A DNA stretch of 64,000 nt, from positions 512,001-576,000 of the forward strand of contig OZ219920.1 of assembly GCA_964291415.2 (NCBI GenBank), in the 5' to 3' direction. Made by a program: the position numbers and the translations under genes. Below are positions 1 through 64,000 of the stretch, one piece after another (the stretch's first letter is position 1; each line of letters begins with the position of its first letter). The notes below the pieces were generated by a model, which worked only from the letters and a program-made list of their open reading frames with translations, did no database searches and was not told the DNA's origin. Source of the DNA: Alphaproteobacteria bacterium (GTDB lineage Bacteria > Pseudomonadota > Alphaproteobacteria > SP197).

Positions 1-1605
1 AGCGCGCGCAGCTCGCGGCGCGGGGTCAGGCTCACCCCGTCGCGAATCGTGTTGGCGCCGTAGGAGAACCCCTCGGCGACCTCCTCGATCTCGCTCCGTC
101 CGAGACTGTCGGCCGACCACTGAGCGGTGTCGCGGTCCGGCGCCGCCAGCACCACGCGCGTGCCGCAGAGCCCGGAGATCGTCTCGGCCCCGTTCCGCCC
201 GTAGAGGTCGCGCAAGGCCGACGCCACCTGGACGCCGAGCACGAAGCAGCCGCCGAACTGGCGCGACTCGGCGAGGCCGGGCTGGAGCGAGGGCACCTGG
301 TGCAGGGTGGGGAGCTCGTCGAGGATCACCCAGATGCGCCGGTCCGGTTCCTGCGCGAGCGAGAGCATGGCGTTCACCGCGATCTCCAGCCAGGTCGAGA
401 TCAGACCGCGCAGGCTGGCGTGCTGGTCGCCGCGCGAGGTGAGGAACAGGAACCCGTCCCGGTCCTCGTCCGATATCCACTCGCGGATCGAGAACGGCTT
501 GCCGGTATCGGGCAGGAACTCCAGCGCCGACAGGTTGGCGGTCAGCATGGCGCGCACGCTGAGCGCGGTCTTCGGGTTGTCGGGATCGACGATGGACTGC
601 GCGACCGTGCCTTCCATCGCCTCGGCGAGCGCCGTCAGGTCCGTCTTCAGGAGATGGTCGACCAGGACCTTGTTGTCCTTCACCCCCTTCTGCCGGAGCA
701 CCCCGGCGCCGTTGGAGAAGAGCTGGCGCGCGGCCGTGACCCAGAAGGGATCGACCGTGTCCTTCTGCTGGGGGATCAGCGCGGCCGCCATCATGTCGAA
801 GTCGCGGGGATTGCGGGCTTCGAGGAAGGGCGACCAGCGCGGCGCGCGCGCATCCAGCGGGTTCATCAGCACGTCGCGGTCGCGATCGAAGAAGGACCGC
901 GTGTAGCTCCCCATCTTGTCGTAGAGGACGCAGCGCTCGCCGCGCGCGCGGATCTGCGAGACGAGGTCGGAGATCAGCACCGTCTTGCCCGACCCGGTGG
1001 TGCCCGAGACGATGGTGTGCTGCGTCTCGGTGCGCTCCGGATACGGGATGCCGGCGATGGACCAGGGGCGGAGCCGCCTGCCGCCCGGAAGGATGCCGAG
1101 AAGCCGCTCATGGGGCGATTGCAGCCGGCGGCGGAGCTCTCCGGCCGCTGACCATCTCCGCGCCCCGGATGCGCTTCTGGCGGCCGAGCTGCGCGCCGCG
1201 ATACCAGAACACGACGAGGAAGAGCCCGATCAGCCCGGCGCCGGCCGCCGGCCCGAGCCCGGCGCTCGCGAACATCTCGTCCCTGATCCGCTCGCGTGCT
1301 TCGCGGGCCGGGACGGAGGCGGCGATGTCGCGGATGCGCAGCACCCGCCGCGTGCCGTCCTCGAAGCGGATCTCCTGGCCCGAGTCCGGGTCGTAGCCGA
1401 GGACGAGCTTGACCTCGGCGAGGCTGACCATCCCGGCGGCGTACCACTCGTCGCCCGTCGTGCGCTGCCACAGCGTCCAGGCCGGGACCGCCACGGTGGT
1501 GAAGGCGGCGAAGAACACGGCCGCGCGGAAGAGCTGGCCCCACATGCGCAGCCCGTGGAAGACGGTCTGGCCGCCCCGGAGCGTCGAGCCGCCGATGCCG
1601 CGCAT
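1..1605 (-). CDS. traD: Type IV coupling protein TraD (runs off left edge; frameshifted near 1060-1140)
   Basis: N-terminus MRGIGGSTLRGGQ with TM segments. Manual translation of the minus strand gives Walker A HTIVSGTTGSGKT, then YDKMG, NPLDARAPRWSPF and Walker B WVILDELPTL..ESRQFGG. Confidence 0.9.
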
Positions 1606-1736
1606 CACGCTCTCCCCGTTGTCGGGCAGGTCGCCGGCCGGAGGCGGAGGCCGGCGGAGGCGGGGTCGAGAGTGAACGGGACGGAGAGAGGTCCCGGGGA
1701 TTCCCTTTTCCGGTTTCGCCGGTATGCTCGGAGGAC

Positions 1737-2107
1737 ATGAACATGACACGAACATTCAACGACCGGGCCGGACCGCCGGCGCCGGCCGGCACGCCGCGGG
1801 TCACCCGGACCGAGCGCGCCGTCGTGCTCGGCGGCTTCGCCCTCGCGGCGCTCTGCACTGCCTGGTCCATCCTCGCCGGCGCCGGCATCGAGACGGTGGC
1901 CGCCGCGTGGCTCGCCGCCGGCGTCTGGGCCTTCCTGTCGTCGCTGGCGCTCGCGCTCCGGCGGGCCTGCGCGGCCGCGACTGGAGCGCCTTCCGCCGTG
2001 GCGATCTTTCCGACGGCACCGAGCTCATCGACTGGTCGACCGGGAGCGGGCGCTGGCTGGAGCTGGGCGTCGCCGAGGACCACGAGCGGCTGATGCGCGG
2101 CGACTGA
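1737..2107 (+). CDS. Small membrane protein convergent with traG, candidate entry-exclusion protein (frameshift near 1970)
   Basis: GGAGGA RBS, two hydrophobic helices; the C-terminus RDWSAFRR..ERLMRGD is in a second frame; lies opposite traG. Confidence 0.5.
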
Positions 2108-2130
2108 GCCCGGAGAGTTCCGCCCCGGCC

Positions 2131-5075
2131 TCACGGCGAGGCGTCCCCCCAGCCCCGCTCGTCCGCCTTCGGCCGTTCCGCCGCGCCGCCGGGGGCGCCA
2201 TCCGGCACGGCGTTCTTCGCGGTGCCGAACAGCTTGCCGGCGAGCCAGTCGCCGACCACCGGCAGGTTCTCCGTGGCGTGGCGCTCGAAGGGCTTGTCCG
2301 CCTCGACGGCGACGCCGGCGCGGCCCTCCGCGGTATCCTGCCCGGTCACCGTCTGCCGCGCCTCGCGGGCCGTGCCCTTCATGATCTGCTCGGTCTTCGT
2401 CTCCGCGCGCTCGCCGAGGGCGGCGGCCTCGACCTCGCCCGGGATGGGCGCGCCCGCGGCGTAGGCCCGGTCGCGCACCCCTTCCGCCCACCCTCCGTAG
2501 GCGGCCGCGGTCTCACGACCGTAGGCGCCGCGCAGCTCGCCCGCCGCACCCTCGTACTCCGCCGCGCCGCCGACCGAGGCCGGGTCCGGCCCCGCCGGGG
2601 CGGGGAACTTCTCGGCCACGAACGCGGCGGCGTACTCCCGGAGCTGCTCGGCGTCTTCCGGGGTCTGGGGCGATGCGATGCGCATGGCGCCGGCGGCGCC
2701 GATCGCGCGCCCGTCCGTGCCCGGCTGCTCCGAGAGCCAGGCGAAGAAGGGCTGGCCGAGCTCGCGCTCGATCGCCTGCGCGTCCGAGCGCACCTGCGCC
2801 GCCTGCTCCGACCAGCTCTCGGACTCCTGGCGCGCCAGCGACGCCCGTTCCTGGAACGTCCGCATCCGGGTGAGGTTGGCCGACAGGCTCTCGTCGAGGC
2901 TCGCGAGCTCCGAATCCCCGGTCTGCGTGGAATACCGCCGGGAGGCTTCGGCGACCTGCGACCAGGTCTCGGTCACGCCGTGCTGGCGGTCGTATTCCTT
3001 CACGCGGTTCCAGGCTTCGGACTCGATGGTCTGGCCGCGCCACATCACCGAGCCGTTCGCCTTCGCCTTGACGATGAAGTCCCAGCCGCCGCCGACGCTC
3101 GCCTGTCCGGTCAGCACCGCGGCCTGGTTCCGGGAAATCCCGGCGATCTCCGACAGTTTCTCGACATGGGAGTCGAGCTGCTGCGCCTGGCTCGACTCGC
3201 TCTCGGTGACGCCGCGCGCGAAGGCTTCCCCGTCGACACGTCGTGCGAATAGCGCTCGATCAGCCCCGTCGCGTCGGTGACGGCGGCGTTGCGCGCCTGG
3301 CCCGCCTCCGCCGACCAATGGCGCGAGAGCGTGCTGGCCTCGGCCGCGCGGGTCTCGTAAGAGGTCGCGAGCGACTCCGAGAGCCGCACGCCGGCGGCCG
3401 GGATGCGGCTGGTGGCGGCGCCGGCATCGGCGACCACGGTGCCGTCTCCGGTCACGGTCATGGCCGCGCCGGCCGGCGCGTAGCCCGTGTAGCGGTCGGT
3501 ATCGACATGGGCCGAGGTGCGGATCTGGCGCCCCTCCAGGGTCGCGAAGCGGTGGGTGTCGTAGCCGGTGTTGGCGAGCGAGAGGTTGCCCGTCGTGCCC
3601 TCGTGCGCGGCCGAGCTTGCGGCGTCCTGGCCGACCGCGAGGACGGACGTGGCGAGCACGGTGGCCTTCGACAATCCGTAGGCCAGCGCCGCCGCCAGGA
3701 ACGGCACCGACATGGAGAGGTAGCCCGACATCACCGCGACGTCGGACGCCACCGCCCGGATCCCGGCCTGGGCCACCAGCGAGATGCCGATGTCGCCGCC
3801 CGGCATGAACGCCGCGGCCTGCATCCGCTCGGCCGCCTCGCCCATCGAGATGCGGTGCAGCACCGCGTAGAGCGGCCCCCAGGACTGGAGCCACACCAGC
3901 CCCGTCACGTAGGAGCGGAAGATCGCCGTGCCCGCCGGCGTCAGCATCAGCAGCACCGCCATCGGGAAGGCCCCGACATAGAGGCACTCGAACACGATCC
4001 GCAGCAGCGGCACCCAGGTCTCCGCCTGCCGGCCGATCGCCCGGTAGGCCGAGACGGTCTGCGCCTCGGCGCGGGCTTCCGTGTAGGCGCGCAACGCCGC
4101 CGCGTTGCCCGCTTCCGCCGCCCATTGCTCGCCGGCGTCGTGGACGGCGTTCAGCACCATCTGCTGGCGCATGATCTCGCCGGCCGTGCGCGAGGCCCCG
4201 ATGAGGAAGTCGTGCGCGGCCGGGAGCGCGGCCAGAAGCTCGGCGCGGGCCAGCGCGTCGGTCCGCGCGTCCGGGAATATCCGGCGCCCGAACACCGTGC
4301 CGGCGCGGGCCATTTCGGCGGCCCACTGGCCGTTGAGCCGTCCCGCCGCGTCCCGGCAGGTGACGATCTGCCGGTCGATCGGCGTCGCGCCCGTGCCGGT
4401 CGACGCCGCCTGCCTGCCGGGTCGAGAACTCGACCATGCGCGCGGGCGAGGCCCCGGCAGACGGCGAGCCCGAGGCGGTGACCAGCCGCCAGATATCCGT
4501 CGACTCCCGCAGATCGTCCGCCGAGATGTGCCCGAGCAGGAGCGCGTGGAAGACGCACTGGCGGGCGTAGTTGCGGACGTTGCGCGCGAACACGGCATCG
4601 GTGATTTCCAGGCGCGTCGCCTTGGCCGCGAGCCTGGCGCCGAAGATCAGCCCGTGGCGCTGGTACTGGAGGTCGTTCGGGCAGCGTGAACGCCTGCTCG
4701 GTGAGGCGCGTCAGCCCGTCACCCACCTGGCTGGTGAGCGAGGCGAACAGCGCGAGCCCGATCGGGACGTTGGCGACCACCGCCGGCGCCAGCGTCGGGT
4801 CGAGCCGGTCGACCACCCGCACGGTGGCCTTGGGCACGATCATCGCGCCCCAGACGGTGACGAACAGCAGGATCCACTTGGCGTTGTCCTTCCACGAGCC
4901 GCCGAAGGCGGTGCGGAAGAGCACCCAGGCGAGCCCGGCGACGCCGGCGAGCTGGGCCAGCGTGACATAGGCGCCGCCCGCCGGTGATCGCGGCGACGGC
5001 GTTCAGCAGATCGACGAGGTAGGTCCCGCCGCCGAGGGTGAAGAGCTCGTACATATGATAAGGTGTCACGCTCAT
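2131..5075 (-). CDS. traG: Mating-pair stabilisation protein TraG (several frameshifts)
   Basis: MYELFTLGGG..LNAVAA start, VANVPIGLA, FARNVRNYARQCV, WLQSWGPLYAVLH, long soluble C-terminus; follows traH. Confidence 0.88.
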
Positions 5076-5078
5076 GGC

Positions 5079-6515
5079 TCAGCGCGACCCGGCCCCGGCG
5101 CCGCCGCGCGCGAACGCCAATGCGGCGCGGAGATCGGCGCTGAGCGCGCCCGCCAGCTCGGTCTCGATCAGGCGCAGCTTCTCGACCACGGCGAGCGCCG
5201 TGTTGAGCCGTTGCAGGCCCTGGTGCCGGTGCCTTGCCAGCGCGACGCGGTTGGACCGGAGCCCCTCGCGCCAGCGCCGGAGCTGCTCGCCGTCGGCGAT
5301 GTCCAGCGTCCCGGCGCGCTCCTCGACCGTGCGGTGAAGATCGGTGATCCAGACCTGCATCACGTCGAGCGCCACGGCCTCGGCGAGCGCGTCCATCTCC
5401 TGGTCGATGACTGCGCCCCGGTACGCGGCGGCCGCGTTGGCGACCCGGTAGACCGGCAGCGTGGTGAGGTTCACGAGGCCGAGCGCCGGCGCGGGCGGCG
5501 CGGTATCCGCGCGCACCGCGTCCACGAGATCGCGCAGCAGCTCGGCGACCCGGGCGCGGAACCCCCGGTCGGCGGGGATGGTGACCGTGCCGAGGCTCGG
5601 GTTGAGGCAGAGGTTCGGCGTGTCGCAGCGGTAGACCGGCAGCGCGCCGCCGCCCTCCATCAGGGTCTCGGTGACACGGCGGTCCAGCGCCAGCGGCTCG
5701 AGAATCCGCACCCTGGGGCCGGACGTGTCCGCATCCGAGGTCGGCGCCGTCACGATCAGCGTGCCGGTCACCGCCATGGCGAACTCGGCGAGCTGCGTGT
5801 CGCCCGCGAGGAACGACGACGCCCGGATCGCCTTCCAGGCGTAGTTGACGTTGACCGGCACCTGGTCGGCCATGGCGCCCGAGGCCGACGCCAGGGTCGA
5901 GTTGCGCTGCCCGTCCGCGCCGCAGCCGTGCCTGGCCGCCGCGTAGTCCGAGAAGATGCCCTGCGAGGTGCCGATCGCGGCACAGATCGACGCGCTCGCC
6001 CGGTCGTTCTTCGACCAGACCGCGCCCACCAGCGCCTGCGCGGTCTCGCAGGAGTTCATGTTCTGGTTGTTGATCCACTGCGCCAATGCCCGGAGCTTGG
6101 CCATGGTCTCGGCGATCACCGGCGAGATGGTCTCCAGCGCCAGCTCGAAGGCGAAGCCGGCGGCGTTCTGCGCGACGGCCCGGCCGAAGGCGATGAGCTG
6201 GTCCGAGTTGATGAACGAGAAGGCGCCGGCGAAGGCGTCGATGCCGCCGCAGCCCGCCCGGAAGGAGGGCAGGCTCACCGTCGCGATCTGCTCCGAGCGC
6301 ACCGGCGAGCGCAGGTAGAGGTTGCCGAGCGTCCAGTGGCCGGACGCCTGGCCGTGGAACGCGGTCGGCCCGGTGGTGTTGACCGCCGCGCCCTGCCAGA
6401 AGCGGCCCATCTCCGAGAGCACGTCGGCGCGCGCGGGGGAGGCCGCGAGCAGGAGGGCGGCAAGCGCCGTGCCGAGGGCGAAGGACAGGGCGCCCTTCCT
6501 TGCATCAATAGTCAT
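5079..6515 (-). CDS. traH: Conjugal transfer pilus assembly protein TraH
   Basis: Signal peptide; LPSFRAGCGGIDAFAGAFSFIN and NSCETAQALV motifs; intact ORF. Confidence 0.95.
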   Translation of the reverse strand: MTIDARKGALSFALGTALAALLLAASPARADVLSEMGRFWQGAAVNTTGPTAFHGQASGHWTLGNLYLRSPVRSEQIATVSLPSFRAGCGGIDAFAGAFSFINSDQLIAFGRAVAQNAAGFAFELALETISPVIAETMAKLRALAQWINNQNMNSCETAQALVGAVWSKNDRASASICAAIGTSQGIFSDYAAARHGCGADGQRNSTLASASGAMADQVPVNVNYAWKAIRASSFLAGDTQLAEFAMAVTGTLIVTAPTSDADTSGPRVRILEPLALDRRVTETLMEGGGALPVYRCDTPNLCLNPSLGTVTIPADRGFRARVAELLRDLVDAVRADTAPPAPALGLVNLTTLPVYRVANAAAAYRGAVIDQEMDALAEAVALDVMQVWITDLHRTVEERAGTLDIADGEQLRRWREGLRSNRVALARHRHQGLQRLNTALAVVEKLRLIETELAGALSADLRAALAFARGGAGAGSR

Positions 6516-7332
6516 TGCCGGGCTCCAGGGCGGTGAGGGCGAAGATGCGCTCGGCCATCTCGTCCTCGGCCATCACGCCGAAGCCGACCGGGACGATCCG
6601 CTTGGTGGCCGTGTCGAACAGCACGAGGGCGGGGACGGGGGAGTCGCGCAAGCCCAGCCGCGCGGCGCGCCCCTGGTCCGCCACCGCTTCCGGCCAGCCC
6701 TCCAGCGCCTCGCCGGTGAGCGAGACCGCGAGCACGTCGAGGCCGTGGCGCTGGGCGAACGCGCGCAGCAGCGGCCCGAACACCTTGCAGCCCGCGCAGC
6801 CGGCATGGCCGAGATAGATCAGCCCGTAGCGCTCGCCGAGCCGGGCGAGCGCGGCCGACCGGTCCTGCCGCCGCTGGTCGGACCAGACCCGCTTGGCGAG
6901 CGCGCCGACCGGACGGCGGAGCGTGTAGTCGAGCTCCGGCGTCGCCCACACCGTGCGCCGGAAGGCGTCGGAGAAGGCGGCGGCGCGTTGCAGCGTCTCC
7001 TGCTGGAGACGCAGATAGGCGGTGACGTTCGCAGGCGTCGGATCGAGGATCGCCTCGGCGCGGGCTTCCTCCAGCGCCCGGCGCATCGCCTCGATTTGCT
7101 CCGTCGCAGATCGGCTCGTTTGGCCCGAAGGCGGGGCCGGGGCGGGTTCGGCCCGTCGCGGCTCCTCCTCCTGGCGGTCGCAGTAGAAGTGCCAGCCGAG
7201 CGAGGCGCCGGCGCCTTCCTCGGCACACCAGGACCGCCATTCCCCGCCGGCCGCGGGCGCGCCCAGGACCGACCAGACCAGCGTCGCGGCAAGGGCCTGC
7301 TTGAGGATGCGAAGGGCGGCGCGCACCATCAT
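6505..7332 (-). CDS. traF: Conjugal transfer protein TraF (thioredoxin-like)
   Basis: GWHFYCD, AILDPTPANV, CAGC motif, VGFGVMAEDEM. Confidence 0.92.
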   Translation of the reverse strand: MMVRAALRILKQALAATLVWSVLGAPAAGGEWRSWCAEEGAGASLGWHFYCDRQEEEPRRAEPAPAPPSGQTSRSATEQIEAMRRALEEARAEAILDPTPANVTAYLRLQQETLQRAAAFSDAFRRTVWATPELDYTLRRPVGALAKRVWSDQRRQDRSAALARLGERYGLIYLGHAGCAGCKVFGPLLRAFAQRHGLDVLAVSLTGEALEGWPEAVADQGRAARLGLRDSPVPALVLFDTATKRIVPVGFGVMAEDEMAERIFALTALEPGNDY

Positions 7333-8477
7333 TGCCCCCGCCGGTAGAAGTCGCGGATGCGCGTGCGCATCGCCGTGCCGGTGTCGCCCGCGTCCGGCAG
7401 CGAGACCGAGGGCTCGCGCGAGCCGTCCATCAGGTCCTGGGTGAACTCCGAGAGGTCGAGGCGCGCGAAGTCGATGCCCTCGACCTCCGCGACGGTGAGG
7501 CCCCGGCAGCTCGACCAGCCGATGCCGAGCTGGGCCCGGCCCTGCTGCTGCAGGATGCGCCCGAGCTTGGAGCCGAACACGCACCAGGCGCGCGAGCGGC
7601 GGATACAGACGCCGAAGAAGGTGCGCTTCGAGCAGTACCGTCCGAGATAGTGGGTGTTGCCGGCGTTGCGCTCCTCCGCCAGCTCGCGCTCCGAGGCCGA
7701 GCAGTTGCCGAGCCCGATGAGCAGCCCGAGTTCTTGCAGCAGTTGGCGAGCCCGAACAGCTTGATGTGGCAGGCGCGGCGCTGGCCGGTGAAGAAGCGCA
7801 TGTCGTCGCGGTCGAACTCGTCGCCGCCCAGCTCCACCGCCATGTTGAGCCGCGTCGTCGCGTTCACGAATCCGGTGTTCGACTGCGAGGGAACGGTCTC
7901 GCAGCCCGCGCCCACGCACCAGCGCACGGACCCGCAGGACCCGCCGTCCTGGGCGTCCTGGAGGTCCGCGCCGCAATCCGCCGTGCTGCCCGAGGCGAGG
8001 CCGTCCGCGCCGTGCGCCGACGATTGCGGCGACGCCGCGATGGTCTCCGAGCGCGCCACCACCGGATCGCTCGCCGGCACGGTCGCCGGGGGCCGGCTCG
8101 TCGCGCCCCGGACCACCGTCCGCCCGGCCGCGCCGCCGGGATCGTCGGGATCGGCGAGCCGCGCCCGGCCTTCGTGTTCGAGGCGGCTCGCGCCGATGCT
8201 CGCGCTCCGGCAGGTTCGTGCCGGCATAGCCCGGCACGTCGGCCGCGTTGGAGGAATCCCGCGCGATCGCGCGCGCCGCCGCATTGCCCGCATTGCCGAT
8301 GGCGCGCGCCGCCGCCTTGGGGTCCTCCTCCGCCTTCGCCGCCATGCCGGAGACCACCCACAGCATCAGGCAGACCAGCGCAAACATGGCCGTCCAGGTC
8401 AGCAGCCGGACGACCCGCGTGCCCCGGTCCAGCGCGACCTCGATACGGTCGCGGGACAGCTCGTTCTGTTCCGTCAT
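7329..8477 (-). CDS. traN: Mating-pair stabilisation protein TraN, short form (two frameshifts)
   Basis: Cys-rich C-terminus: FTGQRRAC..NCCK, YLGRYCSKR..C..WCVFGSKLGRILQQQGRAQLG..CRGLT..IDF..LDLSEF. Confidence 0.88.
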   Translation of the reverse strand: MTEQNELSRDRIEVALDRGTRVVRLLTWTAMFALVCLMLWVVSGMAAKAEEDPKAAARAIGNAGNAAARAIARDSSNAADVPGYAGTNLPEREHRREPPRTRRPGAARRSRRSRRRGRADGGPGRDEPAPGDRAGERSGGGALGDHRGVAAIVGARRGRPRLGQHGGLRRGPPGRPGRRVLRVRALVRGRGLRDRSLAVEHRIRERDDAAQHGGGAGRRRVRPRRHALLHRPAPRLPHQAVRARQLLQELGLLIGLGNCSASERELAEERNAGNTHYLGRYCSKRTFFGVCIRRSRAWCVFGSKLGRILQQQGRAQLGIGWSSCRGLTVAEVEGIDFARLDLSEFTQDLMDGSREPSVSLPDAGDTGTAMRTRIRDFYRRGQ

Positions 8478-9214
8478 GGCGGGTCCTCTCCCCGCAAGCG
8501 TTCGAGGTGGCGGCGGGCAACGTCCCGTCCGACGGCTCCCTCGTCGGCGACGGCTTCGAGCGCCGCCGCCAGGCCGATGTTTCCGGTCACGACGTCGTGC
8601 GGCGGCGCCGGGTCGTCGGCGCAGCCCCGGCTCTGGCAGGGCGGTCCGCCGCCCGGCACGACCGCCACGGCCGGCACCCGCTCGATGCCGAACAGCCGGA
8701 ACAGGCGCGGGTCGATGGCGACCCCGGCATCGGCGCCGCCGAGGCGCTCGCCGATCCGCTTCGCGGTCTCCGGCAGGCCGCCAACGCCCACGCCGCGCAG
8801 CACCAGCGGCGCGCCGGATGCCGCCGCCTCGCGCGCCCATTGCCGCCAGCTCGCCGCCGGCACCGAGAGGCTCATGAAGATGAGGATTTCGGCCGTGCCG
8901 GAACGCGGGTCCGAGAGCTCGCCGGCATGGCGTTCGGCCGGGAGGGGCGCGGTGGACCGTCCGGGAACCGTCTGCCGCGCGCTCTCGCCGGCGCGTTCCA
9001 GGGCACGGTCGAGGATCGAGCGGGTCCAGGCGCCGAGCGACTCCCCGTCATCGCCGCCCGCCTTGCGCAGCACCTCCTCGACCAGGCGCGCGGCGTCCGC
9101 ATCGGGCGTGCCGGCGCGCGGCGCTTCCTCCGCCCGCGCCGTTCCCGACCCGCCCGCCGCCAGCAGCAGGGCCGTCAGGAACAGGACCGTCGGGGCTTGT
9201 CGGAAACGGCGCAT
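8474..9214 (-). CDS. trbC: Type-F pilus assembly protein TrbC
   Basis: IFMSLSVP, LVLRG, IDPRLFRLFGIERVPA, DVVTGNI motifs. Confidence 0.9.
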   Translation of the reverse strand: MRRFRQAPTVLFLTALLLAAGGSGTARAEEAPRAGTPDADAARLVEEVLRKAGGDDGESLGAWTRSILDRALERAGESARQTVPGRSTAPLPAERHAGELSDPRSGTAEILIFMSLSVPAASWRQWAREAAASGAPLVLRGVGVGGLPETAKRIGERLGGADAGVAIDPRLFRLFGIERVPAVAVVPGGGPPCQSRGCADDPAPPHDVVTGNIGLAAALEAVADEGAVGRDVARRHLERLRGEDPP

Positions 9215-9258
9215 CGGATTGTCCTCGGAGTGCAAATTCTTGTTGTCTGTCAATGGGT

Positions 9259-10261
9259 TCAGAGCAGGCAGCAATTGCGTTTTCTCCACAGCAGGTAGCC
9301 GAAGTTCTCGCCCGCGACCGGCAGCTCGCGGAGCGTCTCCCACAGCACCGTGGAGCGCCCGGTCGGGTTGCAGCCGGTGAACGGGTCGACGGCCGGCACC
9401 GGCTGGGTCATCTGCCAGCGGTACTGCGACTTCCGCATCACCGGCATCGGGTAGCGCCCGCAGAGCGCGCCCGACCCGAAGGTGCCCCAGGCGAGCCCGG
9501 CGCGGTGGAGCCGGTAGAGCAGGCGCTGGGAGGCGAGCAGCGACGCCTGGACCCCGCCGACATGGGCGGCGACGTTGCCGGTGAGCGGATACATCCCGCC
9601 CTGGCAGCCGGCGCACCAGAACATCGGGTCGAGCGGCAGGCCCGCCGAGGACGCCGCGCAGTCGGCGGCGCAGGCAGCCTGCGCCGGCAGGTTGGCGAAC
9701 AGCGCCGCCTCGGGGTTCAACAGGAACGACAGCTCGTCGTCGAGCCAGGCCGGGTCGAGCTCCGAGGCCCAGGCGATGTCGAGCCCGCCGCCCTCCAGGC
9801 AGCCCAGGTCGAGCAGCACGCCGATCCAGGAGAGCAGCGGATACATGTAGTAGTGCGCGTGCCAGACCGAGCCCTTGGCCCCGTCGCCGCCGGCCGCGCC
9901 GGTGCGCCCGCGCCCGGCCGGCAGGCCCGGATCGATGGTGAGGCCGCCCGAGGTTCGGGAAGCACCAGGGCGCCCGCGTCGCGTCGACCAGCCGGGCCGG
10001 CTCCCAGACCCCGAGCGAGAGGCCGATGCGCGGGATCGGCGAGCCGCAGAGGCAGATCGGCGAGGACGGGTTGGGCGTGTCCAGCACGCCCGAGACGCTG
10101 CCGATGGAGATCGGGCCGATCGAGATCGGGAACAGGCACTCCCAGCAGACGTCCGAGATCGGGTTGACGAACCGCCCGGTGCAGGACTGCGCCGAGGCCG
10201 CGCCGGACCACAGGACGGCCGCCAGGACAAGCGCGGCGAGAGGGGCGAGGCGGCGGATCAT
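9259..10261 (-). CDS. traU: Conjugal transfer protein TraU (frameshift near 9950)
   Basis: CTGRFVNPISDVCWECLFPISIG, WEPARLVD, WCAGCQG, ENFGYLLWRKRNCC. Confidence 0.93.
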
Positions 10262-10676
10262 GCCGGGGCTTCCGGTGCGGCGCCGTCACCATCACCCCCA
10301 CCGCGGCATCCGGCGTTTCTTCCGGCGCGCGCCGTCGCGCGGTCAGGATGTTGACCAGGCCCTGCCATCCCGAGACGACGATCTCGGTGACCGTCCGGTC
10401 GTTCCCCTCCCGGTCGGTGAACCCGCGCGTCGCGATCCGGCCCTCGACCATGACCCGGTCGCCCTTCTTCAGCATCGCCTCCACCGCCTTGACCGCCGCG
10501 CCGTAGACGACGATCCGGTGCCACTCCGTCGCCTCGGCGGGGCGTCCTTCCGCATCCTTCCACTTCTCGGTGGTGGCAAGCGTGAAGACGGCCGCCCTGC
10601 CGCCCTTCTTCAGGTCGCGGATCTCCGGATCGCGCCCGGCATGGCCCAGCAGGGTGGCGCGGTTGACGTTCAGCAT
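10258..10676 (-). CDS. ssb: Single-stranded DNA-binding protein (3' end frameshifted or uncertain)
   Basis: NRATLLGHAGRDPE, TLATTEKWKD, TEWHRIV, KGDRVMVEGRIATR OB-fold motifs. Confidence 0.9.
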
Positions 10677-10680
10677 GGCT

Positions 10681-11346
10681 TCACTCCTTCCCTTCAGTTC
10701 CATCGGGGTCCGGGTCTTGGACCACGGGGATTTCGGTGATGCGCAGCCGCGTCCCGGCCTGCGCGACCAGCGCGGGCGTGAAGCGCAGGCCGAAGCGCGC
10801 GGCGAGGCGTCCGCCCTGGTCGAAGAAGAAGGGCCGGCGGTGGCGGCGCATCAGCTCCAGCGGCCGGCCGGCGAGCAGCACGATCTTCGCGGGCCGCTCA
10901 TGTTCCAGCGCCCAGGCGATCTCGGCCTCGCGCCTGCCGTCGACGAACAGCAGGTCGCGGGCGAGCGTCACGCGCTCCAGCGGGCTGACCCGCGTGCCGG
11001 CGGCGGCGATCAGCGCGCCGTCGGCGGTTCGGATATCGCGCGCGACCGTGATGGCGGGATCGAACAGGCGGCTGCGCTCCTCCCTGGCCGGCGCGATTCC
11101 GGGCACCGGCTCCGGCTCCTCCAGCATCCGACGGGCGCCGTCGCGGGCTTCGTCCTCCAGCCGCGCCAGCGCGCCGGAGCGTTCCATCTCGACGAGGCGC
11201 GCCTCGATCTGCGCCAGCAGGTCCGGCTCCGCCACCGGCCAGGTCGCGCCGCGCACGCCGAGGTCCTTCGCGGATGCGGGCGCGGCCAGCGCCAGCGCCG
11301 CCGCCACTCCCGGCGCCGCCAGCAGCCGCAGGGCCGGGGGTCTCAC
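10681..11346 (-). CDS. traW: Type-F conjugative transfer protein TraW
   Basis: AKDLGVRGATWPVAEPDLL, FDP, FFDQGGRLAARFG. Confidence 0.93.
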   Translation of the reverse strand: MRPPALRLLAAPGVAAALALAAPASAKDLGVRGATWPVAEPDLLAQIEARLVEMERSGALARLEDEARDGARRMLEEPEPVPGIAPAREERSRLFDPAITVARDIRTADGALIAAAGTRVSPLERVTLARDLLFVDGRREAEIAWALEHERPAKIVLLAGRPLELMRRHRRPFFFDQGGRLAARFGLRFTPALVAQAGTRLRITEIPVVQDPDPDGTEGKE

Positions 11347-11971
11347 GACCGGTCTCCGGCAACCGGGGGCGGTCCGTCCGCCGGATGCGGCAGGATGGCC
11401 GGGTCTCCGGCATCCGCGTCCTCCGGCCCGACCAGCGGCCCGTCGAGGCCGAGCCAGGGGATGTCCGGCATGGCGACGGCGCGGCCCAGGATCTGGCGTC
11501 GCGCGGCACGAGGCCGATTTCGGCGTAGCGGCTGTCGTGCGAATCCGCGTGGTCCGCGAACAGGTAGTAATGCCCCGGCGGAATCACGCCCGGCGCGATC
11601 GGTTCCAGCGGGCGACCGTCGCGCGCATATGCCTTGGCCCGGCCCGCCGGCGCGCCGTCGAGGAAGACCGTCCTGTCCGGTCCGACCGTGACCGCCATGC
11701 CCGGCACGCCGCGCACCGTCTTGAGATAGGGCACCGGCGAGCCGACGGCCTCGGGAGGCTCGAACAGCACCCGGTCGCCGATTTCCGGCGCCTCGCCGAA
11801 CAGCGGGAAGGCGGCATAGCCCCAGGCTTCGTCCGACCAGCTCGCGTTGACATGCACGCGCGAGACGCCAACCAGCCACAGCGCCGCCAGCGCGACCATC
11901 ACGGCCAGGCCGATGCGCCGCCGCCGCGGCCGGGCGGCCGCCAGCGCGAAGTCCGGGCGCCCGCCGCTCAC
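11343..11971 (-). CDS. S26-family pilin-processing peptidase (TrhF-like; frameshift near 11500)
   Basis: VNASWS, YLKTVRGVPG, DSHDSRY..IGLV; located between trbI and traW. Confidence 0.82.
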
Positions 11972-12345
11972 CGTCCGTCTCCCCGGGCCGTCCCGGCCCC
12001 GGTGTCCGGGCGCCGCGCCAGGAGCTCCGCAAGCACCGCCTCCACGTGCCACGTCACGTCCGGCGCTCCGGCGGCCACCGCCCGGGCCGGCAGCAGCACG
12101 ACGCCACGGCGTTCGGATACATGGACGAGCGCGGCCTCCAGCGCCTCGCCCCAGGCCCGCACGTCATCGGCGGTCCGCCCCTCCGTCGCGGCGCGCATCG
12201 TCCAGGCCGCGGTCATCTCGCCGAGACGGACCGAGGCGACGCGCGCCGGTTCGGGCGCGGCAAGGCGCACCGTCGCCGCCGCGACCGCCGCCGCCACGCC
12301 GCCCGCCAGCAGCACGGCGCAGGCCAGCAGGCGAAGCTCGCTCAT
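11968..12345 (-). CDS. trbI: Type-F conjugative protein TrbI
   Basis: N-terminal TM helix; VVLLPARAVAAGAPDVT motif. Confidence 0.8.
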   Translation of the reverse strand: MSELRLLACAVLLAGGVAAAVAAATVRLAAPEPARVASVRLGEMTAAWTMRAATEGRTADDVRAWGEALEAALVHVSERRGVVLLPARAVAAGAPDVTWHVEAVLAELLARRPDTGAGTARGDGR

Positions 12346-12584
12346 GCCGCGTTCCCCGCCCGCCGCGCGGTCATCCTCACATGGGCGCGGGTGTCCCGAT
12401 GCTTGAACCAGGCCGTGCCGTCCTCGTCATGGAACATGTAGAGGTAATGGCCCGCCCAGTTGCGCGCGCCCGGCTCGCCCGACAGCACGCCCGCCAGGAT
12501 GGCGGCGCGGAACACCGTCTCCGCGTCCCGCTCCACGGTGATGCCGTTCGCCGCGGGCCGGCGCCGGTCAGGACGCGGGCGCAT
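12342..12584 (-). CDS. Small hypothetical protein within the tra operon
   Basis: Overlaps both neighbours; FRAAILAGVLS..NWAGHYLYM..FKHRDTR reads like a real globular sequence. Confidence 0.6.
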   Translation of the reverse strand: MRPRPDRRRPAANGITVERDAETVFRAAILAGVLSGEPGARNWAGHYLYMFHDEDGTAWFKHRDTRAHVRMTARRAGNAA

Positions 12585-13196
12585 CGTCCGCCCCCTCGCC
12601 GCCTGCCCGCCGTAACGCTGCCCGGTCGCCCGCAAGCGCCCGGAACCGGGCGAGCCAGCCCTCCGCCGCCTTGTCGGGAGGTACCGGGCGGATGCGCCGC
12701 TTCAGCGGCGGGAAGGCCACGCCGGCCCCGGCCGAACCCTGGCCCTCCAGAAGGTCGCGCCTCTCGGTCGCCGCCGCCATGCGGGTGACGAAGCGCAGCA
12801 GCTCGGCTTGCTCCTCGTTCAGCACGGCATCCAGCCCGGCGGCCTCGCGCACCGCAGTCTCGATTCCGTGGCGAGGCGTCCGACGCGGTCCGCCGCACGC
12901 TGCGAGTCCGGCAGGCGCCCCCGGAGCCAGGCCGACGGCGCATCGGCGAGGAGCGCGTGCAATGCGAGCCGCCGGCGGTCCTCCTCGTCGAGGCCGTCGA
13001 GCGCCTCGATCTCCTCGCTGACCGTCACCGCATGCGCCGCGACCGAGTGGTAGTGCCGGATGCAGCCGCCCCGGCGGCAGGTGTTGGCGAGCACATGGGC
13101 CAGCGCCTCGAAGTCGATATCTTCCGCCGTCACCGTCTCCGGGTCGTCCGGCCAGGTGAGCGGGCGTTGCCCGCCGTCGGTTGCCTTCCGCGTCAT
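12568..13196 (-). CDS. HD-superfamily (YfbR/YfdR-like) phosphohydrolase homologue, frameshift near 12865
   Basis: DIDFEALAHVLANTCRRGG..HSVAAH..ALHALLADA..ATERRDLL matches the family pattern; HD is replaced by AD. Confidence 0.72.
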
Positions 13197-15754
13197 GCGG
13201 CATCCTCCGTCTCGCTGGTTTCGGAATGGCCTGTAGGGGCGGGATTGACGTCCCCCGCCAGACGGTCGATGGCCTCGACCGTCGAGAGCCCCTCGGCCTT
13301 GAGCCGCTCGACCGCTGCGAAGGCGGGGCCGCGCGACGAGAACAGCGCCACCGACCAGGCGTCGAGCACGAGCCGCGCCACGCGCCAGCCGTCCGGGACC
13401 GTGCAGCACCAGCTCGGCGTAGCGCCCGTCGGCGGTGGTGAGGGATCTTCAGCGCCCGCTCCATGCCGGGATCGCAGTGGATGCGCTTCTCGGATTTCAG
13501 CAGCTCGACCGACTCGTCCTTCTGGGCGAGGAAGATCACCCAGTCCGAGTTCTCCCAGGCGGCGCGGGCGGCGGGGTTGGCGTAGTAGTCGTTGACCGAC
13601 TGCGTGCCGGTCACCAGGGCGCCGCGGTATTTGCGGGCGCGCCGGGCCGCCCCTTCGAGGAACGCCTTCGAATCCTCGCCGGAGAGCAGGTCCCAGGCCT
13701 CGTCGATGACGATGGCCTTCGCCCGGGTGCGCGGGCCGTGATACATGCGTTGCGTCGCGAGGAAGACCACCAGCATCAGCACCACCGCCTGGACGTCGCC
13801 CCGGCCCTTGAGTTCGGCGAGCTCGAACACCGTCATGGCGTTCTCCAGGTCAGGCACGTTCGAGCCCGCGAACAGCCGCCCCATGGCGCCGCCCGGACAC
13901 CAGGGGCCGAGGGAGGTCGCCATGTCGGCGGCGCGGCGGTCGTCGCGGGCTTCGAGGTTCTTGCGCACCGTGCCGAGATCGGCGTCATTGCCGGCCTCGT
14001 CCCAGGCCGCCGCGATGGCCTCGGCAATGAGCGCCGCCTCGATGTCGTCGATGGAACCGCGGCGCCGGGCCATGCGGCCTATGACGCCCGCCAGCATGGC
14101 GAAGCACTCTTCCCTGTAATCGCCGTCATGCTCGGCGGTGCCGGCGTCGATCATGGCGAAGGGGTTGAGGCAGGCCGGGTCCTTGCCGAAGGCGATGAAC
14201 GCGCCCTCCAGGGCCTCCGCCGTGTGCTGGAACGATCTTCCGTCGTCGATCACGACAGCCTCGCCGCCGGCGCCGATCAGCCCGGTCACCAGCTCCTGCA
14301 TCAGCACCGACTTGCCGGAGCCCGACTTGCCGGTGACGGCGACGTTGTAGTTGCCGGCCTCGTTGGCGAAGGGCGACCAGCAGGCCGGCTGGCCCCGGCG
14401 CCCGATCAGGAACAGCGCGGGCGGGTTGTCGGGATTCGCCGGCTGGCCGCGCCACTCGCCGTGCAGGGGGCTGAGGTTGACCGCGCGAGGACGTCAGCAG
14501 GGTCTTCATCCGGCCCATGCGTTCGAGGTCGGCGTCGAGGCCGCCGGCGGACGCCATCGGCAAACACGCCAGCCAGGAGGGGAGCTGCATGTAGCGCTCC
14601 GCGTTCACCCGCCAGCCCTGGCCGTGGTAGATCGCGCGCACCGCCTGCTCGGCCTCGTCGAGCGCGTCGAGCGGTGCGTAGACCGCCGCCATGTAGGAGG
14701 CGCGGACCAGCTTCTCGCCGTCCTTGATCCGGTCGGTCACCGCCTGCCAGTCGCGCGCCTTCTCGGGCAGGCCGGGGAGATATTTCGCGATCCCGGTGCC
14801 GGCCTGCTGGGTCGCGCGGGCGGACTTGAGGAACGCCTTCTCGCCCGCCGCCTCGTCGCCGGTGACGACGGTGAGGCAGGTCAGCACCGGGCAGCCGGGC
14901 TGCAGGAAGTCGCGGTGGAAGTCGCCGATCAGCGCGTTGCCGCGCCAGCCCGGCCAGACCTCCGGGAAGGCGATGGCCGACAGCACCCGGACCGCGATGT
15001 CCTGCCCGTCGGGGTGGTGGAAGGTGAGGCCGGTCGGCGCCACGGTGAGCGCGCGGCCCGGTGCAGTGCATTGCTCGTGCAGCGGATCGCGCGGCGCCCA
15101 GCGGCGCGGCGGGCGTTCCGCGCCGCCGTCGCGGTAACCGCCGATGTCGGGGTTCGTGAGCTCCGCCGCCAGCGACAGCAGCGCGTCCGGCTCCAGCCGC
15201 CGGGTCTGTGCGCCGGCCGAGGCGAGCGTGCCTTCGAGCGCGCGGCGGAAGGCGCCGAGCGCGGTCTCCGCCGAAGGTCCCGGACCGCCCGCGAGGCAGG
15301 CGGTGACGAACACCCGGTAGTCCGAGAGGGTGAAGGGCGGGCCGCCCGCATGCAGGCGGCGCCAGCCGCCGGGCGCCAGCAGCTCGCCGCGGCGGGAACC
15401 CATTCGGGCCAATGCGCCCCCGGCCTCCCTGCGCGGCCCGGCCCAGGCGCGCGCGGCCGCGCCGAAGCGCGGGCTCGCCCAGTGGATCACCTGGATGGTG
15501 CAGCGCTCGGGCGCGGCATCGGCGAGCGTTCCCGCCAGCGCCCCCAGGGTCTCGGCGTCGATGCCGGCAAATGGCGGCAGCTCGACGACGAACCCCACCG
15601 AGCCCGCGTTGACGTAGAGCTCGCTCGATTCGTCGAAGGCGCGCCAGGGCAGCAGGGCATGGAGCGCGGCCGGCAGCGCCGGCGGCGTCCACGCGCCGGG
15701 CGCCTCCGGGCCCTCGAACAGCTCCAGCAGCCGCGACAGCGCGCCCGATGCCAT
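13193..15754 (-). CDS. traC: VirB4-family ATPase TraC (frameshifts near 14490 and 13445)
   Basis: YNVAVTGKSGSGKS Walker A, VIDDGRS, IDEAWDLL, RRARKY, TGTQS. Confidence 0.93.
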
Positions 15755-16413
15755 CAGCGGAGCCTCCACCCGGCGGGCTCCAGCACGACCCGCACGTGGC
15801 TCGCCTCGCGGTAGACGCCGTTCGCGTCGACGAAGGGCGCGATCCAGATCCGCGCGACGATTTCGCCGGTGCGAAGATCCTCGGCCTCCGGTCCGTCCGG
15901 CGCCGCTTCGGCTTCGGCCGGAAGGGGGGCGGAGTCCGGTTCCCCGGTCCGCGCGGCGGCGGGCGTTTCGGCTTCCTCGACCGGCGCCGGACGCTGCGCC
16001 GCCGTCGCGGAGGACGCCACGGCGGAGCCTCCAGCCGGACGCGCCTCGTCTTCATGGGCCTCGCCCGCGAACAGCCGCGCCAGCCAGGCGAAGGGATCGA
16101 ACGCGCCGCAGCCCGCCTCGCACGGCGGCGCGGTGTCCGGTGCCGGCCCGGCCCGTTCGTGCCCACGCTCCCGCCAGAGCGGCTCCGCGAGCACCGTCGC
16201 GCGTGTCGCCTGCCGGTCCGGCACCGCCGGATCGGCGGCGGCGACGCTGTCGCACAGCCCCCCCTCCGCGAGCGGGCATTGCCAGGATTCGCCGATATGG
16301 CCCGTCGAGCAGCCGGCGAGCAGCAGCGCGGCGAGCGCCGCGGCGGGGACCCCGGCTCGGCGGCCGGGACGGGCCGCCGTGAGAAGCGGCGCGGGTCTGG
16401 TTGCATGCGTCAT
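15754..16413 (-). CDS. traV: Lipoprotein TraV
   Basis: LLAGC lipobox, WQCP..C, RIWIAPFVDANG. Confidence 0.9.
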   Translation of the reverse strand: MTHATRPAPLLTAARPGRRAGVPAAALAALLLAGCSTGHIGESWQCPLAEGGLCDSVAAADPAVPDRQATRATVLAEPLWRERGHERAGPAPDTAPPCEAGCGAFDPFAWLARLFAGEAHEDEARPAGGSAVASSATAAQRPAPVEEAETPAAARTGEPDSAPLPAEAEAAPDGPEAEDLRTGEIVARIWIAPFVDANGVYREASHVRVVLEPAGWRLR

Positions 16414-16414
16414 G

Positions 16415-17695
16415 TCATTGTCCTTTCTGCGCGGTGAGAACCGGCCCGCGGCCGTCGATGCGGGCGCCTTCGAGGAACACCAGCGTCACCTTCGTGCCGG
16501 CCTGGAGCTGGACGACGGGCTGGTACTGCTCGGCGCGGCGGATCATGTAGTCGGCGACCTTCTGGCCGGCGGAGCCGGCGCCCGCACCGAGGCCGGCGCG
16601 GCCGATGTCGCCAAGCCCGGTATTGGCCACGGCTGCGCCGGTGCCCGTGGCGACCGCCTGGGGCTGGAACGCCTGCGACACGCCCTGGCCGAGGCCGGAG
16701 ACCATGCCGGCGAGGAACGCCTTCTCGACCAGCGCGCCCTCGCGGCTCACCACCGGGCCGCGCACCCCGGTCTTGCCCGAGCCCGCCACGAACCCCGCGA
16801 CGTCGGTCTCGATCACGGTGCCGGGCTCCGGTCCGGCGCAGGTCATGGTGCGGAACCGCACATAGACCTTCTCCGAGGAGAGGTCGCCGTGGGCCGCCCC
16901 GGTCACGGTGCAGCCGTCGACGTCGACAGCCAAGGCCGTGCCGTCCTCGGCCGCGGTCCATGCCGGCCCCGTGATGCGCAGCAGCACCGGGCGCGGATCG
17001 CCCTGGCTGCTCACCCCGGCCGAGGCGTCGACGCCGGCCAGCACCACGGCTTGTGCATGCGCGCCCGCCGGCAGCCAGGTCGAGACCGGCTTCGCCACGG
17101 CGTCGGCCACCAGCTCCGGTCCGGTACGTGAATCGGATACGGAGGATTGCGGCGCGCCCTCGAGCTCGAAGGTCTCGATCATGCGCACGCGCGAGGGCAT
17201 CGCCGGCCGCGCCTGTCCGTCCCCCGGAGGAGCCGGAGTCTCGCCCCGGAACCAGGGATCGCCGCCGGGCGCGTTGGCCTGCCCGGCGGTGCCCTCGGCC
17301 GGCAGCCCGCGCCTGAGCTCGTCGATCAGCGCCGCCTGGCGGTCGATGACCTCGCGCGCGTTGGCGGCGTCGCCCTCCAGCCTCGCACGCAGCCGCTCGT
17401 TGTCCGCCCTGAGCGTCCGCGCCTCCTGGCCGAGCTCGCGGATCCGGGTCTCGATCCCGCCGAGCCTGGCCTCCGAGCGCCGCGTCCAGACCTGCTCGGC
17501 CGCGTCCGGCCCGGCGATCTCGGCCTCGATGCCGCCCTGCGGCGCCTTGCTCTTGCCCCCGCCCATGCCGAGCCACGCGGCCACCGCCACCAGCAGCACC
17601 GCCGCGATGGCGGAGAACAGCAGGAGCTGGCGCCGGCGCACCGCGTCGGCGTCGACCAGGTCGCGGACGCGCCGCCCGTCGCTGCGCGCGCTCAT
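16415..17695 (-). CDS. traB: VirB10-like TraB
   Basis: LPAGAH..GVDA, GCTVTGAAHGDLSSEK, GVRGPVVSREG, RAEQYQPVVQL..VFLEG. Confidence 0.93.
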   Translation of the reverse strand: MSARSDGRRVRDLVDADAVRRRQLLLFSAIAAVLLVAVAAWLGMGGGKSKAPQGGIEAEIAGPDAAEQVWTRRSEARLGGIETRIRELGQEARTLRADNERLRARLEGDAANAREVIDRQAALIDELRRGLPAEGTAGQANAPGGDPWFRGETPAPPGDGQARPAMPSRVRMIETFELEGAPQSSVSDSRTGPELVADAVAKPVSTWLPAGAHAQAVVLAGVDASAGVSSQGDPRPVLLRITGPAWTAAEDGTALAVDVDGCTVTGAAHGDLSSEKVYVRFRTMTCAGPEPGTVIETDVAGFVAGSGKTGVRGPVVSREGALVEKAFLAGMVSGLGQGVSQAFQPQAVATGTGAAVANTGLGDIGRAGLGAGAGSAGQKVADYMIRRAEQYQPVVQLQAGTKVTLVFLEGARIDGRGPVLTAQKGQ

Positions 17696-18462
17696 CGCGG
17701 CTCTCCCACCGCGGCGGCTTCCACGACCGCCACCGCCAGCCGCCCGCCCGAAGGGCCGGTGCCCGGCGCCGCCAGCCATAGCGCCGACACACGGCCGCGC
17801 CCCGCAACGCCCTCGATGGTCCCGGCGAGGCCCGCGGCCCCGTCCGCATCCTGCGATGCCGGACGCGCGGCCTCGACCACGAGCGCCGCGAACCGCCGGC
17901 CCCGCCAGGTCTCGATGAGCGTCAGTCCGTCAACGGACCGATCCTTGCCGGTCTCGATGGCGTAGCCCGGCAGGAGCTCGCGCCGCGCCACCGCGCGCAC
18001 CAGCCGGACGAGAGCGGCGATGTGCGCATCCTCGGCCAATGCCCGGGCGCCCGGCCCCCCGTCCGGCAGGGCCGCCGCGTTGCGGATCAGGATCTGCGCC
18101 GAGTCGCGCGCCGCCGGAGTCAGCGTCAGCCGGTAGGTGAAGCCCCTCTCGGTGCCGACGAACAGGGTGACCGGATCGTCGGTCCCGGGCCCCTGGCCGG
18201 CCGGCCGGAGATAGAGGTCGCCCGAGGCGCCGTCGTGCTCGACCGCAAAGCCGTCCGGAGACCGCACCACCTTCGCGATCCGGTCGCCATGAAGCGCGAT
18301 GCGGTTGACGCCGCTCGCGGAGATTTCCGCCGCTAGCTCGGCATGGTCGGCCGCATCGAGGATCTGCATTGCCAGCGCGGGAACCGGCGCCGCGAGCGCG
18401 CCCATGGTCAGAATGCGCAGGGCAAGCAGCATCGCGCGCACGCGCGAACCGATATCTGTCAT
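17692..18462 (-). CDS. traK: Secretin-like TraK
   Basis: ISASGVNRI, GDLYLRP, LFVGTERGFTYRLTL. Confidence 0.9.
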   Translation of the reverse strand: MTDIGSRVRAMLLALRILTMGALAAPVPALAMQILDAADHAELAAEISASGVNRIALHGDRIAKVVRSPDGFAVEHDGASGDLYLRPAGQGPGTDDPVTLFVGTERGFTYRLTLTPAARDSAQILIRNAAALPDGGPGARALAEDAHIAALVRLVRAVARRELLPGYAIETGKDRSVDGLTLIETWRGRRFAALVVEAARPASQDADGAAGLAGTIEGVAGRGRVSALWLAAPGTGPSGGRLAVAVVEAAAVGEPR

Positions 18463-19031
18463 TTGTCACTCTCCAGTTGCTCGAAGCGCAGGAGGCCGAT
18501 CCGTCCGGCGTCGATGCGGAAGACGAGCCGGTAGCGCCGGTCTTCGCGCGAGGACTCCTCGCGCCCGATCCAGGTCACCAGCTCGCCCGCGATCTCGACC
18601 GAAAGCCCTTCGGGATCGGCCTCGATTTCGGTGGGGTAGAAGGCGCTCGCCATGTCGCGCCCGGCCATGCGCGCCGCCTCGGCCTCGACCCAGGCGCCGA
18701 TCGCGCCGCGCGCCGAGGCGTGTGCGAGACGCGCCGCCGCAAGCCGCACATGGGCCGCGTTCTCGGGAGTGAGGGTGAGCAGCGTCACCGCGACGGTGCG
18801 CGCCATGTCCTCGAGATACCGCGCCCCCGCCGGGCCGATACCGACGCCGCTGCCGCCGACCTCCAGGGACGGCCCCGAGACCGCCGGCACCAGCACGGTG
18901 ACGGTCTCGCGCCCGGCGAAGCTCACCGTCAGCGCCAGGTTGGCGGTCATCGACAGCACCAGCAGCGCCGCCAGCGCGAGCCGGACGTCCCGCACCCGGC
19001 GGATGGCGGAGTCCATGTCGATGCGTCTCAT
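18459..19031 (-). CDS. traE: Pilus assembly protein TraE
   Basis: TM helix, TVLVP, YLEDMAR..LLTLTPEN, SAFYP, GELVTWIG. Confidence 0.88.
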   Translation of the reverse strand: MRRIDMDSAIRRVRDVRLALAALLVLSMTANLALTVSFAGRETVTVLVPAVSGPSLEVGGSGVGIGPAGARYLEDMARTVAVTLLTLTPENAAHVRLAAARLAHASARGAIGAWVEAEAARMAGRDMASAFYPTEIEADPEGLSVEIAGELVTWIGREESSREDRRYRLVFRIDAGRIGLLRFEQLESDK

Positions 19032-19041
19032 GCCGCCCGCC

Positions 19042-19335
19042 TCAGCCGACGAAGCGCCGGAGGTGGCTCGGCGGCGTCGCCTTGAGACGCAGCACGAAGT
19101 CCGGCAGGAACCAGTACAGCGCGTAGCGCGCGATGTTGGCCCCGCCGCCGCGCTTGACGCGCCGGAGCAGAAGCCAGCCGCCGACGCCGGCAATGAGCCC
19201 CGGCACGAACTGGTTCGCGGCCAGCCCGAGCAGGGCCGGGCCCATCAGCGCGGCCGCCTCGTCGACCGTCCAGAACAGCCAGCGCTCCGGATCGTCGAGC
19301 CGGCGCGGGATGGTGTGGCGGGCGGTGTCGTTCAC
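19042..19335 (-). CDS. traL: Pilus assembly protein TraL
   Basis: IPRRLDDPERWLFWTVDE..LYWFLP..TPPSHLRRFVG. Confidence 0.92.
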   Translation of the reverse strand: MNDTARHTIPRRLDDPERWLFWTVDEAAALMGPALLGLAANQFVPGLIAGVGGWLLLRRVKRGGGANIARYALYWFLPDFVLRLKATPPSHLRRFVG

Positions 19336-19345
19336 GATTGCCGCC

Positions 19346-19684
19346 TCAGACGATCGCCGTGCCGACCAGGCCGGTGACGATCCCGGTGCCGGCGCCCGCC
19401 GCGATGCCGACGCCGACCGCGCCCATGAGCTGCATGGCGTTGAAGCGCAGCACCGAGCCGACCAGCGCCGCGCCCACGGCGAGCGCGGCGGCGAGCTGGC
19501 CGCCGGTGCCGCCGACGATGTTCTCCACCGTGTCGAGCGGCGTGCCGAAGGTGGTGTCGGTGGTCGCCAGCGCCGCGTCCGTTCCGGCCAGCACGGCGGC
19601 AGCCGCCAGTGCCGCCAGCGCGGCGATGCGAAGCGCGTCGCCGGAGCGGTCCACGGCGGCCGCGGTCATCGCCCGCGCCCTCAT
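19346..19684 (-). CDS. traA: Conjugative pilin TraA-like
   Basis: Leader ending ALA, then two hydrophobic Gly/Ala-rich helices; directly upstream of traL. Confidence 0.75.
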   Translation of the reverse strand: MRARAMTAAAVDRSGDALRIAALAALAAAAVLAGTDAALATTDTTFGTPLDTVENIVGGTGGQLAAALAVGAALVGSVLRFNAMQLMGAVGVGIAAGAGTGIVTGLVGTAIV

Positions 19685-20406
19685 CGGTCGGCTCCCCCCG
19701 GAGCGCGGTCCGGGGCAGGCCCCGATGCGTCCGACCCGCCGCCGTCCGGCCGGGGCTCGTCCGCGGCCGGCACGCGCCGCTTCGCCGCCCAGGCGTCGAG
19801 GTCGTCGCGCCGGTAGACGATGCGCTGGCCGAAGCGGTGATAGGCCGGCCCGTCGCCGGTCTCGCGGTAGCGGTCGAGCGTGCGCGGGCTCAAGCCCAGC
19901 ACGGCCGCCGCCTTGCGCGTGCTCAAGTATTCGCCGTTGGCGTGGGTCATGTCGCAGTCTCCCTGTGGTGCGCCTCTGTCCACCTCGCCGAGCAGCGGCA
20001 CGCCCGCCACCGCCGCGCGCATCGCCGCGCGCGCCGGGGCCGACGCATGCCCCGCCATCCACCCCCGCACCCGCTCGACGGTGCCGAGCCGAAACGAGGC
20101 GCCCCGGCGCAGACGGTCGACGAAGGAGGGGTCGCCCGCCGCGAGCTCGCCGAACACGTAGGCCTTGGTGCCGCTGACGCGCAGGAACGCCTCGACCTCG
20201 CGCCGGAAGGCGGGGCCGACGGGCGCGAGGCCCATGAAGGCGAGGAGGCGGTCGACGGTCCTGAGCCCCGGACAGCGGCCCCGGTCGAGCGAGCCCATGA
20301 AGCAGGGGTCGCCCAGCGCCTCAATGCCGAAGCGCCGCGGGCCGGTGCCGGTCTCTTCGAGGAACGCGCCGAGAAGGGCGCGGAGCTGGCGGTCGAGGTG
20401 TGTCAT
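19681..20406 (-). CDS. Tandem Cro-like HTH domains in frame with an excisionase/AlpA-like HTH domain (possible internal start MTHANG at 19950)
   Basis: Two copies of AFL..G...FG..A.GDP.F...L.RG....L.TV; C-terminal YLSTRKAAAVLGLSPRTL..GDGPAYHRFG..Y...DLDAW. Confidence 0.75.
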   Translation of the reverse strand: MTHLDRQLRALLGAFLEETGTGPRRFGIEALGDPCFMGSLDRGRCPGLRTVDRLLAFMGLAPVGPAFRREVEAFLRVSGTKAYVFGELAAGDPSFVDRLRRGASFRLGTVERVRGWMAGHASAPARAAMRAAVAGVPLLGEVDRGAPQGDCDMTHANGEYLSTRKAAAVLGLSPRTLDRYRETGDGPAYHRFGQRIVYRRDDLDAWAAKRRVPAADEPRPDGGGSDASGPAPDRAPGGADR

Positions 20407-20436
20407 GGGGCGCGAACGTAAGCCGAACGCGCCTCG

Positions 20437-20467
20437 TTGACAACTGTGTTAGTTAGGAGTTATCCTA
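20437..20467 (+). promoter_or_regulatory. Putative sigma70 promoter of the repressor, overlapped by a palindromic operator
   Basis: TTGACA (20437) N18 TATCCT (20461); TAGGA-N4-TCCTA palindrome at 20454-20467, in the only AT-rich patch between divergent regulators. Confidence 0.55.
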
Positions 20468-20498
20468 CGTCACCGCAGCATGGACGAGGAACCCCACG

Positions 20499-21169
20499 AT
20501 GGACCGCGACCCCGTACGAGAAGCTTTGAAGGAAAAGCTCTGGAAGGCCGGCACCTCGCTCGCCGAGGCGTCTCTGGCCATCGGCAGGAACAAGGCCTAC
20601 CTCCAGCAGTACCTCGCACGCGGCATGCCCCGGGTGCTCTCGTTCCAGGACTCCGAAGCGCTGGGGCGAGCTCCTCGGGTGCGACCCCGCCGAGCTCCGC
20701 CACGACACGCTGCCGGCGCCGAAGCCCTGGACCGGGCCGAAGCGAAGGCGCACCGCGGGCGCCGCGGTCGCCGAGGTGGAGGTCGAGGCCGCCGCCGGAG
20801 CCGGCGCCTGGAACGAGGACTTCGTCCACGAGAAGGCCCGCTGGCGCCTGCCCGAGTCGATGGTCCGCCACGAGGGCGACGCCGACGCCCGAGGCGCTTC
20901 GCATCCTCAAGGTGCGCGGCAACTCGATGGAGCCCGAGCTCCGCGAAGGCGACCGCCTCGTCGTCGACACCGCGCGCACCGTGCCCGCGTCGGGCGAGCT
21001 CTTCGTGCTCTGGGACGGCACCGGGCTCGTGGTCAAGCGCGTCGAGGCGCTCACCGCGAAGGGCACGCTCCGCCTCGCCTCGGCCCACCCCGACTACCCG
21101 CCCTACGAGCGCCCCGCCGACGACGTCCACATCGTCGGCAAGGTGCTGTGGAAGGTCACCCGCGCCTGA
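20499..21169 (+). CDS. CI/LexA-like repressor with S24 peptidase domain (two frameshifts)
   Basis: HTH SLAEASLAIGRNKAYLQQYL; VEAAAGAG cleavage region; VRGNSMEP (catalytic Ser) and LVVKR (catalytic Lys). Confidence 0.88.
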
Positions 21170-21218
21170 GCGCCCGCGCCGCCGCGTCACCGGCGTCCGC
21201 ATTGCACGCCGCCGCCCA

Positions 21219-24200
21219 TCAGAACCGGGCTTCCAGCTTCAGCCGGACCCCGTGCTCGGGCTCCGTCCCGGCGTCGTTGGCGGGCTCCTTGCGCGTCGCC
21301 TCGATGCCGAGCTCGAACGAGGACGGCCCGCCCGGCACCAGCCCGAGCCGCCAGCCGAGCCGGTAGTCGCGCCCGGCGTCGGAGACGCCGATCCCGAGCT
21401 CCGGCGTCGACGTGAACCGGTCGCCGAACGCCGGGAGGCCGTAGCCGAGCTTCAGCTCCAGCCGGCGCGCCTCGAAGCCGTTGTCGTTGGCCGCGAGGTC
21501 GGCGAGCGTCTGGCGCCCGAGCAGCGCGTCGGCCCCGCCCGCGGCCTGCGCGCCCAGCGTCTGCGTCAGCGTGAGCGACGGCCCGCGGTCCGACGCCGGG
21601 TCCGGGTCCCAGGCGAGCGAGCCGGAGACGCCCCGGTCCTTGAGCCCCGCCGCCTCGTGGGCAACGAGCCCCCGTCCCGAGACCTCGGCCGAGAGCCCGA
21701 GCGCCGGGGCGTGCCAGCGCAGCCCGCCGCCGATATCGACGCCCCAGCCGGTCTCGGCGTCGCCGCCGTCATGGCGCAGACCGAGCTCGAAGGTGGGCTC
21801 CAGCGTGCCCCCGCCGTCGCCCGTCCCGGAACCCGATCCGGGAAGCGCGAAGGCGTAGCCGCCGTCGAGCCCGAGACGGAGCCGCGTCACGTCGGCCTCC
21901 GCCGCCGCCAGGCCCCGCGCCTTCTCCGAGGCGGTCCGCACCCAGAACGCGTCCGCCTCCAGGTCGAGCCGGAACCCGCTCCCGCCCGCCGGCTCGACGA
22001 GGTTGCCCCTGGCGCCGAGCGCCGCCATGCCGAGCGACATGTCGGTCTCCAGCGCCGGATCGTCCTCGCCCGTCTCCGGGTTCTTCGGGGTGAGCGTCAG
22101 CGTGCCCTCGCCGAGCCCCGCCGCGGCCCAGGCCCTGAGACGCGCGCTCACGTCAACCGCCGCATAGGGGTAGACCCCGGTGAGCGTGTTCTCGACTTTT
22201 CCTGAGCCGCCGTCGCCCGAATAGCTGCCCTCGCCGATGCTGTGCTTGACCATCGCGCCGAGCAGCCAGCGCCCGGTGCGCCAGTCGGCCCCGAGCGTCG
22301 CCGAGGTCACCTCGCCGTCGACGGTGAGCGGGCCGTCGCGCCCGCTGAACGACGACGACGCGCCCCGGCCCCAGAGCGCCACCGACGCCCCGCCGTCCTC
22401 CGGCGCCGCCGTCAGCGAGAACGCCGTCGAGGCCAGCACCTCGCGCCCCGTCATGCTCCGGTCCTTCGCGCGCGCCTCGTCGTCCCGCTCGTCGGTCCCC
22501 GCGAGCCACCGCCCGAGCCGCTCCGCGTCGCGCCGCGCCGCCGCGTCACCGACGAACCCCGCCGCGGCGGTTTCGTTGTCATTCGCCGCGCTCGCGCCCC
22601 GCCCGCCGCGGACCCCGAGGGCGCCCACGACGGCAGCGCCTGGCCGCCCAGCGTCGCCTGGCCGCCGGCCGCGCGCGGCGCGTCGAGCCGCGCGCCGACC
22701 GCGTCCACCACCTGCTCGGCCACGGTGCGCCCGAACCGCGCGAGCCACGCCTTCGGCATCTTGTCGGTGTTCCTGATCGTGCCCGTCGCCTCGAGATCGC
22801 CTGCCCGCGCGCCGACCACGTTCGAAAGCCGCAGCAGGAAGGTCTCGTGGCCCTCGTCGTGGCCGTCGTCGAGGATGGGCACCCGGACCGTCTTCGACGT
22901 CTCGCCCGCAACGAAGACGAGCGTGCCCGAGGTCGCCGTGTAGTCCTCGCCCGCCGTCGCCGTGCCGTCCGCCGTCGCGTAGCTCACCCGCACCCGGTGC
23001 CCGGACCCGTGAAGGCGCGGCTCAGGCTCACCTCGAACGCGACCGCCTCGTCCACGCCCTCGCGCGCCTCCGCGTCCGCCACCGAGAGCACCGGGCGCCA
23101 GTCGACCTTGTGCTTCGGGTCGTGGCCCAGCCCCGCGTGCCCGAGCGCCGCGTCCGCGCCCGTCGCCGCCGAGCGGATCGTCCCGCCGCCGAGCGCCAGC
23201 GTGTTCACCAGCACCGCGATGCCCTGCGGCGCGTAGTTGGGCTCCACCACCGTCCAGGCGAAGGTCAGCGCCAGCGTCGCCGTGCCGGTCGCGCCCTCGT
23301 ACACCGCCCGCTTCTCGCCCCAGCGCGGGTCCATCTTGATCGTGAGCCCGGGCGAGCCCGTCACCTCGACCGCCTCGCTGAAGGTGAGCCGCACCCGGAT
23401 CGTGTCGCCCAGGAGGTAGGTGTCGTCGCTGCCCGCATCCGAGACCACCGCCACCCCGGTCACCGAGGGCCGCCCCTCGGCCGGCGGCGCGAGCCGCCAG
23501 TCCACCCTGTGGGCCGCGTCGTGGCCGAGCCCCGCATGCGCAAGGCTCGCGTCCGACTGCGTCCCCGCCGACTTGATCGCGCCGCCGTTCGCCTCCAGCG
23601 TGTTGGCGAGCACCGCGATCCCGGTCGGGGCGGTGTTCGGCTCCACCACCGTGTAGGCGAAGGTCAGCGCCGCCGTGCCGCCGCCGCTCGCATAGCCCGC
23701 CCAGAACTCGCCCCAGCGCGGGTCCATCTTGATCTTCACCCGCGGCGAGCCCGTGACGTCGACCGCCCGGTCGAACGTCACCCGCACCCGGATCGTGTCG
23801 CCCAGGCCGTAGGTCCGGTCGCCGCCCGCGTCCGAGACCACCGCCACCCGGTGACCTTCGCCGGCGCCGCCCGCACCCCGGCGGACCCCGTCCCGCCGTG
23901 CGCGAGCGCCGCGGCCAGCCCGCCGCCCGCGCTCACGATCGACCCGCCGCCGAGGCTCAGGCTGTCCGCGACCACCCCGACCGCGCCGTGCCCGCCGTCG
24001 GCCCCTGCCAGGGTGTAGCCGAAGGTCAGCGCGGGCCCGCCGGAGCCCGCGCATACGCCGCGCGGCGCTCCACGCCCCCGAACGAGAGCGCCACCGAGGG
24101 CGCGCCCTCGACCGCGACCGGCTCGGCAAAGGTGAGCGTCACCGCCACCGTGTCGCCCGCGCCCCAGCCCCCGGCCGGCGCGTCCGGGACCGCCAGCCCC

Positions 24201-27200
24201 GTCACCCCCGGCGCCTCGCCGAAGGCGAGCGATGCCGCCGTGCCGCCCGCCGCGGCCGCGATCGCGCCGCCATTGAGCTTCAATCCCGACGCCGCCGCCC
24301 GCACCGAAGCGCCCAGGCTCCCGTCCGCCGCGACCGCCCGGTACGCGAACACGAGCCGCGCCGTCCCCGAGCCCGACACGTAGGCCGCCCGCCGGATTCC
24401 GTCATTCGCGATGAGCGCCAGCGTCGGCACGCCGCCTTCGGTGTCCACATCCACCGGCGCGTCGAACGTCACCGCCGCCTCGACCGTCTCGCCCTCGGTG
24501 TACGCGCCGTCCGCGCCCGCGTCCGACGTCACCTCGACCCCGGTCACCGCGACCGGGACCGGCGCGAGCCGCCAGTCCACCTTGTGCGCCGGGTCGTGCG
24601 GCAGCCCGGCATGCCCGAGCGCCACGGCCGCGCCGGTCGCCGCCGACGTGATCGTGCCGCCGTTCGTCTCCAGCGTGTCCGCCAGCACCGCGATGCCGGT
24701 CGGGGCGGTGTTCGGCTCCGCCACCCGGTAGGCGAAGGTCAGCGCGTTCGTGCCGGAGCCGCTCTCGTAGCCCGCCCGGAACGCGCCCCAGCGCGGGTCC
24801 ATCTTGATCGTCAGGCGCGGCGTCCCGCCGCCGGTGTCCACCTCGACCGCCTCGGCGAAGGTCACCTCCACCCGGATGGTCTCGCCGAGCGCGTAGGTGT
24901 CGTCGTCGCCCGCGTCCGAGACCACCGCCACGCCGGTCACCGAAGACCCCGTCCCGGTGACGTTGACCAGCTCGATCCGGACGTACAGCCCGGTGCCGGC
25001 GTCGCCGTCCGGCGCCAGCAGGTTCCCGGCGAGGTCACGGAACGACCCGTCGGCGCCGTCGGCGCGCCGGAAGTAGGTCAGCTTGTTGCGCTCCGTCAGG
25101 CCCGCCCGCGCCGGCGGACAGTACTTGCCCAGCCCGACCGTCACCGTCTCGCCGTCGACCGACACCGCGCCCGTGGCGGAGCAGCCGAGCGATGCCGTCT
25201 CCGAGGTCTGTATGCCCATCAGGAACCGGCCCCCGGTCGATGCCGGGTCCAGCGCCTCGCTGAAGGTGAGAGTCACCGTCCCGCCGTCGATCTCGCCCCG
25301 CAGCAGCCGGGGCGGCTCCCCATCCACCCTGTGCGCCGCGTCGGGCGCAAGACCCGGGTGGCCGAGCGCCGCGTCCGCCTGCCCGGCCGCGGTCCGGATC
25401 GTGCCGCCATCGAGCTCCAGCGTGTCCGCGAGCACCGCGACGCCGCCGCCGGACACATCGCCGGCGGCCACCGTGTAGGCGAAGGTCAGCGCGTTCGTGC
25501 CCGAGCCGCCCGCATACGCCGCCCAGCGCTCGCCGCCGTCGGCCGGGTCGAGGTCGAGCTTCAGGCGCGGCGTCCCGCCCGCCGTGCCCACGTCGACCGC
25601 CTCGGCGAAGGTGAGCCGCACCCGGATCTCGTCGCCGGCCGCGTAGGTTGCGTCCGCGCCCGGGTCGGAGACCACCGCCACCGCCTCGCCCGACGGCGCC
25701 GCGGGCGTTGCGTTCGCTGCCGCCTCGCCCGAGAAGGCCGCCGCCGCGTTGCCCGCGAGGTCGCGGACCGGGCCGTCCTCCGGCGGCGCGTAGGCCACCG
25801 TCACCGTCTCGCCGGCAAGGACCGCCCCGGCGAGCGTCACCGTCAGCGCCGCGCCGTCGACGCCCGCCGTGCCCGTGCCGGCGATCTCGCGCGCCGCGCC
25901 GTCGCCGAGCCGCGCCGTCGCCGTGAAGGCGCTTCCCGCCGGCGCCGGGTCCGCCTCCAGCGCCTCGCCGAAGGTCACCGTCAGCGCCGTGCCCGACACC
26001 GCCGCCGACGCGAACGCGGGCGCCGCCGTGTCCACCCGGTGGCCCGTGTCCGCCGCCACCGCCGGATGGGCGAGCGCCGCGTCGGCATCCGTCGCCGACG
26101 ACCTGATCGTGCCGCCGTCGAGCTCCAGCGTGTCCGCCACCACCGCGACGCCGTCCGCCGACATGTCGCCGGCGACCACCGTGTAGGCGAACGTGAGCAC
26201 CGTCCCGCCGCTGCCCGAGGCGTACGCCGCCCACCGCTCGCCCGCGCCGTCCCCGCCGCCGAGGTCGAGCTTGAGCCGCGGCGTCCCGCCTTCCGTGTCG
26301 ACGTCCACCGTCTCAGCGAAGGTGAGCGACACCCGGATCTCGTCGCCGGCCGCGTAGGTCTCGTCCGCGCCCGGGGCGGAGGCCACCGTCACCGCCTCGA
26401 CAGCCGGCGCCGCGGCCGGCGTCCCGACGGTCACCGGCAGGTCCACGACGTTCCCGAGCTGCTTGCCGTCGACGCTCCACAGCCCGACCTCGCCGAGCGG
26501 CCGCCGGTAGCTCACCGTCGCCGTCTCGCCCGGCGCGAACTCGCGGCTCAGCGTCAGCCGGAGCGCGCGCGGGTCGTCCGCCGGGAACGCCGTCCCCGTC
26601 ACCGTCACCGGCCCGCCCGACGCCGCGACCGTGAACCACTCCGGGCGCGCCTCCGAATGCGCCGCGAACGGCCGTTTCGCCCTCAGGATGACGCTGCCCG
26701 GCTCCGCCGAATCAAGTCCATCCGGATCGCAGTGATCCCACCGCTCGTTCTCCACCTCCACCGGGCCGAAGCTCTCCGCCTTCGTGCCCCAGAGGTTGCG
26801 CAGCGCGTTGCGCTCGGGCTCGGCATAGCTCACCATCACGTCGTCGCCGGAGTCCTCATGGCCGTCGCAGGGCTGCAGCGGCCTCCCCAGGCGCAACGCC
26901 ACCTCGGCGCCCTGCACCGTGACGGCGTTGACGCCGTGGTACACGTTCACGGAGAGCACGAACGCCTCGTTCCACGGTACCGTCGTCGGGTCCAGCAGCT
27001 CGTCGAAGGTGAACGTCAGCACCCTCCCGTTCGCCTCCGGCGGGTCGTGCTCGATCTCGTCTTCCAGATTGGTGTCCACGAGCGTCGGCCGACCCAGGTG
27101 GCCCGTCACACCCAGGTTTTCCATCAGTTGACGCGGAAAGCTGAAGTCCGCAGCTTCGTTGCCGGCCGGGTCCCGCAGCGGGGTCGCGCCCGCGTTCGCC

Positions 27201-30200
27201 TTGGTGTAGTCCACCGTCACCACCGCACCGGCGGCCGCCGCCGAAGCCAGGGTGAGGTAGACCGCGTTGCCCCGCACCTTCACCGCGTCGACCCCGCGGT
27301 CCGCGCCCGCCACCTCCACCGTGAAGGCCGCGGCCGCCGGCACCGAGCTCTCGTCCAGCGCCTCGTCGAAATAGAGCGTCAGGTCCGTCCCGGAGACGCT
27401 GCCGGAAGTCGCGCCCGGTCCGGTCCCGTCGAGCCACGCGGCCCGCCAGGCGCCGATGTCCGCCACCTCGCCGCCGGCCGCGCCGCGCAGCGGGCTGGCG
27501 TCGTCGCCCTTGTCGTAGCCTATCCACGCGACCCCGATGTCGTCGTCCAGCGCCTCCTCCAGCGTGACCACGACCGTCGCGCCCCGGACCTGCGCCCGGC
27601 CCGTGCCCCGAACGCGGTAGGACCCGTCGCCCGAATTGCCGTACACCTCGAACCGGCGCCCGGCCGGGCGCGACGCCGAGTCCAGCCCGCGATCGAAGAA
27701 CAGCGTGAGCGCGCGCCCCTCCACCGTCGCGCGCGCCAGTTTCGGCGGCGGACCGTCGATTCCCGTGGCGTTGAAGACCGGCCGGTTCTCCAGGTCCGCC
27801 ACCGGGTTGCCCGCCGCGTCCTGGAGCCGGTGCCAGGACGCGGCCCCCCCGTAGTCCAGCGTGACCGGCTGGCCGGGCGCCACCGCCGTGCCCAGGGTGA
27901 GCGTCACCGTCGGGCCGCTCAACGCCACCCGGTTGGGGGACTGGTTGACGATCGGGGTTCCCAGGTGGCGCCCGCCCTGGATGATGAACGCGTGGCGCAG
28001 CGCCCGCGCCGCCCTCTCCGCCTCGTCCGGCACCGCCAGGTCCTCGTCGAAGGTCAGCGTCAGCGTCTTGCCGCTCACCGACGCATCGACGAGCTCCGGC
28101 GGCCTGTTGTCCTCCCCCGCCGGCTCGGCGCCGTTCACCTTGTGGTCCGGGGCGGCGCCCAGCGCCCCGGTGCCGCGCGACGCGTTGCGGTCCTGCCCGT
28201 CCTTGAGCGTCGCTCCCCCGGTCAGGATCACCAGGTCGCCCGCCGCCGTGCGCAACGGGGCGATGCCGTCGCCGTCCATGTCCGCCTGCACGACCGTGTA
28301 CCGGAAATGCAGCGCGCGCGCCCGGCCGCTCGTCTCGCCGCCCGTCAGCAGGGACGCCGTCCGCGTCGTCCCGCCCACGTCGAGCTCCACCGCCATCTCC
28401 GCGCCGGCGGCCGACACGTCCCACAACACGTCCGCCGACCAGGTCACCTTCACCCGGATATGCTCGTTCCGTCCGTAGGTGTCGGCGGCGAGCGACGGCG
28501 CGGACTCGATCGCCACCGACAGGATCGTCGTCAGGGGCGCCGGCGTCGCGTTGGTCACGTCCGCGTTGGCGAAGCTGTCGCCTGGTTGGCCCGGGCGTCC
28601 CGGAGTGCGCCGCCGCCGGCCTGGGTCTTGTCGTAGCCCACGGTGACGGTCTGGCCGTAGGCGACCGCCGCGGCCAGGGTCAGCGTCACCGTCCGCCCGC
28701 TTACGGAGACGGCGCCGCTCGCCGCCAGCTCCGCCGCCGATTCGCCCGCCGTCACCGTGAAGGCGGCCTTCGCCGGCGCCGCCACGGTCTCGTCCAGCGC
28801 CTCGTCGAAGGAAATCGTCAGCACCGCGCCGTTCACCGACGCCGAGGCGAGCGCCGGGCCCGTCGTGTCCGCCCGGGTGGCGTTGGTCGCCGTCTGGGCC
28901 GCGAAGTCCGGCACCGGGTGCTTCGCGTTGTCCGAGTCCTGGAGCTTCGCGCCCGTCGCCGGCGCCGCATAGGCCACCGTCACCGTGTCGCCGGGCAGCA
29001 CCGCCGCGGCGAGAGCGAGCGTCACCGTCGAGCCGCCGACCGAGACCGGGTTGGTGGCCGCCAGGCTCAGCGTGCTCTCGGCCCCCGAGCGCGTCCCCTT
29101 CACCGTGAACGCGCTCCCCGCCGGCACCGCGCTCCCGTCCAGCGCCCCGTCGAAGGTCACGATCAGCACGTCCTCGTTCACCGTCGCAGACGAGAACGCC
29201 GGCGGCGTGTTGTTGGCCGCGGCCTTGTTGAACCCGACCACACGGTTGCCCGACAGGTCCCTGAGCTCCAACGCGGCGTCGGACGGCCGGGAGTAGTTCG
29301 CCCCCAGCTCCTGTCCGTGCCGAGCCGCCGTCGCAAAGGTCGCGGTCACGGTGCTCCCGGAGATCGACGCGCTGTCGGCAAACGTGGTGGCCAATTCGAA
29401 AAACCGTCCGAACGCGTCCGCCGGCACCGCCACGGTCTCGTCCAGGGGCTCGTCGAACGTGATGGTCATCTTCGTCCCGTTCACCGTCGCCGAGACGAAC
29501 GAAGGCGGTGTCGAGTCGGTGGTGTTGTTGGTCGCCGTCTTGGCCGAGAAGTCCGGCACCGGGTGCTGCGCGTTGTCCGCGTCCTGGAGCTTGTCGCCGG
29601 TCGCCGGCGCCGCGTAGGCCACCGTCACCGTGTCGACGGGCAGCACCGCCTCGGCCAGGGTGAGCGTCACCTCGAGCCGCTGATTGAGACCGGGTTCGTG
29701 GCCGCCAGGCTCAGCGTGCTCTCGGTCCCCGAGCGCGTCCCCTTCACCGTGAACGCGCTCCCCGCCGGCACCGCGGCCTCATCCAGGCCCCCGTTGAAGG
29801 TGACGGTCAGCGCCGCCCCGTTCACCTTCGCCGACGAGAACGCCGGCGGCGTCACGTTGGGCAGGTTGTTATTGAACGTCCCCTGCGGCACCAGGTTGCC
29901 AGACAGGTCCTTCAGCGCGTTCGCCGAGTTCAAGTCCTGCGGCCCGACATAGGACGCACCGCAAGCGCACTCGCCGATGTGGCGTACCGCCGTCGCCAAG
30001 GTCACGGTCACGGTGTCGCCGGAAATCGAGACCCCCGACGAACGAATGGGGTTGACGAAGTCGTTGCCCCTTACGATCTGAAACATACTCGCCACCGCCG
30101 CTGGCGGCAGCACGCTCTCGTCCAGCGCTTCGTCGAAGACCACCGTCATCGTCGCCCCGTTGATCGACGCCGACACGAACGAGGGCGGTGTCGTGTCCGC

Positions 30201-33200
30201 CGGCGTGTCGTTGGTCGCGGTCTGGGCGGAGAAGTCCGGCACCGGGTGGTTCGCGTTGTCCGAGTCCTGGAGCTTGTCGCCGGTCGCAGGCGCCGCGTAG
30301 GCCACCGTCACCGTGTCGATGCGCAGCACCGCCTCGGCCAGGGTGAGCGTCACCTCGTCGCCGCTGACGGAGACCGGGTTCGTGGCCGCCAGGCTCAGCG
30401 TGCTCTCGGTCCCCGAGCGCGTCCCCTTCACCGTGAACGCGCTCCCCGCCGGCACCGCGCTCCCGTCCAGCGCCCCGTCGAAGGTGACGGTCAGCTCATC
30501 GCCGTCCACCGTCGCGGACGAGAACGCCGGCGGCGTGTTGTTGGTCACGGCCTCCGTTGAACACCACGGGCGCCTCGTTGCCGGCAAGGTCCTTGAGCCG
30601 CTTGGTGGCGTCGTCCGACTGCGCGTACCCACCCTCGCCCTCTGCCCGTGCAGGGCCGCCGTCGCGAAGGTCAGGGTCACGGTGCGCCCGGAGATGGAAC
30701 GAGCCGGTGGGAGCCTCGCCCAAGCCGTCGAGGGCGCGCGAAAACTTGGCAGTTATCGAGCGACACGCTCTCGTCCAGCGCCTCGTCGAAGGTCACCGTC
30801 ATCGTCGTCCCGTTCGCCGACGCCGACACGAACGAAGGCTCCGTCGTGTCCGCCGGGGTGGCGTTGGTCGCCGTCTGGGCGGAGAAGCCCGGCACCGGGA
30901 GCTTCGCGTTGTCCGAGTCCTGCAGCTTGTTGCCCGTCGCCGGCGCCGCGTAGGCCACCGTCACCGTGTCGGCGCGCCAGCACCGCCTCGGCCAGGGTGA
31001 GCGTCACCTCGGAGCCGCTGACGGCGACCGGGTTCGTGGCCGCCAGGCTCAGCGTGCTCTCGGTCCCCGAGCGCGTCCCCTTCACCGTGAACGCGCTCCC
31101 CGCCGGCACCGCGTCCTCGTCCAGCGCCCCGTCGAAGGTGACGGTCAGCGCCGAGCCGTTCACCTTCGCCGACGAATACGCCGGCGGCGTGTTGTTGGTC
31201 AGGTTGTTAGCGAACGTCCCCTGCGGCACCAGGTTGCCAGCCAAGTCCTTCAGCGCGTTCGCCGAGTTCAAGTCCTGCGGCCCGACATAGGACGCCCGCA
31301 AGCGCACTCCGATGTGGCGTACCGCCGTCGCCAAGGTCACGGTCACGGTGTCGCCGGAAATCGAGACCCCCGACGAACGAATGGGGTTGACGAAGTCGTT
31401 GCCCCTTACGATCTGAAACATACTCGCCACCGCCGCTGGCGGCAGCACGCTCTCGTCCAGCGCTTCATTGAAGACCACCGTCATCTTCGCCCCGTTGATC
31501 GAGGCCGAGACGAACGAGGGCGGTGTCGTGTCCGCCGGCGTGTCGTTGGTCGCCGTCTGGGCGGAGAAGTCCGGCACCGGGTGGTTCGCGTTGTCCGAGT
31601 CCTGGAGCTTGTCGCCGGTCGCAGGCGCCGCGTAGGCCACCGTCACCGTGTCGATGCGCAGCACCGCCTCGGCCAGGGTGAGCGTCACCTCGTCGCCGCT
31701 GACGGAGACCGGGTTCGTGGCCGCCAGGCTCAGCGTGCTCTCGGTCCCCGAGCGCGTCCCCTTCACCGTGAACGCGCTCCCCGCCGGCACCGCGCTCCCG
31801 TCCAGCGCCCCGTCGAAGGTGACGGTCAGCTCATCGCCGTCCACCGTCGCGGACGAGAACGCCGGCGGGGTGACGTTGGTCGCGGTCGCGGCGAGCAAGG
31901 TGAAGTTGAGGCCGTCCGGCACGGCGATCGCGTTACCCGACTGGTCCGCGAGCCGGTCGGCCGCCGTGTTCGATTGATGGTAGCGAAGTAGCCCCACGCT
32001 CTCGCCATGGCCCGGTGCGTCGGCCGCGGCGAACGTCGCCGTCGCCGTCGCGCCGGAGATCGACACGCCCGTCGAGTCGTGCGCACTGCCGCCATGGGTC
32101 ACGCTGAACCGGTTGTTCGACACGTTCCCCGACGCGCCGGCGGCCGCCAGCGTCTCGTCGAAGACCACCGTCAGCGTCGTGCCGTTCATCGACGCCGAGA
32201 CGAACGTCGGACCCGTGGTATCCGCCGCGGTGTCGTTGGTCGCCGTCTTCGTGTCGCCGAAGCCCGTCACCGGGAGCTTCAGGTTGTCCGCGTCCTGGAG
32301 CTTGGCGCCGGTCGCAGGCACCGCGTAGGCCACCGTCACCGTGTCGGTGCGCAGCACCGCCTCGGCCAGGGTGAGCGTCACCGCCGAGCCGCTGATTGAG
32401 ACCGGGTTGGTGGCCGCCAGGCTCAGCGTGCTCTCGGTCCCCGAGCGCGTCGCCTTCACCGTGAACGCGCTCCCCGCCGGCACCGCGTCCTCGTCAAGCG
32501 CCCCATTGAAGGTGATGGTCAGCGCCGAGCCGTTCACCTTCGCCGACGAATACGCCGGCGGCGTGTTGTTGGTCAGGTTGTTAGCGAACGTCCCCTGCGG
32601 CACCAGGTTGCCAGCCAAGTCCTTGAGCGCGTTCGCCGAGTTCAAGTCCTGCGGCCCGACATAGGACGCCCGCAAGCGCACTCCGATGTGGCGTACCGCC
32701 GTCGCCAAGGTCACGGTCACGGTGTCGCCGGAAATCGAGACCCCCGACGAACGAATGGGGTTGACGAAGTCGTTGCCCCTTACGATCTGAAACATACTCG
32801 CCACCGCCGCTGGCGGCAGCACGCTCTCGTCCAGCGCTTCATTGAAGACCACCGTCATCTTCGCCCCGTTGATCGAGGCCGAGACGAACGAGGGCGGTGT
32901 CGTGTCCCCGGCGTTGCCCGCCGGCCGGTCGGCGAAACTCGGCAGCTCGTTGTTGGAGCTGTCCTTCAGCACATTGCCGCTGGCCGGCTTGTCGTAGCGC
33001 ACCGTCAGCCGCTCGTCCGCGGCCACCGCCGCGCTCAGCGTCGCCGTCACCGTCTTGTCCGAAATCCCGACCAGCGCGCCCGTGCCGGCGATGGTGCGGA
33101 TCGAGCCCGATTTCGAGGCGGTCACCGTGAACGCGCTGCCCGCGGGCTTCGAATTCGTGTCCAGCGCCGTGTCGAAGGTGACGCTCAGCTTGGTGCCGTC

Positions 33201-34112
33201 CACCGTCGCGCTCTTCACCCGCGACGGGAGCACCGTGACCGTCACCGTGTCCTCCTCGGACGACGTCCCGTCATTGACGGTCAGCGTGAAGGTCAGGTCG
33301 GTCTGCATGCTCACCGACGGCGCGATGAACGCCGGCGTCGCCGAACTCGCGTCGTCCAGCATCACCGTCGGCCCGGCCGTCTGCGACCACGCGTAGGTCA
33401 GCCTTGCGGGCCTCGAGCCCGTGCCGTCCAGCGCCACACGCGCCCCGGCACGGACCGTCAGGTCGTCACCCGCGTCGGCCGATAGGCTCAATGCCTCCAG
33501 TCTCGCCTGGGCGATGTCGCCAGCCCACACTCCGTTGTGGCGACTTCGCATTTCCACGCCCACCGTCCAGGTGACGCCGGTCTCCAGGCCGGTCAGCGTG
33601 AACGAGCGTGTTTGGGCGTTGGTTATCTGGCGGACCGGTCTCTCCACGTTCCCGGTGCTCTGTTTCTTTGCGTGGATGTGCCACCGGACGAAGTTCCCTT
33701 GGGGGCCCGTGGTGGCCGGCTCCCAGCGCAACGTGATCTCCCCGACGCCTGGTCCCGGCTCGGCGGTGCCCGTCGGCGCGTCTGCGCAGTTTGGGCAGCT
33801 GGTGCGGTCCAATCCCAGCTTCAGATGCACATGACCCTCAGCCCCTTCGTCATGCGCCTGGGCCGCCCCGGCGCCGAGCAGCAGGGGGAGGACGAGGGCG
33901 GCGGCGAGCGCGCAGGCGGACGCCCGCCAGGCGCGGGCCAGGCGGGCGGGCCGGAAGCCGGAAGGAGGGGGAGAGCGGGAGTGGCGCGCAGGGTCCGCCG
34001 GACGGCGGCGCCCGAGGCTCAGCCGGCCAGGGCGCTCCCGCAGGCGGGCCGGAGCCCGTCCCGAACCTGTCGCAGAGCCCGTCCCGAGCCTGTCGAGGGA
34101 GGCGCCGCCCAC
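21219..34112 (-). CDS. Giant autotransporter adhesin (~4300 aa if the frames are joined): signal peptide, FN3-like, PKD-like, many SwmB-like repeats, Calx-beta, C-terminal beta-barrel
   Basis: Consecutive minus-strand ORFs join at mid-domain. LLLGAGAAQA signal; ADAGDD..YAWSQTAGP; repeated ATVDG..LTLTFDEALD..L.D.AGN; YATADGTATAGEDY; barrel ending LKLEARF. Confidence 0.85.
23095..26410 (-). repeat. About 6-7 diverged ~120-aa repeats inside the adhesin
   Basis: Recurrent VVSDAG.D.TY..GD.IRV..TF.EAV.V..PRL....W..Y.SGSG...LTFAY.V..GIAVLA.TL...GG.I..GL.HD..HKVD. Confidence 0.85.
28550..32905 (-). repeat. Near-identical intragenic repeat array: six constant domains alternating with variable domains
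   Basis: GSAFTVKGTRSGTESTLSLAATNPV block occurs six times; MFQIVRGNDFVNPIRSSG block occurs three times (near 32780, 31400, 30070) with near-identical DNA. Confidence 0.92.
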
Positions 34113-34146
34113 GGCGTCAGCCGCCGCCGGCGTGCGGACGCAGGAG

Positions 34147-34236
34147 CGGCTCGGCTCGGCTCGGCTCGGCTCGGCTCGGCTCGGCTCGGCTCGGCTCGGC
34201 TCGGCTCGGCTCGGCTCGGCTCGGCTCGGCTCGGCT
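34147..34236. repeat. Perfect pentanucleotide SSR (CGGCT)18
   Basis: 90 bp of uninterrupted CGGCT directly 5' of the adhesin ORF. Confidence 0.97.
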
Positions 34237-34408
34237 TAATCAGGCGGAGCAATTCTCTACCTGCCACACTGCTGCGGGCATACGGACACCTCCCGCCCGG
34301 CGGTACCAGGCGCCGACGCGTTGCATTCCGGTGCACCGATCTGCAACGGCGTCTGGACTTCACCGGCGATTTCGAAAACTTTAGAGGAGGCCCAAAACCC
34401 CCGTAAAT

Positions 34409-34424
34409 CCTGCCATTTGGGAGG
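34409..34424. promoter_or_regulatory. Palindromic box copy 1 (upstream of adhesin)
   Basis: CCTGCCATTTGGGAGG; one mismatch to copy 2. Confidence 0.65.
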
Positions 34425-34515
34425 TATCGAAAGCCCGCCCGAAGCCCGGTCAGGGCGGCGGGAGAAGGGGAGCAGGGGGAGCGCCGGCTGTCGCCGGCGG
34501 ACCCTCGGCGGGCCG

Positions 34516-35661
34516 TCAGCGCCGGGGCAGGGCGTCCACCGCCAGGACCTGGCGCACCAGCTCGACCTGCCCCGACACGCCCAGCTTCCGATAGGCCTGC
34601 TTGGTCAGCCAGCGCGCATAGTCCTCCGACCATCCCGCCGCCGCGGCGATCTCGTTCACCTTCTGGCCCTCGGCCAGCAGCGCCGCCGTCCGGCCTTCCG
34701 ATGGCGACAGGCCGAGCGTCACCGCCACCCGCTGGGCGTCGATGCGCGAACGCCGCGCCGGGTCGACCACCAGCACCAGCGCCGCCACTCGGCGCCCGCC
34801 GAAGTCCGTCGCCCCGTCGCCCACCGGGGTGACGTGGAGCGCCAGCCGCGAGCGGCCCGAGGAACGCTGGACCGTCATCGAGCCGCCGGACGGCGCCTCG
34901 CCCCACAGGTCCGGCAGCGCGCGCCCGAGCAGCCGCCGCAGCCGGCTGCGGTCCGCCGGCAGCCAGGCGTCGAGCGCGCCGTCGCGGTCGATGAGCCCGT
35001 CGCCGCGGCGCAGGATCTCCGCCGCCGGCGCGTTGGCCTCCAGCACCCGCCCGCCGCGGTCGAGCTGCACCACGCCGATGCGGCCGTTGTCCAGCAGGCC
35101 CTCAAGGCCCGACCCCAGGGCTTCCGCCGCCGCCAGCGCCTGGCGGACGCGCACGAACTGGCGGATATGCGGCAGCAGGGACTCCAGGAATTCCACCCGA
35201 TCGGCGTTCCAGCCCTCGCCGTCGCCGGGGTCCCCGACACCCCAGACCACGCTCAGGCCGTCCTGCCAGTCGAGGCGCGTGATGAGTCCGTTCCGGCCGC
35301 CGCGGGCGGACCATCCCTCGTTGTACGCCGCCGACGTCTTCAGCTCCCTCTCGGTGTACATGTCGGGGACGTGGACCAGCGCGCCGACCGGCCACCCCCA
35401 GAGGCGCGGCGGCCCTTCGTCGTGGGGCTGGTAGACCTCGAAATACTCGCGCGCCAGGTCGTGGCGCGTCTCGCCCCGGTAGAGCAGCCGGGCGAAGTAG
35501 ACACGCACCTCGTCGCCGGACCTCTCGCCGACCGCCAGCACGTTGCCCGTGGCGCCGCAGGCCTCTTCGATCTGGGCGGCGGCGCCAGGCCAGCGGGTGT
35601 CGTCGAGGGCGGCCTCATGCAGCGCCGCGAGGATGCGCCCGAAGGCGTCGTCCGGGTTCAC
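34516..35661 (-). CDS. LuxR-family transcriptional regulator (GAF-like N-terminus, PAS, C-terminal HTH)
   Basis: C-terminal GLSPSEGRTAALLAEG..EIA..KQAYRKLGVSGQVELV; GVVQLDRGGRVLEAN PAS-like segment; GTG start chosen by inspection. Confidence 0.88.
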   Translation of the reverse strand: MNPDDAFGRILAALHEAALDDTRWPGAAAQIEEACGATGNVLAVGERSGDEVRVYFARLLYRGETRHDLAREYFEVYQPHDEGPPRLWGWPVGALVHVPDMYTERELKTSAAYNEGWSARGGRNGLITRLDWQDGLSVVWGVGDPGDGEGWNADRVEFLESLLPHIRQFVRVRQALAAAEALGSGLEGLLDNGRIGVVQLDRGGRVLEANAPAAEILRRGDGLIDRDGALDAWLPADRSRLRRLLGRALPDLWGEAPSGGSMTVQRSSGRSRLALHVTPVGDGATDFGGRRVAALVLVVDPARRSRIDAQRVAVTLGLSPSEGRTAALLAEGQKVNEIAAAAGWSEDYARWLTKQAYRKLGVSGQVELVRQVLAVDALPRR

Positions 35662-35824
35662 GCCGCGGCGCTCCGGCGACGCGTCGCCGCCGGTCCCCGC
35701 CGAACACCGATTTGCCCAACAACGACGCCGCTGCGCATCATTCTCCCCCGGCCGCCGGATCGCACGGCCACCCTTCCGATGCGCCGTCCGGCGAAATCTA
35801 TGGGAGATCGGCCAGCCCAACCAT

Positions 35825-35840
35825 CCTCCCATTTGGGAGG
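35825..35840. promoter_or_regulatory. Palindromic box copy 2 (upstream of LuxR-type gene)
   Basis: CCTCCCA-TT-TGGGAGG inverted repeat; flanking bases also match copy 1. Confidence 0.65.
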
Positions 35841-36489
35841 TTTCGTGAAAATTGCGGGTCGAGAATCATCCTCCGTTTCACGATTTTCCGCCCCCGGACC
35901 GACGGTCGTTCCGCTCGCGCCCGTCACCCGCCGTGCACGATTCGCGCTGTCGAAACACCGCCGTCGACCGCGGGATCGAAGACGCGGCCGGGCGGCCCGG
36001 AAGGACCGCCGCGGCCATGGCGGCCCGCCGGCAATGCGTCGGGACGCCCGTGGAGTCCCGGCCGCAGACCCGCCTGTCGCGGCGCGGCGCAAGCTCCGGG
36101 GTCGCCTGCCGAGCGCGCTCGACAGCGCGCCGCCGCCGGTCATATGCTCATTGTCCGTCACCCGGGATTTGGACAGCGAGACCGGCGGCGACAGGACCAG
36201 GGCGAACCCGGCAGGGCATTGCGTGCCGCCTCTTCTTCGTGACCGTTTCCGGCGGCGTGCCTCCCCGGCTCAGACCGGCAGGTCCGGGCATCTTCCCGGG
36301 CAGGCCGCCTGCGGCGCGGCGCCGACGCCAGCCCGTTTGCAGACACCCTTTCCGGAGGCCGGCTCATGAGTTTGCCCCCCATCGCCCCCGGCGCGGTTGC
36401 CGGATCCGGCCGGCGCAGCCGATGCGACGGGCGACCGTCGTGATCGCGTCGGCGCGCGCGGCGCCATCGCCCGGCGGCAGGGCCCTGCG

Positions 36490-37755
<1,266 letters not shown>

Positions 37756-37843
37756 GGCTCCTCCGCCATCCTCTGACCGCAATCAGGCGTTCGCGCCTGC
37801 CGGGGAGCCGATCACCCACGAGCGACCCTTGCGGCTGCACCCC

Positions 37844-38062
37844 TCATCGCGCCCCCAGCCTGTCCGCATCCGCCGTCGTGGTGGCCCGGCGCCGCGCCGC
37901 CCATGCGTCCAGATCCGACCGGCAATAGCGCACCCGGTTGCGGAAGCGGTGGAACGCCGGCCCGGCGCCGTTCACGCGGTAGCCGTCGAGCGTGCACGGG
38001 CCGAGGCCGAGATAGGCCGCCGCGCGCCTTGTGTCGAAGAATCCGCCCTCGCCGTTGCCCAT
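37844..38062 (-). CDS. Excisionase/AlpA-like HTH protein, copy A
   Basis: FDTRRAAAYLGLG..TL..G.GPAFHRF..RVRY..DLDAW; 72 aa. Confidence 0.85.
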   Translation of the reverse strand: MGNGEGGFFDTRRAAAYLGLGPCTLDGYRVNGAGPAFHRFRNRVRYCRSDLDAWAARRRATTTADADRLGAR

Positions 38063-38552
38063 GCCGCCCCCCCTTTCCATTGCAGGACGTGCCGGACCCG
38101 CTGCGGCGCCGACCCCAGCGCCTGCTGAGTACGGCACGCCGGCTGAAGCGAGGGTAGGCGGGGCGGCAGGGTATTCAAAGCGCACGATCAGGAGAACCCC
38201 GGCAGTGCTACGCCGACCTGGCAATTGCGCGCGGCTGACGTACCACCTGCTACCGACCAGCTTTCGGGGATTGCCAGTCGGGCGCCCCAGGCTTGTGCAC
38301 CGGGATCACCCGGGGAGTTCGACGCATCGCGACTTGCCACCGCGGCCAACCTCGAACCGCTGTCCCCGGGGCCGGTAGCTTGGGCATCGGCAAGCAGCGA
38401 TTCCGCAGGCGCAATGCGCACCGCGAACCGCATCCTCAACAGCGTTTCGCTCCGGTTCTCTCCGCTCGTGTCAGGAGCACTCGACGGCGCCGCTCGACAA
38501 CTTCCATCGCATCACCGAACATCGACAGCGTACACGAGCTCGGAGGACACCC

Positions 38553-38828
38553 ATGACCCGATCGGAGCTGTGTGCCCGCGCTGCGGCCCGCTCGTCGCTG
38601 TCAAAGGCCGACGTCGCCGCAGCGCTCGGCGCCCTCACTTCCAGCATTGCCGACGCGCTTGCCGAGGGCGAGACCGTCACCGTCGCCGGATTCGGGAAGT
38701 TCACGGTAAGGACCCGCGCGGCTCGCCAGGGGCGCAATCCCCGCACCGGCGAGCCCGTCGACGTCCCCGCCGCCCGGGTGCCGTCCTTCAAGGCCGCGAA
38801 GGCCCTCCGCGACGCGCTCAACCCATAG
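38553..38828 (+). CDS. HU/IHF-family DNA-binding protein
   Basis: GFGKF..RAARQGRNPRTGE..PSFKAAKALRD; GGAGGA RBS. Confidence 0.95.
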   Translation: MTRSELCARAAARSSLSKADVAAALGALTSSIADALAEGETVTVAGFGKFTVRTRAARQGRNPRTGEPVDVPAARVPSFKAAKALRDALNP

Positions 38829-39317
38829 CGGGCCGGATCTGTGGACAGCCATCCGGCTCTTGTCGCGGCAGCGCGGACGCGACCCGGCAGCGCCTTCGCC
38901 ACGGCGCCTCGTCGATACGCGACTGCTTGAACGCAGGAATGTTCAGGGTCCTAGCACCCGGCGCATTTCCACCCGGTGGACCCGCTCTGGCCGACAAGTC
39001 CCGATCATGAACATGTCCTGGCTCGCCCGCTGCGGTTTTGACTGGCGACGCGCCACAGAGTCACATTCGGGGCAGGGGGGAGGCGTAGCGATTTGCCCGA
39101 TTGGACAATCATGGGCATGGGCACCGATCCGAAATCATGCTCCGACGTTGAATCCCCACGCACGAGGGTACCCGCTTGCACATTCCATGCGAATGCCATG
39201 AACCAGTCACCCGTACCGGCACACCCGAGGGCTGGATCATGCGTGGTGATCGGTGAGTCCAGGGGTCGGGCATCTCCAGGCGATGATACTGCGCATGGCA
39301 GATCTGCTCGAAACAGG

Positions 39318-39367
39318 GTCCAATAGCGTGTTATCAGGCGGATGTGCCTGATAATCATTGGTTAGAG
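39318..39367 (+). other. Degenerate short attC-like site
   Basis: GTCCAAT..TTATCAGGC/GCCTGATAA hairpin..GTTAGAG; the GTTAGAG end is the exact complement of the next site's CTCTAAC. Confidence 0.55.
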
Positions 39368-39394
39368 CGCGCAAATTCAATAGAGGATTACGAC

Positions 39395-40096
39395 ATGGCT
39401 AGATGCACCGCACCAGTACGTGGCCATCGCACAGCGAGCGCGGCAGCCAACTGCCCTGCTTGCGGTGGGCGTTATGGCGGCTATAGGGGTTACAGCGGCT
39501 ACGGGTCGTACTCGCCCTCGTCTTACTCTCCGTCGCGTAACCGTGGCAGCGGTCGGAGCGGCGGCGGATCCAGCCGCACGACACAGCCGCGATGGTCGCG
39601 ACCAGGTTCGTCTGTCATGTACACGCCTGCCGAGGTGCGGACGCTTACACCGATCCGTGAAAACGTCGAGAAACGAGCGACGGTGCCCGATCTTCGTGAC
39701 ACCTTCCTTTGCCACGCTTGGGATGATCGGCAAGGGGCTGCCAAAGAGTTGCACGATCATCTTGAGTCTCGAGGCGTTTCCGTTTGGTTCAGCGAGAAGG
39801 ACATCGTCCTCGGTGCGTCGTTGCTTAGGGAAATCGACAAGGGCTTGGCCAACTCCCGAGTGGGGATCGTGCTGGTGACCCCTGCGTTCCTGCGCCGTGT
39901 CGAGGCAGAGGGTATTGCTGACAAAGAGCTTTCGGCGCTCTTGGCGCGTGATCTGCTCGTTCCTATCGTGCATAACACTACGTATGAAGCACTTCGCGAA
40001 GTTAGTCCATTACTTGGCTCGCGCAGTGGCTTGAGCACCGCAGAAGAGCCCATGGCAGACATTGTGGTAAAACTCGCGGAGTTGGTCGCGCTCTAA
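39395..40096 (+). CDS. TIR-domain protein with N-terminal Cys/His motif and Gly/Ser/Tyr-rich linker (gene cassette)
   Basis: DTFLCHAWDD, VSVWFSE, EIDKGL, IVLVTPAFL, DKEL (putative catalytic Glu); AGAGGA RBS. Confidence 0.9.
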   Translation: MARCTAPVRGHRTASAAANCPACGGRYGGYRGYSGYGSYSPSSYSPSRNRGSGRSGGGSSRTTQPRWSRPGSSVMYTPAEVRTLTPIRENVEKRATVPDLRDTFLCHAWDDRQGAAKELHDHLESRGVSVWFSEKDIVLGASLLREIDKGLANSRVGIVLVTPAFLRRVEAEGIADKELSALLARDLLVPIVHNTTYEALREVSPLLGSRSGLSTAEEPMADIVVKLAELVAL

Positions 40097-40178
40097 CAAT
40101 GCCTTGCAACCGACCCGCTTTCCGCTACTTCCCTTCGATCATTCGCTTCAAGCGGGCGGCTGAAGGCAGGCGTTATGT
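40091..40178 (+). other. Integron attC site (88 bp)
   Basis: CTCTAAC-AATGC-CTTGCAAC-CGACCCGCTT...AAGCGGGCG-GCTGAAG-GCAGGC-GTTATGT; the gene stop codon lies in the inverse core site. Confidence 0.9.
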
Positions 40179-40207
40179 TCTTCGTGAATTCCTCGACATA
40201 ACAAACG

Positions 40208-41086
40208 ATGAATGAGACGGAATATCAACGCCGTATGGCCCAGATCGATGAGTGGGCTAAAGCGCTAGGTTTTGAGCTGGCAGATCTGATCGAACCAAAT
40301 CCGGCAGATGTGATTTATCATTATACAAACTCTAGTGCACTGATTGGAATGCTTGAATCCGGCAAAGTCTGGGCTACGCATGTAAGCCGGATGAATGATT
40401 CGATGGAATATAAAATCGGGATCGAGTTGGTGGAACGATTGGTGCGGAAAAATATGGAAGGCCAGTTGCGTCAATTGTTCGAACGAGCGATATCCAACCT
40501 TGTGTCCGTAGATACATATATTGCTTGCTACTCATCTGAGGTAAATCAGCTTAGCCAGTGGCGTGCATACGCAGGGCTAGGCGTTGGCTATTGCATAGGG
40601 TTCAAGTCTGGTGATATGGCAACCACAGATGGCAGGATGCCGTTACTCGAAAAAGTCATCTACAGTGAGGAAGTCGCTGAAGCTGTTGTGGTACGCTTGC
40701 TTGGTCGGGTTGAGGAACTCTTGGCAAAAAGTGATTTCGGTGAGGTGGAGGTCGGTTACCTTCTCGGCATGCTGGAAGCAACGTTCAATATCGTGGCATG
40801 TATCATCAAGCATGCGGGATTTAAAGAGGAGGCTGAATACCGCCAGATATACCAACCGTCCATATCCTCGTTGTTGTTGGAAACCAAATTCAGGTCCGGT
40901 CGATATGGTTTAACGCCATATGTTGAGTTTGATTTTCTCAATGAAGGCCGGCTGCCAATTGAGTCGATTACTATTGGGCCATGCGCCGACCCAGATGAAG
41001 AAAATCGCACGCTTGCAGCAATACTGAGTCGGCATGGCTATCAATCTGTCGAACTCCAACAGTCTGGTATTCCTCTACGTGTGTAA
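40208..41086 (+). CDS. DUF2971-family protein (gene cassette, low GC)
   Basis: IYHYT, MND..E, SQWRAYA..GYCIGF, KHAGFKEEAEYR, ITIGP. Confidence 0.85.
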   Translation: MNETEYQRRMAQIDEWAKALGFELADLIEPNPADVIYHYTNSSALIGMLESGKVWATHVSRMNDSMEYKIGIELVERLVRKNMEGQLRQLFERAISNLVSVDTYIACYSSEVNQLSQWRAYAGLGVGYCIGFKSGDMATTDGRMPLLEKVIYSEEVAEAVVVRLLGRVEELLAKSDFGEVEVGYLLGMLEATFNIVACIIKHAGFKEEAEYRQIYQPSISSLLLETKFRSGRYGLTPYVEFDFLNEGRLPIESITIGPCADPDEENRTLAAILSRHGYQSVELQQSGIPLRV

Positions 41087-41113
41087 GATAGAAACAGCAA
41101 TCGTGCAGGACGA

Positions 41114-41173
41114 ATATAACAATTTGCTGCAGCGGACCAGCGTCCCGCTGGCCGCTGAGCACTGTCGTTATGT
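41114..41173 (+). other. Integron attC site (60 bp)
   Basis: ATATAAC-AATTT-GCTGCAGC-GGACCAGCG..CGCTGGCC-GCTGAGC-ACTGTC-GTTATGT. Confidence 0.9.
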
Positions 41174-41217
41174 GCAGGTAAGTGAGGTCGCAAGGAACAG
41201 GTGCCGGAGAAAATAAT

Positions 41218-41451
41218 ATGTCAAAATCCACATACAGCGTCACAGTCATATATGAAGGTCGAGAAAAGGATTACCGCGATTTCTGGGATCGCAAGATAAA
41301 GGTCAATTCGGACGGGGAAGAGCTTCATCCGGGGCTGGTGGGCTTTACAGAAGTGGTAGAGGCAAAGAATCTAAACGAGGCTATCGCAATCGTACAGAAA
41401 AAGCATCCGGCGCTAATTGTTGCAAGGGACCATTCAGCGAAAGTTGGATGA
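41218..41451 (+). CDS. 77-aa hypothetical protein (third cassette, no downstream attC seen)
   Basis: GGAGA RBS, low GC, starts shortly after an attC. Confidence 0.75.
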   Translation: MSKSTYSVTVIYEGREKDYRDFWDRKIKVNSDGEELHPGLVGFTEVVEAKNLNEAIAIVQKKHPALIVARDHSAKVG

Positions 41452-41701
41452 TCCGGGTTCTGATTACTTTACGTGAGTCTTTCTGGGGCGCAACTCCCGT
41501 ATGTCGATTGTAACCAACCGATTTATTGAGATTTTGCGTTCGTTTCCGATGGCCTTTGGGGCCGATCGGTGACAAGTGGGGTTTCGGGGTCGGGATTTTG
41601 TCACGGCCGCTCGGTTGCGGGGCCGGAAGCGGGACCGCTCCGCTCGCCGGGTGCGGGTAGGATGTCGTTCTGAACAAACCGGAACCACGGCAGCGCCCTC
41701 C

Positions 41702-41920
41702 TCATCGTGCGCCCAGCCTGTCCGCCTCCGCCGTCGTGGTGGCCCGGCGCCGCGCCGCCCATGCGTCCAGATCCGACCGGCAATAGCGCACCCGGTTGCC
41801 GAAGCGGTGGAACGCCGGCCCGGCGCCGCTCACGCGGTAGCCGTCGAGCGTGCGCGGGCCGAGGCCGAGATAGGCCGCCGCGCGCCTTGTGTCGAAGAAT
41901 CCGCTCTCGTCGCCGCTCAT
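41702..41920 (-). CDS. Excisionase/AlpA-like HTH protein, copy B
   Basis: Near-identical to 37844-38062. Confidence 0.85.
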   Translation of the reverse strand: MSGDESGFFDTRRAAAYLGLGPRTLDGYRVSGAGPAFHRFGNRVRYCRSDLDAWAARRRATTTAEADRLGAR

Positions 41921-42638
41921 GCCGTTCCCTCTCGATTGCCGAATGCGCCGGACCTTCCGCACCGCCGGCCCGCTCCCGCCGACGCAGAAAAGGTAGGCGG
42001 AGCCGCGCGGGTGTTCAAAGCCGACGGTTAGGGGAAATCCTCTATTGCCCCGCCGTCCGCGCGCTTGCACGCGCTCGGGCGCGGCGGCCGCGCCTGCGCC
42101 CGCCAGACAGCCATCGCGGGCACGCCCGGCGCCCACGATCCGCCTTCTTGAAGGCAGCGAACCGGGTCACGAGTTGCGGTTCCCTCACGGGCTGACGACG
42201 GCCATGCGATCGACGCGTCTGCCTGGCCGCGGCAGCCGCTGTAGGTGACGGTCGAGAACTGCATTTATTTGCTGGAGTTTGTCGCCTGCGCGCGGCGTTG
42301 GGATGACGTCCTGTTTGGCATTTGAGGGCCTTCTCTGTCGGAGCTGTGGGTAAATGGCCCGGCGCCGCGACCGCCACGAGTCTGGCGGCGGCGGGCCATT
42401 TATCCATAGCGGTCAGCCGTCTCGATTTTGATTTTGCCGGGCTGGCGGCGGTTCCGCGGCCCTGACAGCGAGACCTGCGGAACTAGACTGAGGCCGCTGA
42501 GAACGATGCGGCGCCGGCCCCGTCTGCTTGGTGGCAACGACCGGCGCCGCACCCCCCGAGCCATGCAAGGCGCGGCCCGTATGCGCAGTATCGTGCGCGC
42601 TCGGGCGCGGGTCCACCCCGTTCTCATCGGTTGTCGCG

Positions 42639-43070
42639 ATGAAGAACGCCGCCCGCCTGTTCACCTGCGCCTCGTGCCGTCGCCAGGTGGTTCTCTGCCG
42701 GCGCTGCGACCACGGCAACATCTACTGTTCGCGGCGCTGCAGCGACCGGGCGCGGCGTCGGTCGGTGCGCCTTGCCGGGCAGCGCTACCAGAACAGCCGC
42801 CGGGGCCGTCACAAGCATGCCGAGCGTCAGAGGCGCTACCGCGAACGCCGCTGCCCGGCGTCGGCGGCTCCGGCCAGGGTGCAGAAAGTGACGCATCACC
42901 CTTTGACCGCCGCGCGGTGGCGTCCTGTTGTGACGCGCATGTCGGCGGGGCGATCCGGAACCCGGCCCTTCGGGCACGACCGTCCCGCCAGAGTGTTCCG
43001 CTGCGATCACTGCGGGCGGTTCTGCGCCCGCGCGGTCTATCCGGGCCTGCGCCCGGCGCGAAGGGAGTGA
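42639..43070 (+). CDS. Cys-rich basic accessory ORF inside IS21
   Basis: CASC..CRRCDHGNIYCSRRC..CDHC; stop codon abuts istA start. Confidence 0.7.
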   Translation: MKNAARLFTCASCRRQVVLCRRCDHGNIYCSRRCSDRARRRSVRLAGQRYQNSRRGRHKHAERQRRYRERRCPASAAPARVQKVTHHPLTAARWRPVVTRMSAGRSGTRPFGHDRPARVFRCDHCGRFCARAVYPGLRPARRE

Positions 43071-43071
43071 G

Positions 43072-44577
43072 ATGGCCATCGACAAGCAGACCCGCGCCGA
43101 GATCCTTCGCCTGTATTTTGCCGAGAAGTGGAAGATCGGCACGATCGCGCGTCAGCTCGGCGTTCATCACAACACGGTCGACCGTATCGTCGGCGAGGCC
43201 GGGGTGCCCGTGCATCTGAGAGGGCGCAGGCCCTCCAGGATCGACCCCTTCCTGCCCTTCATCCGCCAGACCCTGGCGACCTGGCCCAAGCTGCCCTCCA
43301 CCCGGCTCTACCAGATGGCCGTAGAACGCGGCTACCGGGGCAGCCAGAGCCACTTCCGCAACGTGATCGCCCCCGAGCGTCCCAGGCCCGTGGCCGAGGC
43401 CTATCTGCGCCTCAACGCGCTTCCCGGCGAGCAGGGCCAGGTCGACTGGGCGCACTTCGGCAAGGTGAGGATCGGGCGGGCCGAGCGCCCGTTGATGGCC
43501 TTCGTGATGGTGCTCGGCCACTCACGGCGCCTCTTCCTGCGCTTCTACCTCAATGCCGGCATGGACAACTTCCTGCGCGGCCATGTCGAGGCCTTCGAGG
43601 CGTGGCAGGGTGTGCCCCGCGAGCTCTGGTACGACAACCTGAAGAGCGTCGTGCTGGAGCGCCATGGCGATGCCATCCGCTTCAACCCCCGGTTCCTCGA
43701 CTTCGCCGGTCATTACCGCTTCCTGCCGAAGCCCGTCGCGGTCGCCCGCGGCAACGAGAAGGGGCGCGTGGAGCGGGCCATACGCTATGTCCGCGACAGC
43801 TTCTTCGCCGCCCGCGCCTGGCGCGACATCGACGAACTCAACGACCGGGCCCGGGCCTGGTGCGACGGCATCGCCGCCGACCGTCCGTGGCCGGACGACC
43901 GCTCCCTGTCCGTGCGCGAGGCCTTCGAGCGCGAGTGCGGCTCTCTCCTCGCGCTGCCCGACGACCGGCCCCCGGTCGACGAGCGCGTCGAAGTCAGGAT
44001 CGGCAAGACGCCTTACGCCCGGTTCGACCTGAACGACTACAGTGTCCCGCATACCCATGTGCGGCGCACCCTCACCGTGGTCGCGACGCTGGAGCAGGTG
44101 CGCATCCTCGACGGCCTGGACGTCATCGCCAGCCATCCGCGCAGCTTCGACAAGGCGGCCCGCATCGAGAACCCCGAGCACATCGAGGAACTGGTCAGGC
44201 ACAAGCATCACGCGCACCGCCTGCGCGGGCAGAGCCGGCTGCTCCAGGCCGCCCCCAACAGCGAACTCCTGCTCGCCGAGACCGCAAAACGCGGCGGCTA
44301 CATGGGCGCTACCGTCGCCGCCCTGCTGCGCCTGCTCGACCAGTATGGCGCCGCTGAACTCGAGGCGGCCATCGACGAGGCCCTGAAGCGGGACGTTCCC
44401 CATCCCAACGCCGTGCGGCTCAGCCTCACCCGGCGCCGCGAGCAGCAAGACCGGCCTCCGCCCATCCCCGTCGAGCTGCCCAGGGATCCGAGAGTGCGCG
44501 ACATCGCCGTCCGCGATCACGACCTCGGCGGATACGACGGGCTGGTCGAAGACCCCGAAGAGGACAGCGAAGAATGA
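43072..44577 (+). CDS. istA: IS21 transposase
   Basis: PGEQGQVDWA, YDNLKS, EKGRVERAIRYVR DDE motifs. Confidence 0.96.
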   Translation: MAIDKQTRAEILRLYFAEKWKIGTIARQLGVHHNTVDRIVGEAGVPVHLRGRRPSRIDPFLPFIRQTLATWPKLPSTRLYQMAVERGYRGSQSHFRNVIAPERPRPVAEAYLRLNALPGEQGQVDWAHFGKVRIGRAERPLMAFVMVLGHSRRLFLRFYLNAGMDNFLRGHVEAFEAWQGVPRELWYDNLKSVVLERHGDAIRFNPRFLDFAGHYRFLPKPVAVARGNEKGRVERAIRYVRDSFFAARAWRDIDELNDRARAWCDGIAADRPWPDDRSLSVREAFERECGSLLALPDDRPPVDERVEVRIGKTPYARFDLNDYSVPHTHVRRTLTVVATLEQVRILDGLDVIASHPRSFDKAARIENPEHIEELVRHKHHAHRLRGQSRLLQAAPNSELLLAETAKRGGYMGATVAALLRLLDQYGAAELEAAIDEALKRDVPHPNAVRLSLTRRREQQDRPPPIPVELPRDPRVRDIAVRDHDLGGYDGLVEDPEEDSEE

Positions 44578-45389
44578 CCGATACCCTCAAGAACCGTGCC
44601 CTGGCCCTCGGCCTGCACGGCCTCGTCTCCCACTGGGGCGACATCGGCGAGACCGGATGGCTCCCAACCCTGATCACATGGGAAGAGGAGGAACGGCGTA
44701 GCCGTAGCCTCAAACGCCGCCTCGGCACCGCCCGCATCGGACGCTTCAAGCCCCTCGCAGACTTCGACTGGGACTGGCCAAGGCGCTGTGACCGCATGGC
44801 CGTCGAGGACCTCATGAGCCTCGACTTCCTCGACGAAGGCGCCAACGTCGTCCTCATCGGACCCAACGGCGTCGGCAAGTCGACCATTGCCGCAAATATC
44901 GCCCACCGCGCCGTGCTCGAAGGCCATACCGTGCGCTTCGCCACTGCCGCCAGCCTGCTCGGCGAACTCGCCGCCATCGACTCCGATACCCTGCTACAGC
45001 GCAAGCTCCGCTTCTACGCCCGACAGCACCTCCTGGTGATCGACGAAGTCGGATATCTCTCCTACTCCAACCGCCATGCCGACCTGCTGTTCAATATCGT
45101 CTCCAGCCGCAGCCAGAAGCGCTCCACCATCATCACAACAAACCGGCCCTTCGCCGAGTGGAGCGAGGCCTTCCCGAACGCCGCCTGCCTCGTGGCCCTG
45201 GTCGACCGGCTCGTCCACAACGCCGAAATCCTCGCCATCGACGGCGACTCATATCGCCGAAAGGAAGCCGAGGAACGTCAGAAGGTCCGAAGCGCCGAGC
45301 GCCGCCGCCGGCGGAGCGCGAAAGACAGGCAGACTACCGGAAAGGCACGTGAAGCCGAACCCGGAACGCCGCCGAACTCCAGCAAATAA
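44574..45389 (+). CDS. istB: IS21 helper ATPase
   Basis: GPNGVGKS, LLVIDEVGY, ITTN, DRLVH, GDSYR. Confidence 0.96.
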   Translation: MTDTLKNRALALGLHGLVSHWGDIGETGWLPTLITWEEEERRSRSLKRRLGTARIGRFKPLADFDWDWPRRCDRMAVEDLMSLDFLDEGANVVLIGPNGVGKSTIAANIAHRAVLEGHTVRFATAASLLGELAAIDSDTLLQRKLRFYARQHLLVIDEVGYLSYSNRHADLLFNIVSSRSQKRSTIITTNRPFAEWSEAFPNAACLVALVDRLVHNAEILAIDGDSYRRKEAEERQKVRSAERRRRRSAKDRQTTGKAREAEPGTPPNSSK

Positions 45390-45475
45390 GTGCACTTCCT
45401 AACCGTCGCTAACAGCCGCCACCGTATCGCGTCGTCCTCCCGCCACCGCGTGACCGAACGGCAACAAACGATCTC

Positions 45476-45598
45476 GTATTCGTTCGTTTAGCGGGTGATG
45501 ACGGTGGGCATTCCACCGAGGGCAGCCCTCTCCGCTCGGGCGGAATTGCGTGCCGCCGCTGGCCCGGCGATGGCATCACCCGCTGAACGAACGAACAT
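45476..45598. mobile_element. Putative 123-bp MITE
   Basis: 22-bp IR (45479-45500 / 45574-45595) flanked by ACGATCTC direct repeats (45468-45475, 45599-45606). Confidence 0.7.
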
Positions 45599-45793
45599 AC
45601 GATCTCTTGGCAGATCCTTCGTCCGGGGCGCATGCGCGCTTGCCGCGGCGCGCGGCTTCGGATCCGGATCGCTCTCTGGATGCTTACGGAGTTCGAATCG
45701 ATCCAGGTGGAAACGGAAAAAAACGTAGATATATTGGCTAGTTAGTGCGTTTCAGACCGTATCCTACTACATGCGCGTCCAGAACGACGCGAT

Positions 45794-46045
45794 TCAGCTT
45801 TCATCCGCCAGAAGCGATTCGAGTCGGGCCTCGGTCAAGCCATTCGCGCAAGCTTCCTCCCCCAAAGCATCCATCGTCGCAGTCAGGCGCTCCCACGCGG
45901 CTCCTCGAAGCCGCTCATACTGCTGCACCGACATGATCACGCCGACCGCGCGGCCCTTTCTGGTCACGCGCACGGGCGCGCTCTGCGCGTCATCGAGCAG
46001 GTGGCCGAAGCGATTCTTGGCTTCTCTCGCCGCTATCTCCTTCAT
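45794..46045 (-). CDS. Phd/YefM antitoxin (orphan; only a stub of a PIN toxin follows)
   Basis: AREAKNRFGHLLD..PVRVTRKGR; overlapping ATG continues MKAE-RVVLD after a frameshift and then degenerates. Confidence 0.9.
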   Translation of the reverse strand: MKEIAAREAKNRFGHLLDDAQSAPVRVTRKGRAVGVIMSVQQYERLRGAAWERLTATMDALGEEACANGLTEARLESLLADES

Positions 46046-46349
46046 GTAGCCATAACAGCCATAATGGCTTCCAATTGCAATCGCTGTCCGACTTGCGGAC
46101 CACCATGATCAAGGTGCGGTCGGGAACTCCCGGCCCCGCCTGATACCCCGCAAGGGTCTCAATTCCCGAAGGGTGGCCGGCGCGACCTCCCGGAATGGAA
46201 GAACGCCCACAGACTTGGTGGGCCCCTGGACAACTCTCCACCGGACACCGGGTCGAGGTCGAAGTGGAGGCCCCGAAACTCCGGGTCAGCAGGCCGGCCC
46301 GCGTCGCAGGACACTTCCCCTGTCGTAGTCGTTCTCGTCATCCAGCCGG

Positions 46350-46480
46350 GGGCATGGGGAACTTCCCCAAGGTTGATGCCGTGGGCGGTGGTGACGATCC
46401 GGCTTTGCGCGGCCTGGCGGAACACCTTGATCAGGGGCGCCGCCGGTACCGCGCCCGCCTCGACAAGGTTGCAGTCAATG
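46350..46480 (-). pseudogene. RecD2-like helicase fragment
   Basis: GAVP..L..VFRQAAQSRIVTTAHGINLG motif only. Confidence 0.6.
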
Positions 46481-46603
46481 CAATTGCGCTTGCCGGGCGA
46501 CACCCTTCTCGGTCTTGAAGGGTTGCTCCCTGACAGGGTGGAAGCGCCGCCGTCCAAGGGGCCAGGTCCCCGCCTGCACATGCCGGGCCGACGGGATCCC
46601 GTC

Positions 46604-47353
46604 TCAGTCGAGGGGCCTGATCGCCTTCATGATGAGGGTCGCCGGCACCATGTCGAGAATTCTCGGGACATACTTGGCGCGCAGGCCGAACCAGGGATCG
46701 TAGGGATAGCGAATTCGGGAGTCCGGCTCGACAATTCTCTCGACCGCCAAACCGGCGTCCACCAGAGCCTGGTGCAGGCTCGAGATGGTGTACCGGTGGA
46801 CCGTGACGTGGCCGTGCTCGCCCCTGTCGTCGAGACTTGGGCCCGTTTCGTTGCAGCTCTCGACGAGCATCAGGGTGTCACGATCGACCTTCCTGAAGAA
46901 GGGGTGCTCGAGCGAAAAGACAAAGACGCCGCCTGGCCGCAGGACGCGCATGACCTCGCGGAAGGTCCCGGTCCTGTCGGCCACGAACTGCAGGGCGAAC
47001 GCGGAGAACACGATGTCCATGCTCGCCGAGGCGATCGGCTCGAGGTCGCCCATGTCGTGTTGCACGAAGTCGATCTCGACGCCGTGCCGGACCGCCAGCG
47101 CCCGGGCGAAGCGGAGCTGCTCGACCGAGATATCGAGCGCGGTCGGCCGGGCCCCGCGCAGGGCAAACGCGACCGAACACTGGGCGCCGCCACATCCGAT
47201 CTCCAGGACGTCCCGCCCCTTGAGGTCGCCCAGCAGGTTGAGTTCGTCCTCGTTGGGGCTGCCCGGGCCGTAGTGGATGTCGACAGGGATGCGCGTGCCC
47301 GCCTGGTAGGCCCCGGAATAGCCTTCCCAGAATTCCTTGATGTCGTCCGTCAT
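46604..47353 (-). CDS. Class I SAM-dependent methyltransferase
   Basis: VLEIGCGGAQ, LDIS, RVLRPGGVFVFS. Confidence 0.92.
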   Translation of the reverse strand: MTDDIKEFWEGYSGAYQAGTRIPVDIHYGPGSPNEDELNLLGDLKGRDVLEIGCGGAQCSVAFALRGARPTALDISVEQLRFARALAVRHGVEIDFVQHDMGDLEPIASASMDIVFSAFALQFVADRTGTFREVMRVLRPGGVFVFSLEHPFFRKVDRDTLMLVESCNETGPSLDDRGEHGHVTVHRYTISSLHQALVDAGLAVERIVEPDSRIRYPYDPWFGLRAKYVPRILDMVPATLIMKAIRPLD

Positions 47354-47660
47354 GTCAGGAACCCCCGACGGCCGACTGGTCCTGCACCGGCGCGGCGCCT
47401 TGCTTCGACCCGAAACGCCCTTGCATCGCTTCCGGCTCTCCCTTTGCGGTCCGTCCGGCGCCTTGTCGTTCTCCCCTTGTGGCGGATCGGGGCCGGCGAT
47501 TCAAGCGACGACATGGACCGTCAGGCGCGCCAGACACCCTCCTGCAGGAGTTCGTCCGTCGCCGCCGACCCGGATCGAAGAGCGCCCGCAGACTTGCCCA
47601 CAACTACCAGGGGAGCCAACTCCTACACTATGTGGTGGGACTCAACCTCTGGTGGTTGGC

Positions 47661-48715
47661 TAGAGCGCAATCCTATCTGAGTGAATCGAAAGGGATTCCC
47701 AAGTCGTTTGTTTTGTGATTCACACTGTCTGCCGGGAAGGAGGCCGGCAGACATGTCGCAAGCGCTTTCCCTTGATCTTCGTGTTCGGGTCCTTGAGGCG
47801 GTGGCCGAGGGCCTGAGTCACCGCGCCGCTGCGGCCCGCTTTGGCGTGAGTGCGGCGAGTGTCAGCCGCTGGCGCAGACGGGCACACGTTGAGGGCGATC
47901 CTCGTCCGAGAGCGCTGGGCGGCGACCGTCGCTCGGGTCGCATCGAAGCGCATCGAACGCTGATCCTTGGCGTGCTGGCTGAGACGCCGGACAGCACCAT
48001 CGAAGAGTTGCGCCGCCTGCTCGCCAGGCGCGGGCTCGACTTTGGCTACGGCACGATCCAGCGCTTCCTCATCCGCCACCAGATGACGCGCAAGAAGAAG
48101 ACGGGCCACGCCAGCGAGCAGGACCGCCCGGACGTTCTCGATCGCCGGCAGGCGTGGCGCGAGAAACAGACCGCGCTCGATGCGACCCGTCTGGTCTTCA
48201 TCGACGAAACCTGGGCCAAGACCAACATGACCCGCAGCCATGGCCGCGCGCTCAAGGGCCAACGCCTACGCATGGGCCAGCCGCACAGTCACTGGAAGAC
48301 CTCGACCTTCGTCGCCGGGCTCACGCTTGGAGGCATGATCGCACCCTTCGTGCTCGACGGACCGATCAACCGTCTCGCCTTCGAGACCTACGTCGAGAGG
48401 GTGCTGGTCCCCGAACTGCGCCCGGGCGACATCGTCATCATGGACAACCTGTCCAGCCACAAGGGGCCAAGGGTCCGGGAAACGATTCAGACGGCCGGTG
48501 CCGAGCTCGTGTTCCTCCCGCCCTACTCACCCGATCTCAACCCGATCGAGATGGCCTTCTCCAAGCTCAAGGCGAACTTGCGCAAGGCCGCCGAGCGCAC
48601 CGTAGAAGGCCTGTGGAACGCCATCGCCCGCATTCTCGAAACCATCAAGCCCCAGGAATGCCGGAACTACTTCGCAGCCGCCGGATATGATCCAGCCTGA
48701 TCGGATAACGCTCTA
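47661..48715 (+). mobile_element. IS630-family element
   Basis: Ends TAGAGCGCAATCCTATC / GATCGGATAACGCTCTA; TA at both ends. Confidence 0.92.
47753..48700 (+). CDS. IS630 transposase
   Basis: LVFIDET, IMDNLSSHK, LPPYSPDLNPIE. Confidence 0.96.
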   Translation: MSQALSLDLRVRVLEAVAEGLSHRAAAARFGVSAASVSRWRRRAHVEGDPRPRALGGDRRSGRIEAHRTLILGVLAETPDSTIEELRRLLARRGLDFGYGTIQRFLIRHQMTRKKKTGHASEQDRPDVLDRRQAWREKQTALDATRLVFIDETWAKTNMTRSHGRALKGQRLRMGQPHSHWKTSTFVAGLTLGGMIAPFVLDGPINRLAFETYVERVLVPELRPGDIVIMDNLSSHKGPRVRETIQTAGAELVFLPPYSPDLNPIEMAFSKLKANLRKAAERTVEGLWNAIARILETIKPQECRNYFAAAGYDPA

Positions 48716-48829
48716 GAGCGGAAGATCCGGTCGCTTGCAGCGGTGCAGGCGAACGCACGTATGGAAGAATGATCGATCAAATCCCGGAGATTCGCCGCGC
48801 GTTCTTTGCGCGTTTCGCAACGGCACATG

Positions 48830-49439
48830 TCAGCGGTACACGGCGGGGCTCTTCTTCGAGCGAGCCAGTTCGAGGAAACGGGTCTTGATCCGCGCGAACA
48901 GCCCCGGCGGGATGTAACCGTAGCTGAGGGTATCCGGCCGACCGGGCACCGGAGACAGTCCGGCATTGGGCCATTGGGACATATATCGGAAAGTCACATC
49001 ACACTTTCCGATCTACAGCATTGCACTCCAGCAATGTCAATGCATGGGCGGCCTTCGGGTCGAGTCGTTTGATCGGCGTTCCCGCGTTGCCCACACACGA
49101 GGCCCGGCCCATCACGCCGGGCCTCTTTGTGACTTTCGGATAGTAAGTCCCGGGCCATTCATCGATGTTGTGTTCCGATACGATCACCCAGTTCGGCGGG
49201 CCGTCCAGGCCCAAGGCCTGTCTGACGCGCGCCGGCATTTCGATGCCCACGGTATCGCCCTCGGGTCGTGCATGGGTGATCGGCAGCAGCACGACATGGC
49301 GCGGGCGATGCGTCGGGTCGGTGGCGGCTATCAGACAAGCAGGACGGTTCTTGCCCTGATCGCGGCCGGTGGCGGCCTCATGCGTCCAGAGAGTGTCGTA
49401 GCGGACGAGCAGGCCCGGCTTCGGATCGGGAAGCGTCAC
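48830..49439 (-). pseudogene. PemK/MazF-like toxin interrupted by a MITE
   Basis: GKNRPAC, VVLLPITH; removing the insert and one duplicated target restores ..NIDEWP-NAGLSPVPG..YGYIPPGLF..stop. Confidence 0.8.
48976..49151. mobile_element. 176-bp MITE with 8-bp target duplication
   Basis: IRs GGGACATATATCGGAAAGTCACA / TGTGACTTTCGGATAGTAAGTCCC; GGGCCATT at 48968-48975 and 49152-49159. Confidence 0.9.
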
Positions 49440-49449
49440 CGTTTCGTCG

Positions 49450-49704
49450 TTACGTCAGCAGGTCGTCGAGCGGCTTGTGCTCCACATCCATCTCGGCGCG
49501 CTCCACCGCGTCGATCACCACATCGGCGGAATCTTCTGTACGATGGCTGCGCTGCGCCGAAGCTCGAAGCCAGTCATATTGCTCCGCGGACATGAGCACG
49601 AACTCTCGGCGCCCATGCCGGGTTATCTCCACCGGCTCGCGCTGCGCCTCGTGCTGGAACCGGCCGAACTTGCGCTGGAACTCAAGGGCGCTCACTCTGG
49701 GCAT
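49450..49704 (-). CDS. Phd/YefM antitoxin
   Basis: VSALEFQRKFG..EPVEITRHGR..VLMSAEQY. Confidence 0.9.
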   Translation of the reverse strand: MPRVSALEFQRKFGRFQHEAQREPVEITRHGRREFVLMSAEQYDWLRASAQRSHRTEDSADVVIDAVERAEMDVEHKPLDDLLT

Positions 49705-49789
49705 GGCAAACTCCCCAGATAACAAGGATCGGCCTCAATACACGTATAGACCGTAGAGTTGAAAGGGGCAGGCTCGCGAAGCTGTGCGC

Positions 49790-49985
49790 CGGTCCAGTCG
49801 GCCGCGTATCCTCGGGTGCGGAAGGTCCGGCAGCCGCATGTCCGGTGATGCACGAAGCCGCAGGACCAGACGCGGTCCGTCCGCTCGGTACGCACCTTCA
49901 GCCCCTCGCGCCGCCGCACCACGCCAGAGGCCCTGCGCACATCGCAGACAACGTCCGTTGCGTCAGCACACCTGTCGCAAGGGTC
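49790..49985 (-). pseudogene. IS3-family transposase remnant
   Basis: RREGLKV..ERTDRVWSCGFVHHRT..RTFRT, degenerate integrase-core start. Confidence 0.6.
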
Positions 49986-51924
49986 ACGCCTGACTCCCGG
50001 GACCTCGTCTTCGGGACGACGGGTCCTCTCCAGCCAATCCCTCCAGCAACAGCACCTCGACGGGAGCGGCGCGCCCCTTGACCGGAATCGTGCCGGCCGG
50101 TGTCGCGGCAAAGTCGCTGCCCGCGTCACGGGCGGTATCGGCGCTGATGGCGATGGCCACCTCGGCCAGGGGCGCGATGTCCCGGCCAAGCTGCTCGAGT
50201 CGCTGGGCGACGTTCACCGTGTCGCCGATCACCGTGTAGTTCAGCCTCGTCGGGCTGCCGATGTTGGCCACGGTCGCCTGGCCGGAGTGGATGCCGATGC
50301 GCATTCGCATGGCCCTGTTTCCGGATGCCTCGCGTTCCCGGTTGTCCTCCTCGATGCGCCGCCGGATGGCGAGAGCGGCAAGGCACGCGCGCCTGGCACG
50401 GTGCTTCTGCTTCTCCGGTGCGCCCCAGAACGCCATGACCCCGTCGCCGATGAACTTGTCGACGGTGCCGCCCTCGGCCTCGATCTCCGCCGTCAGGATC
50501 GAGAAGTGATGGTTGAGCAGGGCCGTGACCCCGGCCGCGCTCATGCCCTCCGACACCGTGGAATAGCCGGCGATGTCGGTGAACATGACGGTGATGTTGC
50601 GGCGGTCCGATTCGAGCCCGGCCATGTCGCCGGCGTGCATGATCTGGCGGACCAGGGCCCGCGGGACATAGGCCTGGAACCATGTGAGCGCGCCGCTCAT
50701 GGAGTTGAAGGCGTCCGCCTGGCGATCGAGTTCGATGACGCGGCTGGGCGGCAGGGTCTCGAGGCGGTCAAGGTCCATGCGCCCGACCAGATGGGCGGCG
50801 GCAGACAGCCGTTCAAGGGGGCGCGACAGGCGTCGCCCGATCAGCATCGCGACGATGAGCGAGATGAGGATGGCTGTCACTCCGATGACGACGGAATTGA
50901 CCAGGCGGCCGATTTCCTCGTCGAAGACCTCCGCGCGATAGTAGGCGCCGACCAGAAGCGGCACGGTGGTGTAGGCATCGATGGAGCGGTAGACGAAGAC
51001 CAGGGTCGTGCCGTCGATCTCCACCGTGTGGCTCTCCATGTCGGACGTTGCCGGCACGACGATGCGCCGGATCAGCCGGGCGGTGGTGAGCGTGCGCACC
51101 CGGCCCTGCATGTCGGTCGCCGGCAGGGCGATCCGTTCAAGGGTTGCAGGATCCCACATGCCGGCGAGACCGGCATCGGCAAAGCTCTCGAGGGCCGGCA
51201 GGGGATCGGCGGCGGAAAGACCGGGATAGCCGCCGGCCATCAGGCCGTGGGCAAGGACCCGGTCGCGGCCGAAGAGGGCAAAGACCTGGCTGCGCAAGTC
51301 CGCGACGGCGGGCGCCATGCGTGCCGACAGCTGCTCGATGCTGATGGCGGTGACCAGCGCCCCGAGGACTTCGCCGCCGCGCCGGACCGGCCAAACGAGC
51401 GTCAGGATCGTGATGTCGTAGTCGGCTCTCCAGCTCGGCGGCATCCAGAATGGCCCGTCGCCGGCCGCGGCCCTCGCGAGCGCTTCCACGGCGATCGGGT
51501 CGTCTCCGGACGGGACATGGTAAATCCGGGCAGGGGGATCGAGACGGTCGACGATCACGGCCTCGCCGCCCGGAAAGATGAAGGCATGCCCGGCGATGGC
51601 CGGATCGGCGGCCATGGCGCCCGTCAGCAGCGATCCCAGACGCGCGCCGTCGTCGACATCGACCTTGCCGGTTTCCAGCATGCCGGCAACGAAGGCGGTC
51701 TGGGTTCTGGCAGCGGCAAGATGCCGGTCGATCTCGCGCACGACGAGCGACACACCGAGTTCCGCCTCCTTGCGAAGGAGGTCGATGGTGTTTCGGGTGG
51801 CGCCCGTCACGGTGATGCCCAGCACGGCAGCCATGGAAACGGTGATGAGCGTGCCGAAACAGACCGACAGGACCAGCGACATCGACAGTCGCCAGCGCTT
51901 CTCCCGTCCCGCACGTGTCTCCAC
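49984..51924 (-). CDS. Membrane class III adenylate/guanylate cyclase with sensor and HAMP domains
   Basis: Two TM helices; VMFTDIAGYS, DKFIGDGVMAFWGAP, RIGIHSG, YTVIGDTVNVAQRLE. Confidence 0.93.
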   Translation of the reverse strand: METRAGREKRWRLSMSLVLSVCFGTLITVSMAAVLGITVTGATRNTIDLLRKEAELGVSLVVREIDRHLAAARTQTAFVAGMLETGKVDVDDGARLGSLLTGAMAADPAIAGHAFIFPGGEAVIVDRLDPPARIYHVPSGDDPIAVEALARAAAGDGPFWMPPSWRADYDITILTLVWPVRRGGEVLGALVTAISIEQLSARMAPAVADLRSQVFALFGRDRVLAHGLMAGGYPGLSAADPLPALESFADAGLAGMWDPATLERIALPATDMQGRVRTLTTARLIRRIVVPATSDMESHTVEIDGTTLVFVYRSIDAYTTVPLLVGAYYRAEVFDEEIGRLVNSVVIGVTAILISLIVAMLIGRRLSRPLERLSAAAHLVGRMDLDRLETLPPSRVIELDRQADAFNSMSGALTWFQAYVPRALVRQIMHAGDMAGLESDRRNITVMFTDIAGYSTVSEGMSAAGVTALLNHHFSILTAEIEAEGGTVDKFIGDGVMAFWGAPEKQKHRARRACLAALAIRRRIEEDNREREASGNRAMRMRIGIHSGQATVANIGSPTRLNYTVIGDTVNVAQRLEQLGRDIAPLAEVAIAISADTARDAGSDFAATPAGTIPVKGRAAPVEVLLLEGLAGEDPSSRRRGPGSQA

Positions 51925-52077
51925 AATGGTGCTCCAGTCCGGTTATCCAAGGAGACGCAAGGGTAGCAACCATCGCACCCTTCGTCCGGCAGTTGATTCA
52001 TCCACAGTCCTCGTTCGGTTGGTTTCCACAAGGAGTCTAGGATGCCGGCAACCTCCCCGGGACTAGAGGAGCAGGGT

Positions 52078-53460
52078 GTGCCACGACTGCCGGACACGTT
52101 CGCGTACTACTTCGAGCCCCGCATGGCCCGCATCTTCCTCCTGGGAATCATCAGCGGGTTCCCGTGGGTCCTGATCGGCAGCAGCCTCAATCTCTGGCTC
52201 CAGGAGGACGGTCTTTCCCGCAGCACCATAGGCTGGGCCGGCCTCATCTTCGGCGTCTACGCCTTCAACTTCCTGTGGGCACCGCTCATTGACCGCATCC
52301 GGATGCCGTGGCTCACGGACCGGATCGGCCACCGGCGCGCCTGGATCGTCGTCCTCCAGGCGGTCATTCTCGCAAGTCTGGTCGTCTGGAGTCTCATCGA
52401 TCCGCTGGCCAACCTTGCAGCGGTCATCGGTGTCGGCCTCGTCATCGCCATCGCCTCGGCAACCCAGGACATCACCATCGATGCCCTGAGGATCGAGCAG
52501 ATCGGCCAGGCGGAAGGCGAGGCGATGGCCGCCGGCGCGGCCACCGCCGTGGTGGGCTGGTGGACCGGCTACAAGATCGGCGGGATCATCGCGCTCGAGA
52601 CGGCCCAGCGCTTCCAGGACGCCGGTTTCGCCAACTACTGGCAGATGACCTTCCTGGTGCTGGGAGCGGTGGTCATTGCCTGCAACATTGCCCTGATGTT
52701 CGTGCGCGAAGCGCCGGCCCACGAACGCCTGGCCCGTCAGGCCGACGACGAGAAACAGGTTGCGCGCACGTTGCCGGGTCCCCTTGCCTGGCTCGGCGCC
52801 ACCGTGGCCGGGCCGCTGATGAGTTTCTTCCGCAAGAACGGCCTTGCCATCGCCGTCGCCATCCTCGGCTTCATCTTCCTCTTCAAAATCGGCGAGGCCT
52901 TCCTCGGGCGCATGTCGCTCGTATTCTACAAGGAAGTCGGGTTCACCAAGTCGGACATCGCGCTCTATTCCAAGGGACTGGGCTGGATCACCACGCTTGC
53001 CTTTTCCGTCCTGGGCGGGCTCCTCGCCATCCGCATCGGTCTCATCCGCGCGATGTTCGTCTCCGGCCTTGCCATGGCGGCGACCAACCTGCTCTTCGCG
53101 CTGCTGGCCTGGACCGGGCGCTCGGAACTCCTCTTCGCAGTCGCCGTGGTCATGGACGACCTGACGAGCGCCTTCGCCACGGTGACCTTCGTCGCCTTCA
53201 TCTCGATGCTGGTCGATCGCACCTACACGGCGACGCAGTACGCCCTGATGGCCTCCATCGGCACCGCCGGCAGGACCCTCTTTGCCGCCTCGTCGGGCGA
53301 ACTCGTCGACTGGCTCGAGGGCGACTGGGGCACGTTTTTCGTCATCACCACCCTCATGGTGCTCCCCTCGCTCGTCTGCCTCTTCCTCATCCGCTCGCGC
53401 CTCGCCGCCATGCTGGCAGGCGCACGCGTCCGGCTCTTCACGAAGGAGGCGGAATCCTGA
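52078..53460 (+). CDS. ampG: AmpG-family MFS muropeptide permease
   Basis: LGIISGFP, NFLWAPLID, SATQDITIDA, YTATQYAL. Confidence 0.9.
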   Translation: MPRLPDTFAYYFEPRMARIFLLGIISGFPWVLIGSSLNLWLQEDGLSRSTIGWAGLIFGVYAFNFLWAPLIDRIRMPWLTDRIGHRRAWIVVLQAVILASLVVWSLIDPLANLAAVIGVGLVIAIASATQDITIDALRIEQIGQAEGEAMAAGAATAVVGWWTGYKIGGIIALETAQRFQDAGFANYWQMTFLVLGAVVIACNIALMFVREAPAHERLARQADDEKQVARTLPGPLAWLGATVAGPLMSFFRKNGLAIAVAILGFIFLFKIGEAFLGRMSLVFYKEVGFTKSDIALYSKGLGWITTLAFSVLGGLLAIRIGLIRAMFVSGLAMAATNLLFALLAWTGRSELLFAVAVVMDDLTSAFATVTFVAFISMLVDRTYTATQYALMASIGTAGRTLFAASSGELVDWLEGDWGTFFVITTLMVLPSLVCLFLIRSRLAAMLAGARVRLFTKEAES

Positions 53461-53461
53461 T
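53318..53461 (+). repeat. 144-bp direct repeat copy 1 (ampG 3' end)
   Basis: Matches 54790-54933 with 8 mismatches by manual alignment. Confidence 0.95.
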
Positions 53462-53731
53462 CTAAGGATCACCGCGCGCTCGTCATCGACCGGCCTCTCA
53501 AAGTCTGTAGCGACTTTTCGAGGCCTCGTCCGACGAGGCGACCGACGCGGCTCTCGAGACGCAGCGGGGCAGGGGCGGCAATGACCTTTCGGTTGCAGCC
53601 ATGCAACCCGAGGCGTCCTGGGGACGCAATGGCGGCGCCTGCACGAACGCATCCGAACCATTCACCGAATACCCGCCAACCCGCCAGGCGCCAGAACCGA
53701 CACTTGGACGTTCCCGGGATGCACTCCATTG

Positions 53732-53751
53732 TGATAGCGTATATGCTGTCA
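53732..53751. promoter_or_regulatory. Putative TA operator palindrome
   Basis: TGATAGC-N6-GCTGTCA directly before the PIN gene start. Confidence 0.45.
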
Positions 53752-53755
53752 AGTT

Positions 53756-54184
53756 ATGGAGAAGAAGATTGTCTCGGGCACGTATGTTCTTGTCTCCGCG
53801 GTTCTTTCTCCTGATGGCGCGGCGCGGGAAGTCCTGCGGCGGTGCCTTGTCGGCGCCGCCCAACCGTTGATCGGCAACGCATTGTTCCTGGAGTACGAGG
53901 ATGTCCTGTCGAGAGAGGAGTTGTTCGCCGAGGCGCTGATCGGTTCGCAAGAGCGTACGGCACTGATGGATGCCGTGCTGGGCGTCTGCCAGTGGATTAA
54001 CATTTCCTATCTTTGGCACCCGAACCTCCGGGACGAGTCCGACAATCACCTGGTGGAGTTGGCGGTTGCTGGGAATGCGGCGTGGATTGTGACAGGCAAT
54101 GCGAGGGATGCCGCAGAGGGGGAGCTCGTTTTCGATGGCTTCCAGGTTGTCACACCGGGGGAATGGCTGAAGGGAGACTATTGA
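53756..54184 (+). CDS. PIN-domain toxin, first catalytic motif altered
   Basis: EYEDVLSR, PNLRDESDNHLVELAVAG, IVTGN.RD; the expected DTNV reads GTYV. Confidence 0.85.
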   Translation: MEKKIVSGTYVLVSAVLSPDGAAREVLRRCLVGAAQPLIGNALFLEYEDVLSREELFAEALIGSQERTALMDAVLGVCQWINISYLWHPNLRDESDNHLVELAVAGNAAWIVTGNARDAAEGELVFDGFQVVTPGEWLKGDY

Positions 54185-54185
54185 C

Positions 54186-54416
54186 ATGGCAACGCTGACG
54201 ATCCGGCTTCCCGATGCGCACCGCGACCGTTTGGCGGCGATGGCTGCGCAGCGTGGCGTGAGCATGAACAAGCTGATGGCAGAGCTCTCGGTGCGGGCGT
54301 TGGCCGAACACGACACCGAAATGCGGTTCCGGATGCGCGCAGCGCGCGGCGATACCGAACGTGGTTTGAAGTTGCTTGCCGAACTCGACCGTCGGCACGC
54401 GCAGTCGAATACGTGA
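54186..54416 (+). CDS. Ribbon-helix-helix antitoxin
   Basis: MATLTIRLPD..RL..A..RGVSMNKL; coupled to the PIN gene. Confidence 0.85.
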   Translation: MATLTIRLPDAHRDRLAAMAAQRGVSMNKLMAELSVRALAEHDTEMRFRMRAARGDTERGLKLLAELDRRHAQSNT

Positions 54417-54537
54417 GGGACCCGCGAGTCTTTCGATTGACGCGATCTGTCCGGTCCGGTCCATGCCGTGTTCTCGACTCGTCGAAAGCATGCTGGAAGA
54501 GGTGTGCCGACGCGATCTGCGCAAGGGATAATCGACC

Positions 54538-54789
54538 ATGGCCATGCTGACCGTGCGCAACCTGCCCGGACGAGGTGCATCGCGCTTTGGCGTGTGCGGG
54601 CGGCTCTGAGCGGCCGCAGCATCGAGGCCGAAGTACGCGCCATTCTCGAGGAAACACTTCTGCCGGAAGGGCGGGCCGCCATGGGGCACTGCTGACCGCC
54701 ATCCGCCGGCGCGCCGAGTTGAAGGACGGCGATGTTGCAGGATTCGCGCAACACGCCGCCGCTCTGGTCCGACCGATCGATCCGGCGCC
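54538..54789 (+). pseudogene. FitA-like plasmid stability antitoxin, frameshifted
   Basis: MAMLTVRNLP / RVRAA..GRSIEAEVRAIL split across frames. Confidence 0.75.
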
Positions 54790-54933
54790 AGGGTGACTGG
54801 GGCACACTCTTCGTCATCACCACCCTCATGGTGCTCCCCTCGCTGGTCTGCCTCTTCCTCATCCGCTCGCGCCTCGCCGCCATGCTGGCAGGCGCGCGCG
54901 TCCGGCTCTTCACGAAAGAGACGGAATCCTGAT
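54790..54933 (+). repeat. 144-bp direct repeat copy 2 (orphan ampG 3' end)
   Basis: Encodes GDWGTLFVITTLMVLP..FTKETES. Confidence 0.95.
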
Positions 54934-54997
54934 TGACGTCAGAGGAGATCAATCTGGCAGGGATTCTGAGCCACCCGGCCCTCGAATCCGGATTGGA

Positions 54998-55260
54998 TCA
55001 ATCCGTCGTCGGCGCGAGGGGCCCTATGATTGTTACCGGGTCGCTGTCGAATACCGCCAGCAGTACCCGAGCTGACCGGCCGGGAACCCGGCGTCCCTGC
55101 TGCCAATCGATCGGCAAATGTCTGCCGGCTGAGGTGCAGGCGCTTGCGCGGGGCGACAATCCGATACGGCCTTGCCTCAAACATGGGCGAGGGTCTCGCC
55201 AAATGCTTCCTCAATCACAAGGCTGGCACCTGCGCGTTCGGTACTCTTCCTTCCCATCCT
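54998..55260 (-). pseudogene. HigA-like HTH antitoxin remnant
   Basis: RKRLHLSRQTFADR / DWQQGRRVPGRSARVLL in different frames. Confidence 0.6.
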
Positions 55261-55348
55261 CCCCATTCGGTGTTCGTCACCGGCCGTGCCTACGCCTTGC
55301 GGTCCGCCGTCCTTGGCTCACCGATGTTCCGCAAGATGTCTGCTCACC

Positions 55349-55633
55349 CTACTTACCAACGATCAACGCGCGCCTGACTGCCTCCGGTTCCTTCTGGATA
55401 ACGCGCAGGAGTGCTGCCGCAGGGCCGCTGATCCGCCGCGTTCCCTGCTCCCAATTTCTGTAGCCAGACAGGCTCATGCCCATCAAGGGGGCCATCTGAG
55501 CCTGAGTGAGCTTCGCCTGCTTGCGGACATCGCACGGGGTCACGGGTGCATGAACCACAGAAGGGCCTTCGCCCTTGGCATGGACCAGCGCCTCGTTGAG
55601 AGACTGGATCAGATCGTCTGCGAACGTACTCAT
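55349..55633 (-). CDS. HigA-like HTH antitoxin
   Basis: DLIQSLNEALVHAKG..LTQAQMA..NWEQG.RRISGPAAALL. Confidence 0.88.
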   Translation of the reverse strand: MSTFADDLIQSLNEALVHAKGEGPSVVHAPVTPCDVRKQAKLTQAQMAPLMGMSLSGYRNWEQGTRRISGPAAALLRVIQKEPEAVRRALIVGK

Positions 55634-55639
55634 GGCTTC

Positions 55640-55958
55640 TCCTTTCGGGCTCTCGTGATCGCCGCAGCGATCCGGGCTTCTTGGCGCCGCTCTGCCGGGT
55701 TCAGGTCCGTTCTGGCGGGGCGAGGAGCGCATGGACTGGTATGTCCTCACCACCACAGAAACAGATCAAACGCGCACCGCCTCGCTTGCCTCGGCCCAAC
55801 GCTGCAGACCGCAGCGTTCGGACGCCGCCCGTTCCTGGAATCTCGTCGCCTGGCGCGGAGGCTTCGGCCGGATAGTCGATCAGTGCCTTCCGTTCCTCCT
55901 CGCTGAACAGTCTGTCAGTCCGGTGCGTGAATGTCGGGGTCTCGGCGACGGCTTGCAT
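55640..55958 (-). pseudogene. RelE/HigB-like toxin, degenerate
   Basis: ETPTF, GDEIPGTGGVR, GKRGGARLI; premature end from a frameshift. Confidence 0.8.
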
Positions 55959-56181
55959 GGATCCATGATCTAACCCAATGGTGTAGATCCGTTACGGATT
56001 GAACGAAGGCCGCTTCGCGGCCATGGGTGCCGTGATCGGGTTCCAGTTCTGTCAGTCCGGTGCGTGAATGTCGGGGTCTCGGCGACGGCTTGCATGGATC
56101 CATGATCTAACCCAATGGTGTAGATCCGTTACGGATTGAACGAAGGCCGCTTCGCGGCCATGGGTGCCGTGATCGGGTTCC
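55911..56181. repeat. Tandem duplication of 134 bp (period 137)
   Basis: 55911-56044 identical to 56048-56181. Confidence 0.95.
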
Positions 56182-56339
56182 GTGTCGCGTGATCAACGTG
56201 AGTGGTGTGGAGGGAGCAGGATCCTTGCTGTTCCGATGATCTGAGAGGGGATTCACACGTCCTGGTCTCCCGACTGTTCGGGAGGACGATCAACCAGGAA
56301 GTGAGAGAGGAAGGTAAGGGACGTATCCCCTCTTTGCCA

Positions 56340-56544
56340 GAAGACCCCCGACGGCCTGCCGATGCACAGCTTCCGCACCCTCATCGACGATCTCGCCAGC
56401 GTCGTCGTCAACGTCATCCGCCTGCCGGGCGCCGGCCAGAAACGCACCACCATCGTCACCCGGAGGATCCGGCTGCAGAGCCGCGCCTTCGAACTCCTCG
56501 AGGTCAACCCCGACCGCACTGTTCCCATAAACCTGACAGGTTGA
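56340..56544 (+). pseudogene. IS1634-like transposase C-terminal remnant
   Basis: HSFRTLIDDLA..N...T..LQSRAFELL. Confidence 0.65.
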
Positions 56545-56577
56545 GACCGCGCTCCTCAGTCCAACAATGGCGTCGAG

Positions 56578-57039
56578 TCATAACGTTGGGAGACGATTGG
56601 CCTCTTCAAACCCGATGAAGCTACGACTAAACAGAGACCCAACACGGCGGATGAGCTCGATGCCCTCGTCGAGGGAACCGAGGACGGCGTCGAGCCAGTC
56701 CTGCCGCACTTTTGCCTCGCGGTCCTCCCGGCGGCGATGGATTGTCAGTGTCGGCGCGGCCTTGGCACAGCGCGAGCTGGCGACGGAGATTCCCCTGACC
56801 GCGATCTCGTTGACCCCGGCTACGGCGAGCTGTTTGTCGCCCCATGCGAGCATGCGGTTGAGGTTGTCGACCTTCTGTTCGTAGGGTGGCGTCGAGCCGC
56901 CGTGGTCGAGGGCGCGCCGGTTCCGGGCCTCGAGCTCGTCGCGGAGCCCGCGGTAGGCATCCTGGAGGAGTTCATAGCTGGTGCGGCGGAAGCGGAGATC
57001 GCCGTCACGCGTGTCGTCGAACTCGTAGCGATAGCTCAT
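56578..57039 (-). CDS. Hypothetical protein, possibly degenerate
   Basis: 153-aa ORF with protein-like composition in the first half; no recognised motif. Confidence 0.45.
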   Translation of the reverse strand: MSYRYEFDDTRDGDLRFRRTSYELLQDAYRGLRDELEARNRRALDHGGSTPPYEQKVDNLNRMLAWGDKQLAVAGVNEIAVRGISVASSRCAKAAPTLTIHRRREDREAKVRQDWLDAVLGSLDEGIELIRRVGSLFSRSFIGFEEANRLPTL

Positions 57040-57204
57040 GATGGTGCCGGGCTGGTGGACTGGACGAAGGGTTTCCGGACAGGCTGGCCGTGACTCGGGG
57101 ATGCTTGCGGGTTTGAAGATACCCCCATTATGCGTCTAGCAAGTGACGAAATTCGGAGCATGTCGAACTTGAAAGCGGTTTGAGAGATCATTAATTTCGT
57201 TATC

Positions 57205-58083
57205 ATGAGATACCAAAAACGCCCAATGCTAAACCATCTTCACCGGCTGCTGCCGGAAGGGCTGGTTGCGGACGCCGGCTGGTTCACCCGCCTGGGCTAC
57301 CCGAGCTCTCTGCGCAGCCGCTATTGCGCCAGCGGTTGGCTGGAACCTGTGGCGCGGGGGGTGTTTCGGCGCCCGCTGCACAAGCCGGGGATTGAGGCGA
57401 CAACAGTGCCGCTGCGCTGGCAACATATCGTGGTTTCGCTGCAGATGGTGCTGGAACAACCGGTCGCGGTGGGCGGGCGCACGGCGCTGGAACTGCACGG
57501 CTTCGCGCACTACCTGCCGAGCGAGGGGCCGCGGGAGGTTCACCTTTACGGAGACGAACGGGCGCCGGGATGGCTCAGCAAGCTGCCCATCGTCACGCCC
57601 TTCGTCTTTCACAATGCCCGCAAGCTGTTTCGCGTTGAGCCGATCGCGGCCGGTCTCGAACGGCTCAAGTCGGCGATGGCCGTTGAGGGGCCGTCGCACC
57701 AGGCACAGATCCATGGCAGCTTGACTTGGCGGCACTTCGGCGACGGGGACTGGCCCATCGTGATGTCGACGCCGGAACGGGCGGTACTGGAACTGCTGGA
57801 CGAGCTTCCCGGCGGGGAGACGTTCCACCAGGTCGACATGCTCATGGAAGGTCTGGCCGGTCTCAGCCCGAAGCGCACCAGCCGTCTGCTCGGGGAATGC
57901 CGAAGCGTCAAGGTGAAGCGCCTGTTTCTGTGGTTTGCCGAACGCCACGGGCATCCGTGGCTCGATCGCCTCGACCGCGACGGGATCGATCTCGGCAAGG
58001 GAAAGCGTATGCTGGTGCGGGGCGGCAAGCTCGACACGAAGTACCAGATCACGGTTCCGGAAGACCTCGATGCCGGTGGATGA
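57205..58083 (+). CDS. abiEi: Type IV TA antitoxin AbiEi
   Basis: LPEGLV, VGGRTALELHGFAHY, STPERAVLELL, CRSVKVKRLFLWFA. Confidence 0.92.
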   Translation: MRYQKRPMLNHLHRLLPEGLVADAGWFTRLGYPSSLRSRYCASGWLEPVARGVFRRPLHKPGIEATTVPLRWQHIVVSLQMVLEQPVAVGGRTALELHGFAHYLPSEGPREVHLYGDERAPGWLSKLPIVTPFVFHNARKLFRVEPIAAGLERLKSAMAVEGPSHQAQIHGSLTWRHFGDGDWPIVMSTPERAVLELLDELPGGETFHQVDMLMEGLAGLSPKRTSRLLGECRSVKVKRLFLWFAERHGHPWLDRLDRDGIDLGKGKRMLVRGGKLDTKYQITVPEDLDAGG

Positions 58084-59041
58084 GCGATACCGGCGGCAGG
58101 TCGAGCTGCTGGTGCGCACCCTGCCTTACGTTGCCCAGGAGAGGTGCTTCGCGCTGAAGGGCGGGACGGCGATCAACCTGTTCTTCCGAAACCTTCCCCG
58201 GCTGTCGGTCGACATCGACCTCACCTATCTGCCGGTGGCTGACCGGGCACGGTCGCTTGCGGACATCGAGGCCGCGCTGCGACAAATCGGTGAGCGTATC
58301 GAAGGCGCCCTTGCATTCGCCCGCGTTCAGACCGGAGTGCTGAAAGAGGAAGGCACGGTCAACAAGCTCTTCATCCGCGAACGCGGCACGCAGATCAAGG
58401 TCGAGGTCACGCCGGTGTTGCGCGGCTGCGTGTTCGAGGCGGAGGAAAAGGCGGTCTCGGATGCGGTTGAGGAGCAGTTCGGCTTTGCCGCCATTCAGGT
58501 GGTGTCGTTCCCGGACCTGTTCGCCGGCAAGCTGGTGGCGGCGCTCGACCGTCAACATCCGCGTGACCTGTTCGACGTCCATGATCTGCTGTCGAACGAG
58601 GGGATCGACGGCGAGCTCCGCACCGCCTTCATCGTCTACCTGGTGAGCCATCATCGGCCGATCGAGAGGCTGTTGGCGCCGGTGCGCCGGGACATGCGCG
58701 AAGAGTTCGAGCGTGGTCTGGCAGGGATGATGGAGGTTCCCGTCGCGCTGGACGTTCTGGAGCGGACCCGCGAGGAGCTGGTGGCCGCGATTGTCGGCCG
58801 CATGCCTGATGCCCACCGGGAGTTCCTGCTGTCCATCGCGGGCGGGGAACCGCAATGGTCGCTGCTTGGGATGCGCAGCGTCAGTAGCCTTCCCGCAGTG
58901 GAGTGGCGGATGAGGAAGCTCGCACAGCTCGACGAGAGGGAGCGATCGGCGATGGTCCGGAGGATCGAGGCGGCACTGACGGACAGGATCGATCGCGCCT
59001 CCATGCCGACGCCTACTGGTCCCGGTGTTAGCTGTGGATAA
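58070..59041 (+). CDS. abiEii: Type IV TA nucleotidyltransferase toxin AbiEii
   Basis: FALKGGTAINLF, RLSVDIDL, GKLVAALDRQHPRDLFD. Confidence 0.94.
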   Translation: MPVDERYRRQVELLVRTLPYVAQERCFALKGGTAINLFFRNLPRLSVDIDLTYLPVADRARSLADIEAALRQIGERIEGALAFARVQTGVLKEEGTVNKLFIRERGTQIKVEVTPVLRGCVFEAEEKAVSDAVEEQFGFAAIQVVSFPDLFAGKLVAALDRQHPRDLFDVHDLLSNEGIDGELRTAFIVYLVSHHRPIERLLAPVRRDMREEFERGLAGMMEVPVALDVLERTREELVAAIVGRMPDAHREFLLSIAGGEPQWSLLGMRSVSSLPAVEWRMRKLAQLDERERSAMVRRIEAALTDRIDRASMPTPTGPGVSCG

Positions 59042-59137
59042 GTGGCCCGCCGCAGCGACCACCGGGAGTCTGGCGGAGGCGGACTGCCTATCCACAGCGG
59101 GCGGCGTGCGGCGAAGTCGTTGTCGGCGTCGGCGGTC

Positions 59138-59920
59138 ATGATCCATCCTTTCATGTGGAAGGCCTTCCGCCAGCCCGTCATTGCGGCATTCCCGAAGGCC
59201 CCCGGACTGCCGCAGGATACGAATGCCTATCTCTCCTTCATCGATGACATGTATTGGAGTGACGCCTATCACTCGTTGTCGATCGAAGGATACCGTGTAA
59301 CGCCCGAACTGATCGAACAGGTGCGTGCAGGTGATTGGGACCCGCACGGGCATGACACCGACCGACAGACCCGCGATGCACTGGCCGCGCGCGGTTACTG
59401 GCAGGCATTTCAGGTTGTCCGAGAGACTGTCGGGCGAGTGATTGAGGGCGCGAATCCCGGCGCCTTGGCCCGTGCCGTTCATCGGGATTGGCATCGAGAA
59501 ATGTTTGAGCCCTGTGTTGCCGCAGGCCTGATCGAAGCTTCGGCGCTTGCCGGCTACCGGAACGACCCGGTTTTCCTGCGCGGATCGCGCCACGTTCCGC
59601 CCCGCTGGGAAGCCGTGCGTGACGCCATACCGGCGCTGTTCGACTTGCTGGAAAACGAACCCGAATCGTCGGTACGCGCCCTCCTGGGGCACTGGCTCTT
59701 CGGTTACATCCACCCCTATCTGGACGGCGACGGGCGCATGACACGCTTCCTCATGAACACAATGCTGGCCTCAGGCGGCTATCCATGGAACATCATCCGC
59801 GTGGAGCACCGCGATCCCTATTTCGCCGCGCTTGAATGCGCCAGCGTTCAACAGGACATAGAACCACTCGCGAGGTTTGTTGCCGACCAGGTGGTGTGGT
59901 CGATGGAGCACGCCAGCTGA
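59138..59920 (+). pseudogene. Fic-domain protein, probably N-terminally truncated
   Basis: DAYHSLSIEGY; HPYLDGDGRMTRF, where canonical Fic has HPFxDGNGR. Confidence 0.75.
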
Positions 59921-60084
59921 GCGCGCAGTCTTGCGGTGCTCGACGCTTCCTACCTTTCCCGCGATCCCGCTCCGCCCCGGGTAAGGTCCTCGCTGCTTTG
60001 CCTCACCCACCGTCACACCCGCTCCGGGCGTATGGGTCCCGACGCCGAATGGACCGCTATCGTGGCACGCCATTCAGTTCCACG

Positions 60085-60486
60085 TCATGGCGAGGCGCCG
60101 AGTACGAACCCCAGAACCATCGCGACGACGGCGAACATCGCAACGCCCCAGACGATGCTGCGAAGCCCGGGGATTCCGGAGGCGTAGGCGGGCAGGTAGA
60201 CCACCCGGCCGCAGAACCACACCCAGCCGCCGTACGCGGTCAAGTCGTTGGCGCGGCCAGACAGTTCGACGGCGATGAGCACCGCCAGCACGGCCGGCAG
60301 TGTTTCGAGATAGTTCGCACACGCGCGCTTCAAACGCCCGTTCACCAGAGTTTCGCGCGGCGGATTGTCGCGAGCACCGAGCGCCCAGGCGTTTCCTGCG
60401 GTGGCCCATTGGGCAAATCCATGCGCGCAGACGTGAACGAACAGCCACGCCCCCGCGAGCACGATCAGCAAGACTTCGTCGGTCAC
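60085..60486 (-). CDS. MAPEG-family membrane protein
   Basis: GARD, RLKRACANYLETLP, GRVVYLPAYASG..LRS. Confidence 0.85.
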   Translation of the reverse strand: MTDEVLLIVLAGAWLFVHVCAHGFAQWATAGNAWALGARDNPPRETLVNGRLKRACANYLETLPAVLAVLIAVELSGRANDLTAYGGWVWFCGRVVYLPAYASGIPGLRSIVWGVAMFAVVAMVLGFVLGASP

Positions 60487-60909
60487 CGTACCAGCCCCCT
60501 GTCACACCACTGTCTCGCATCAGGCATCGTCATGGCGACCCCTCATCCACAAACTCTGCATCGGAAGACCGATTACTCTGAACCCAGACCCAGGTCGAAC
60601 CGGAAGAGTAGCAGGCGCAGCGGAGTCGTCACGTTCACGGCTCTCCTTATGCAACCCTACCGCCCCTCAGCAACGCTTGTCGGTGGTGGAGAGTTTTCAT
60701 GAGGGGGTCGTTCTCGTGCATGCTGAGCGGCTACGCACGGGCCTCCGCGGCCGATGGCGCGGCGAAGGCGCCGGGCTCGAGGTTGCCGACGCGTCAGCGA
60801 CGGCGCGCCGCTATGTCAAGCTTGCCCCGATGAGGCCCCTCGGTTGCCGGACCGGTCTGTCAATTTGGCACGCGCCCGAGTTTCCAGATGATGGCCGATC
60901 GTTTTCAGG

Positions 60910-61069
60910 GCCGCGTCGTCCTGGGATTACCCGCCAGCGAAGGTCAGCGTGTTGTCCTTGATTCGGTAGCCCTCGTCGATGAGGGCGGAGCATGCCGGCA
61001 GCGCGTGTCGTCGAATACGGCATCATGCAGCGTCGCCAAGATGCGGTCGAACATCGTTCAGTCGCTCAT
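60910..61069 (-). pseudogene. 5' remnant of a paralogue of the LuxR-type regulator
   Basis: FDRILATLHDAVFDDTR / SALIDE resembles FGRILAALHEAALDDTRW..AQIEE at 35661; contains stops. Confidence 0.65.
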
Positions 61070-61274
61070 GGCAGTGCCATCTTCGTGGCTCGCCCCGGGG
61101 CAGGCAATCCGCGGGCGGGATGGGAAGCTTGTATCCGATAAACGTGACGATTGAATAAAACTCAAACCTGTCCGGTTGTCGACGGTCGCTTCGGTTCTGC
61201 CGATGAACTCACTCCAATACAGGAGAGCAGACATTCTGCTGACAAACACTCCTGTGGCTCGAACTTCGCTTGAT

Positions 61275-61645
61275 TCAGTCGCCATCTGCAAGGATAGGCG
61301 TTTGGATTCCGGTTAACCCCACCATTTTGAGGGTAGGTGTGAGAATATCGGAAGCACCGGTTTGAGTGAGCCGCAGGATTACCCGATCGAGTGCGGCGCC
61401 GCCCCCTCGCGTGTGAATGCGGTTTCCCGTCTGATTGCGGGGAGTCGAGTTTTCGCCTTTCAAATTCTTTGCTCCTCCCCGCAATATTGCCGGGGTGGTT
61501 GGGATCTCGGTTGCCTACCCTTCCATATGGGAAGTAGGTCTTTGACCCTTGGTTCGATTGTCGGAACGTCTTCAATGAAGTTGGCAAGTGCCTGAAGGAA
61601 GGTTTGGACTGTCTCTGAATCAAAATGCTTGGTTTCGTTGTTCAT
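61275..61645 (-). pseudogene. Hypothetical gene fragment, lower GC
   Basis: Two overlapping short ORFs; no motif. Confidence 0.3.
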
Positions 61646-61775
61646 GGTTCAAGCTTCAGTAAAGGTGGAGGGGCCTTGGGAGTTCGCCGGGGAGGTCGAT
61701 GGGGACCGTGTGGCAGATGACAGCCCAGTTGGTTCATAATCTAGCCGCCGGTGCCGTGTGCAACTTGCGAGGACA

Positions 61776-62182
61776 TGATGGCTAAGAAAGCCGACAGAAA
61801 GTCTAGAGGTCTTCAAAATGCCTTGAAGAAGATCGCGTTGCGATATCTGAAGGTGTACTTCGATAGTTCCATCGCCCTGGGCTTCTTTTGGCGAAGTTTC
61901 TGGACGTTCATTGGATCAGCGGCATTGTTTGCAATGTTGTTCTCCTTTTCCATCGGGGATCCGTTGTTCGCGTTCGAAAAGACGCTGAAGAGTGCACTGG
62001 GAGGCGACCTTGAAGTCAGTCAAGTTCTCTTGCTGGCTATGTTCTCCTCAACACCGTTGTTCCTTGCGCTAGCGGTTGGTTTGAGCGTTCGTACTGGGCG
62101 ACCATTACGCTTCTTTCTTATCGGCTTCTTCTTGTCTGGTTTGTTGCTTACAGTCGTGGATCTACAGGTTCCCCCCGGTTAG
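61776..62182 (+). CDS. Low-GC hypothetical membrane protein
   Basis: GAGGA RBS; three hydrophobic segments. Confidence 0.65.
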
Positions 62183-62189
62183 AACTAAG

Positions 62190-62550
62190 GTATCCGGTCA
62201 CTTTGCGACGTCGTTGACGCCGAGTGTCCGCACCCCTGAGCAGTCTGTGATTGTCAGGCGGCCTGCGGCGCCTTCGCGGGCTCGGCTTTGCTGACGTCGG
62301 ATGTCATCGGGTTGTCGGCGAAGTGGTCCTTCCACAGGCGTGGCGTCAGCTGAACCACGTCCCGGGCCGGATGGACCGAGACCCGCTGTAGGACATCCAA
62401 CAGCCACGTGTAGGGATCGATACCGTGCAGGCGACATGTCAGCACCAGGCGCTGCAGGATCCCGACGGCGTCCGCACCCGCCTCGCTCCAGCAGAACAGC
62501 CAGTTGCGGCGGCCCAGCGCGACCGGCCTGACGCACTTTTCGAGATGGCT
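62190..62550 (-). pseudogene. IS66 transposase 3' remnant and terminal sequence
   Basis: RPVALGRRNWLFCWSE..TCRLHGIDPYTWL.DVL..LTPRLW; GTATCCG end at 62190. Confidence 0.85.
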
Positions 62551-62687
62551 ATCCCGGACACCGGATTATTCCGGAGTCATTCCACAACCTGTGGATTTCT
62601 GCGGACATTGTGCGCTTGATGCCGGGATAATCACAAGCTGTCGTCTCCCGCTGGCTCGGTTGCCAGCGTCTGCAAAGGAGACGACAG

Positions 62688-63928
62688 ATGTCGACAACCA
62701 CCTTCTTTACCTCGTCAACGGGCTGGAACCTGTTGCACGCCGGCCCGCTCGGCGACCATGTTGATGATTTTGCAAACTGGCTCGCGGATCAGGGCTACGC
62801 GCGACCGACCGGACGTCGGAAGCTCCGACTGGCCGGTCAGTTCAGCCGCTGGCTGGAGGATCAGGGGCTCGGCCCTGCGGCACTGGACGAAGAGCACCTC
62901 GAACGGTTTCGTCGCTTCCGATCGCGCCACGGCAAGTACACGGCCAACGTCATGTCCGACGGTCGGACGCTGTTGACATGGCGCGCGAGTCCGGCCGTCT
63001 GGCGCCGCAAGCAGCCGAACCGTCGTGCGATGACCCGATCGGGGAGACCGTGGACCGGTATGAACGCTTCCTCTTCGACGAGCGCGGCGTAAGCCCGAGA
63101 ACCGTGCAGACTTATCTGTCGAGCGTTCGAGCCTTGTTCGGTGACCGTTTCCACTCCGGATCCCCTGCGGCTCTGGCTCTCCAGGACATCAACCGGTTCA
63201 TTCTCCACTCGTGTCAGCGCCACAGTCCGGCAACGACGCGGGGCCATGTGACGGCGTTGCGCAGTTTCACGGGATATCTGTATCGATCCGGGATCATGGC
63301 CACGGACATTGCCGATGGCATCGCCGGGGTCAGAGCCTGTCGTCTGTCGAACCTGCCCAGGGGGTTGGAGCCCGATCAGGTCCAGGCGGTGCTCGACAGT
63401 TGCGACCGCGGCACGGTCATCGGCCGGCGCGATTACGGCGTTCTGCTGTTGCTGGCGCTCCTCGGGTTGCGGGCCTGCGAGGTCGTCCGCCTGACCCTGG
63501 ACGACATCGACTGGTCGAACGCCGAGATCAGCGTGGTCGGCAAGGGTAGCCGGCGCGATGTTCTGCCCCTGCCCCACGAAGTCGGCGAAGGCCTGGCCGC
63601 GTATCTGCAGGCCGGTCGGCCGAGTTGTGCGACACGCCGTGTGTTCGTCGGGCGCTATGCCCCCGTTCACGGCTTTCAGTCGTCGGCCGCGGTCGGACAT
63701 ATCGTTCGTCGTGCGCTGGCACAGGCCGGAATCGAACGACCCGGCAGGGGCGCGGCCCACCTGTTTCGTCATGCGCTGGCAACCAGAATGCTGCGCAACG
63801 GAGCCTCGCTCGAGGAGATCGGGCAGATCCTGCGACACCAGCATCCCGACAGCACTCGGATCTACGCCAAGATCGATCTTGACGCCCTTCGCCCCCTGGC
63901 TCCGGCGTGGCCGGGAGGTGCGGCATGA
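62688..63928 (+). CDS. RitA-type tyrosine recombinase (frameshift near 62975)
   Basis: GPLGDHVDDF..L..QGYA; GRRDYGVL..GLRACE, GKG, HLFRH, LRH, TRIY. Confidence 0.88.
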
Positions 63929-64000
63929 CAAGCCTTCGTATCCTCTGTGAGGACTATCTCGCCTTCCGCCGCGCCCTGGGAACCAAGCTCATCATGACGC
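63925..64000 (+). CDS. RitB-type recombinase start (truncated by window edge)
   Basis: ATGA overlap; MTSLRILCEDYLAFRRALGTKL. Confidence 0.75.
   Translation, partial: MTSLRILCEDYLAFRRALGTKLIMT

Follow-up and report, generated by a model that had tools for sequence, protein, structure and literature searches.

In Neisseria, the Opa genes carry CTCTT pentamer repeats in the coding region of the leader peptide. In Haemophilus influenzae, 7-bp repeats lie upstream of hmwA of the HMW1 and HMW2 adhesins and have been reported to grade transcription. To our knowledge, almost all known cases of repeat-driven phase variation come from cultured pathogens, and we know of no SwmB-type protein described as an autotransporter or as repeat-switched. 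Among the literature entries surveyed on sponge and other uncultured symbionts, none described phase variation or a regulator-adhesin unit of the present kind.

Here, we analyzed a stretch of 64,000 nucleotides (the window) from an alphaproteobacterium, in which an earlier note had seen a conjugative element carrying a doubly controlled giant adhesin. Sequence comparison indicates that the locus is a unit of a sensor-type regulator, a DNA box, a 5-base repeat and a giant adhesin gene, which recurs in uncultured bacteria of several phyla. The overall reading of the earlier note is partly supported: the module is akin to known phase-variable adhesin systems and has new features. The module, given in window coordinates, comprises the following features.

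35840-35825, minus strand: regulator-side box CCTCCCAAATGGGAGG, with a -10-like TAGATT at a fixed distance (35800-35795)
34516..35661, minus strand: regulator of 381 aa, with two PAS/GAF-like modules and a predicted C-terminal LuxR/GerE-type HTH
34424-34409, minus strand: adhesin-side box CCTCCCAAATGGCAGG, in the same orientation as the regulator-side box
34407-34378, minus strand: putative adhesin promoter, with a -35-like TTTACG (34407-34402), an 18-nt spacer and a -10-like TAAAGT (34383-34378)
34240..34281, minus strand: small upstream ORF, with Shine-Dalgarno GGGAGG, 7 nt and ATG (34281-34279)
34147..34236, minus strand: (AGCCG)x18 simple-sequence repeat, 100% perfect, in the adhesin leader
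34110..34119, minus strand: adhesin-start junction TGA-CGCC-GTG, with TGA at 34119-34117, then 4 nt, then GTG at 34112-34110
34112..21219, minus strand: giant adhesin, about 4,297 codons long, whose domains are SWM_repeat, Big_5, fn3 and a predicted terminal barrel
21222..22454, minus strand: predicted C-terminal outer-membrane beta-barrel ending in ...EARF, identified by alignment, AF2 model and PDB fold matches

The regulator starts at a GTG at 35661; an ATG at 35832, inside the box, was rejected as the start. Its HTH scores 17.4 bits with GerE (PF00196), under the cutoff of 23.5; PF00196 is assigned to some close homologues, and GerE is found in 33-66% of the members of the Atlas look-alike clusters. 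The AF2 model (pLDDT 80) contains two alpha/beta sensor modules and an HTH, with a four-helix C-terminal module at residues 309-376. Its fold matches are phytochrome PAS-GAF, EL222, VqmA and the LasR/CviR ligand domains, with low global TM-scores of 0.2-0.3. A search for the autoinducer-binding domain PF03472 at E<=10 returned none, only weak PAS_8 and PAS_4, and an NCBIfam search gave no match. The LuxR-type gene that had been proposed is present, but not as an AHL-type protein; it carries two PAS/GAF-like modules, and the LasR/CviR ligand domains are only distant fold matches. The closest homologues, P0001 and P0002, are 93% and 89% identical, and their contigs are left out of the comparison set described below.

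The same palindrome lies upstream of both the regulator and the adhesin in the same orientation, as had been claimed. With up to 3 mismatches, the box gave 6 strand-matches in the window versus 0.43 expected, a number that none of 100 shuffles reached. A third box-like site at 61519-61534, with 3 mismatches and without the TTTACA geometry, was treated as a chance occurrence. In variants such as TCTCCCAAATGGGAGA and CCTTCAATATTGAAGG, a change in one arm of the box is mirrored in the other. The arrangement box-TTTACA-N16-TAnnnT is kept in 13 of 15 alphaproteobacterial-type leaders, and the geometry of box and -10-like hexamer on the regulator side in 7 of the 9 loci tested. A scan of 34050-36000 for strict sigma-70 promoters and terminators found neither, and Rfam at gathering scores gave no match. 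With two PAS/GAF-like modules in the regulator, the signal-dependent transcription of the earlier note is plausible.

The claim of an autotransporter of about 13 kb was borne out in part, in that about 12.9 kb of SWM-repeat coding sequence ends in a beta-barrel, but the sequence is split into at least 7 ORFs by no fewer than 10 frameshifts, which all fall within about 30975-22600. The window adhesin is therefore not the continuous polypeptide of a type Va autotransporter, whereas its homologues in related loci are single ORFs, the intact ones ranging from 1014 to more than 3209 aa. Its layout is an N-terminal extension, a signal-peptide-like segment (...ACALAAALVLPLLLGAGAAQA, judged by eye), fn3, about 16 or more SWM/Ig-like repeats, a Calx-beta-like segment and the C-terminal barrel. 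The long repeats within it are 96-97% identical and able in principle to recombine, which agrees with the recombinational domain variation suggested earlier. Seven homologues of the barrel segment, drawn from six loci, align with it at 33-49% identity. The window segment has no Pfam match even at E<=10 and no NCBIfam match, while the homologue of locus L013, 44% identical to it, matches PF03797 with 31.8 bits (cutoff 26). The AF2 model of the barrel is all-beta with moderate confidence (pLDDT 69) and about 20 predicted strands over about 410 aa; its best PDB matches are the beta-domains of BrkA, EspP, Hbp and NalP (target-normalised TM 0.54-0.60). The product is probably an autotransporter-like protein of about 4,300 residues with Ig-like repeats, for host or surface attachment. 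The barrel model seems to exceed the 12 strands of the classical autotransporter barrel.

A pentanucleotide tract at the 5' end of the adhesin is indeed present as a perfect (AGCCG)x18, but it sits in the leader, outside the adhesin ORF. The 15-mer of the tract was observed 16 times versus 0.10 expected, and none of 100 shuffles reached 16. It is a long, perfect, non-triplet tandem repeat in the leader of a surface-protein gene, as in contingency loci, and the repeat is free of stop codons in every frame. In the window, the 14 nt ahead of the adhesin's GTG contain no Shine-Dalgarno sequence, and the upstream ORF is halted by a premature TGA (34242-34240) directly before the tract; without this TGA, it would run through the tract to the conserved TGA. 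Stops close two frames just ahead of the tract and the third frame has no Shine-Dalgarno start, and there is no start codon in either the coupled or the fused frame. The arrangement of Opa, a repeat inside an ORF and after its start, is thus not found in the window; it is found in L015, L016 and L006.

To place these features, we used 37 related loci fetched by the regulator with 10 kb on each side (regulators 52-78% identical); the loci are related by descent, and counts among them are not independent events. They span many phyla and include MAGs of Alphaproteobacteria, Acidobacteria, Ca. Entotheonella, Chloroflexota and Gammaproteobacteria. With a threshold of up to 2 mismatches to the 14-nt core, a box lies just after the regulator gene in 15 of the 37 loci and upstream of it in 12. 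A co-oriented, large, repeat-rich surface-protein gene follows in 15 of the 37, with SWM, fn3, Calx-beta, PKD, He_PIG, cadherin or LRR repeats, and the adhesin barrel is found in 7 loci. Perfect tracts of 5- or 7-nt units in 8-19 copies occupy the same leader position in 7 of the 37; L037 has a 4-copy tract and L006 a 2-copy remnant. Copy number ranges from 2 to 19 between loci of different genomes, and in 9 leaders every unit is 5 or 7 nt long, with none of 3 or 6 nt. The co-occurrence of regulator family, box, short non-triplet tracts and large secreted proteins, which the earlier note had proposed as a check, was therefore observed in related loci.

The leaders also share the junction at the adhesin start. 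TGA-N4-ATG/GTG is present in 8 of 9, the exception being L001 with an ATGA overlap; the start ATG or GTG is kept in all 9, none of which has a Shine-Dalgarno sequence in the preceding 14 nt. An upstream ORF with a Shine-Dalgarno sequence terminates at the conserved TGA in L003, L013 and L037; in L009 and L001 it stops at TGA or ATGA without a clear Shine-Dalgarno sequence; and in L015, L016 and L006 it is fused in frame to the adhesin. Overrun of the start was found in none of 8 loci. The T of the conserved TGA is invariant, although in these genes only 1.6-6.9% of Ala codons are GCT and 2.6-8.9% of Gly codons are GGT. L002 lacks a tract, and its adhesin starts at the homologous Shine-Dalgarno-ATG itself. 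The stochastic switching that had been proposed would probably work otherwise than by a simple frameshift within the gene, because the tract lies in the leader ahead of the adhesin ORF.

A type IV secretion system and its repressor, as claimed, are both present on one side of the module, and two further genes lie on the other.

1..20406, minus strand: F-type (MPF_F) conjugation genes, identified with Pfam and by tblastn with the tra proteins of plasmid NZ_CP011771.1
20480..21169, plus strand, divergent from the tra operon: LexA/CI-like S24 repressor (Pfam PF00717 and NCBIfam S24 regulator matches)
36397..37755, plus strand, divergent from the regulator: cytochrome P450 gene, also a neighbour in L015, L009 and L003 at 67-81% identity
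37844..38224, minus strand, upstream of the module: small HTH_17 (AlpA/excisionase-like) gene, also a neighbour in L013 and L037

The genes traD (cut by the window edge), traG, traH, traF, traN, trbC, traU, ssb, traW, an S26 peptidase gene, trbI, traC, traV, traB, traK, traE, traL and an HTH_17 gene (19681-20406) constitute the MPF_F set of an F-type conjugative element. The Pfam families found over 1-20406 are TrwB/TraD, TraG_N, TraH, TraF, TraN, TrbC, TraU, TraW, TrbI, TraC, TraV, TraB/TrbI, TraK, TraE, S26 peptidase and HTH_17. Against a plasmid database, the matches of this region were all short, at 71-87% identity, and fell on sphingomonad plasmids, and the adhesin, regulator and P450 region (21200-38300) gave no match and no close annotated relative. 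The S24 part of the repressor is 83% identical to an intact 230-aa ORF of L013, with three out-of-register matches; its HTH and S24 parts lie in different frames (2 frame changes, three GC3 frames). The relaxase and the left end of the element are absent because the window begins inside traD, and the att sites and element boundaries lie beyond the 64 kb. A tRNA scan of the window found none. The GC drop at about 38.9 kb was rejected as an element boundary, as GC returns to about 0.70-0.74 at about 41.6 kb, marking a low-GC insert with no clean end. A tyrosine recombinase gene lies at 62978-63928.

The order of L013 is that of the window: HTH_17, regulator, adhesin, S24 repressor and first tra-operon gene. 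The adjacency to the repressor and the tra operon is thus repeated, but the module is also found without conjugation genes beside it. Its neighbours in Acidobacteria MAGs are bacA on one side and an isocitrate/isopropylmalate dehydrogenase gene on the other, and in L015 and L009 the regulator-box-adhesin unit adjoins an integrase and a P450; in all of these, no T4SS genes were found within 10 kb on each side. The module is thus not specifically a conjugation accessory.

Taken together, we give roughly even weight to a reading, drawn from sequence, in which the locus would be a transferable surface module with two control layers, box-dependent transcription and repeat-driven translational coupling. 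In the first layer, a regulator dimer would bind the 7-2-7 palindrome abutting a weak promoter, and, with one box at the regulator gene and one at the adhesin gene, both would be transcribed depending on input to the sensor modules. In the second layer, as comparison of the leaders suggests, the adhesin start would have no ribosome-binding site and lie 4 nt past the stop of a small ORF, while this upstream ORF, with a strong ribosome-binding site, would hold the hypermutable 5-nt (elsewhere 7-nt) repeat. Repeat slippage would shift the frame of the upstream ORF, with three outcomes: in the ON state, ribosomes would halt at the adhesin start and re-initiate; in the fusion state, they would enter the adhesin frame; and in the OFF state, they would pass the adhesin start in the wrong frame. 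Here, the module adjoins the repressor end of an F-type conjugative element. Tentatively, and with more doubt than confidence, we consider that it may represent a cassette not described before, a "regulated contingency adhesin" that spreads horizontally in uncultured bacteria, probably ones associated with hosts, with sensor-activated box promoters and a three-state translational gate.

The same leaders could also be read as an Opa-like in-frame switch, in which translation really begins at the upstream Shine-Dalgarno-ATG and passes through the tract as part of a long N-terminal extension, with only the fused frame ON. The in-frame fusion of L015, L016 and L006 fits this as well as it fits coupling, the homologous Shine-Dalgarno-ATG of L002 (MAAIPVG...) is directly the signal-peptide start, and the repeat is stop-free in all frames. 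However, the upstream ORF ends unfused, exactly at TGA or ATGA, in 5 of the 8 informative loci, all 9 leaders keep the ATG or GTG, and the T of the TGA never varies despite the rare codon it makes; moreover, fusion would put more than 100 residues ahead of the hydrophobic signal core. We therefore consider such a switch unlikely. A rheostat, in which repeat number alters promoter spacing, mRNA stability or structure rather than frame, is distinctly unlikely: the position of the tract between putative promoter and start codon would suit it, as would AT-rich hexamers directly before several tracts (such as TATAAT in L001), but all units in the 9 leaders are 5 or 7 nt and never 3 or 6, and a spacing mechanism would not need the conserved downstream stop and start or the upstream Shine-Dalgarno-ATG. 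We give little probability to the palindrome being, rather than an operator, an RNA hairpin, a terminator, or a site at which a small box-regulator-box cassette recombines or ends. Boxes do lie on both sides of the regulator gene, L013 has a tandem second, shortened box-to-box copy, a short T run follows the downstream box, and the symmetric arm changes fit a hairpin too; yet the recurrent downstream GGCAGG places a mismatch in mid-stem in the window, L001, L006, L013 and L015, the upstream copies lack a T run while keeping a -10-like hexamer at a fixed distance, and no terminator was called in 34050-36000. The box also accompanies a co-oriented downstream gene, L029 having both box and PKD gene and L030 neither.

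Whichever way the leader works, the adhesin might serve mating-pair aggregation of the conjugative element rather than host or surface colonisation. Its adjacency to the T4SS in the window and L013 would agree with this role, which is nevertheless improbable given the units elsewhere without T4SS genes within 10 kb on each side and the passenger domains of Ig, fn3, cadherin, LRR and Calx types. It is a serious prospect, somewhat short of an even chance, that the conjugative element and the adhesin are a dead relic of decaying pseudogenes from which nothing is expressed or switched. About 19 frame changes fall within 1-30980 (at least 10 in the adhesin, at least 7 in the T4SS and 2 in the repressor), those in the T4SS being internal to traG (at least 3), traC (2), traN (1) and traU (1), where tblastn matches are split over frames. 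Together with the premature TGA in the upstream ORF, they favor decay, and about 15 kb of coding sequence to the right has no frameshift. Homopolymer density was rejected as the cause of this left/right difference, since it is equal on both sides and errors driven by density alone would not explain the asymmetry. In contrast, every break is a 1-nt indel, 20 T4SS matches are free of nonsense codons, the 31 adhesin matches contain a single stop, in a frame-shifted patch, the GC3 coding signal is fully retained and the 18-copy tract is still perfect; the breaks occur only where GC exceeds about 72%, as expected of composition-dependent consensus errors. The frameshifts are either consensus errors or real decay, and the switch and adhesin gene of the window copy look disabled.

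In the related loci, phase-variation logic appears in uncultured environmental or symbiotic bacteria, across phyla and tied to a dedicated sensor-regulator, and the surface proteins that go with it are built from eukaryote-like adhesion domains. If coupling through the upstream ORF is true, it would be a compact way to join a signal-dependent and a stochastic layer on one gene and would offer a handle on how the surface of such bacteria changes inside a host. Annotators can recognise the module by its leader repeat, its non-standard start and its box; the regulator start is easily mis-called into the box, and the frameshifts of the window copy warn against calling the element functional.

Among known systems, Neisseria Opa is alike in that the gene of an outer-membrane adhesin carries a perfect pentanucleotide repeat at its 5' end, where slippage is expected to shift the frame. 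Here, however, the tract precedes the conserved start, in a separate small ORF whose stop abuts that start, and the gene is an autotransporter-like one of about 13 kb under a dedicated regulator. HMW1/HMW2 likewise have heptanucleotide repeats ahead of a very large adhesin gene, and several related loci use 7-nt units, but the conserved Shine-Dalgarno-ATG, TGA and ATG here point to translation. The PAS-LuxR regulators VqmA and EL222, both among the fold matches, combine sensor module(s) with a following GerE/LuxR HTH, whereas the window regulator has two PAS/GAF-like modules in 381 aa and a global TM of only 0.2-0.3 to them. The gene set and order of the conjugation region match the tra operon of Croceicoccus plasmid p1, as in F-type (MPF_F) plasmids and ICEs, but at the nucleotide level no more than a few percent of the query aligns, with identity reaching only some 71-75%, and several of the transfer genes are frameshifted. 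SwmB-type proteins of marine Synechococcus share the repeat family (SWM_repeat, TIGR02059). Type Va autotransporters (BrkA, EspP, Hbp, NalP and AIDA-I) resemble the adhesin in having a signal-like segment at the N terminus, a long passenger of repeats and, as predicted here, a barrel at the C terminus whose last residue is aromatic, and provide its best structural matches; the window protein differs in a barrel of about 410 aa with about 20 predicted strands that misses PF03797, and in a passenger of SWM/Ig-like repeats rather than a beta-helix.

The window holds every part from which the earlier note had assembled a mobile conjugative element carrying a signal-dependent, ON/OFF-switched giant adhesin. 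The T4SS, the S24 repressor, the adhesin coding region, the pentanucleotide tract, the regulator and the palindrome pair (the "box") all lie where that note had placed them, and both box and tract stand far above chance expectation.

1-20406, minus strand: F-type conjugation operon (Pfam; alignment with a Croceicoccus MPF_F plasmid)
20480-21169, divergent from the conjugation operon: Peptidase_S24 (LexA/CI-like) gene (Pfam)
34112 down to 21219, minus strand: giant repeat-protein (adhesin) coding region, with a signal-peptide-like segment, fn3, many SWM_repeat/Big_5 units and a C-terminal domain ending ...EARF
21222-22454: barrel domain, the C-terminal 411 residues of the adhesin (homologue alignment and model)
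34147-34236: perfect (AGCCG)x18 tract, upstream of the adhesin
34409-34424: 16-nt palindrome, adhesin side
34516-35661: regulator gene, between the two palindromes
35825-35840: palindrome, regulator side, 1 base different from the 34409-34424 copy
36397-37755: cytochrome P450 gene, divergent neighbour of the regulator

The conjugation operon matches TrwB/TraD, TraG_N, TraH, TraF, TraN, TrbC, TraU, SSB, TraW, S26 peptidase, TrbI, TraC, TraV, TraB/TrbI, TraK, TraE and an HTH_17 protein in Pfam. The tra proteins of the Croceicoccus plasmid align with it collinearly, and nucleotide similarity to every plasmid in the plasmid collection was short and weak. GC content is 72-77% left of ~29 kb and 54-69% right of ~39 kb. 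A low-GC insert (39000-41550, 45-60% GC) with a TIR-domain gene (39344-40096) and a DUF2971 gene (40208-41086) is possibly a defence islet. Farther right lie an apparently intact IS21-type pair (IstA 501 aa, IstB 271 aa) and IS630/DDE_3 transposase (43072-45389 and 47681-48700), and a PIN-domain gene, an AbiEi/AbiEii toxin-antitoxin pair and a Fic-domain gene (53756-54184, 57205-59920). A third, weaker box-like palindrome (61519-61534; 3 mismatches, no promoter-like geometry) is probably due to chance.

The regulator is predicted to be a one-component sensor-regulator of the LuxR HTH class and not an AHL receptor. Its own sequence gave only sub-threshold matches to PAS_8, PAS_4 and GerE, no NCBIfam match and, in the domain search, no match to an autoinducer-binding domain. 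The LuxR-type placement therefore rests on its relatives and its model: PF00196 is precomputed on close homologues, and the look-alike clusters found with a language model bear LuxR or CsgD/PAS regulator names. Moreover, an AlphaFold model (40 sequences, pLDDT 80) contains alpha/beta sensor modules at ~1-145 and 190-300 and a four-helix module at 309-376, with phytochrome PAS-GAF cores, EL222, VqmA and the ligand domains of LasR, TraR and CviR as best PDB matches, all at low global TM-scores. The family comprises 335 clusters at E<=1e-30. Among ~120 listed relatives a length of 380-381 aa prevails, and alignment begins at the GTG at 35661, which ruled out the ATG inside the box (longest ORF) as the start.

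A contig profile search with the regulator alignment, taking 10 kb flanks, returned 37 related loci (L001-L037), all from MAGs, whose regulators are 52-78% identical to the window protein. They belong to Alphaproteobacteria, Rhodobacteraceae/Paracoccaceae, Thalassobaculaceae, Vicinamibacterales, Holophagales, Thermoanaerobaculia, Ca. Entotheonella, Chloroflexota and one gammaproteobacterium; marine sponges are a typical habitat for several of them. Counted as a 14-nt core with <=2 mismatches, the box occurs 50-245 nt past the regulator stop in 15 of the 37 loci and 100-240 nt ahead of the regulator start in 12; admitting looser variants brings the downstream total to ~23-25. Variants alter both arms jointly, as in TCTCCCAAATGGGAGA (Acidobacteria MAGs), CCTTCAATATTGAAGG (L037) and CCTCCACTATTGGAGG (L002). 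A co-oriented downstream gene with SWM, fn3, Calx-beta, PKD, He_PIG, cadherin or LRR repeats follows in 15/37 loci, a count in which L004, L014, L018, L033 and L035 offer <2 kb of sequence 3' of the regulator gene and L007 ~3.1 kb. These proteins range from 383 to >3209 aa, the long ones each encoded by one ORF. In L036 the repeat-protein gene lies across from a truncated regulator, on its other side. Perfect 5- or 7-nt repeats occur 250-400 nt past the regulator stop in seven loci (AGCCG x10.8 and x9.2; AGCCGAG x8.4 to x19.1; GAGCGCC x9.7). Besides these seven, L037 has a tract of 4 copies and L006 retains a 2-copy remnant. Thus the regulator family, the box, the repeat tract and large surface proteins co-occur elsewhere, in several phyla, contrary to the lack of co-occurrence that the earlier note had named as a refutation.

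In other loci the downstream neighbour is a transposase gene (L010), a gene for a PAS histidine kinase (L012), a LysR gene, a lipid A acyltransferase gene or a convergent housekeeping gene. Box presence goes with a co-oriented target gene: in L029 the regulator gene is separated from an isocitrate/isopropylmalate dehydrogenase gene by a box and a gene for a PKD protein, and L030, with the same flanks, has neither. Box and adhesin gene can also be separated: in L010 the DDE transposase (12032-13297) and in L008 ~2 kb of other sequence (11300-13190) are inserted after the box, ahead of any adhesin gene. L013 contains tandem box-to-box copies (6323-7428 and 9768-11225) with identical box variants, the first shorter and bearing a 252-aa ORF without a Pfam match, a pattern that points to duplication or to recombination at the boxes. 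In L013, a single ORF (3577-5706) lying a few kb upstream of the module combines GPP34 (Golgi phosphoprotein 3) and P450 domains; GPP34 has reportedly been linked to sponge symbiosis in one published study (PMC11706023).

Alignment of the leaders revealed a shared architecture. After the box come (T)TTACA, a spacer of 16 nt (18 in the window) and TAnnnT in 13 of 15 alphaproteobacterial-type leaders, and a TAGnTT-like hexamer lies at the equivalent distance from the regulator-side box in 7/9 loci. A strict promoter scan of 34050-36000 found no promoter, which fits an activator-dependent promoter and is not evidence for one. A small inverted repeat (CGCCGG-CAG-CCGGCG type; window ~34495-34512) directly 3' of the regulator stop is kept in most alphaproteobacterial-type loci. 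About 100-150 nt beyond the promoter-like hexamers, a strong Shine-Dalgarno and an ATG open a small upstream ORF (MGSIPV... in several loci, MPAAVW... in the window), followed by the tract. A TGA-N4-ATG/GTG motif lies 34-66 nt past the tract in 8/9 leaders, L001 having an ATGA overlap. This ATG/GTG, which no Shine-Dalgarno precedes in the leaders compared, starts a conserved N-terminal extension (MGRA...RER..R...) and then a hydrophobic signal segment. In the window, a 23-nt direct duplication (34052-34095; 1.9 copies, 95% identity) makes the extension longer than in L009.

We prefer the reading that repeat number gates translational coupling between the upstream ORF and the adhesin start. Read in the adhesin frame, the T making the TGA occupies the third position of a GCT or GGT codon; it is invariant although, in these genes, GCT makes up 1.6-6.9% of Ala codons and GGT 2.6-8.9% of Gly codons, which points to selection on the stop itself. 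An upstream ORF with a Shine-Dalgarno traverses the tract and stops at the conserved TGA in L003, L013 and L037. The ORF of L009, from a GTG or TTG without a clear Shine-Dalgarno, ends at the same stop, and in L001 the frame runs open from an ATG without a Shine-Dalgarno through the tract to the ATGA overlap. The main rival is a plain in-frame Opa-like switch; in L015, L016 and L006 the upstream ORF is fused in frame with the adhesin. The third frame, in which the upstream ORF would overrun the adhesin start, is used in 0/8 loci. A rheostat set by leader length is a weaker rival to coupling.

The adhesin C-terminus is called autotransporter-like from homology and modelling. Six loci supplied seven homologous segments for its alignment, which end in an aromatic residue save for two truncated ones, and the domain was found again in 7 loci at 30-44% identity. 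PF03797 passes for one homologue and gives no passing match in the window barrel. The all-beta model (pLDDT 69) best matches the BrkA, EspP, Hbp and NalP translocators. At ~410 aa with ~20 predicted strands in this moderate-confidence model, the barrel exceeds the classical 12-strand autotransporter barrel in length, apparently with more strands. The passenger has 16 copies of a ~340-nt unit, with higher-order repeats 96-97% identical over 300 nt. The near-identical repeats behind the proposed recombinational domain variation thus exist and would suffice for recombination; expansion and contraction themselves are plausible from sequence.

The window copy may be dead or mis-assembled. Its upstream ORF (ATG 34281-34279) is stopped by a TGA (34242-34240) directly before the tract, a TAA (34238-34236) closes the adhesin frame upstream of the start, and the sole open frame into the tract is the third, overrunning one, without a Shine-Dalgarno. 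The adhesin changes frame at ~30975, 30730, 30640, 30565, 29685, 28585, 24050, 23850, 23010 and 22600, by 1-nt gains or losses where a sister repeat permits comparison. Frame changes also interrupt traG (3), traC (2), traN (1), traU (1) and the S24 repressor (2). None was seen right of ~30980, where the initial 3.1 kb of the adhesin are followed by the regulator, P450, IS21, IS630, an adenylate/guanylate cyclase, an MFS transporter, AbiE, Fic and the integrase. A sequencing or consensus artefact would account for breaks that consist of indels only, all in sequence above ~72% GC, with the coding signal intact, no nonsense codon within 20 T4SS matches and one stop among 31 adhesin matches, itself in a shifted patch. 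The sharp left/right contrast despite equal homopolymer density, and the stop in the upstream ORF, argue instead for real decay, to which we give a substantial but minority probability.

The adhesin may lie within the conjugative element. The L013 order matches that of the window (HTH_17, regulator, adhesin, S24 repressor at 83% identity, first tra-operon gene at 56%), the block from adhesin to HTH_17 (37844-38224) shares its high GC with the T4SS, and a tyrosine integrase directly follows the P450 gene in L015 and L009; these points are in favour. Within the window, no tRNA and no clean compositional edge were seen, and the left end falls inside traD. A tyrosine recombinase (Phage_integrase, SAM-like N-terminal domain; 62978-63928) stands near the right edge, with no link to the T4SS element evident. 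The P450 is the divergent regulator neighbour in four genomes (the window, L015 8209-9723, L009 7802-9097 and L003 689-2380; 67-81% identical), and one may speculate that its product makes or modifies the regulator ligand. The regulator-P450 gap in the window is unusually long (~0.7-0.8 kb). In Acidobacteria MAGs the regulator is flanked by bacA and a dehydrogenase gene, so the regulator-adhesin unit appears to move on more than one kind of vehicle, which weakens the suggested role in mating aggregation.

Taken together, the real interest lies at the family level and less in the window copy. In the full-text literature, as far as the texts seen extend, we found no description of the regulator-box-tract-adhesin unit, of its cross-phylum spread, or of a repeat carried by an upstream ORF with its stop right next to a Shine-Dalgarno-less start. 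Pentamer switching is known from Opa, and heptamer repeats from hmw. The logic here is similar, and it is joined to a putative PAS-LuxR one-component regulator and an autotransporter-like giant adhesin.

Follow-up and report, generated by a model that had tools for sequence, protein, structure and literature searches.

The region at 39225-41565 of the window, the whole 64-kb stretch of DNA analysed, is probably a decayed integron, that is, a cluster of attC sites (CALIN) with no integron integrase nearby. An attI-like junction is followed by two complete cassettes with canonical attC sites and by a last ORF unit that has no such site (Table 1). Since two attC sites are present and IntI is absent within the window, the array is a CALIN by the definition of IntegronFinder 2, which asks for at least two attC sites (PMC9024848). 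An initial annotation of this DNA had proposed an integrase-less attC cluster that carries defence-like genes and lies beside a conjugative element, and the attC matches, the absence of IntI and the homology data uphold this. The three co-oriented genes of lower GC content that it described are confirmed as well: three ORFs on the plus strand lie in a low-GC island (0.48-0.60) at 39.0-41.5 kb, surrounded by DNA with a GC content of ~0.72. Its count of three cassettes holds for the first two. As no attC site follows the third ORF, the array comprises two complete cassettes and one ORF unit, not three delimited cassettes. We regard the array as a real but fairly ordinary case of a known class, which extends known biology and does not alter it.

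Table 1. Features of the array and its immediate surroundings (window coordinates).
Feature	Position	Strand	Description
Direct repeat D1, left copy	37837..38074	-	238 bp, 93% identity between copies; HTH_17 (AlpA-like) gene 37844-38062 (Pfam)
Conserved non-coding platform	39225..39361	+	attI-like; last base is the G of the first G/TT crossover; includes the 'degenerate site' 39318-39367
Hairpin with 9-bp arms	39331..39354		inside the platform; DNA fold z about -2.3 to -2.5
Cassette 1	39362..40172	+	811 bp; TIR-domain gene 39395-40096 and attC1
attC1	40091..40178	- (bottom = folding strand)	88 bp; R'' CTCTAAC, R' GTTATGT; R1 43.2 bits, E 1.2e-10
Cassette 2	40173..41167	+	995 bp; DUF2971 (ADP-ribosyltransferase-like) gene 40208-41086 and attC2
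attC2	41114..41173	-	60 bp; R'' ATATAAC, R' GTTATGT; R1 42.5 bits, E 2e-10
Third unit	41168..41565	+	ORF 41218-41451 (77 aa) and 114-bp tail; begins at attC2
Direct repeat D1, right copy	41695..41932	-	HTH_17 gene 41702-41920; directly 3' of the array

The attC sites were called with R1, a covariance model built solely from alignment A4, which holds seven attC sites of the loci L031, L026 and L011 from three unrelated metagenome genomes. Two larger MAFFT alignments, one with 19 and one with 8 attC sites, were mis-registered and were discarded. R1 is a narrow, home-made surrogate for the attC model of IntegronFinder; its training sites were picked with our own hairpin scanner, and it scores attC sites adjoining real IntI genes weakly (15.4-16.7 bits, E 0.027-0.064). 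The whole window was searched on both strands with filters off. Two attC sites of 88 and 60 bp had been claimed in the initial annotation, and R1 gave matches at exactly these coordinates and with identical lengths (Table 1). The third-best of the 69 matches listed reached 14.2 bits (E 0.098), which places attC1 and attC2 ~29 bits above the background of the search.

Both sites carry the conserved AAC/GTT triplets and are located 3' of co-oriented ORFs; the stop codon of the TIR gene falls within R'' of attC1. Each bottom strand folds into a single hairpin with an internal loop beside the R-box stem (the unpaired spacer), a terminal loop of variable size (3 nt in attC2, ~30 nt in attC1) and, on its 3' arm, two extrahelical bases separated by 6 bp. 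These bulged bases lie opposite 40106 and 40113 in attC1 and, with the same spacing, opposite 41129 and 41136 in attC2. A bottom-strand hairpin, an unpaired central spacer, extrahelical bases and a variable loop are described as hallmarks of attC sites (PMC12614218, PMC4889954). The fold of attC2 has a z of -4.1 (0 of 200 shuffles as stable), that of attC1 a z of only -1.6. Among 23 related attC sites, 97.1% of the cells are paired as compared with 74.6% in shuffles (none of 500 attains the value observed), and both sides change in 13 of 20 pairs as compared with 23-40% in slid controls, in both cases for an alignment that had been fitted to the model.

Each cassette begins with bases that complement its own R'', the trace left when a circular cassette is opened at G/TT. 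GTTAGAG (39361-39367) is complementary to CTCTAAC (40091-40097), and by reading of the sequence the complementarity extends over 11 bp. GTTATGT (40172-40178) pairs with ATATAAC (41114-41120) with one mismatch; both pairings had already been pointed out in the initial annotation. The orthologous cassettes of the loci L007 and L009 carry a perfect ACATAAC, and the complementarity covers 9 bp in their copies of cassette 2.

Comparison with related loci in other genomes indicates that the cassettes are discrete mobile units. The identity between L007 (9154-10963) and the window (39361-41170) amounts to 96.7% and covers exactly cassettes 1 and 2, which in L007 are preceded by two other cassettes. 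In L008, cassette 2 is joined directly to the platform, and homology starts at 40174. Homology to L007 and L016 stops at 41170/41176; after attC2 these two loci carry different cassettes. The breakpoints of homology with L007, L008, L009 and L016, at 39361, 40174 and 41170, are thus the G/TT crossover points. GTTATGT or GTTATAT precedes the DUF2971 gene in 10 of the 18 loci read, and an exact ACATAAC or ATATAAC follows it in nine. The start motif, together with an attC site complementary to it, is also found with DUF2971 orthologues from other phyla. In two of 80 related loci (L069 and L051), a distant gene of the DUF2971 family (27-28% identity) is the first cassette beside a divergent IntI, which scores 452 and 464 bits on TIGR02249 (cut-off 265). 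L026, one of the training sources of R1, retains a C-terminal fragment of IntI. Of the array DNA, only the TIR gene matches plasmids; nothing similar to 40090-41700 or 38830-39400 was found on them.

The platform upstream of cassette 1 is 76% identical to L007 (6930-7073) and lies inside a block of 94.6% identity common with L009. The shared platform has a size of 136 bp with the window and of 259 bp between L007 and L009. In alignment A6, four integrase-less arrays (window, L007, L008 and L009) are alike up to the G and diverge from the TT onwards. As this one G/TT junction is joined to three different first cassettes, the platform behaves like attI. The junction also holds an inverted pair TAAT...GTTA with a 5-bp spacer; its fit to the L and R boxes carried by attI (PMC12614218) is loose and counts as weak evidence. 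The initial annotation had placed a third, degenerate attC site at 39318-39367. This site scores 6.2 bits with R1 (E 1.5 in a 3.2-kb search), which is the level of matches inside coding sequence, and has to be considered noise; it represents the end of the attI-like platform with its hairpin. According to our reading of the alignment, this hairpin is not kept in L008.

The protein encoded in cassette 1 contains a TIR domain (Pfam TIR_2, E 1.2e-15) and matches the PADLOC model for ThsB (PDLC00424) end to end (E 1.2e-125, positions 1-233 of 234). It has a conserved C-H-C-C (Cys/His) motif at the N-terminus as well as a linker of low complexity. Its TIR domain belongs to the AbTir/PdTIR/TcpB type, with TcpB and AbTir-type proteins among the nearest solved relatives. 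The candidate catalytic glutamate is ambiguous, as E178 is invariant in seven of seven sequences and E172 is present in six of the seven. The protein resembles ThsB of Thoeris (PMC12578639) in its full-length profile match; unlike in Thoeris, however, the gene stands alone without an adjacent ThsA, and the protein has the N-terminal C-H-C-C motif. No ThsA-type partner (SIR2/SLOG or Macro) was detected among 50 ORFs of the window scanned with Pfam, and none adjoins the TIR homologues in six plasmid contexts inspected. As its ThsA partner is missing here, the TIR protein does not constitute a Thoeris system. The homologues on the six plasmids are not flanked by attC sites; the three matches obtained, all in L003, have E-values of 0.24 or worse.

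The match of the cassette 2 protein to PF11185 is modest but above the cut-off (32.5 bits, cut-off 22; E 2.3e-7). Residues H38, Y39, Y121, E208 and E210 do not vary among 37 sequences compared and appear to correspond to the H-Y-ExE motif described for DUF2971 proteins (PMC12522546). The AF2 model (pLDDT 89.6) has its best PDB match, a weak one, in DarT1 (8baq, E 0.024, probability 0.80, TM 0.30/0.39); DarT accounts for three more of the listed matches, and none of the PDB matches reaches E 0.001. Aristaios is a 316-aa DUF2971 protein from lactococcal plasmids that forms an antiphage system by itself and whose activity has been shown experimentally (PMC11381338). The cassette 2 protein resembles it as a single PF11185/DUF2971 protein of ~300 residues with a predicted ADP-ribosyltransferase fold and with the H/Y/ExE residues kept, although the likeness is one at the level of the Pfam family (E 2.3e-7). 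It differs from Aristaios in the host phylum and in being encoded by an integron cassette.

The cargo is thus defence-like by homology, as the initial annotation had suggested: cassette 1 by its ThsB match, cassette 2 by its membership in the PF11185/DUF2971 family of Aristaios. From these relationships we infer an anti-phage activity. The stand-alone ThsB-like TIR protein would probably consume or convert NAD+ upon infection, and the Aristaios-like ADP-ribosyltransferase would probably cause abortive infection. The two cassettes may act as independent single-gene modules and not as one joint system. A single system of TIR and DUF2971 was considered and rejected, as L008 has the DUF2971 gene but no TIR gene, and members of the TIR family commonly occur on their own.

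It is conceivable, though rather unlikely, that the cargo consists of addiction or toxin modules or of effectors directed against other cells and does not serve anti-phage defence. An effector role is predicted for ~18% of DUF2971 proteins (PMC12522546), the kinship of the TIR domain to TcpB and AbTir-type proteins would fit such a role, neither a partner nor an antitoxin is evident for the cassette genes, and the window is rich in toxin-antitoxin pairs. Against this, the full length of the TIR protein matches the PADLOC ThsB model, and the DUF2971 family includes the experimentally verified Aristaios. The genomic neighbourhoods point in the same direction. Plasmid-borne TIR homologues adjoin restriction-modification and Dnd genes, and sister arrays adjoin large Eco57I-like methylase genes; one of them, L007, begins with an AbiJ_NTD5 protein bearing a TIR-like effector part.

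A defence function of the cassettes has precedents. Phage-defence cassettes are known from mobile integrons (bioRxiv 10.1101/2024.07.02.601719), and sedentary integrons have been described as 'biobanks' of phage defence (PMC12614218). The array resembles these integrons in that compact single-gene cassettes, here predicted to be defence-like, are stored in an array. In one cassette-screen preprint searched by term, no TIR, Thoeris or Aristaios cassette was found to be named. The stand-alone ThsB-like TIR protein and the Aristaios-like ADP-ribosyltransferase would be two more candidates for cassette-borne defence; both genes are small, single and easily tested.

No integron integrase was found in the window, in agreement with the initial annotation. 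Of tyrosine recombinases, a single one was scanned, at 62978-63928; with 76.7 bits on TIGR02249 (cut-off 265) it was rejected as IntI, being Xer-like; a tblastn search of the window with two real IntI proteins gave nothing else better than E 2.7. Remnants of intI are likewise absent from all four arrays that share the platform. Consequently, a decayed integron is unproven against insertion of the cassettes at a secondary site in the genome. According to the IntegronFinder papers, ~95% of CALIN have no recognisable intI pseudogene (PMC4889954, PMC9024848). The array corresponds to a typical CALIN in having at least two attC sites, apparently promoter-less co-oriented cassettes and neither IntI nor a recognisable intI pseudogene nearby; a scan for the sigma-70 consensus found no promoter in 38800-41800 (1.9 expected). 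In contrast to the usual CALIN, it keeps a conserved attI-like junction common to four integrase-less arrays, its last unit has no attC site, and it is located in a likely Rhodospirillales genome, within a class nearly devoid of integrons in published surveys.

Insertion at a genomic secondary site (a GTT of the attG type) would make the platform and the 77-aa ORF unit the flanks of that site. Cassette integration at genomic sites, which can give rise to CALIN, has been described (PMC12614218, PMC4889954). The lack of intI or a remnant near any of the four arrays, the shortness of the platform and the position of the 77-aa ORF, which without an attC site directly follows attC2 in three of five arrays, are all in line with it. 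Nevertheless, we consider this origin unlikely. Three different first cassettes at one junction are expected of attI, where cassettes enter, and the inverted pair at the junction adds a weak argument. Moreover, L007 has no 77-aa ORF after its last attC site, so platform and ORF are not an obligatory pair.

Equally, the array might be the satellite of an active integron, still served by an IntI encoded elsewhere on the replicon or in the genome. The cassettes are 96.7% identical between genomes as compared with 76% for the platforms. In L007 and L009, the platforms are 98% identical and have the same upstream break but the cassettes differ, which points to recent exchange of the integrase type. 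Furthermore, the window covers 64 kb of a contig of 1,656,570 bp. On the other hand, the 39 kb upstream and the 22 kb downstream contain no IntI, the genomes of most published CALIN lack intI (PMC4889954), and Alphaproteobacteria very seldom have complete integrons (PMC9024848). An array served in this way is therefore improbable, and we maintain the decayed integron as the preferred reading. Also for a decayed integron, mobility of the cassettes could be restored: when the DNA becomes single-stranded, in replication or in F-type transfer by the neighbouring system, the bottom strands of the attC sites would fold, and the cassettes could be cut out or rearranged by an IntI that is encoded at another genomic location or arrives with an incoming element. 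In the absence of this enzyme the array would be frozen.

A more far-reaching proposal, which we judge to be quite doubtful, is that the platform, although it lacks an integrase, is no relic and still works as an 'orphan attI' docking site, maintained in a lineage of Rhodospirillales-type elements. It would account for a junction, and not an integrase, being common to the four arrays, for ~97% cassette identity between genomes versus only 76% platform identity, and for differing attI-proximal cassettes behind the truncated, 98% identical platform of L007 and L009. If it were true, cassettes would still be inserted and removed by an integrase in trans, e.g. transiently supplied by conjugative elements. 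Gene capture of the integron type would then be active in a class thought to be without integrons, and surveys demanding a linked intI would overlook it.

The notion that both palindromes are ordinary terminators or REP-like repeats unconnected with integrons has next to no probability and is effectively refuted: a crude scanner does find 18 + 23 hairpins bounded by AAC...GTT in the GC-rich window, but the two sites stand far above the covariance background, a terminator-like site is called at neither, homology breaks exactly at G/TT, the complementarity of cassette start and end is kept across phyla, and related genes adjoin IntI. The scanner is unspecific, with most of its matches inside GC-rich coding sequence, and served solely for collecting candidate sites in other loci; from the number of its matches it follows that a hairpin alone is not evidence for attC.

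The initial annotation had stated that integrons are rare in Alphaproteobacteria, which agrees with two surveys. The earlier one, of 2016, reports integrons, In0 and CALIN as absent from 243 alphaproteobacterial genomes (PMC4889954), and that of 2022 lists only six complete integrons in this class (PMC9024848), a gap called puzzling by the survey authors. A two-cassette CALIN with the conserved junction was found here and in two further metagenome genomes labelled as Alphaproteobacteria. Integron cassettes thus do reach this class and persist in it.

The array sits in a mobile region of what is probably a Rhodospirillales genome. F-type conjugation genes occupy 1-19.3 kb of the window and correspond to the adjacent conjugative element of the initial annotation. 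The array is followed by one copy of the direct repeat D1, and homology to L008 extends into the first 45 bp of the HTH_17 gene in this copy. Toxin-antitoxin pairs are abundant across the window. Scans with Rfam and for tRNAs gave no matches.

For the third unit, conservation extends to 41565 in the comparison with L009 and to 41746 in that with L008. Its 77-aa ORF has no match in Pfam, NCBIfam or PADLOC, and an atlas search yielded unnamed clusters only. Downstream of the ORF, there is neither an R1 match nor a stable fold. The arrays with the ORF directly after attC2 are those of the window, L008 and L009; as this is the case in only three of the five arrays compared, it was rejected as an obligatory partner of DUF2971.

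The GC content of the window is about 72% up to 38 kb, falls to 0.59–0.60 over 39.0–40.0 kb and to 0.48–0.49 over 40.0–41.5 kb. This low-GC island is occupied by three ORFs, all on the + strand: a TIR gene, a DUF2971 gene and orf3 (see table). The initial annotation had placed three co-oriented lower-GC genes here, separated by two clear attC sites (88 and 60 bp) and a degenerate one. The three ORFs stand, as do the coordinates and lengths of the two clear sites; the third site is not an attC, and orf3 is without one. Both predicted pairings were found: GTTAGAG at 39361–39367 pairs perfectly with the first R'' box, which includes the stop codon of ORF 1 (by reading of the sequence, complementarity extends to 11 bp), and GTTATGT at 40172 pairs with the second R'' box apart from a single mismatch.

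Features of the array and neighbouring mobile elements, and segments of related loci (L) homologous to the window by blastn
Feature	Window position	Strand	Identity	Remarks
ORF 1 (TIR)	39395–40096	+		233 aa
attC1	40091–40178			88-bp imperfect palindrome immediately 3' of ORF 1; CTCTAAC start, GTTATGT end
ORF 2 (DUF2971)	40208–41086	+		292 aa
attC2	41114–41173			60-bp palindrome 27 nt past ORF 2; ATATAAC start, GTTATGT end
ORF 3 (orf3)	41218–41451	+		77 aa
istA	43072–44577			IS21-family element
istB	44574–45389			IS21-family element
IS630-type DDE_3 transposase	47681–48700
IS66 C-terminal fragment	62254–62445
L007 9154–10963	39361–41170		96.7%	exactly cassettes 1 and 2
L007 6930–7073	39225–39368		76%	platform; two other cassettes precede the TIR cassette
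L009 9018–11377	39225–41565		94.6%	platform, both cassettes and orf3 unit
L008 9967–11539	40174–41746		91.6%	begins at cassette 2
L016 4785–5342	40619–41176		94.4%	end of cassette 2

A simple scanner for hairpins bounded by AAC...GTT was unspecific in GC-rich DNA (18 + 23 matches in the window), and independent evidence for the attC sites was therefore sought. As single-stranded DNA, the bottom strands of attC1 and attC2 fold into one hairpin each, with a short R-box stem, an internal loop, a long stem carrying two bulged bases 6 bp apart in its 3' arm, and a terminal loop. This corresponds to the attC architecture outlined in PMC12614218 and PMC4889954, namely an AAC triplet, an unpaired central spacer, extrahelical bases and a variable terminal structure. 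The fold of attC2 is much stabler than shuffles (z −4.1, 0/200); that of attC1 is not (z −1.6).

As a surrogate for the model of IntegronFinder, a covariance model (R1) was trained on seven attC sites from three unrelated metagenome loci: L031 (Nannocystaceae), L026 (a deltaproteobacterium, retaining an IntI C-terminal fragment) and L011 (Nitrospirota). A search of both strands of the whole window with filters off returned attC1 (43.2 bits, E 1.2e-10) and attC2 (42.5 bits, E 2e-10), both on the − strand, so that the covariance-model check named in the initial annotation came out positive with this surrogate; the third best among the 69 matches listed had 14.2 bits (E 0.098). The attC sites adjoining real integrases in L069 and L051 score weakly (15.4–16.7 bits, E 0.027–0.064, the best matches of their loci), so that R1 is a narrow model; its training sites were moreover of our own choice. 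When 23 sites were aligned to R1, an alignment which is fitted to the model and so favours it, 97.1% of cells were paired versus 74.6% in shuffles, none of 500 shuffles reaching this value. Both sides had changed in 13 of the 20 pairs, and slid controls gave 23–40%.

The strongest line of evidence for cassettes is comparative. In the protein collection, 159 relatives of the DUF2971 protein were identified, mainly metagenomic, and a profile scan with one genome per species gave 80 loci. Close copies (85–93% protein identity) occur in four of these, L007, L009, L008 and L016, where R1 detects five, two, one and one attC sites, respectively. Past attC2, from the TT on, the sequences of L007 and L016 differ from that of the window. 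GTTATGT or GTTATAT lies 5' of the DUF2971 gene in 10 of the 18 loci examined, and an exact ACATAAC or ATATAAC heads a palindrome 3' of it in nine; both features flank the gene in seven, among them Nitrospirota and deltaproteobacterial genomes where protein identity falls to 47–60%. In L069 and L051, two of the 80 loci, the first cassette beside a divergent integron integrase (452 and 464 bits on TIGR02249, cut-off 265) is a distant DUF2971-family gene with 27–28% identity to the window protein. At the level of sequence, this pattern shows discrete units that pass from array to array, would form circles at G|TT and are also present in true integrons. The comparison settles their assignment as integron cassettes.

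The degenerate attC annotated at 39318–39367 did not survive: R1 gives only 6.2 bits (E 1.5 in a 3.2-kb search), the level of coding-sequence matches, there is no R'' box, and the hairpin is not kept in L008. The segment is instead the end of a conserved non-coding platform (39225–39361) that the window shares with L009, L007 and, less strongly, L008, as seen in an alignment of the four arrays (A6). Conservation stops at a G and the sequences diverge from the next TT, since the first cassettes differ: TIR in the window and L009, an AbiJ_NTD5 protein in L007 and DUF2971 in L008, where the first T is replaced by C. An attI behaves in this way: the site itself is conserved, and the first cassette attached at its G|TT changes. 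No IntI or IntI fragment was found near any of the four arrays, and we therefore call the platform attI-like rather than attI. A rival to this attI-like reading is insertion of the cassettes at a secondary site in the genome; such events are described in PMC12614218 and PMC4889954.

The sole tyrosine recombinase scanned in the window (62978–63928) is Xer-like and was rejected as IntI, its 76.7 bits on TIGR02249 being below the cut-off of 265; as a second, overlapping ORF follows at 63925, it probably belongs to a tandem set of recombinases. With the integrases of L069 and L051 as tblastn queries, nothing else in the window was better than E 2.7, in agreement with the annotated lack of intI. 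Two attC sites without IntI make the array a CALIN by the definition in PMC9024848, as had been proposed. The array thus belongs to a known class: the same source counts 2961 CALIN in RefSeq, and integron cassettes with anti-phage functions, invoked in the initial annotation, are already established (bioRxiv 10.1101/2024.07.02.601719; PMC12614218). Less usual are the host class, the conserved integrase-less junction common to four arrays, and cassettes of 97% identity with platforms of 76%, which hints at recent exchange. Integrons are indeed uncommon in Alphaproteobacteria, with 0 of 243 genomes in a 2016 survey (PMC4889954) and six complete integrons in one of 2022 (PMC9024848). The genomes of L007 and L009 are also labelled Alphaproteobacteria. 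Proteins in the same 90% clusters as those of the window belong to MAGs named Rhodospirillales, Rhodospirillaceae and Defluviicoccus, which makes a host within the Rhodospirillales probable.

The TIR protein matches Pfam TIR_2 (E 1.2e-15) and, across all 233 residues, the PADLOC ThsB model PDLC00424 (E 1.2e-125). A Thoeris system is ruled out despite this likeness, as there is no ThsA-type gene among the 50 window ORFs scanned. Among solved structures, TIR domains from bacteria are closest (7uxr, 3h16, AbTir, TcpB). The catalytic Glu of TIR NADases may correspond to E178, invariant in seven of seven sequences, or to E172, present in six of the seven. C4, H11, C20 and C23 are invariant in the family, followed by a variable Ser/Gly/Tyr-rich linker and the TIR domain. 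The family is strikingly conserved and mobile: in 198 plasmids a match spans 80% or more of the protein, with 63–75% protein identity and hosts including Bradyrhizobium, Bacillus and Klebsiella among the matches listed. In the six plasmid contexts inspected it is a lone gene, sometimes adjoined by restriction-modification or Dnd genes, and no attC was found at these plasmid genes. Among Bacillus, Klebsiella/E. coli and rhizobial plasmids (L001–L006 against 39395–40096), identity is 66–75%, unusually high for hosts so distant.

The DUF2971 protein (PF11185, 32.5 bits, cut-off 22) has weak matches to PADLOC PDC-S31. A modified H-Y-ExE ADP-ribosyltransferase motif and similarity to DarT are described for DUF2971 in PMC12522546, and H38, Y39, Y121, E208 and E210, invariant in 37 sequences, would fit this motif. 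AlphaFold gave a confident model (pLDDT 89.6), for which the top match in the PDB is weak (DarT1 8baq, E 0.024, probability 0.80); three more DarT entries are among the matches listed, none reaching E 0.001. Aristaios, which shields lactococci from phage with an abortive phenotype (PMC11381338), is likewise a DUF2971 protein, of 316 residues as compared with 292 here. The TIR and DUF2971 genes are independent, DUF2971 occurring without TIR in L008 and cassette GC being 0.60 (TIR) versus 0.49 (DUF2971).

The orf3 unit begins at the attC2 crossover and is conserved to 41565 with L009 and to 41746 with L008; neither folding nor R1 gave an attC for it. In L007 a different cassette with its own attC takes its place. 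The unit is either a cassette with a decayed attC or original flank. Searches of Pfam, NCBIfam and PADLOC gave no family for the protein, and the atlas only unnamed clusters.

Past orf3, the Gammaproteobacteria MAG carrying L008 (roughly 52% GC) remains 91.6% identical to the window (11260–11539 against 41452–41746), and the homology reaches 45 bp into the AlpA-like gene; to judge from this, the array seems to have moved together with its flanks and not as cassettes alone. The sister arrays, by their gene content, also look defence-related. The first cassette of L007 (7098–7862) joins the AbiJ_NTD5 domain to a TIR-like effector part. A gene of roughly 1000 aa adjoining the L008 array (11917–14847) matches an Eco57I restriction-modification methylase below the Pfam cut-off, and one of similar size at L009 (12096–15125) resembles its family by eye only. 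A Bacteroidota (Saccharicrinis) MAG (L072, 1190–19068) has, by our own scanner, nine or more candidate attC sites, about 130 bp long and all oriented alike, none detected by R1, and an IntI-like recombinase below the TIGR02249 cut-off (149.9 bits versus 265).

The conjugative element annotated beside the array is present as a near-complete F-type transfer set (1–19335, − strand): coupling protein, TraG, TraH, TraF, TraW, TrbI, TraC, TraB-like, TraK, TraE and TraL, with TraC apparently split (overlapping ORFs 12568–14307 and 14126–15769). Giant repeat proteins follow (21219–34112, − strand; 1510, 371, 337 and 1119 aa; SWM_repeat, Big_5 and Calx-beta domains), with a P450 gene next; as neighbouring ORFs overlap, frameshifts may have split what is really one giant adhesin-like gene or two. 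A 238-bp direct repeat (93%; 37837–38074 and 41695–41932) brackets an HU gene and the array, each copy containing an AlpA-like HTH_17 gene on the − strand, to which the duplication is limited. About 300 bp past the right copy lies the IS21-family element (42230–45424), with 55-nt imperfect terminal inverted repeats (76%). A dense set of toxin–antitoxin and abortive-infection-type genes occupies 45794–59920: two Phd/YefM antitoxins, PIN + RHH, an MqsA-like HTH, AbiEi/AbiEii and a Fic/DOC protein. The window has no tRNA genes or Rfam families. A second low-GC patch (61000–62200, GC 0.51–0.56), with ORFs of 143 aa (hydrophobic, 61751–62182) and 61 aa outside any Pfam family, was rejected as a second cassette array, R1 giving only noise (7.9 bits). 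Recombinase-related + strand ORFs follow the IS66 fragment: 62688–63092 overlaps the Xer-like gene and may be its frameshifted N-terminal part, a further ORF starts at 63925, and 62254–64000 is possibly a tandem recombinase element.
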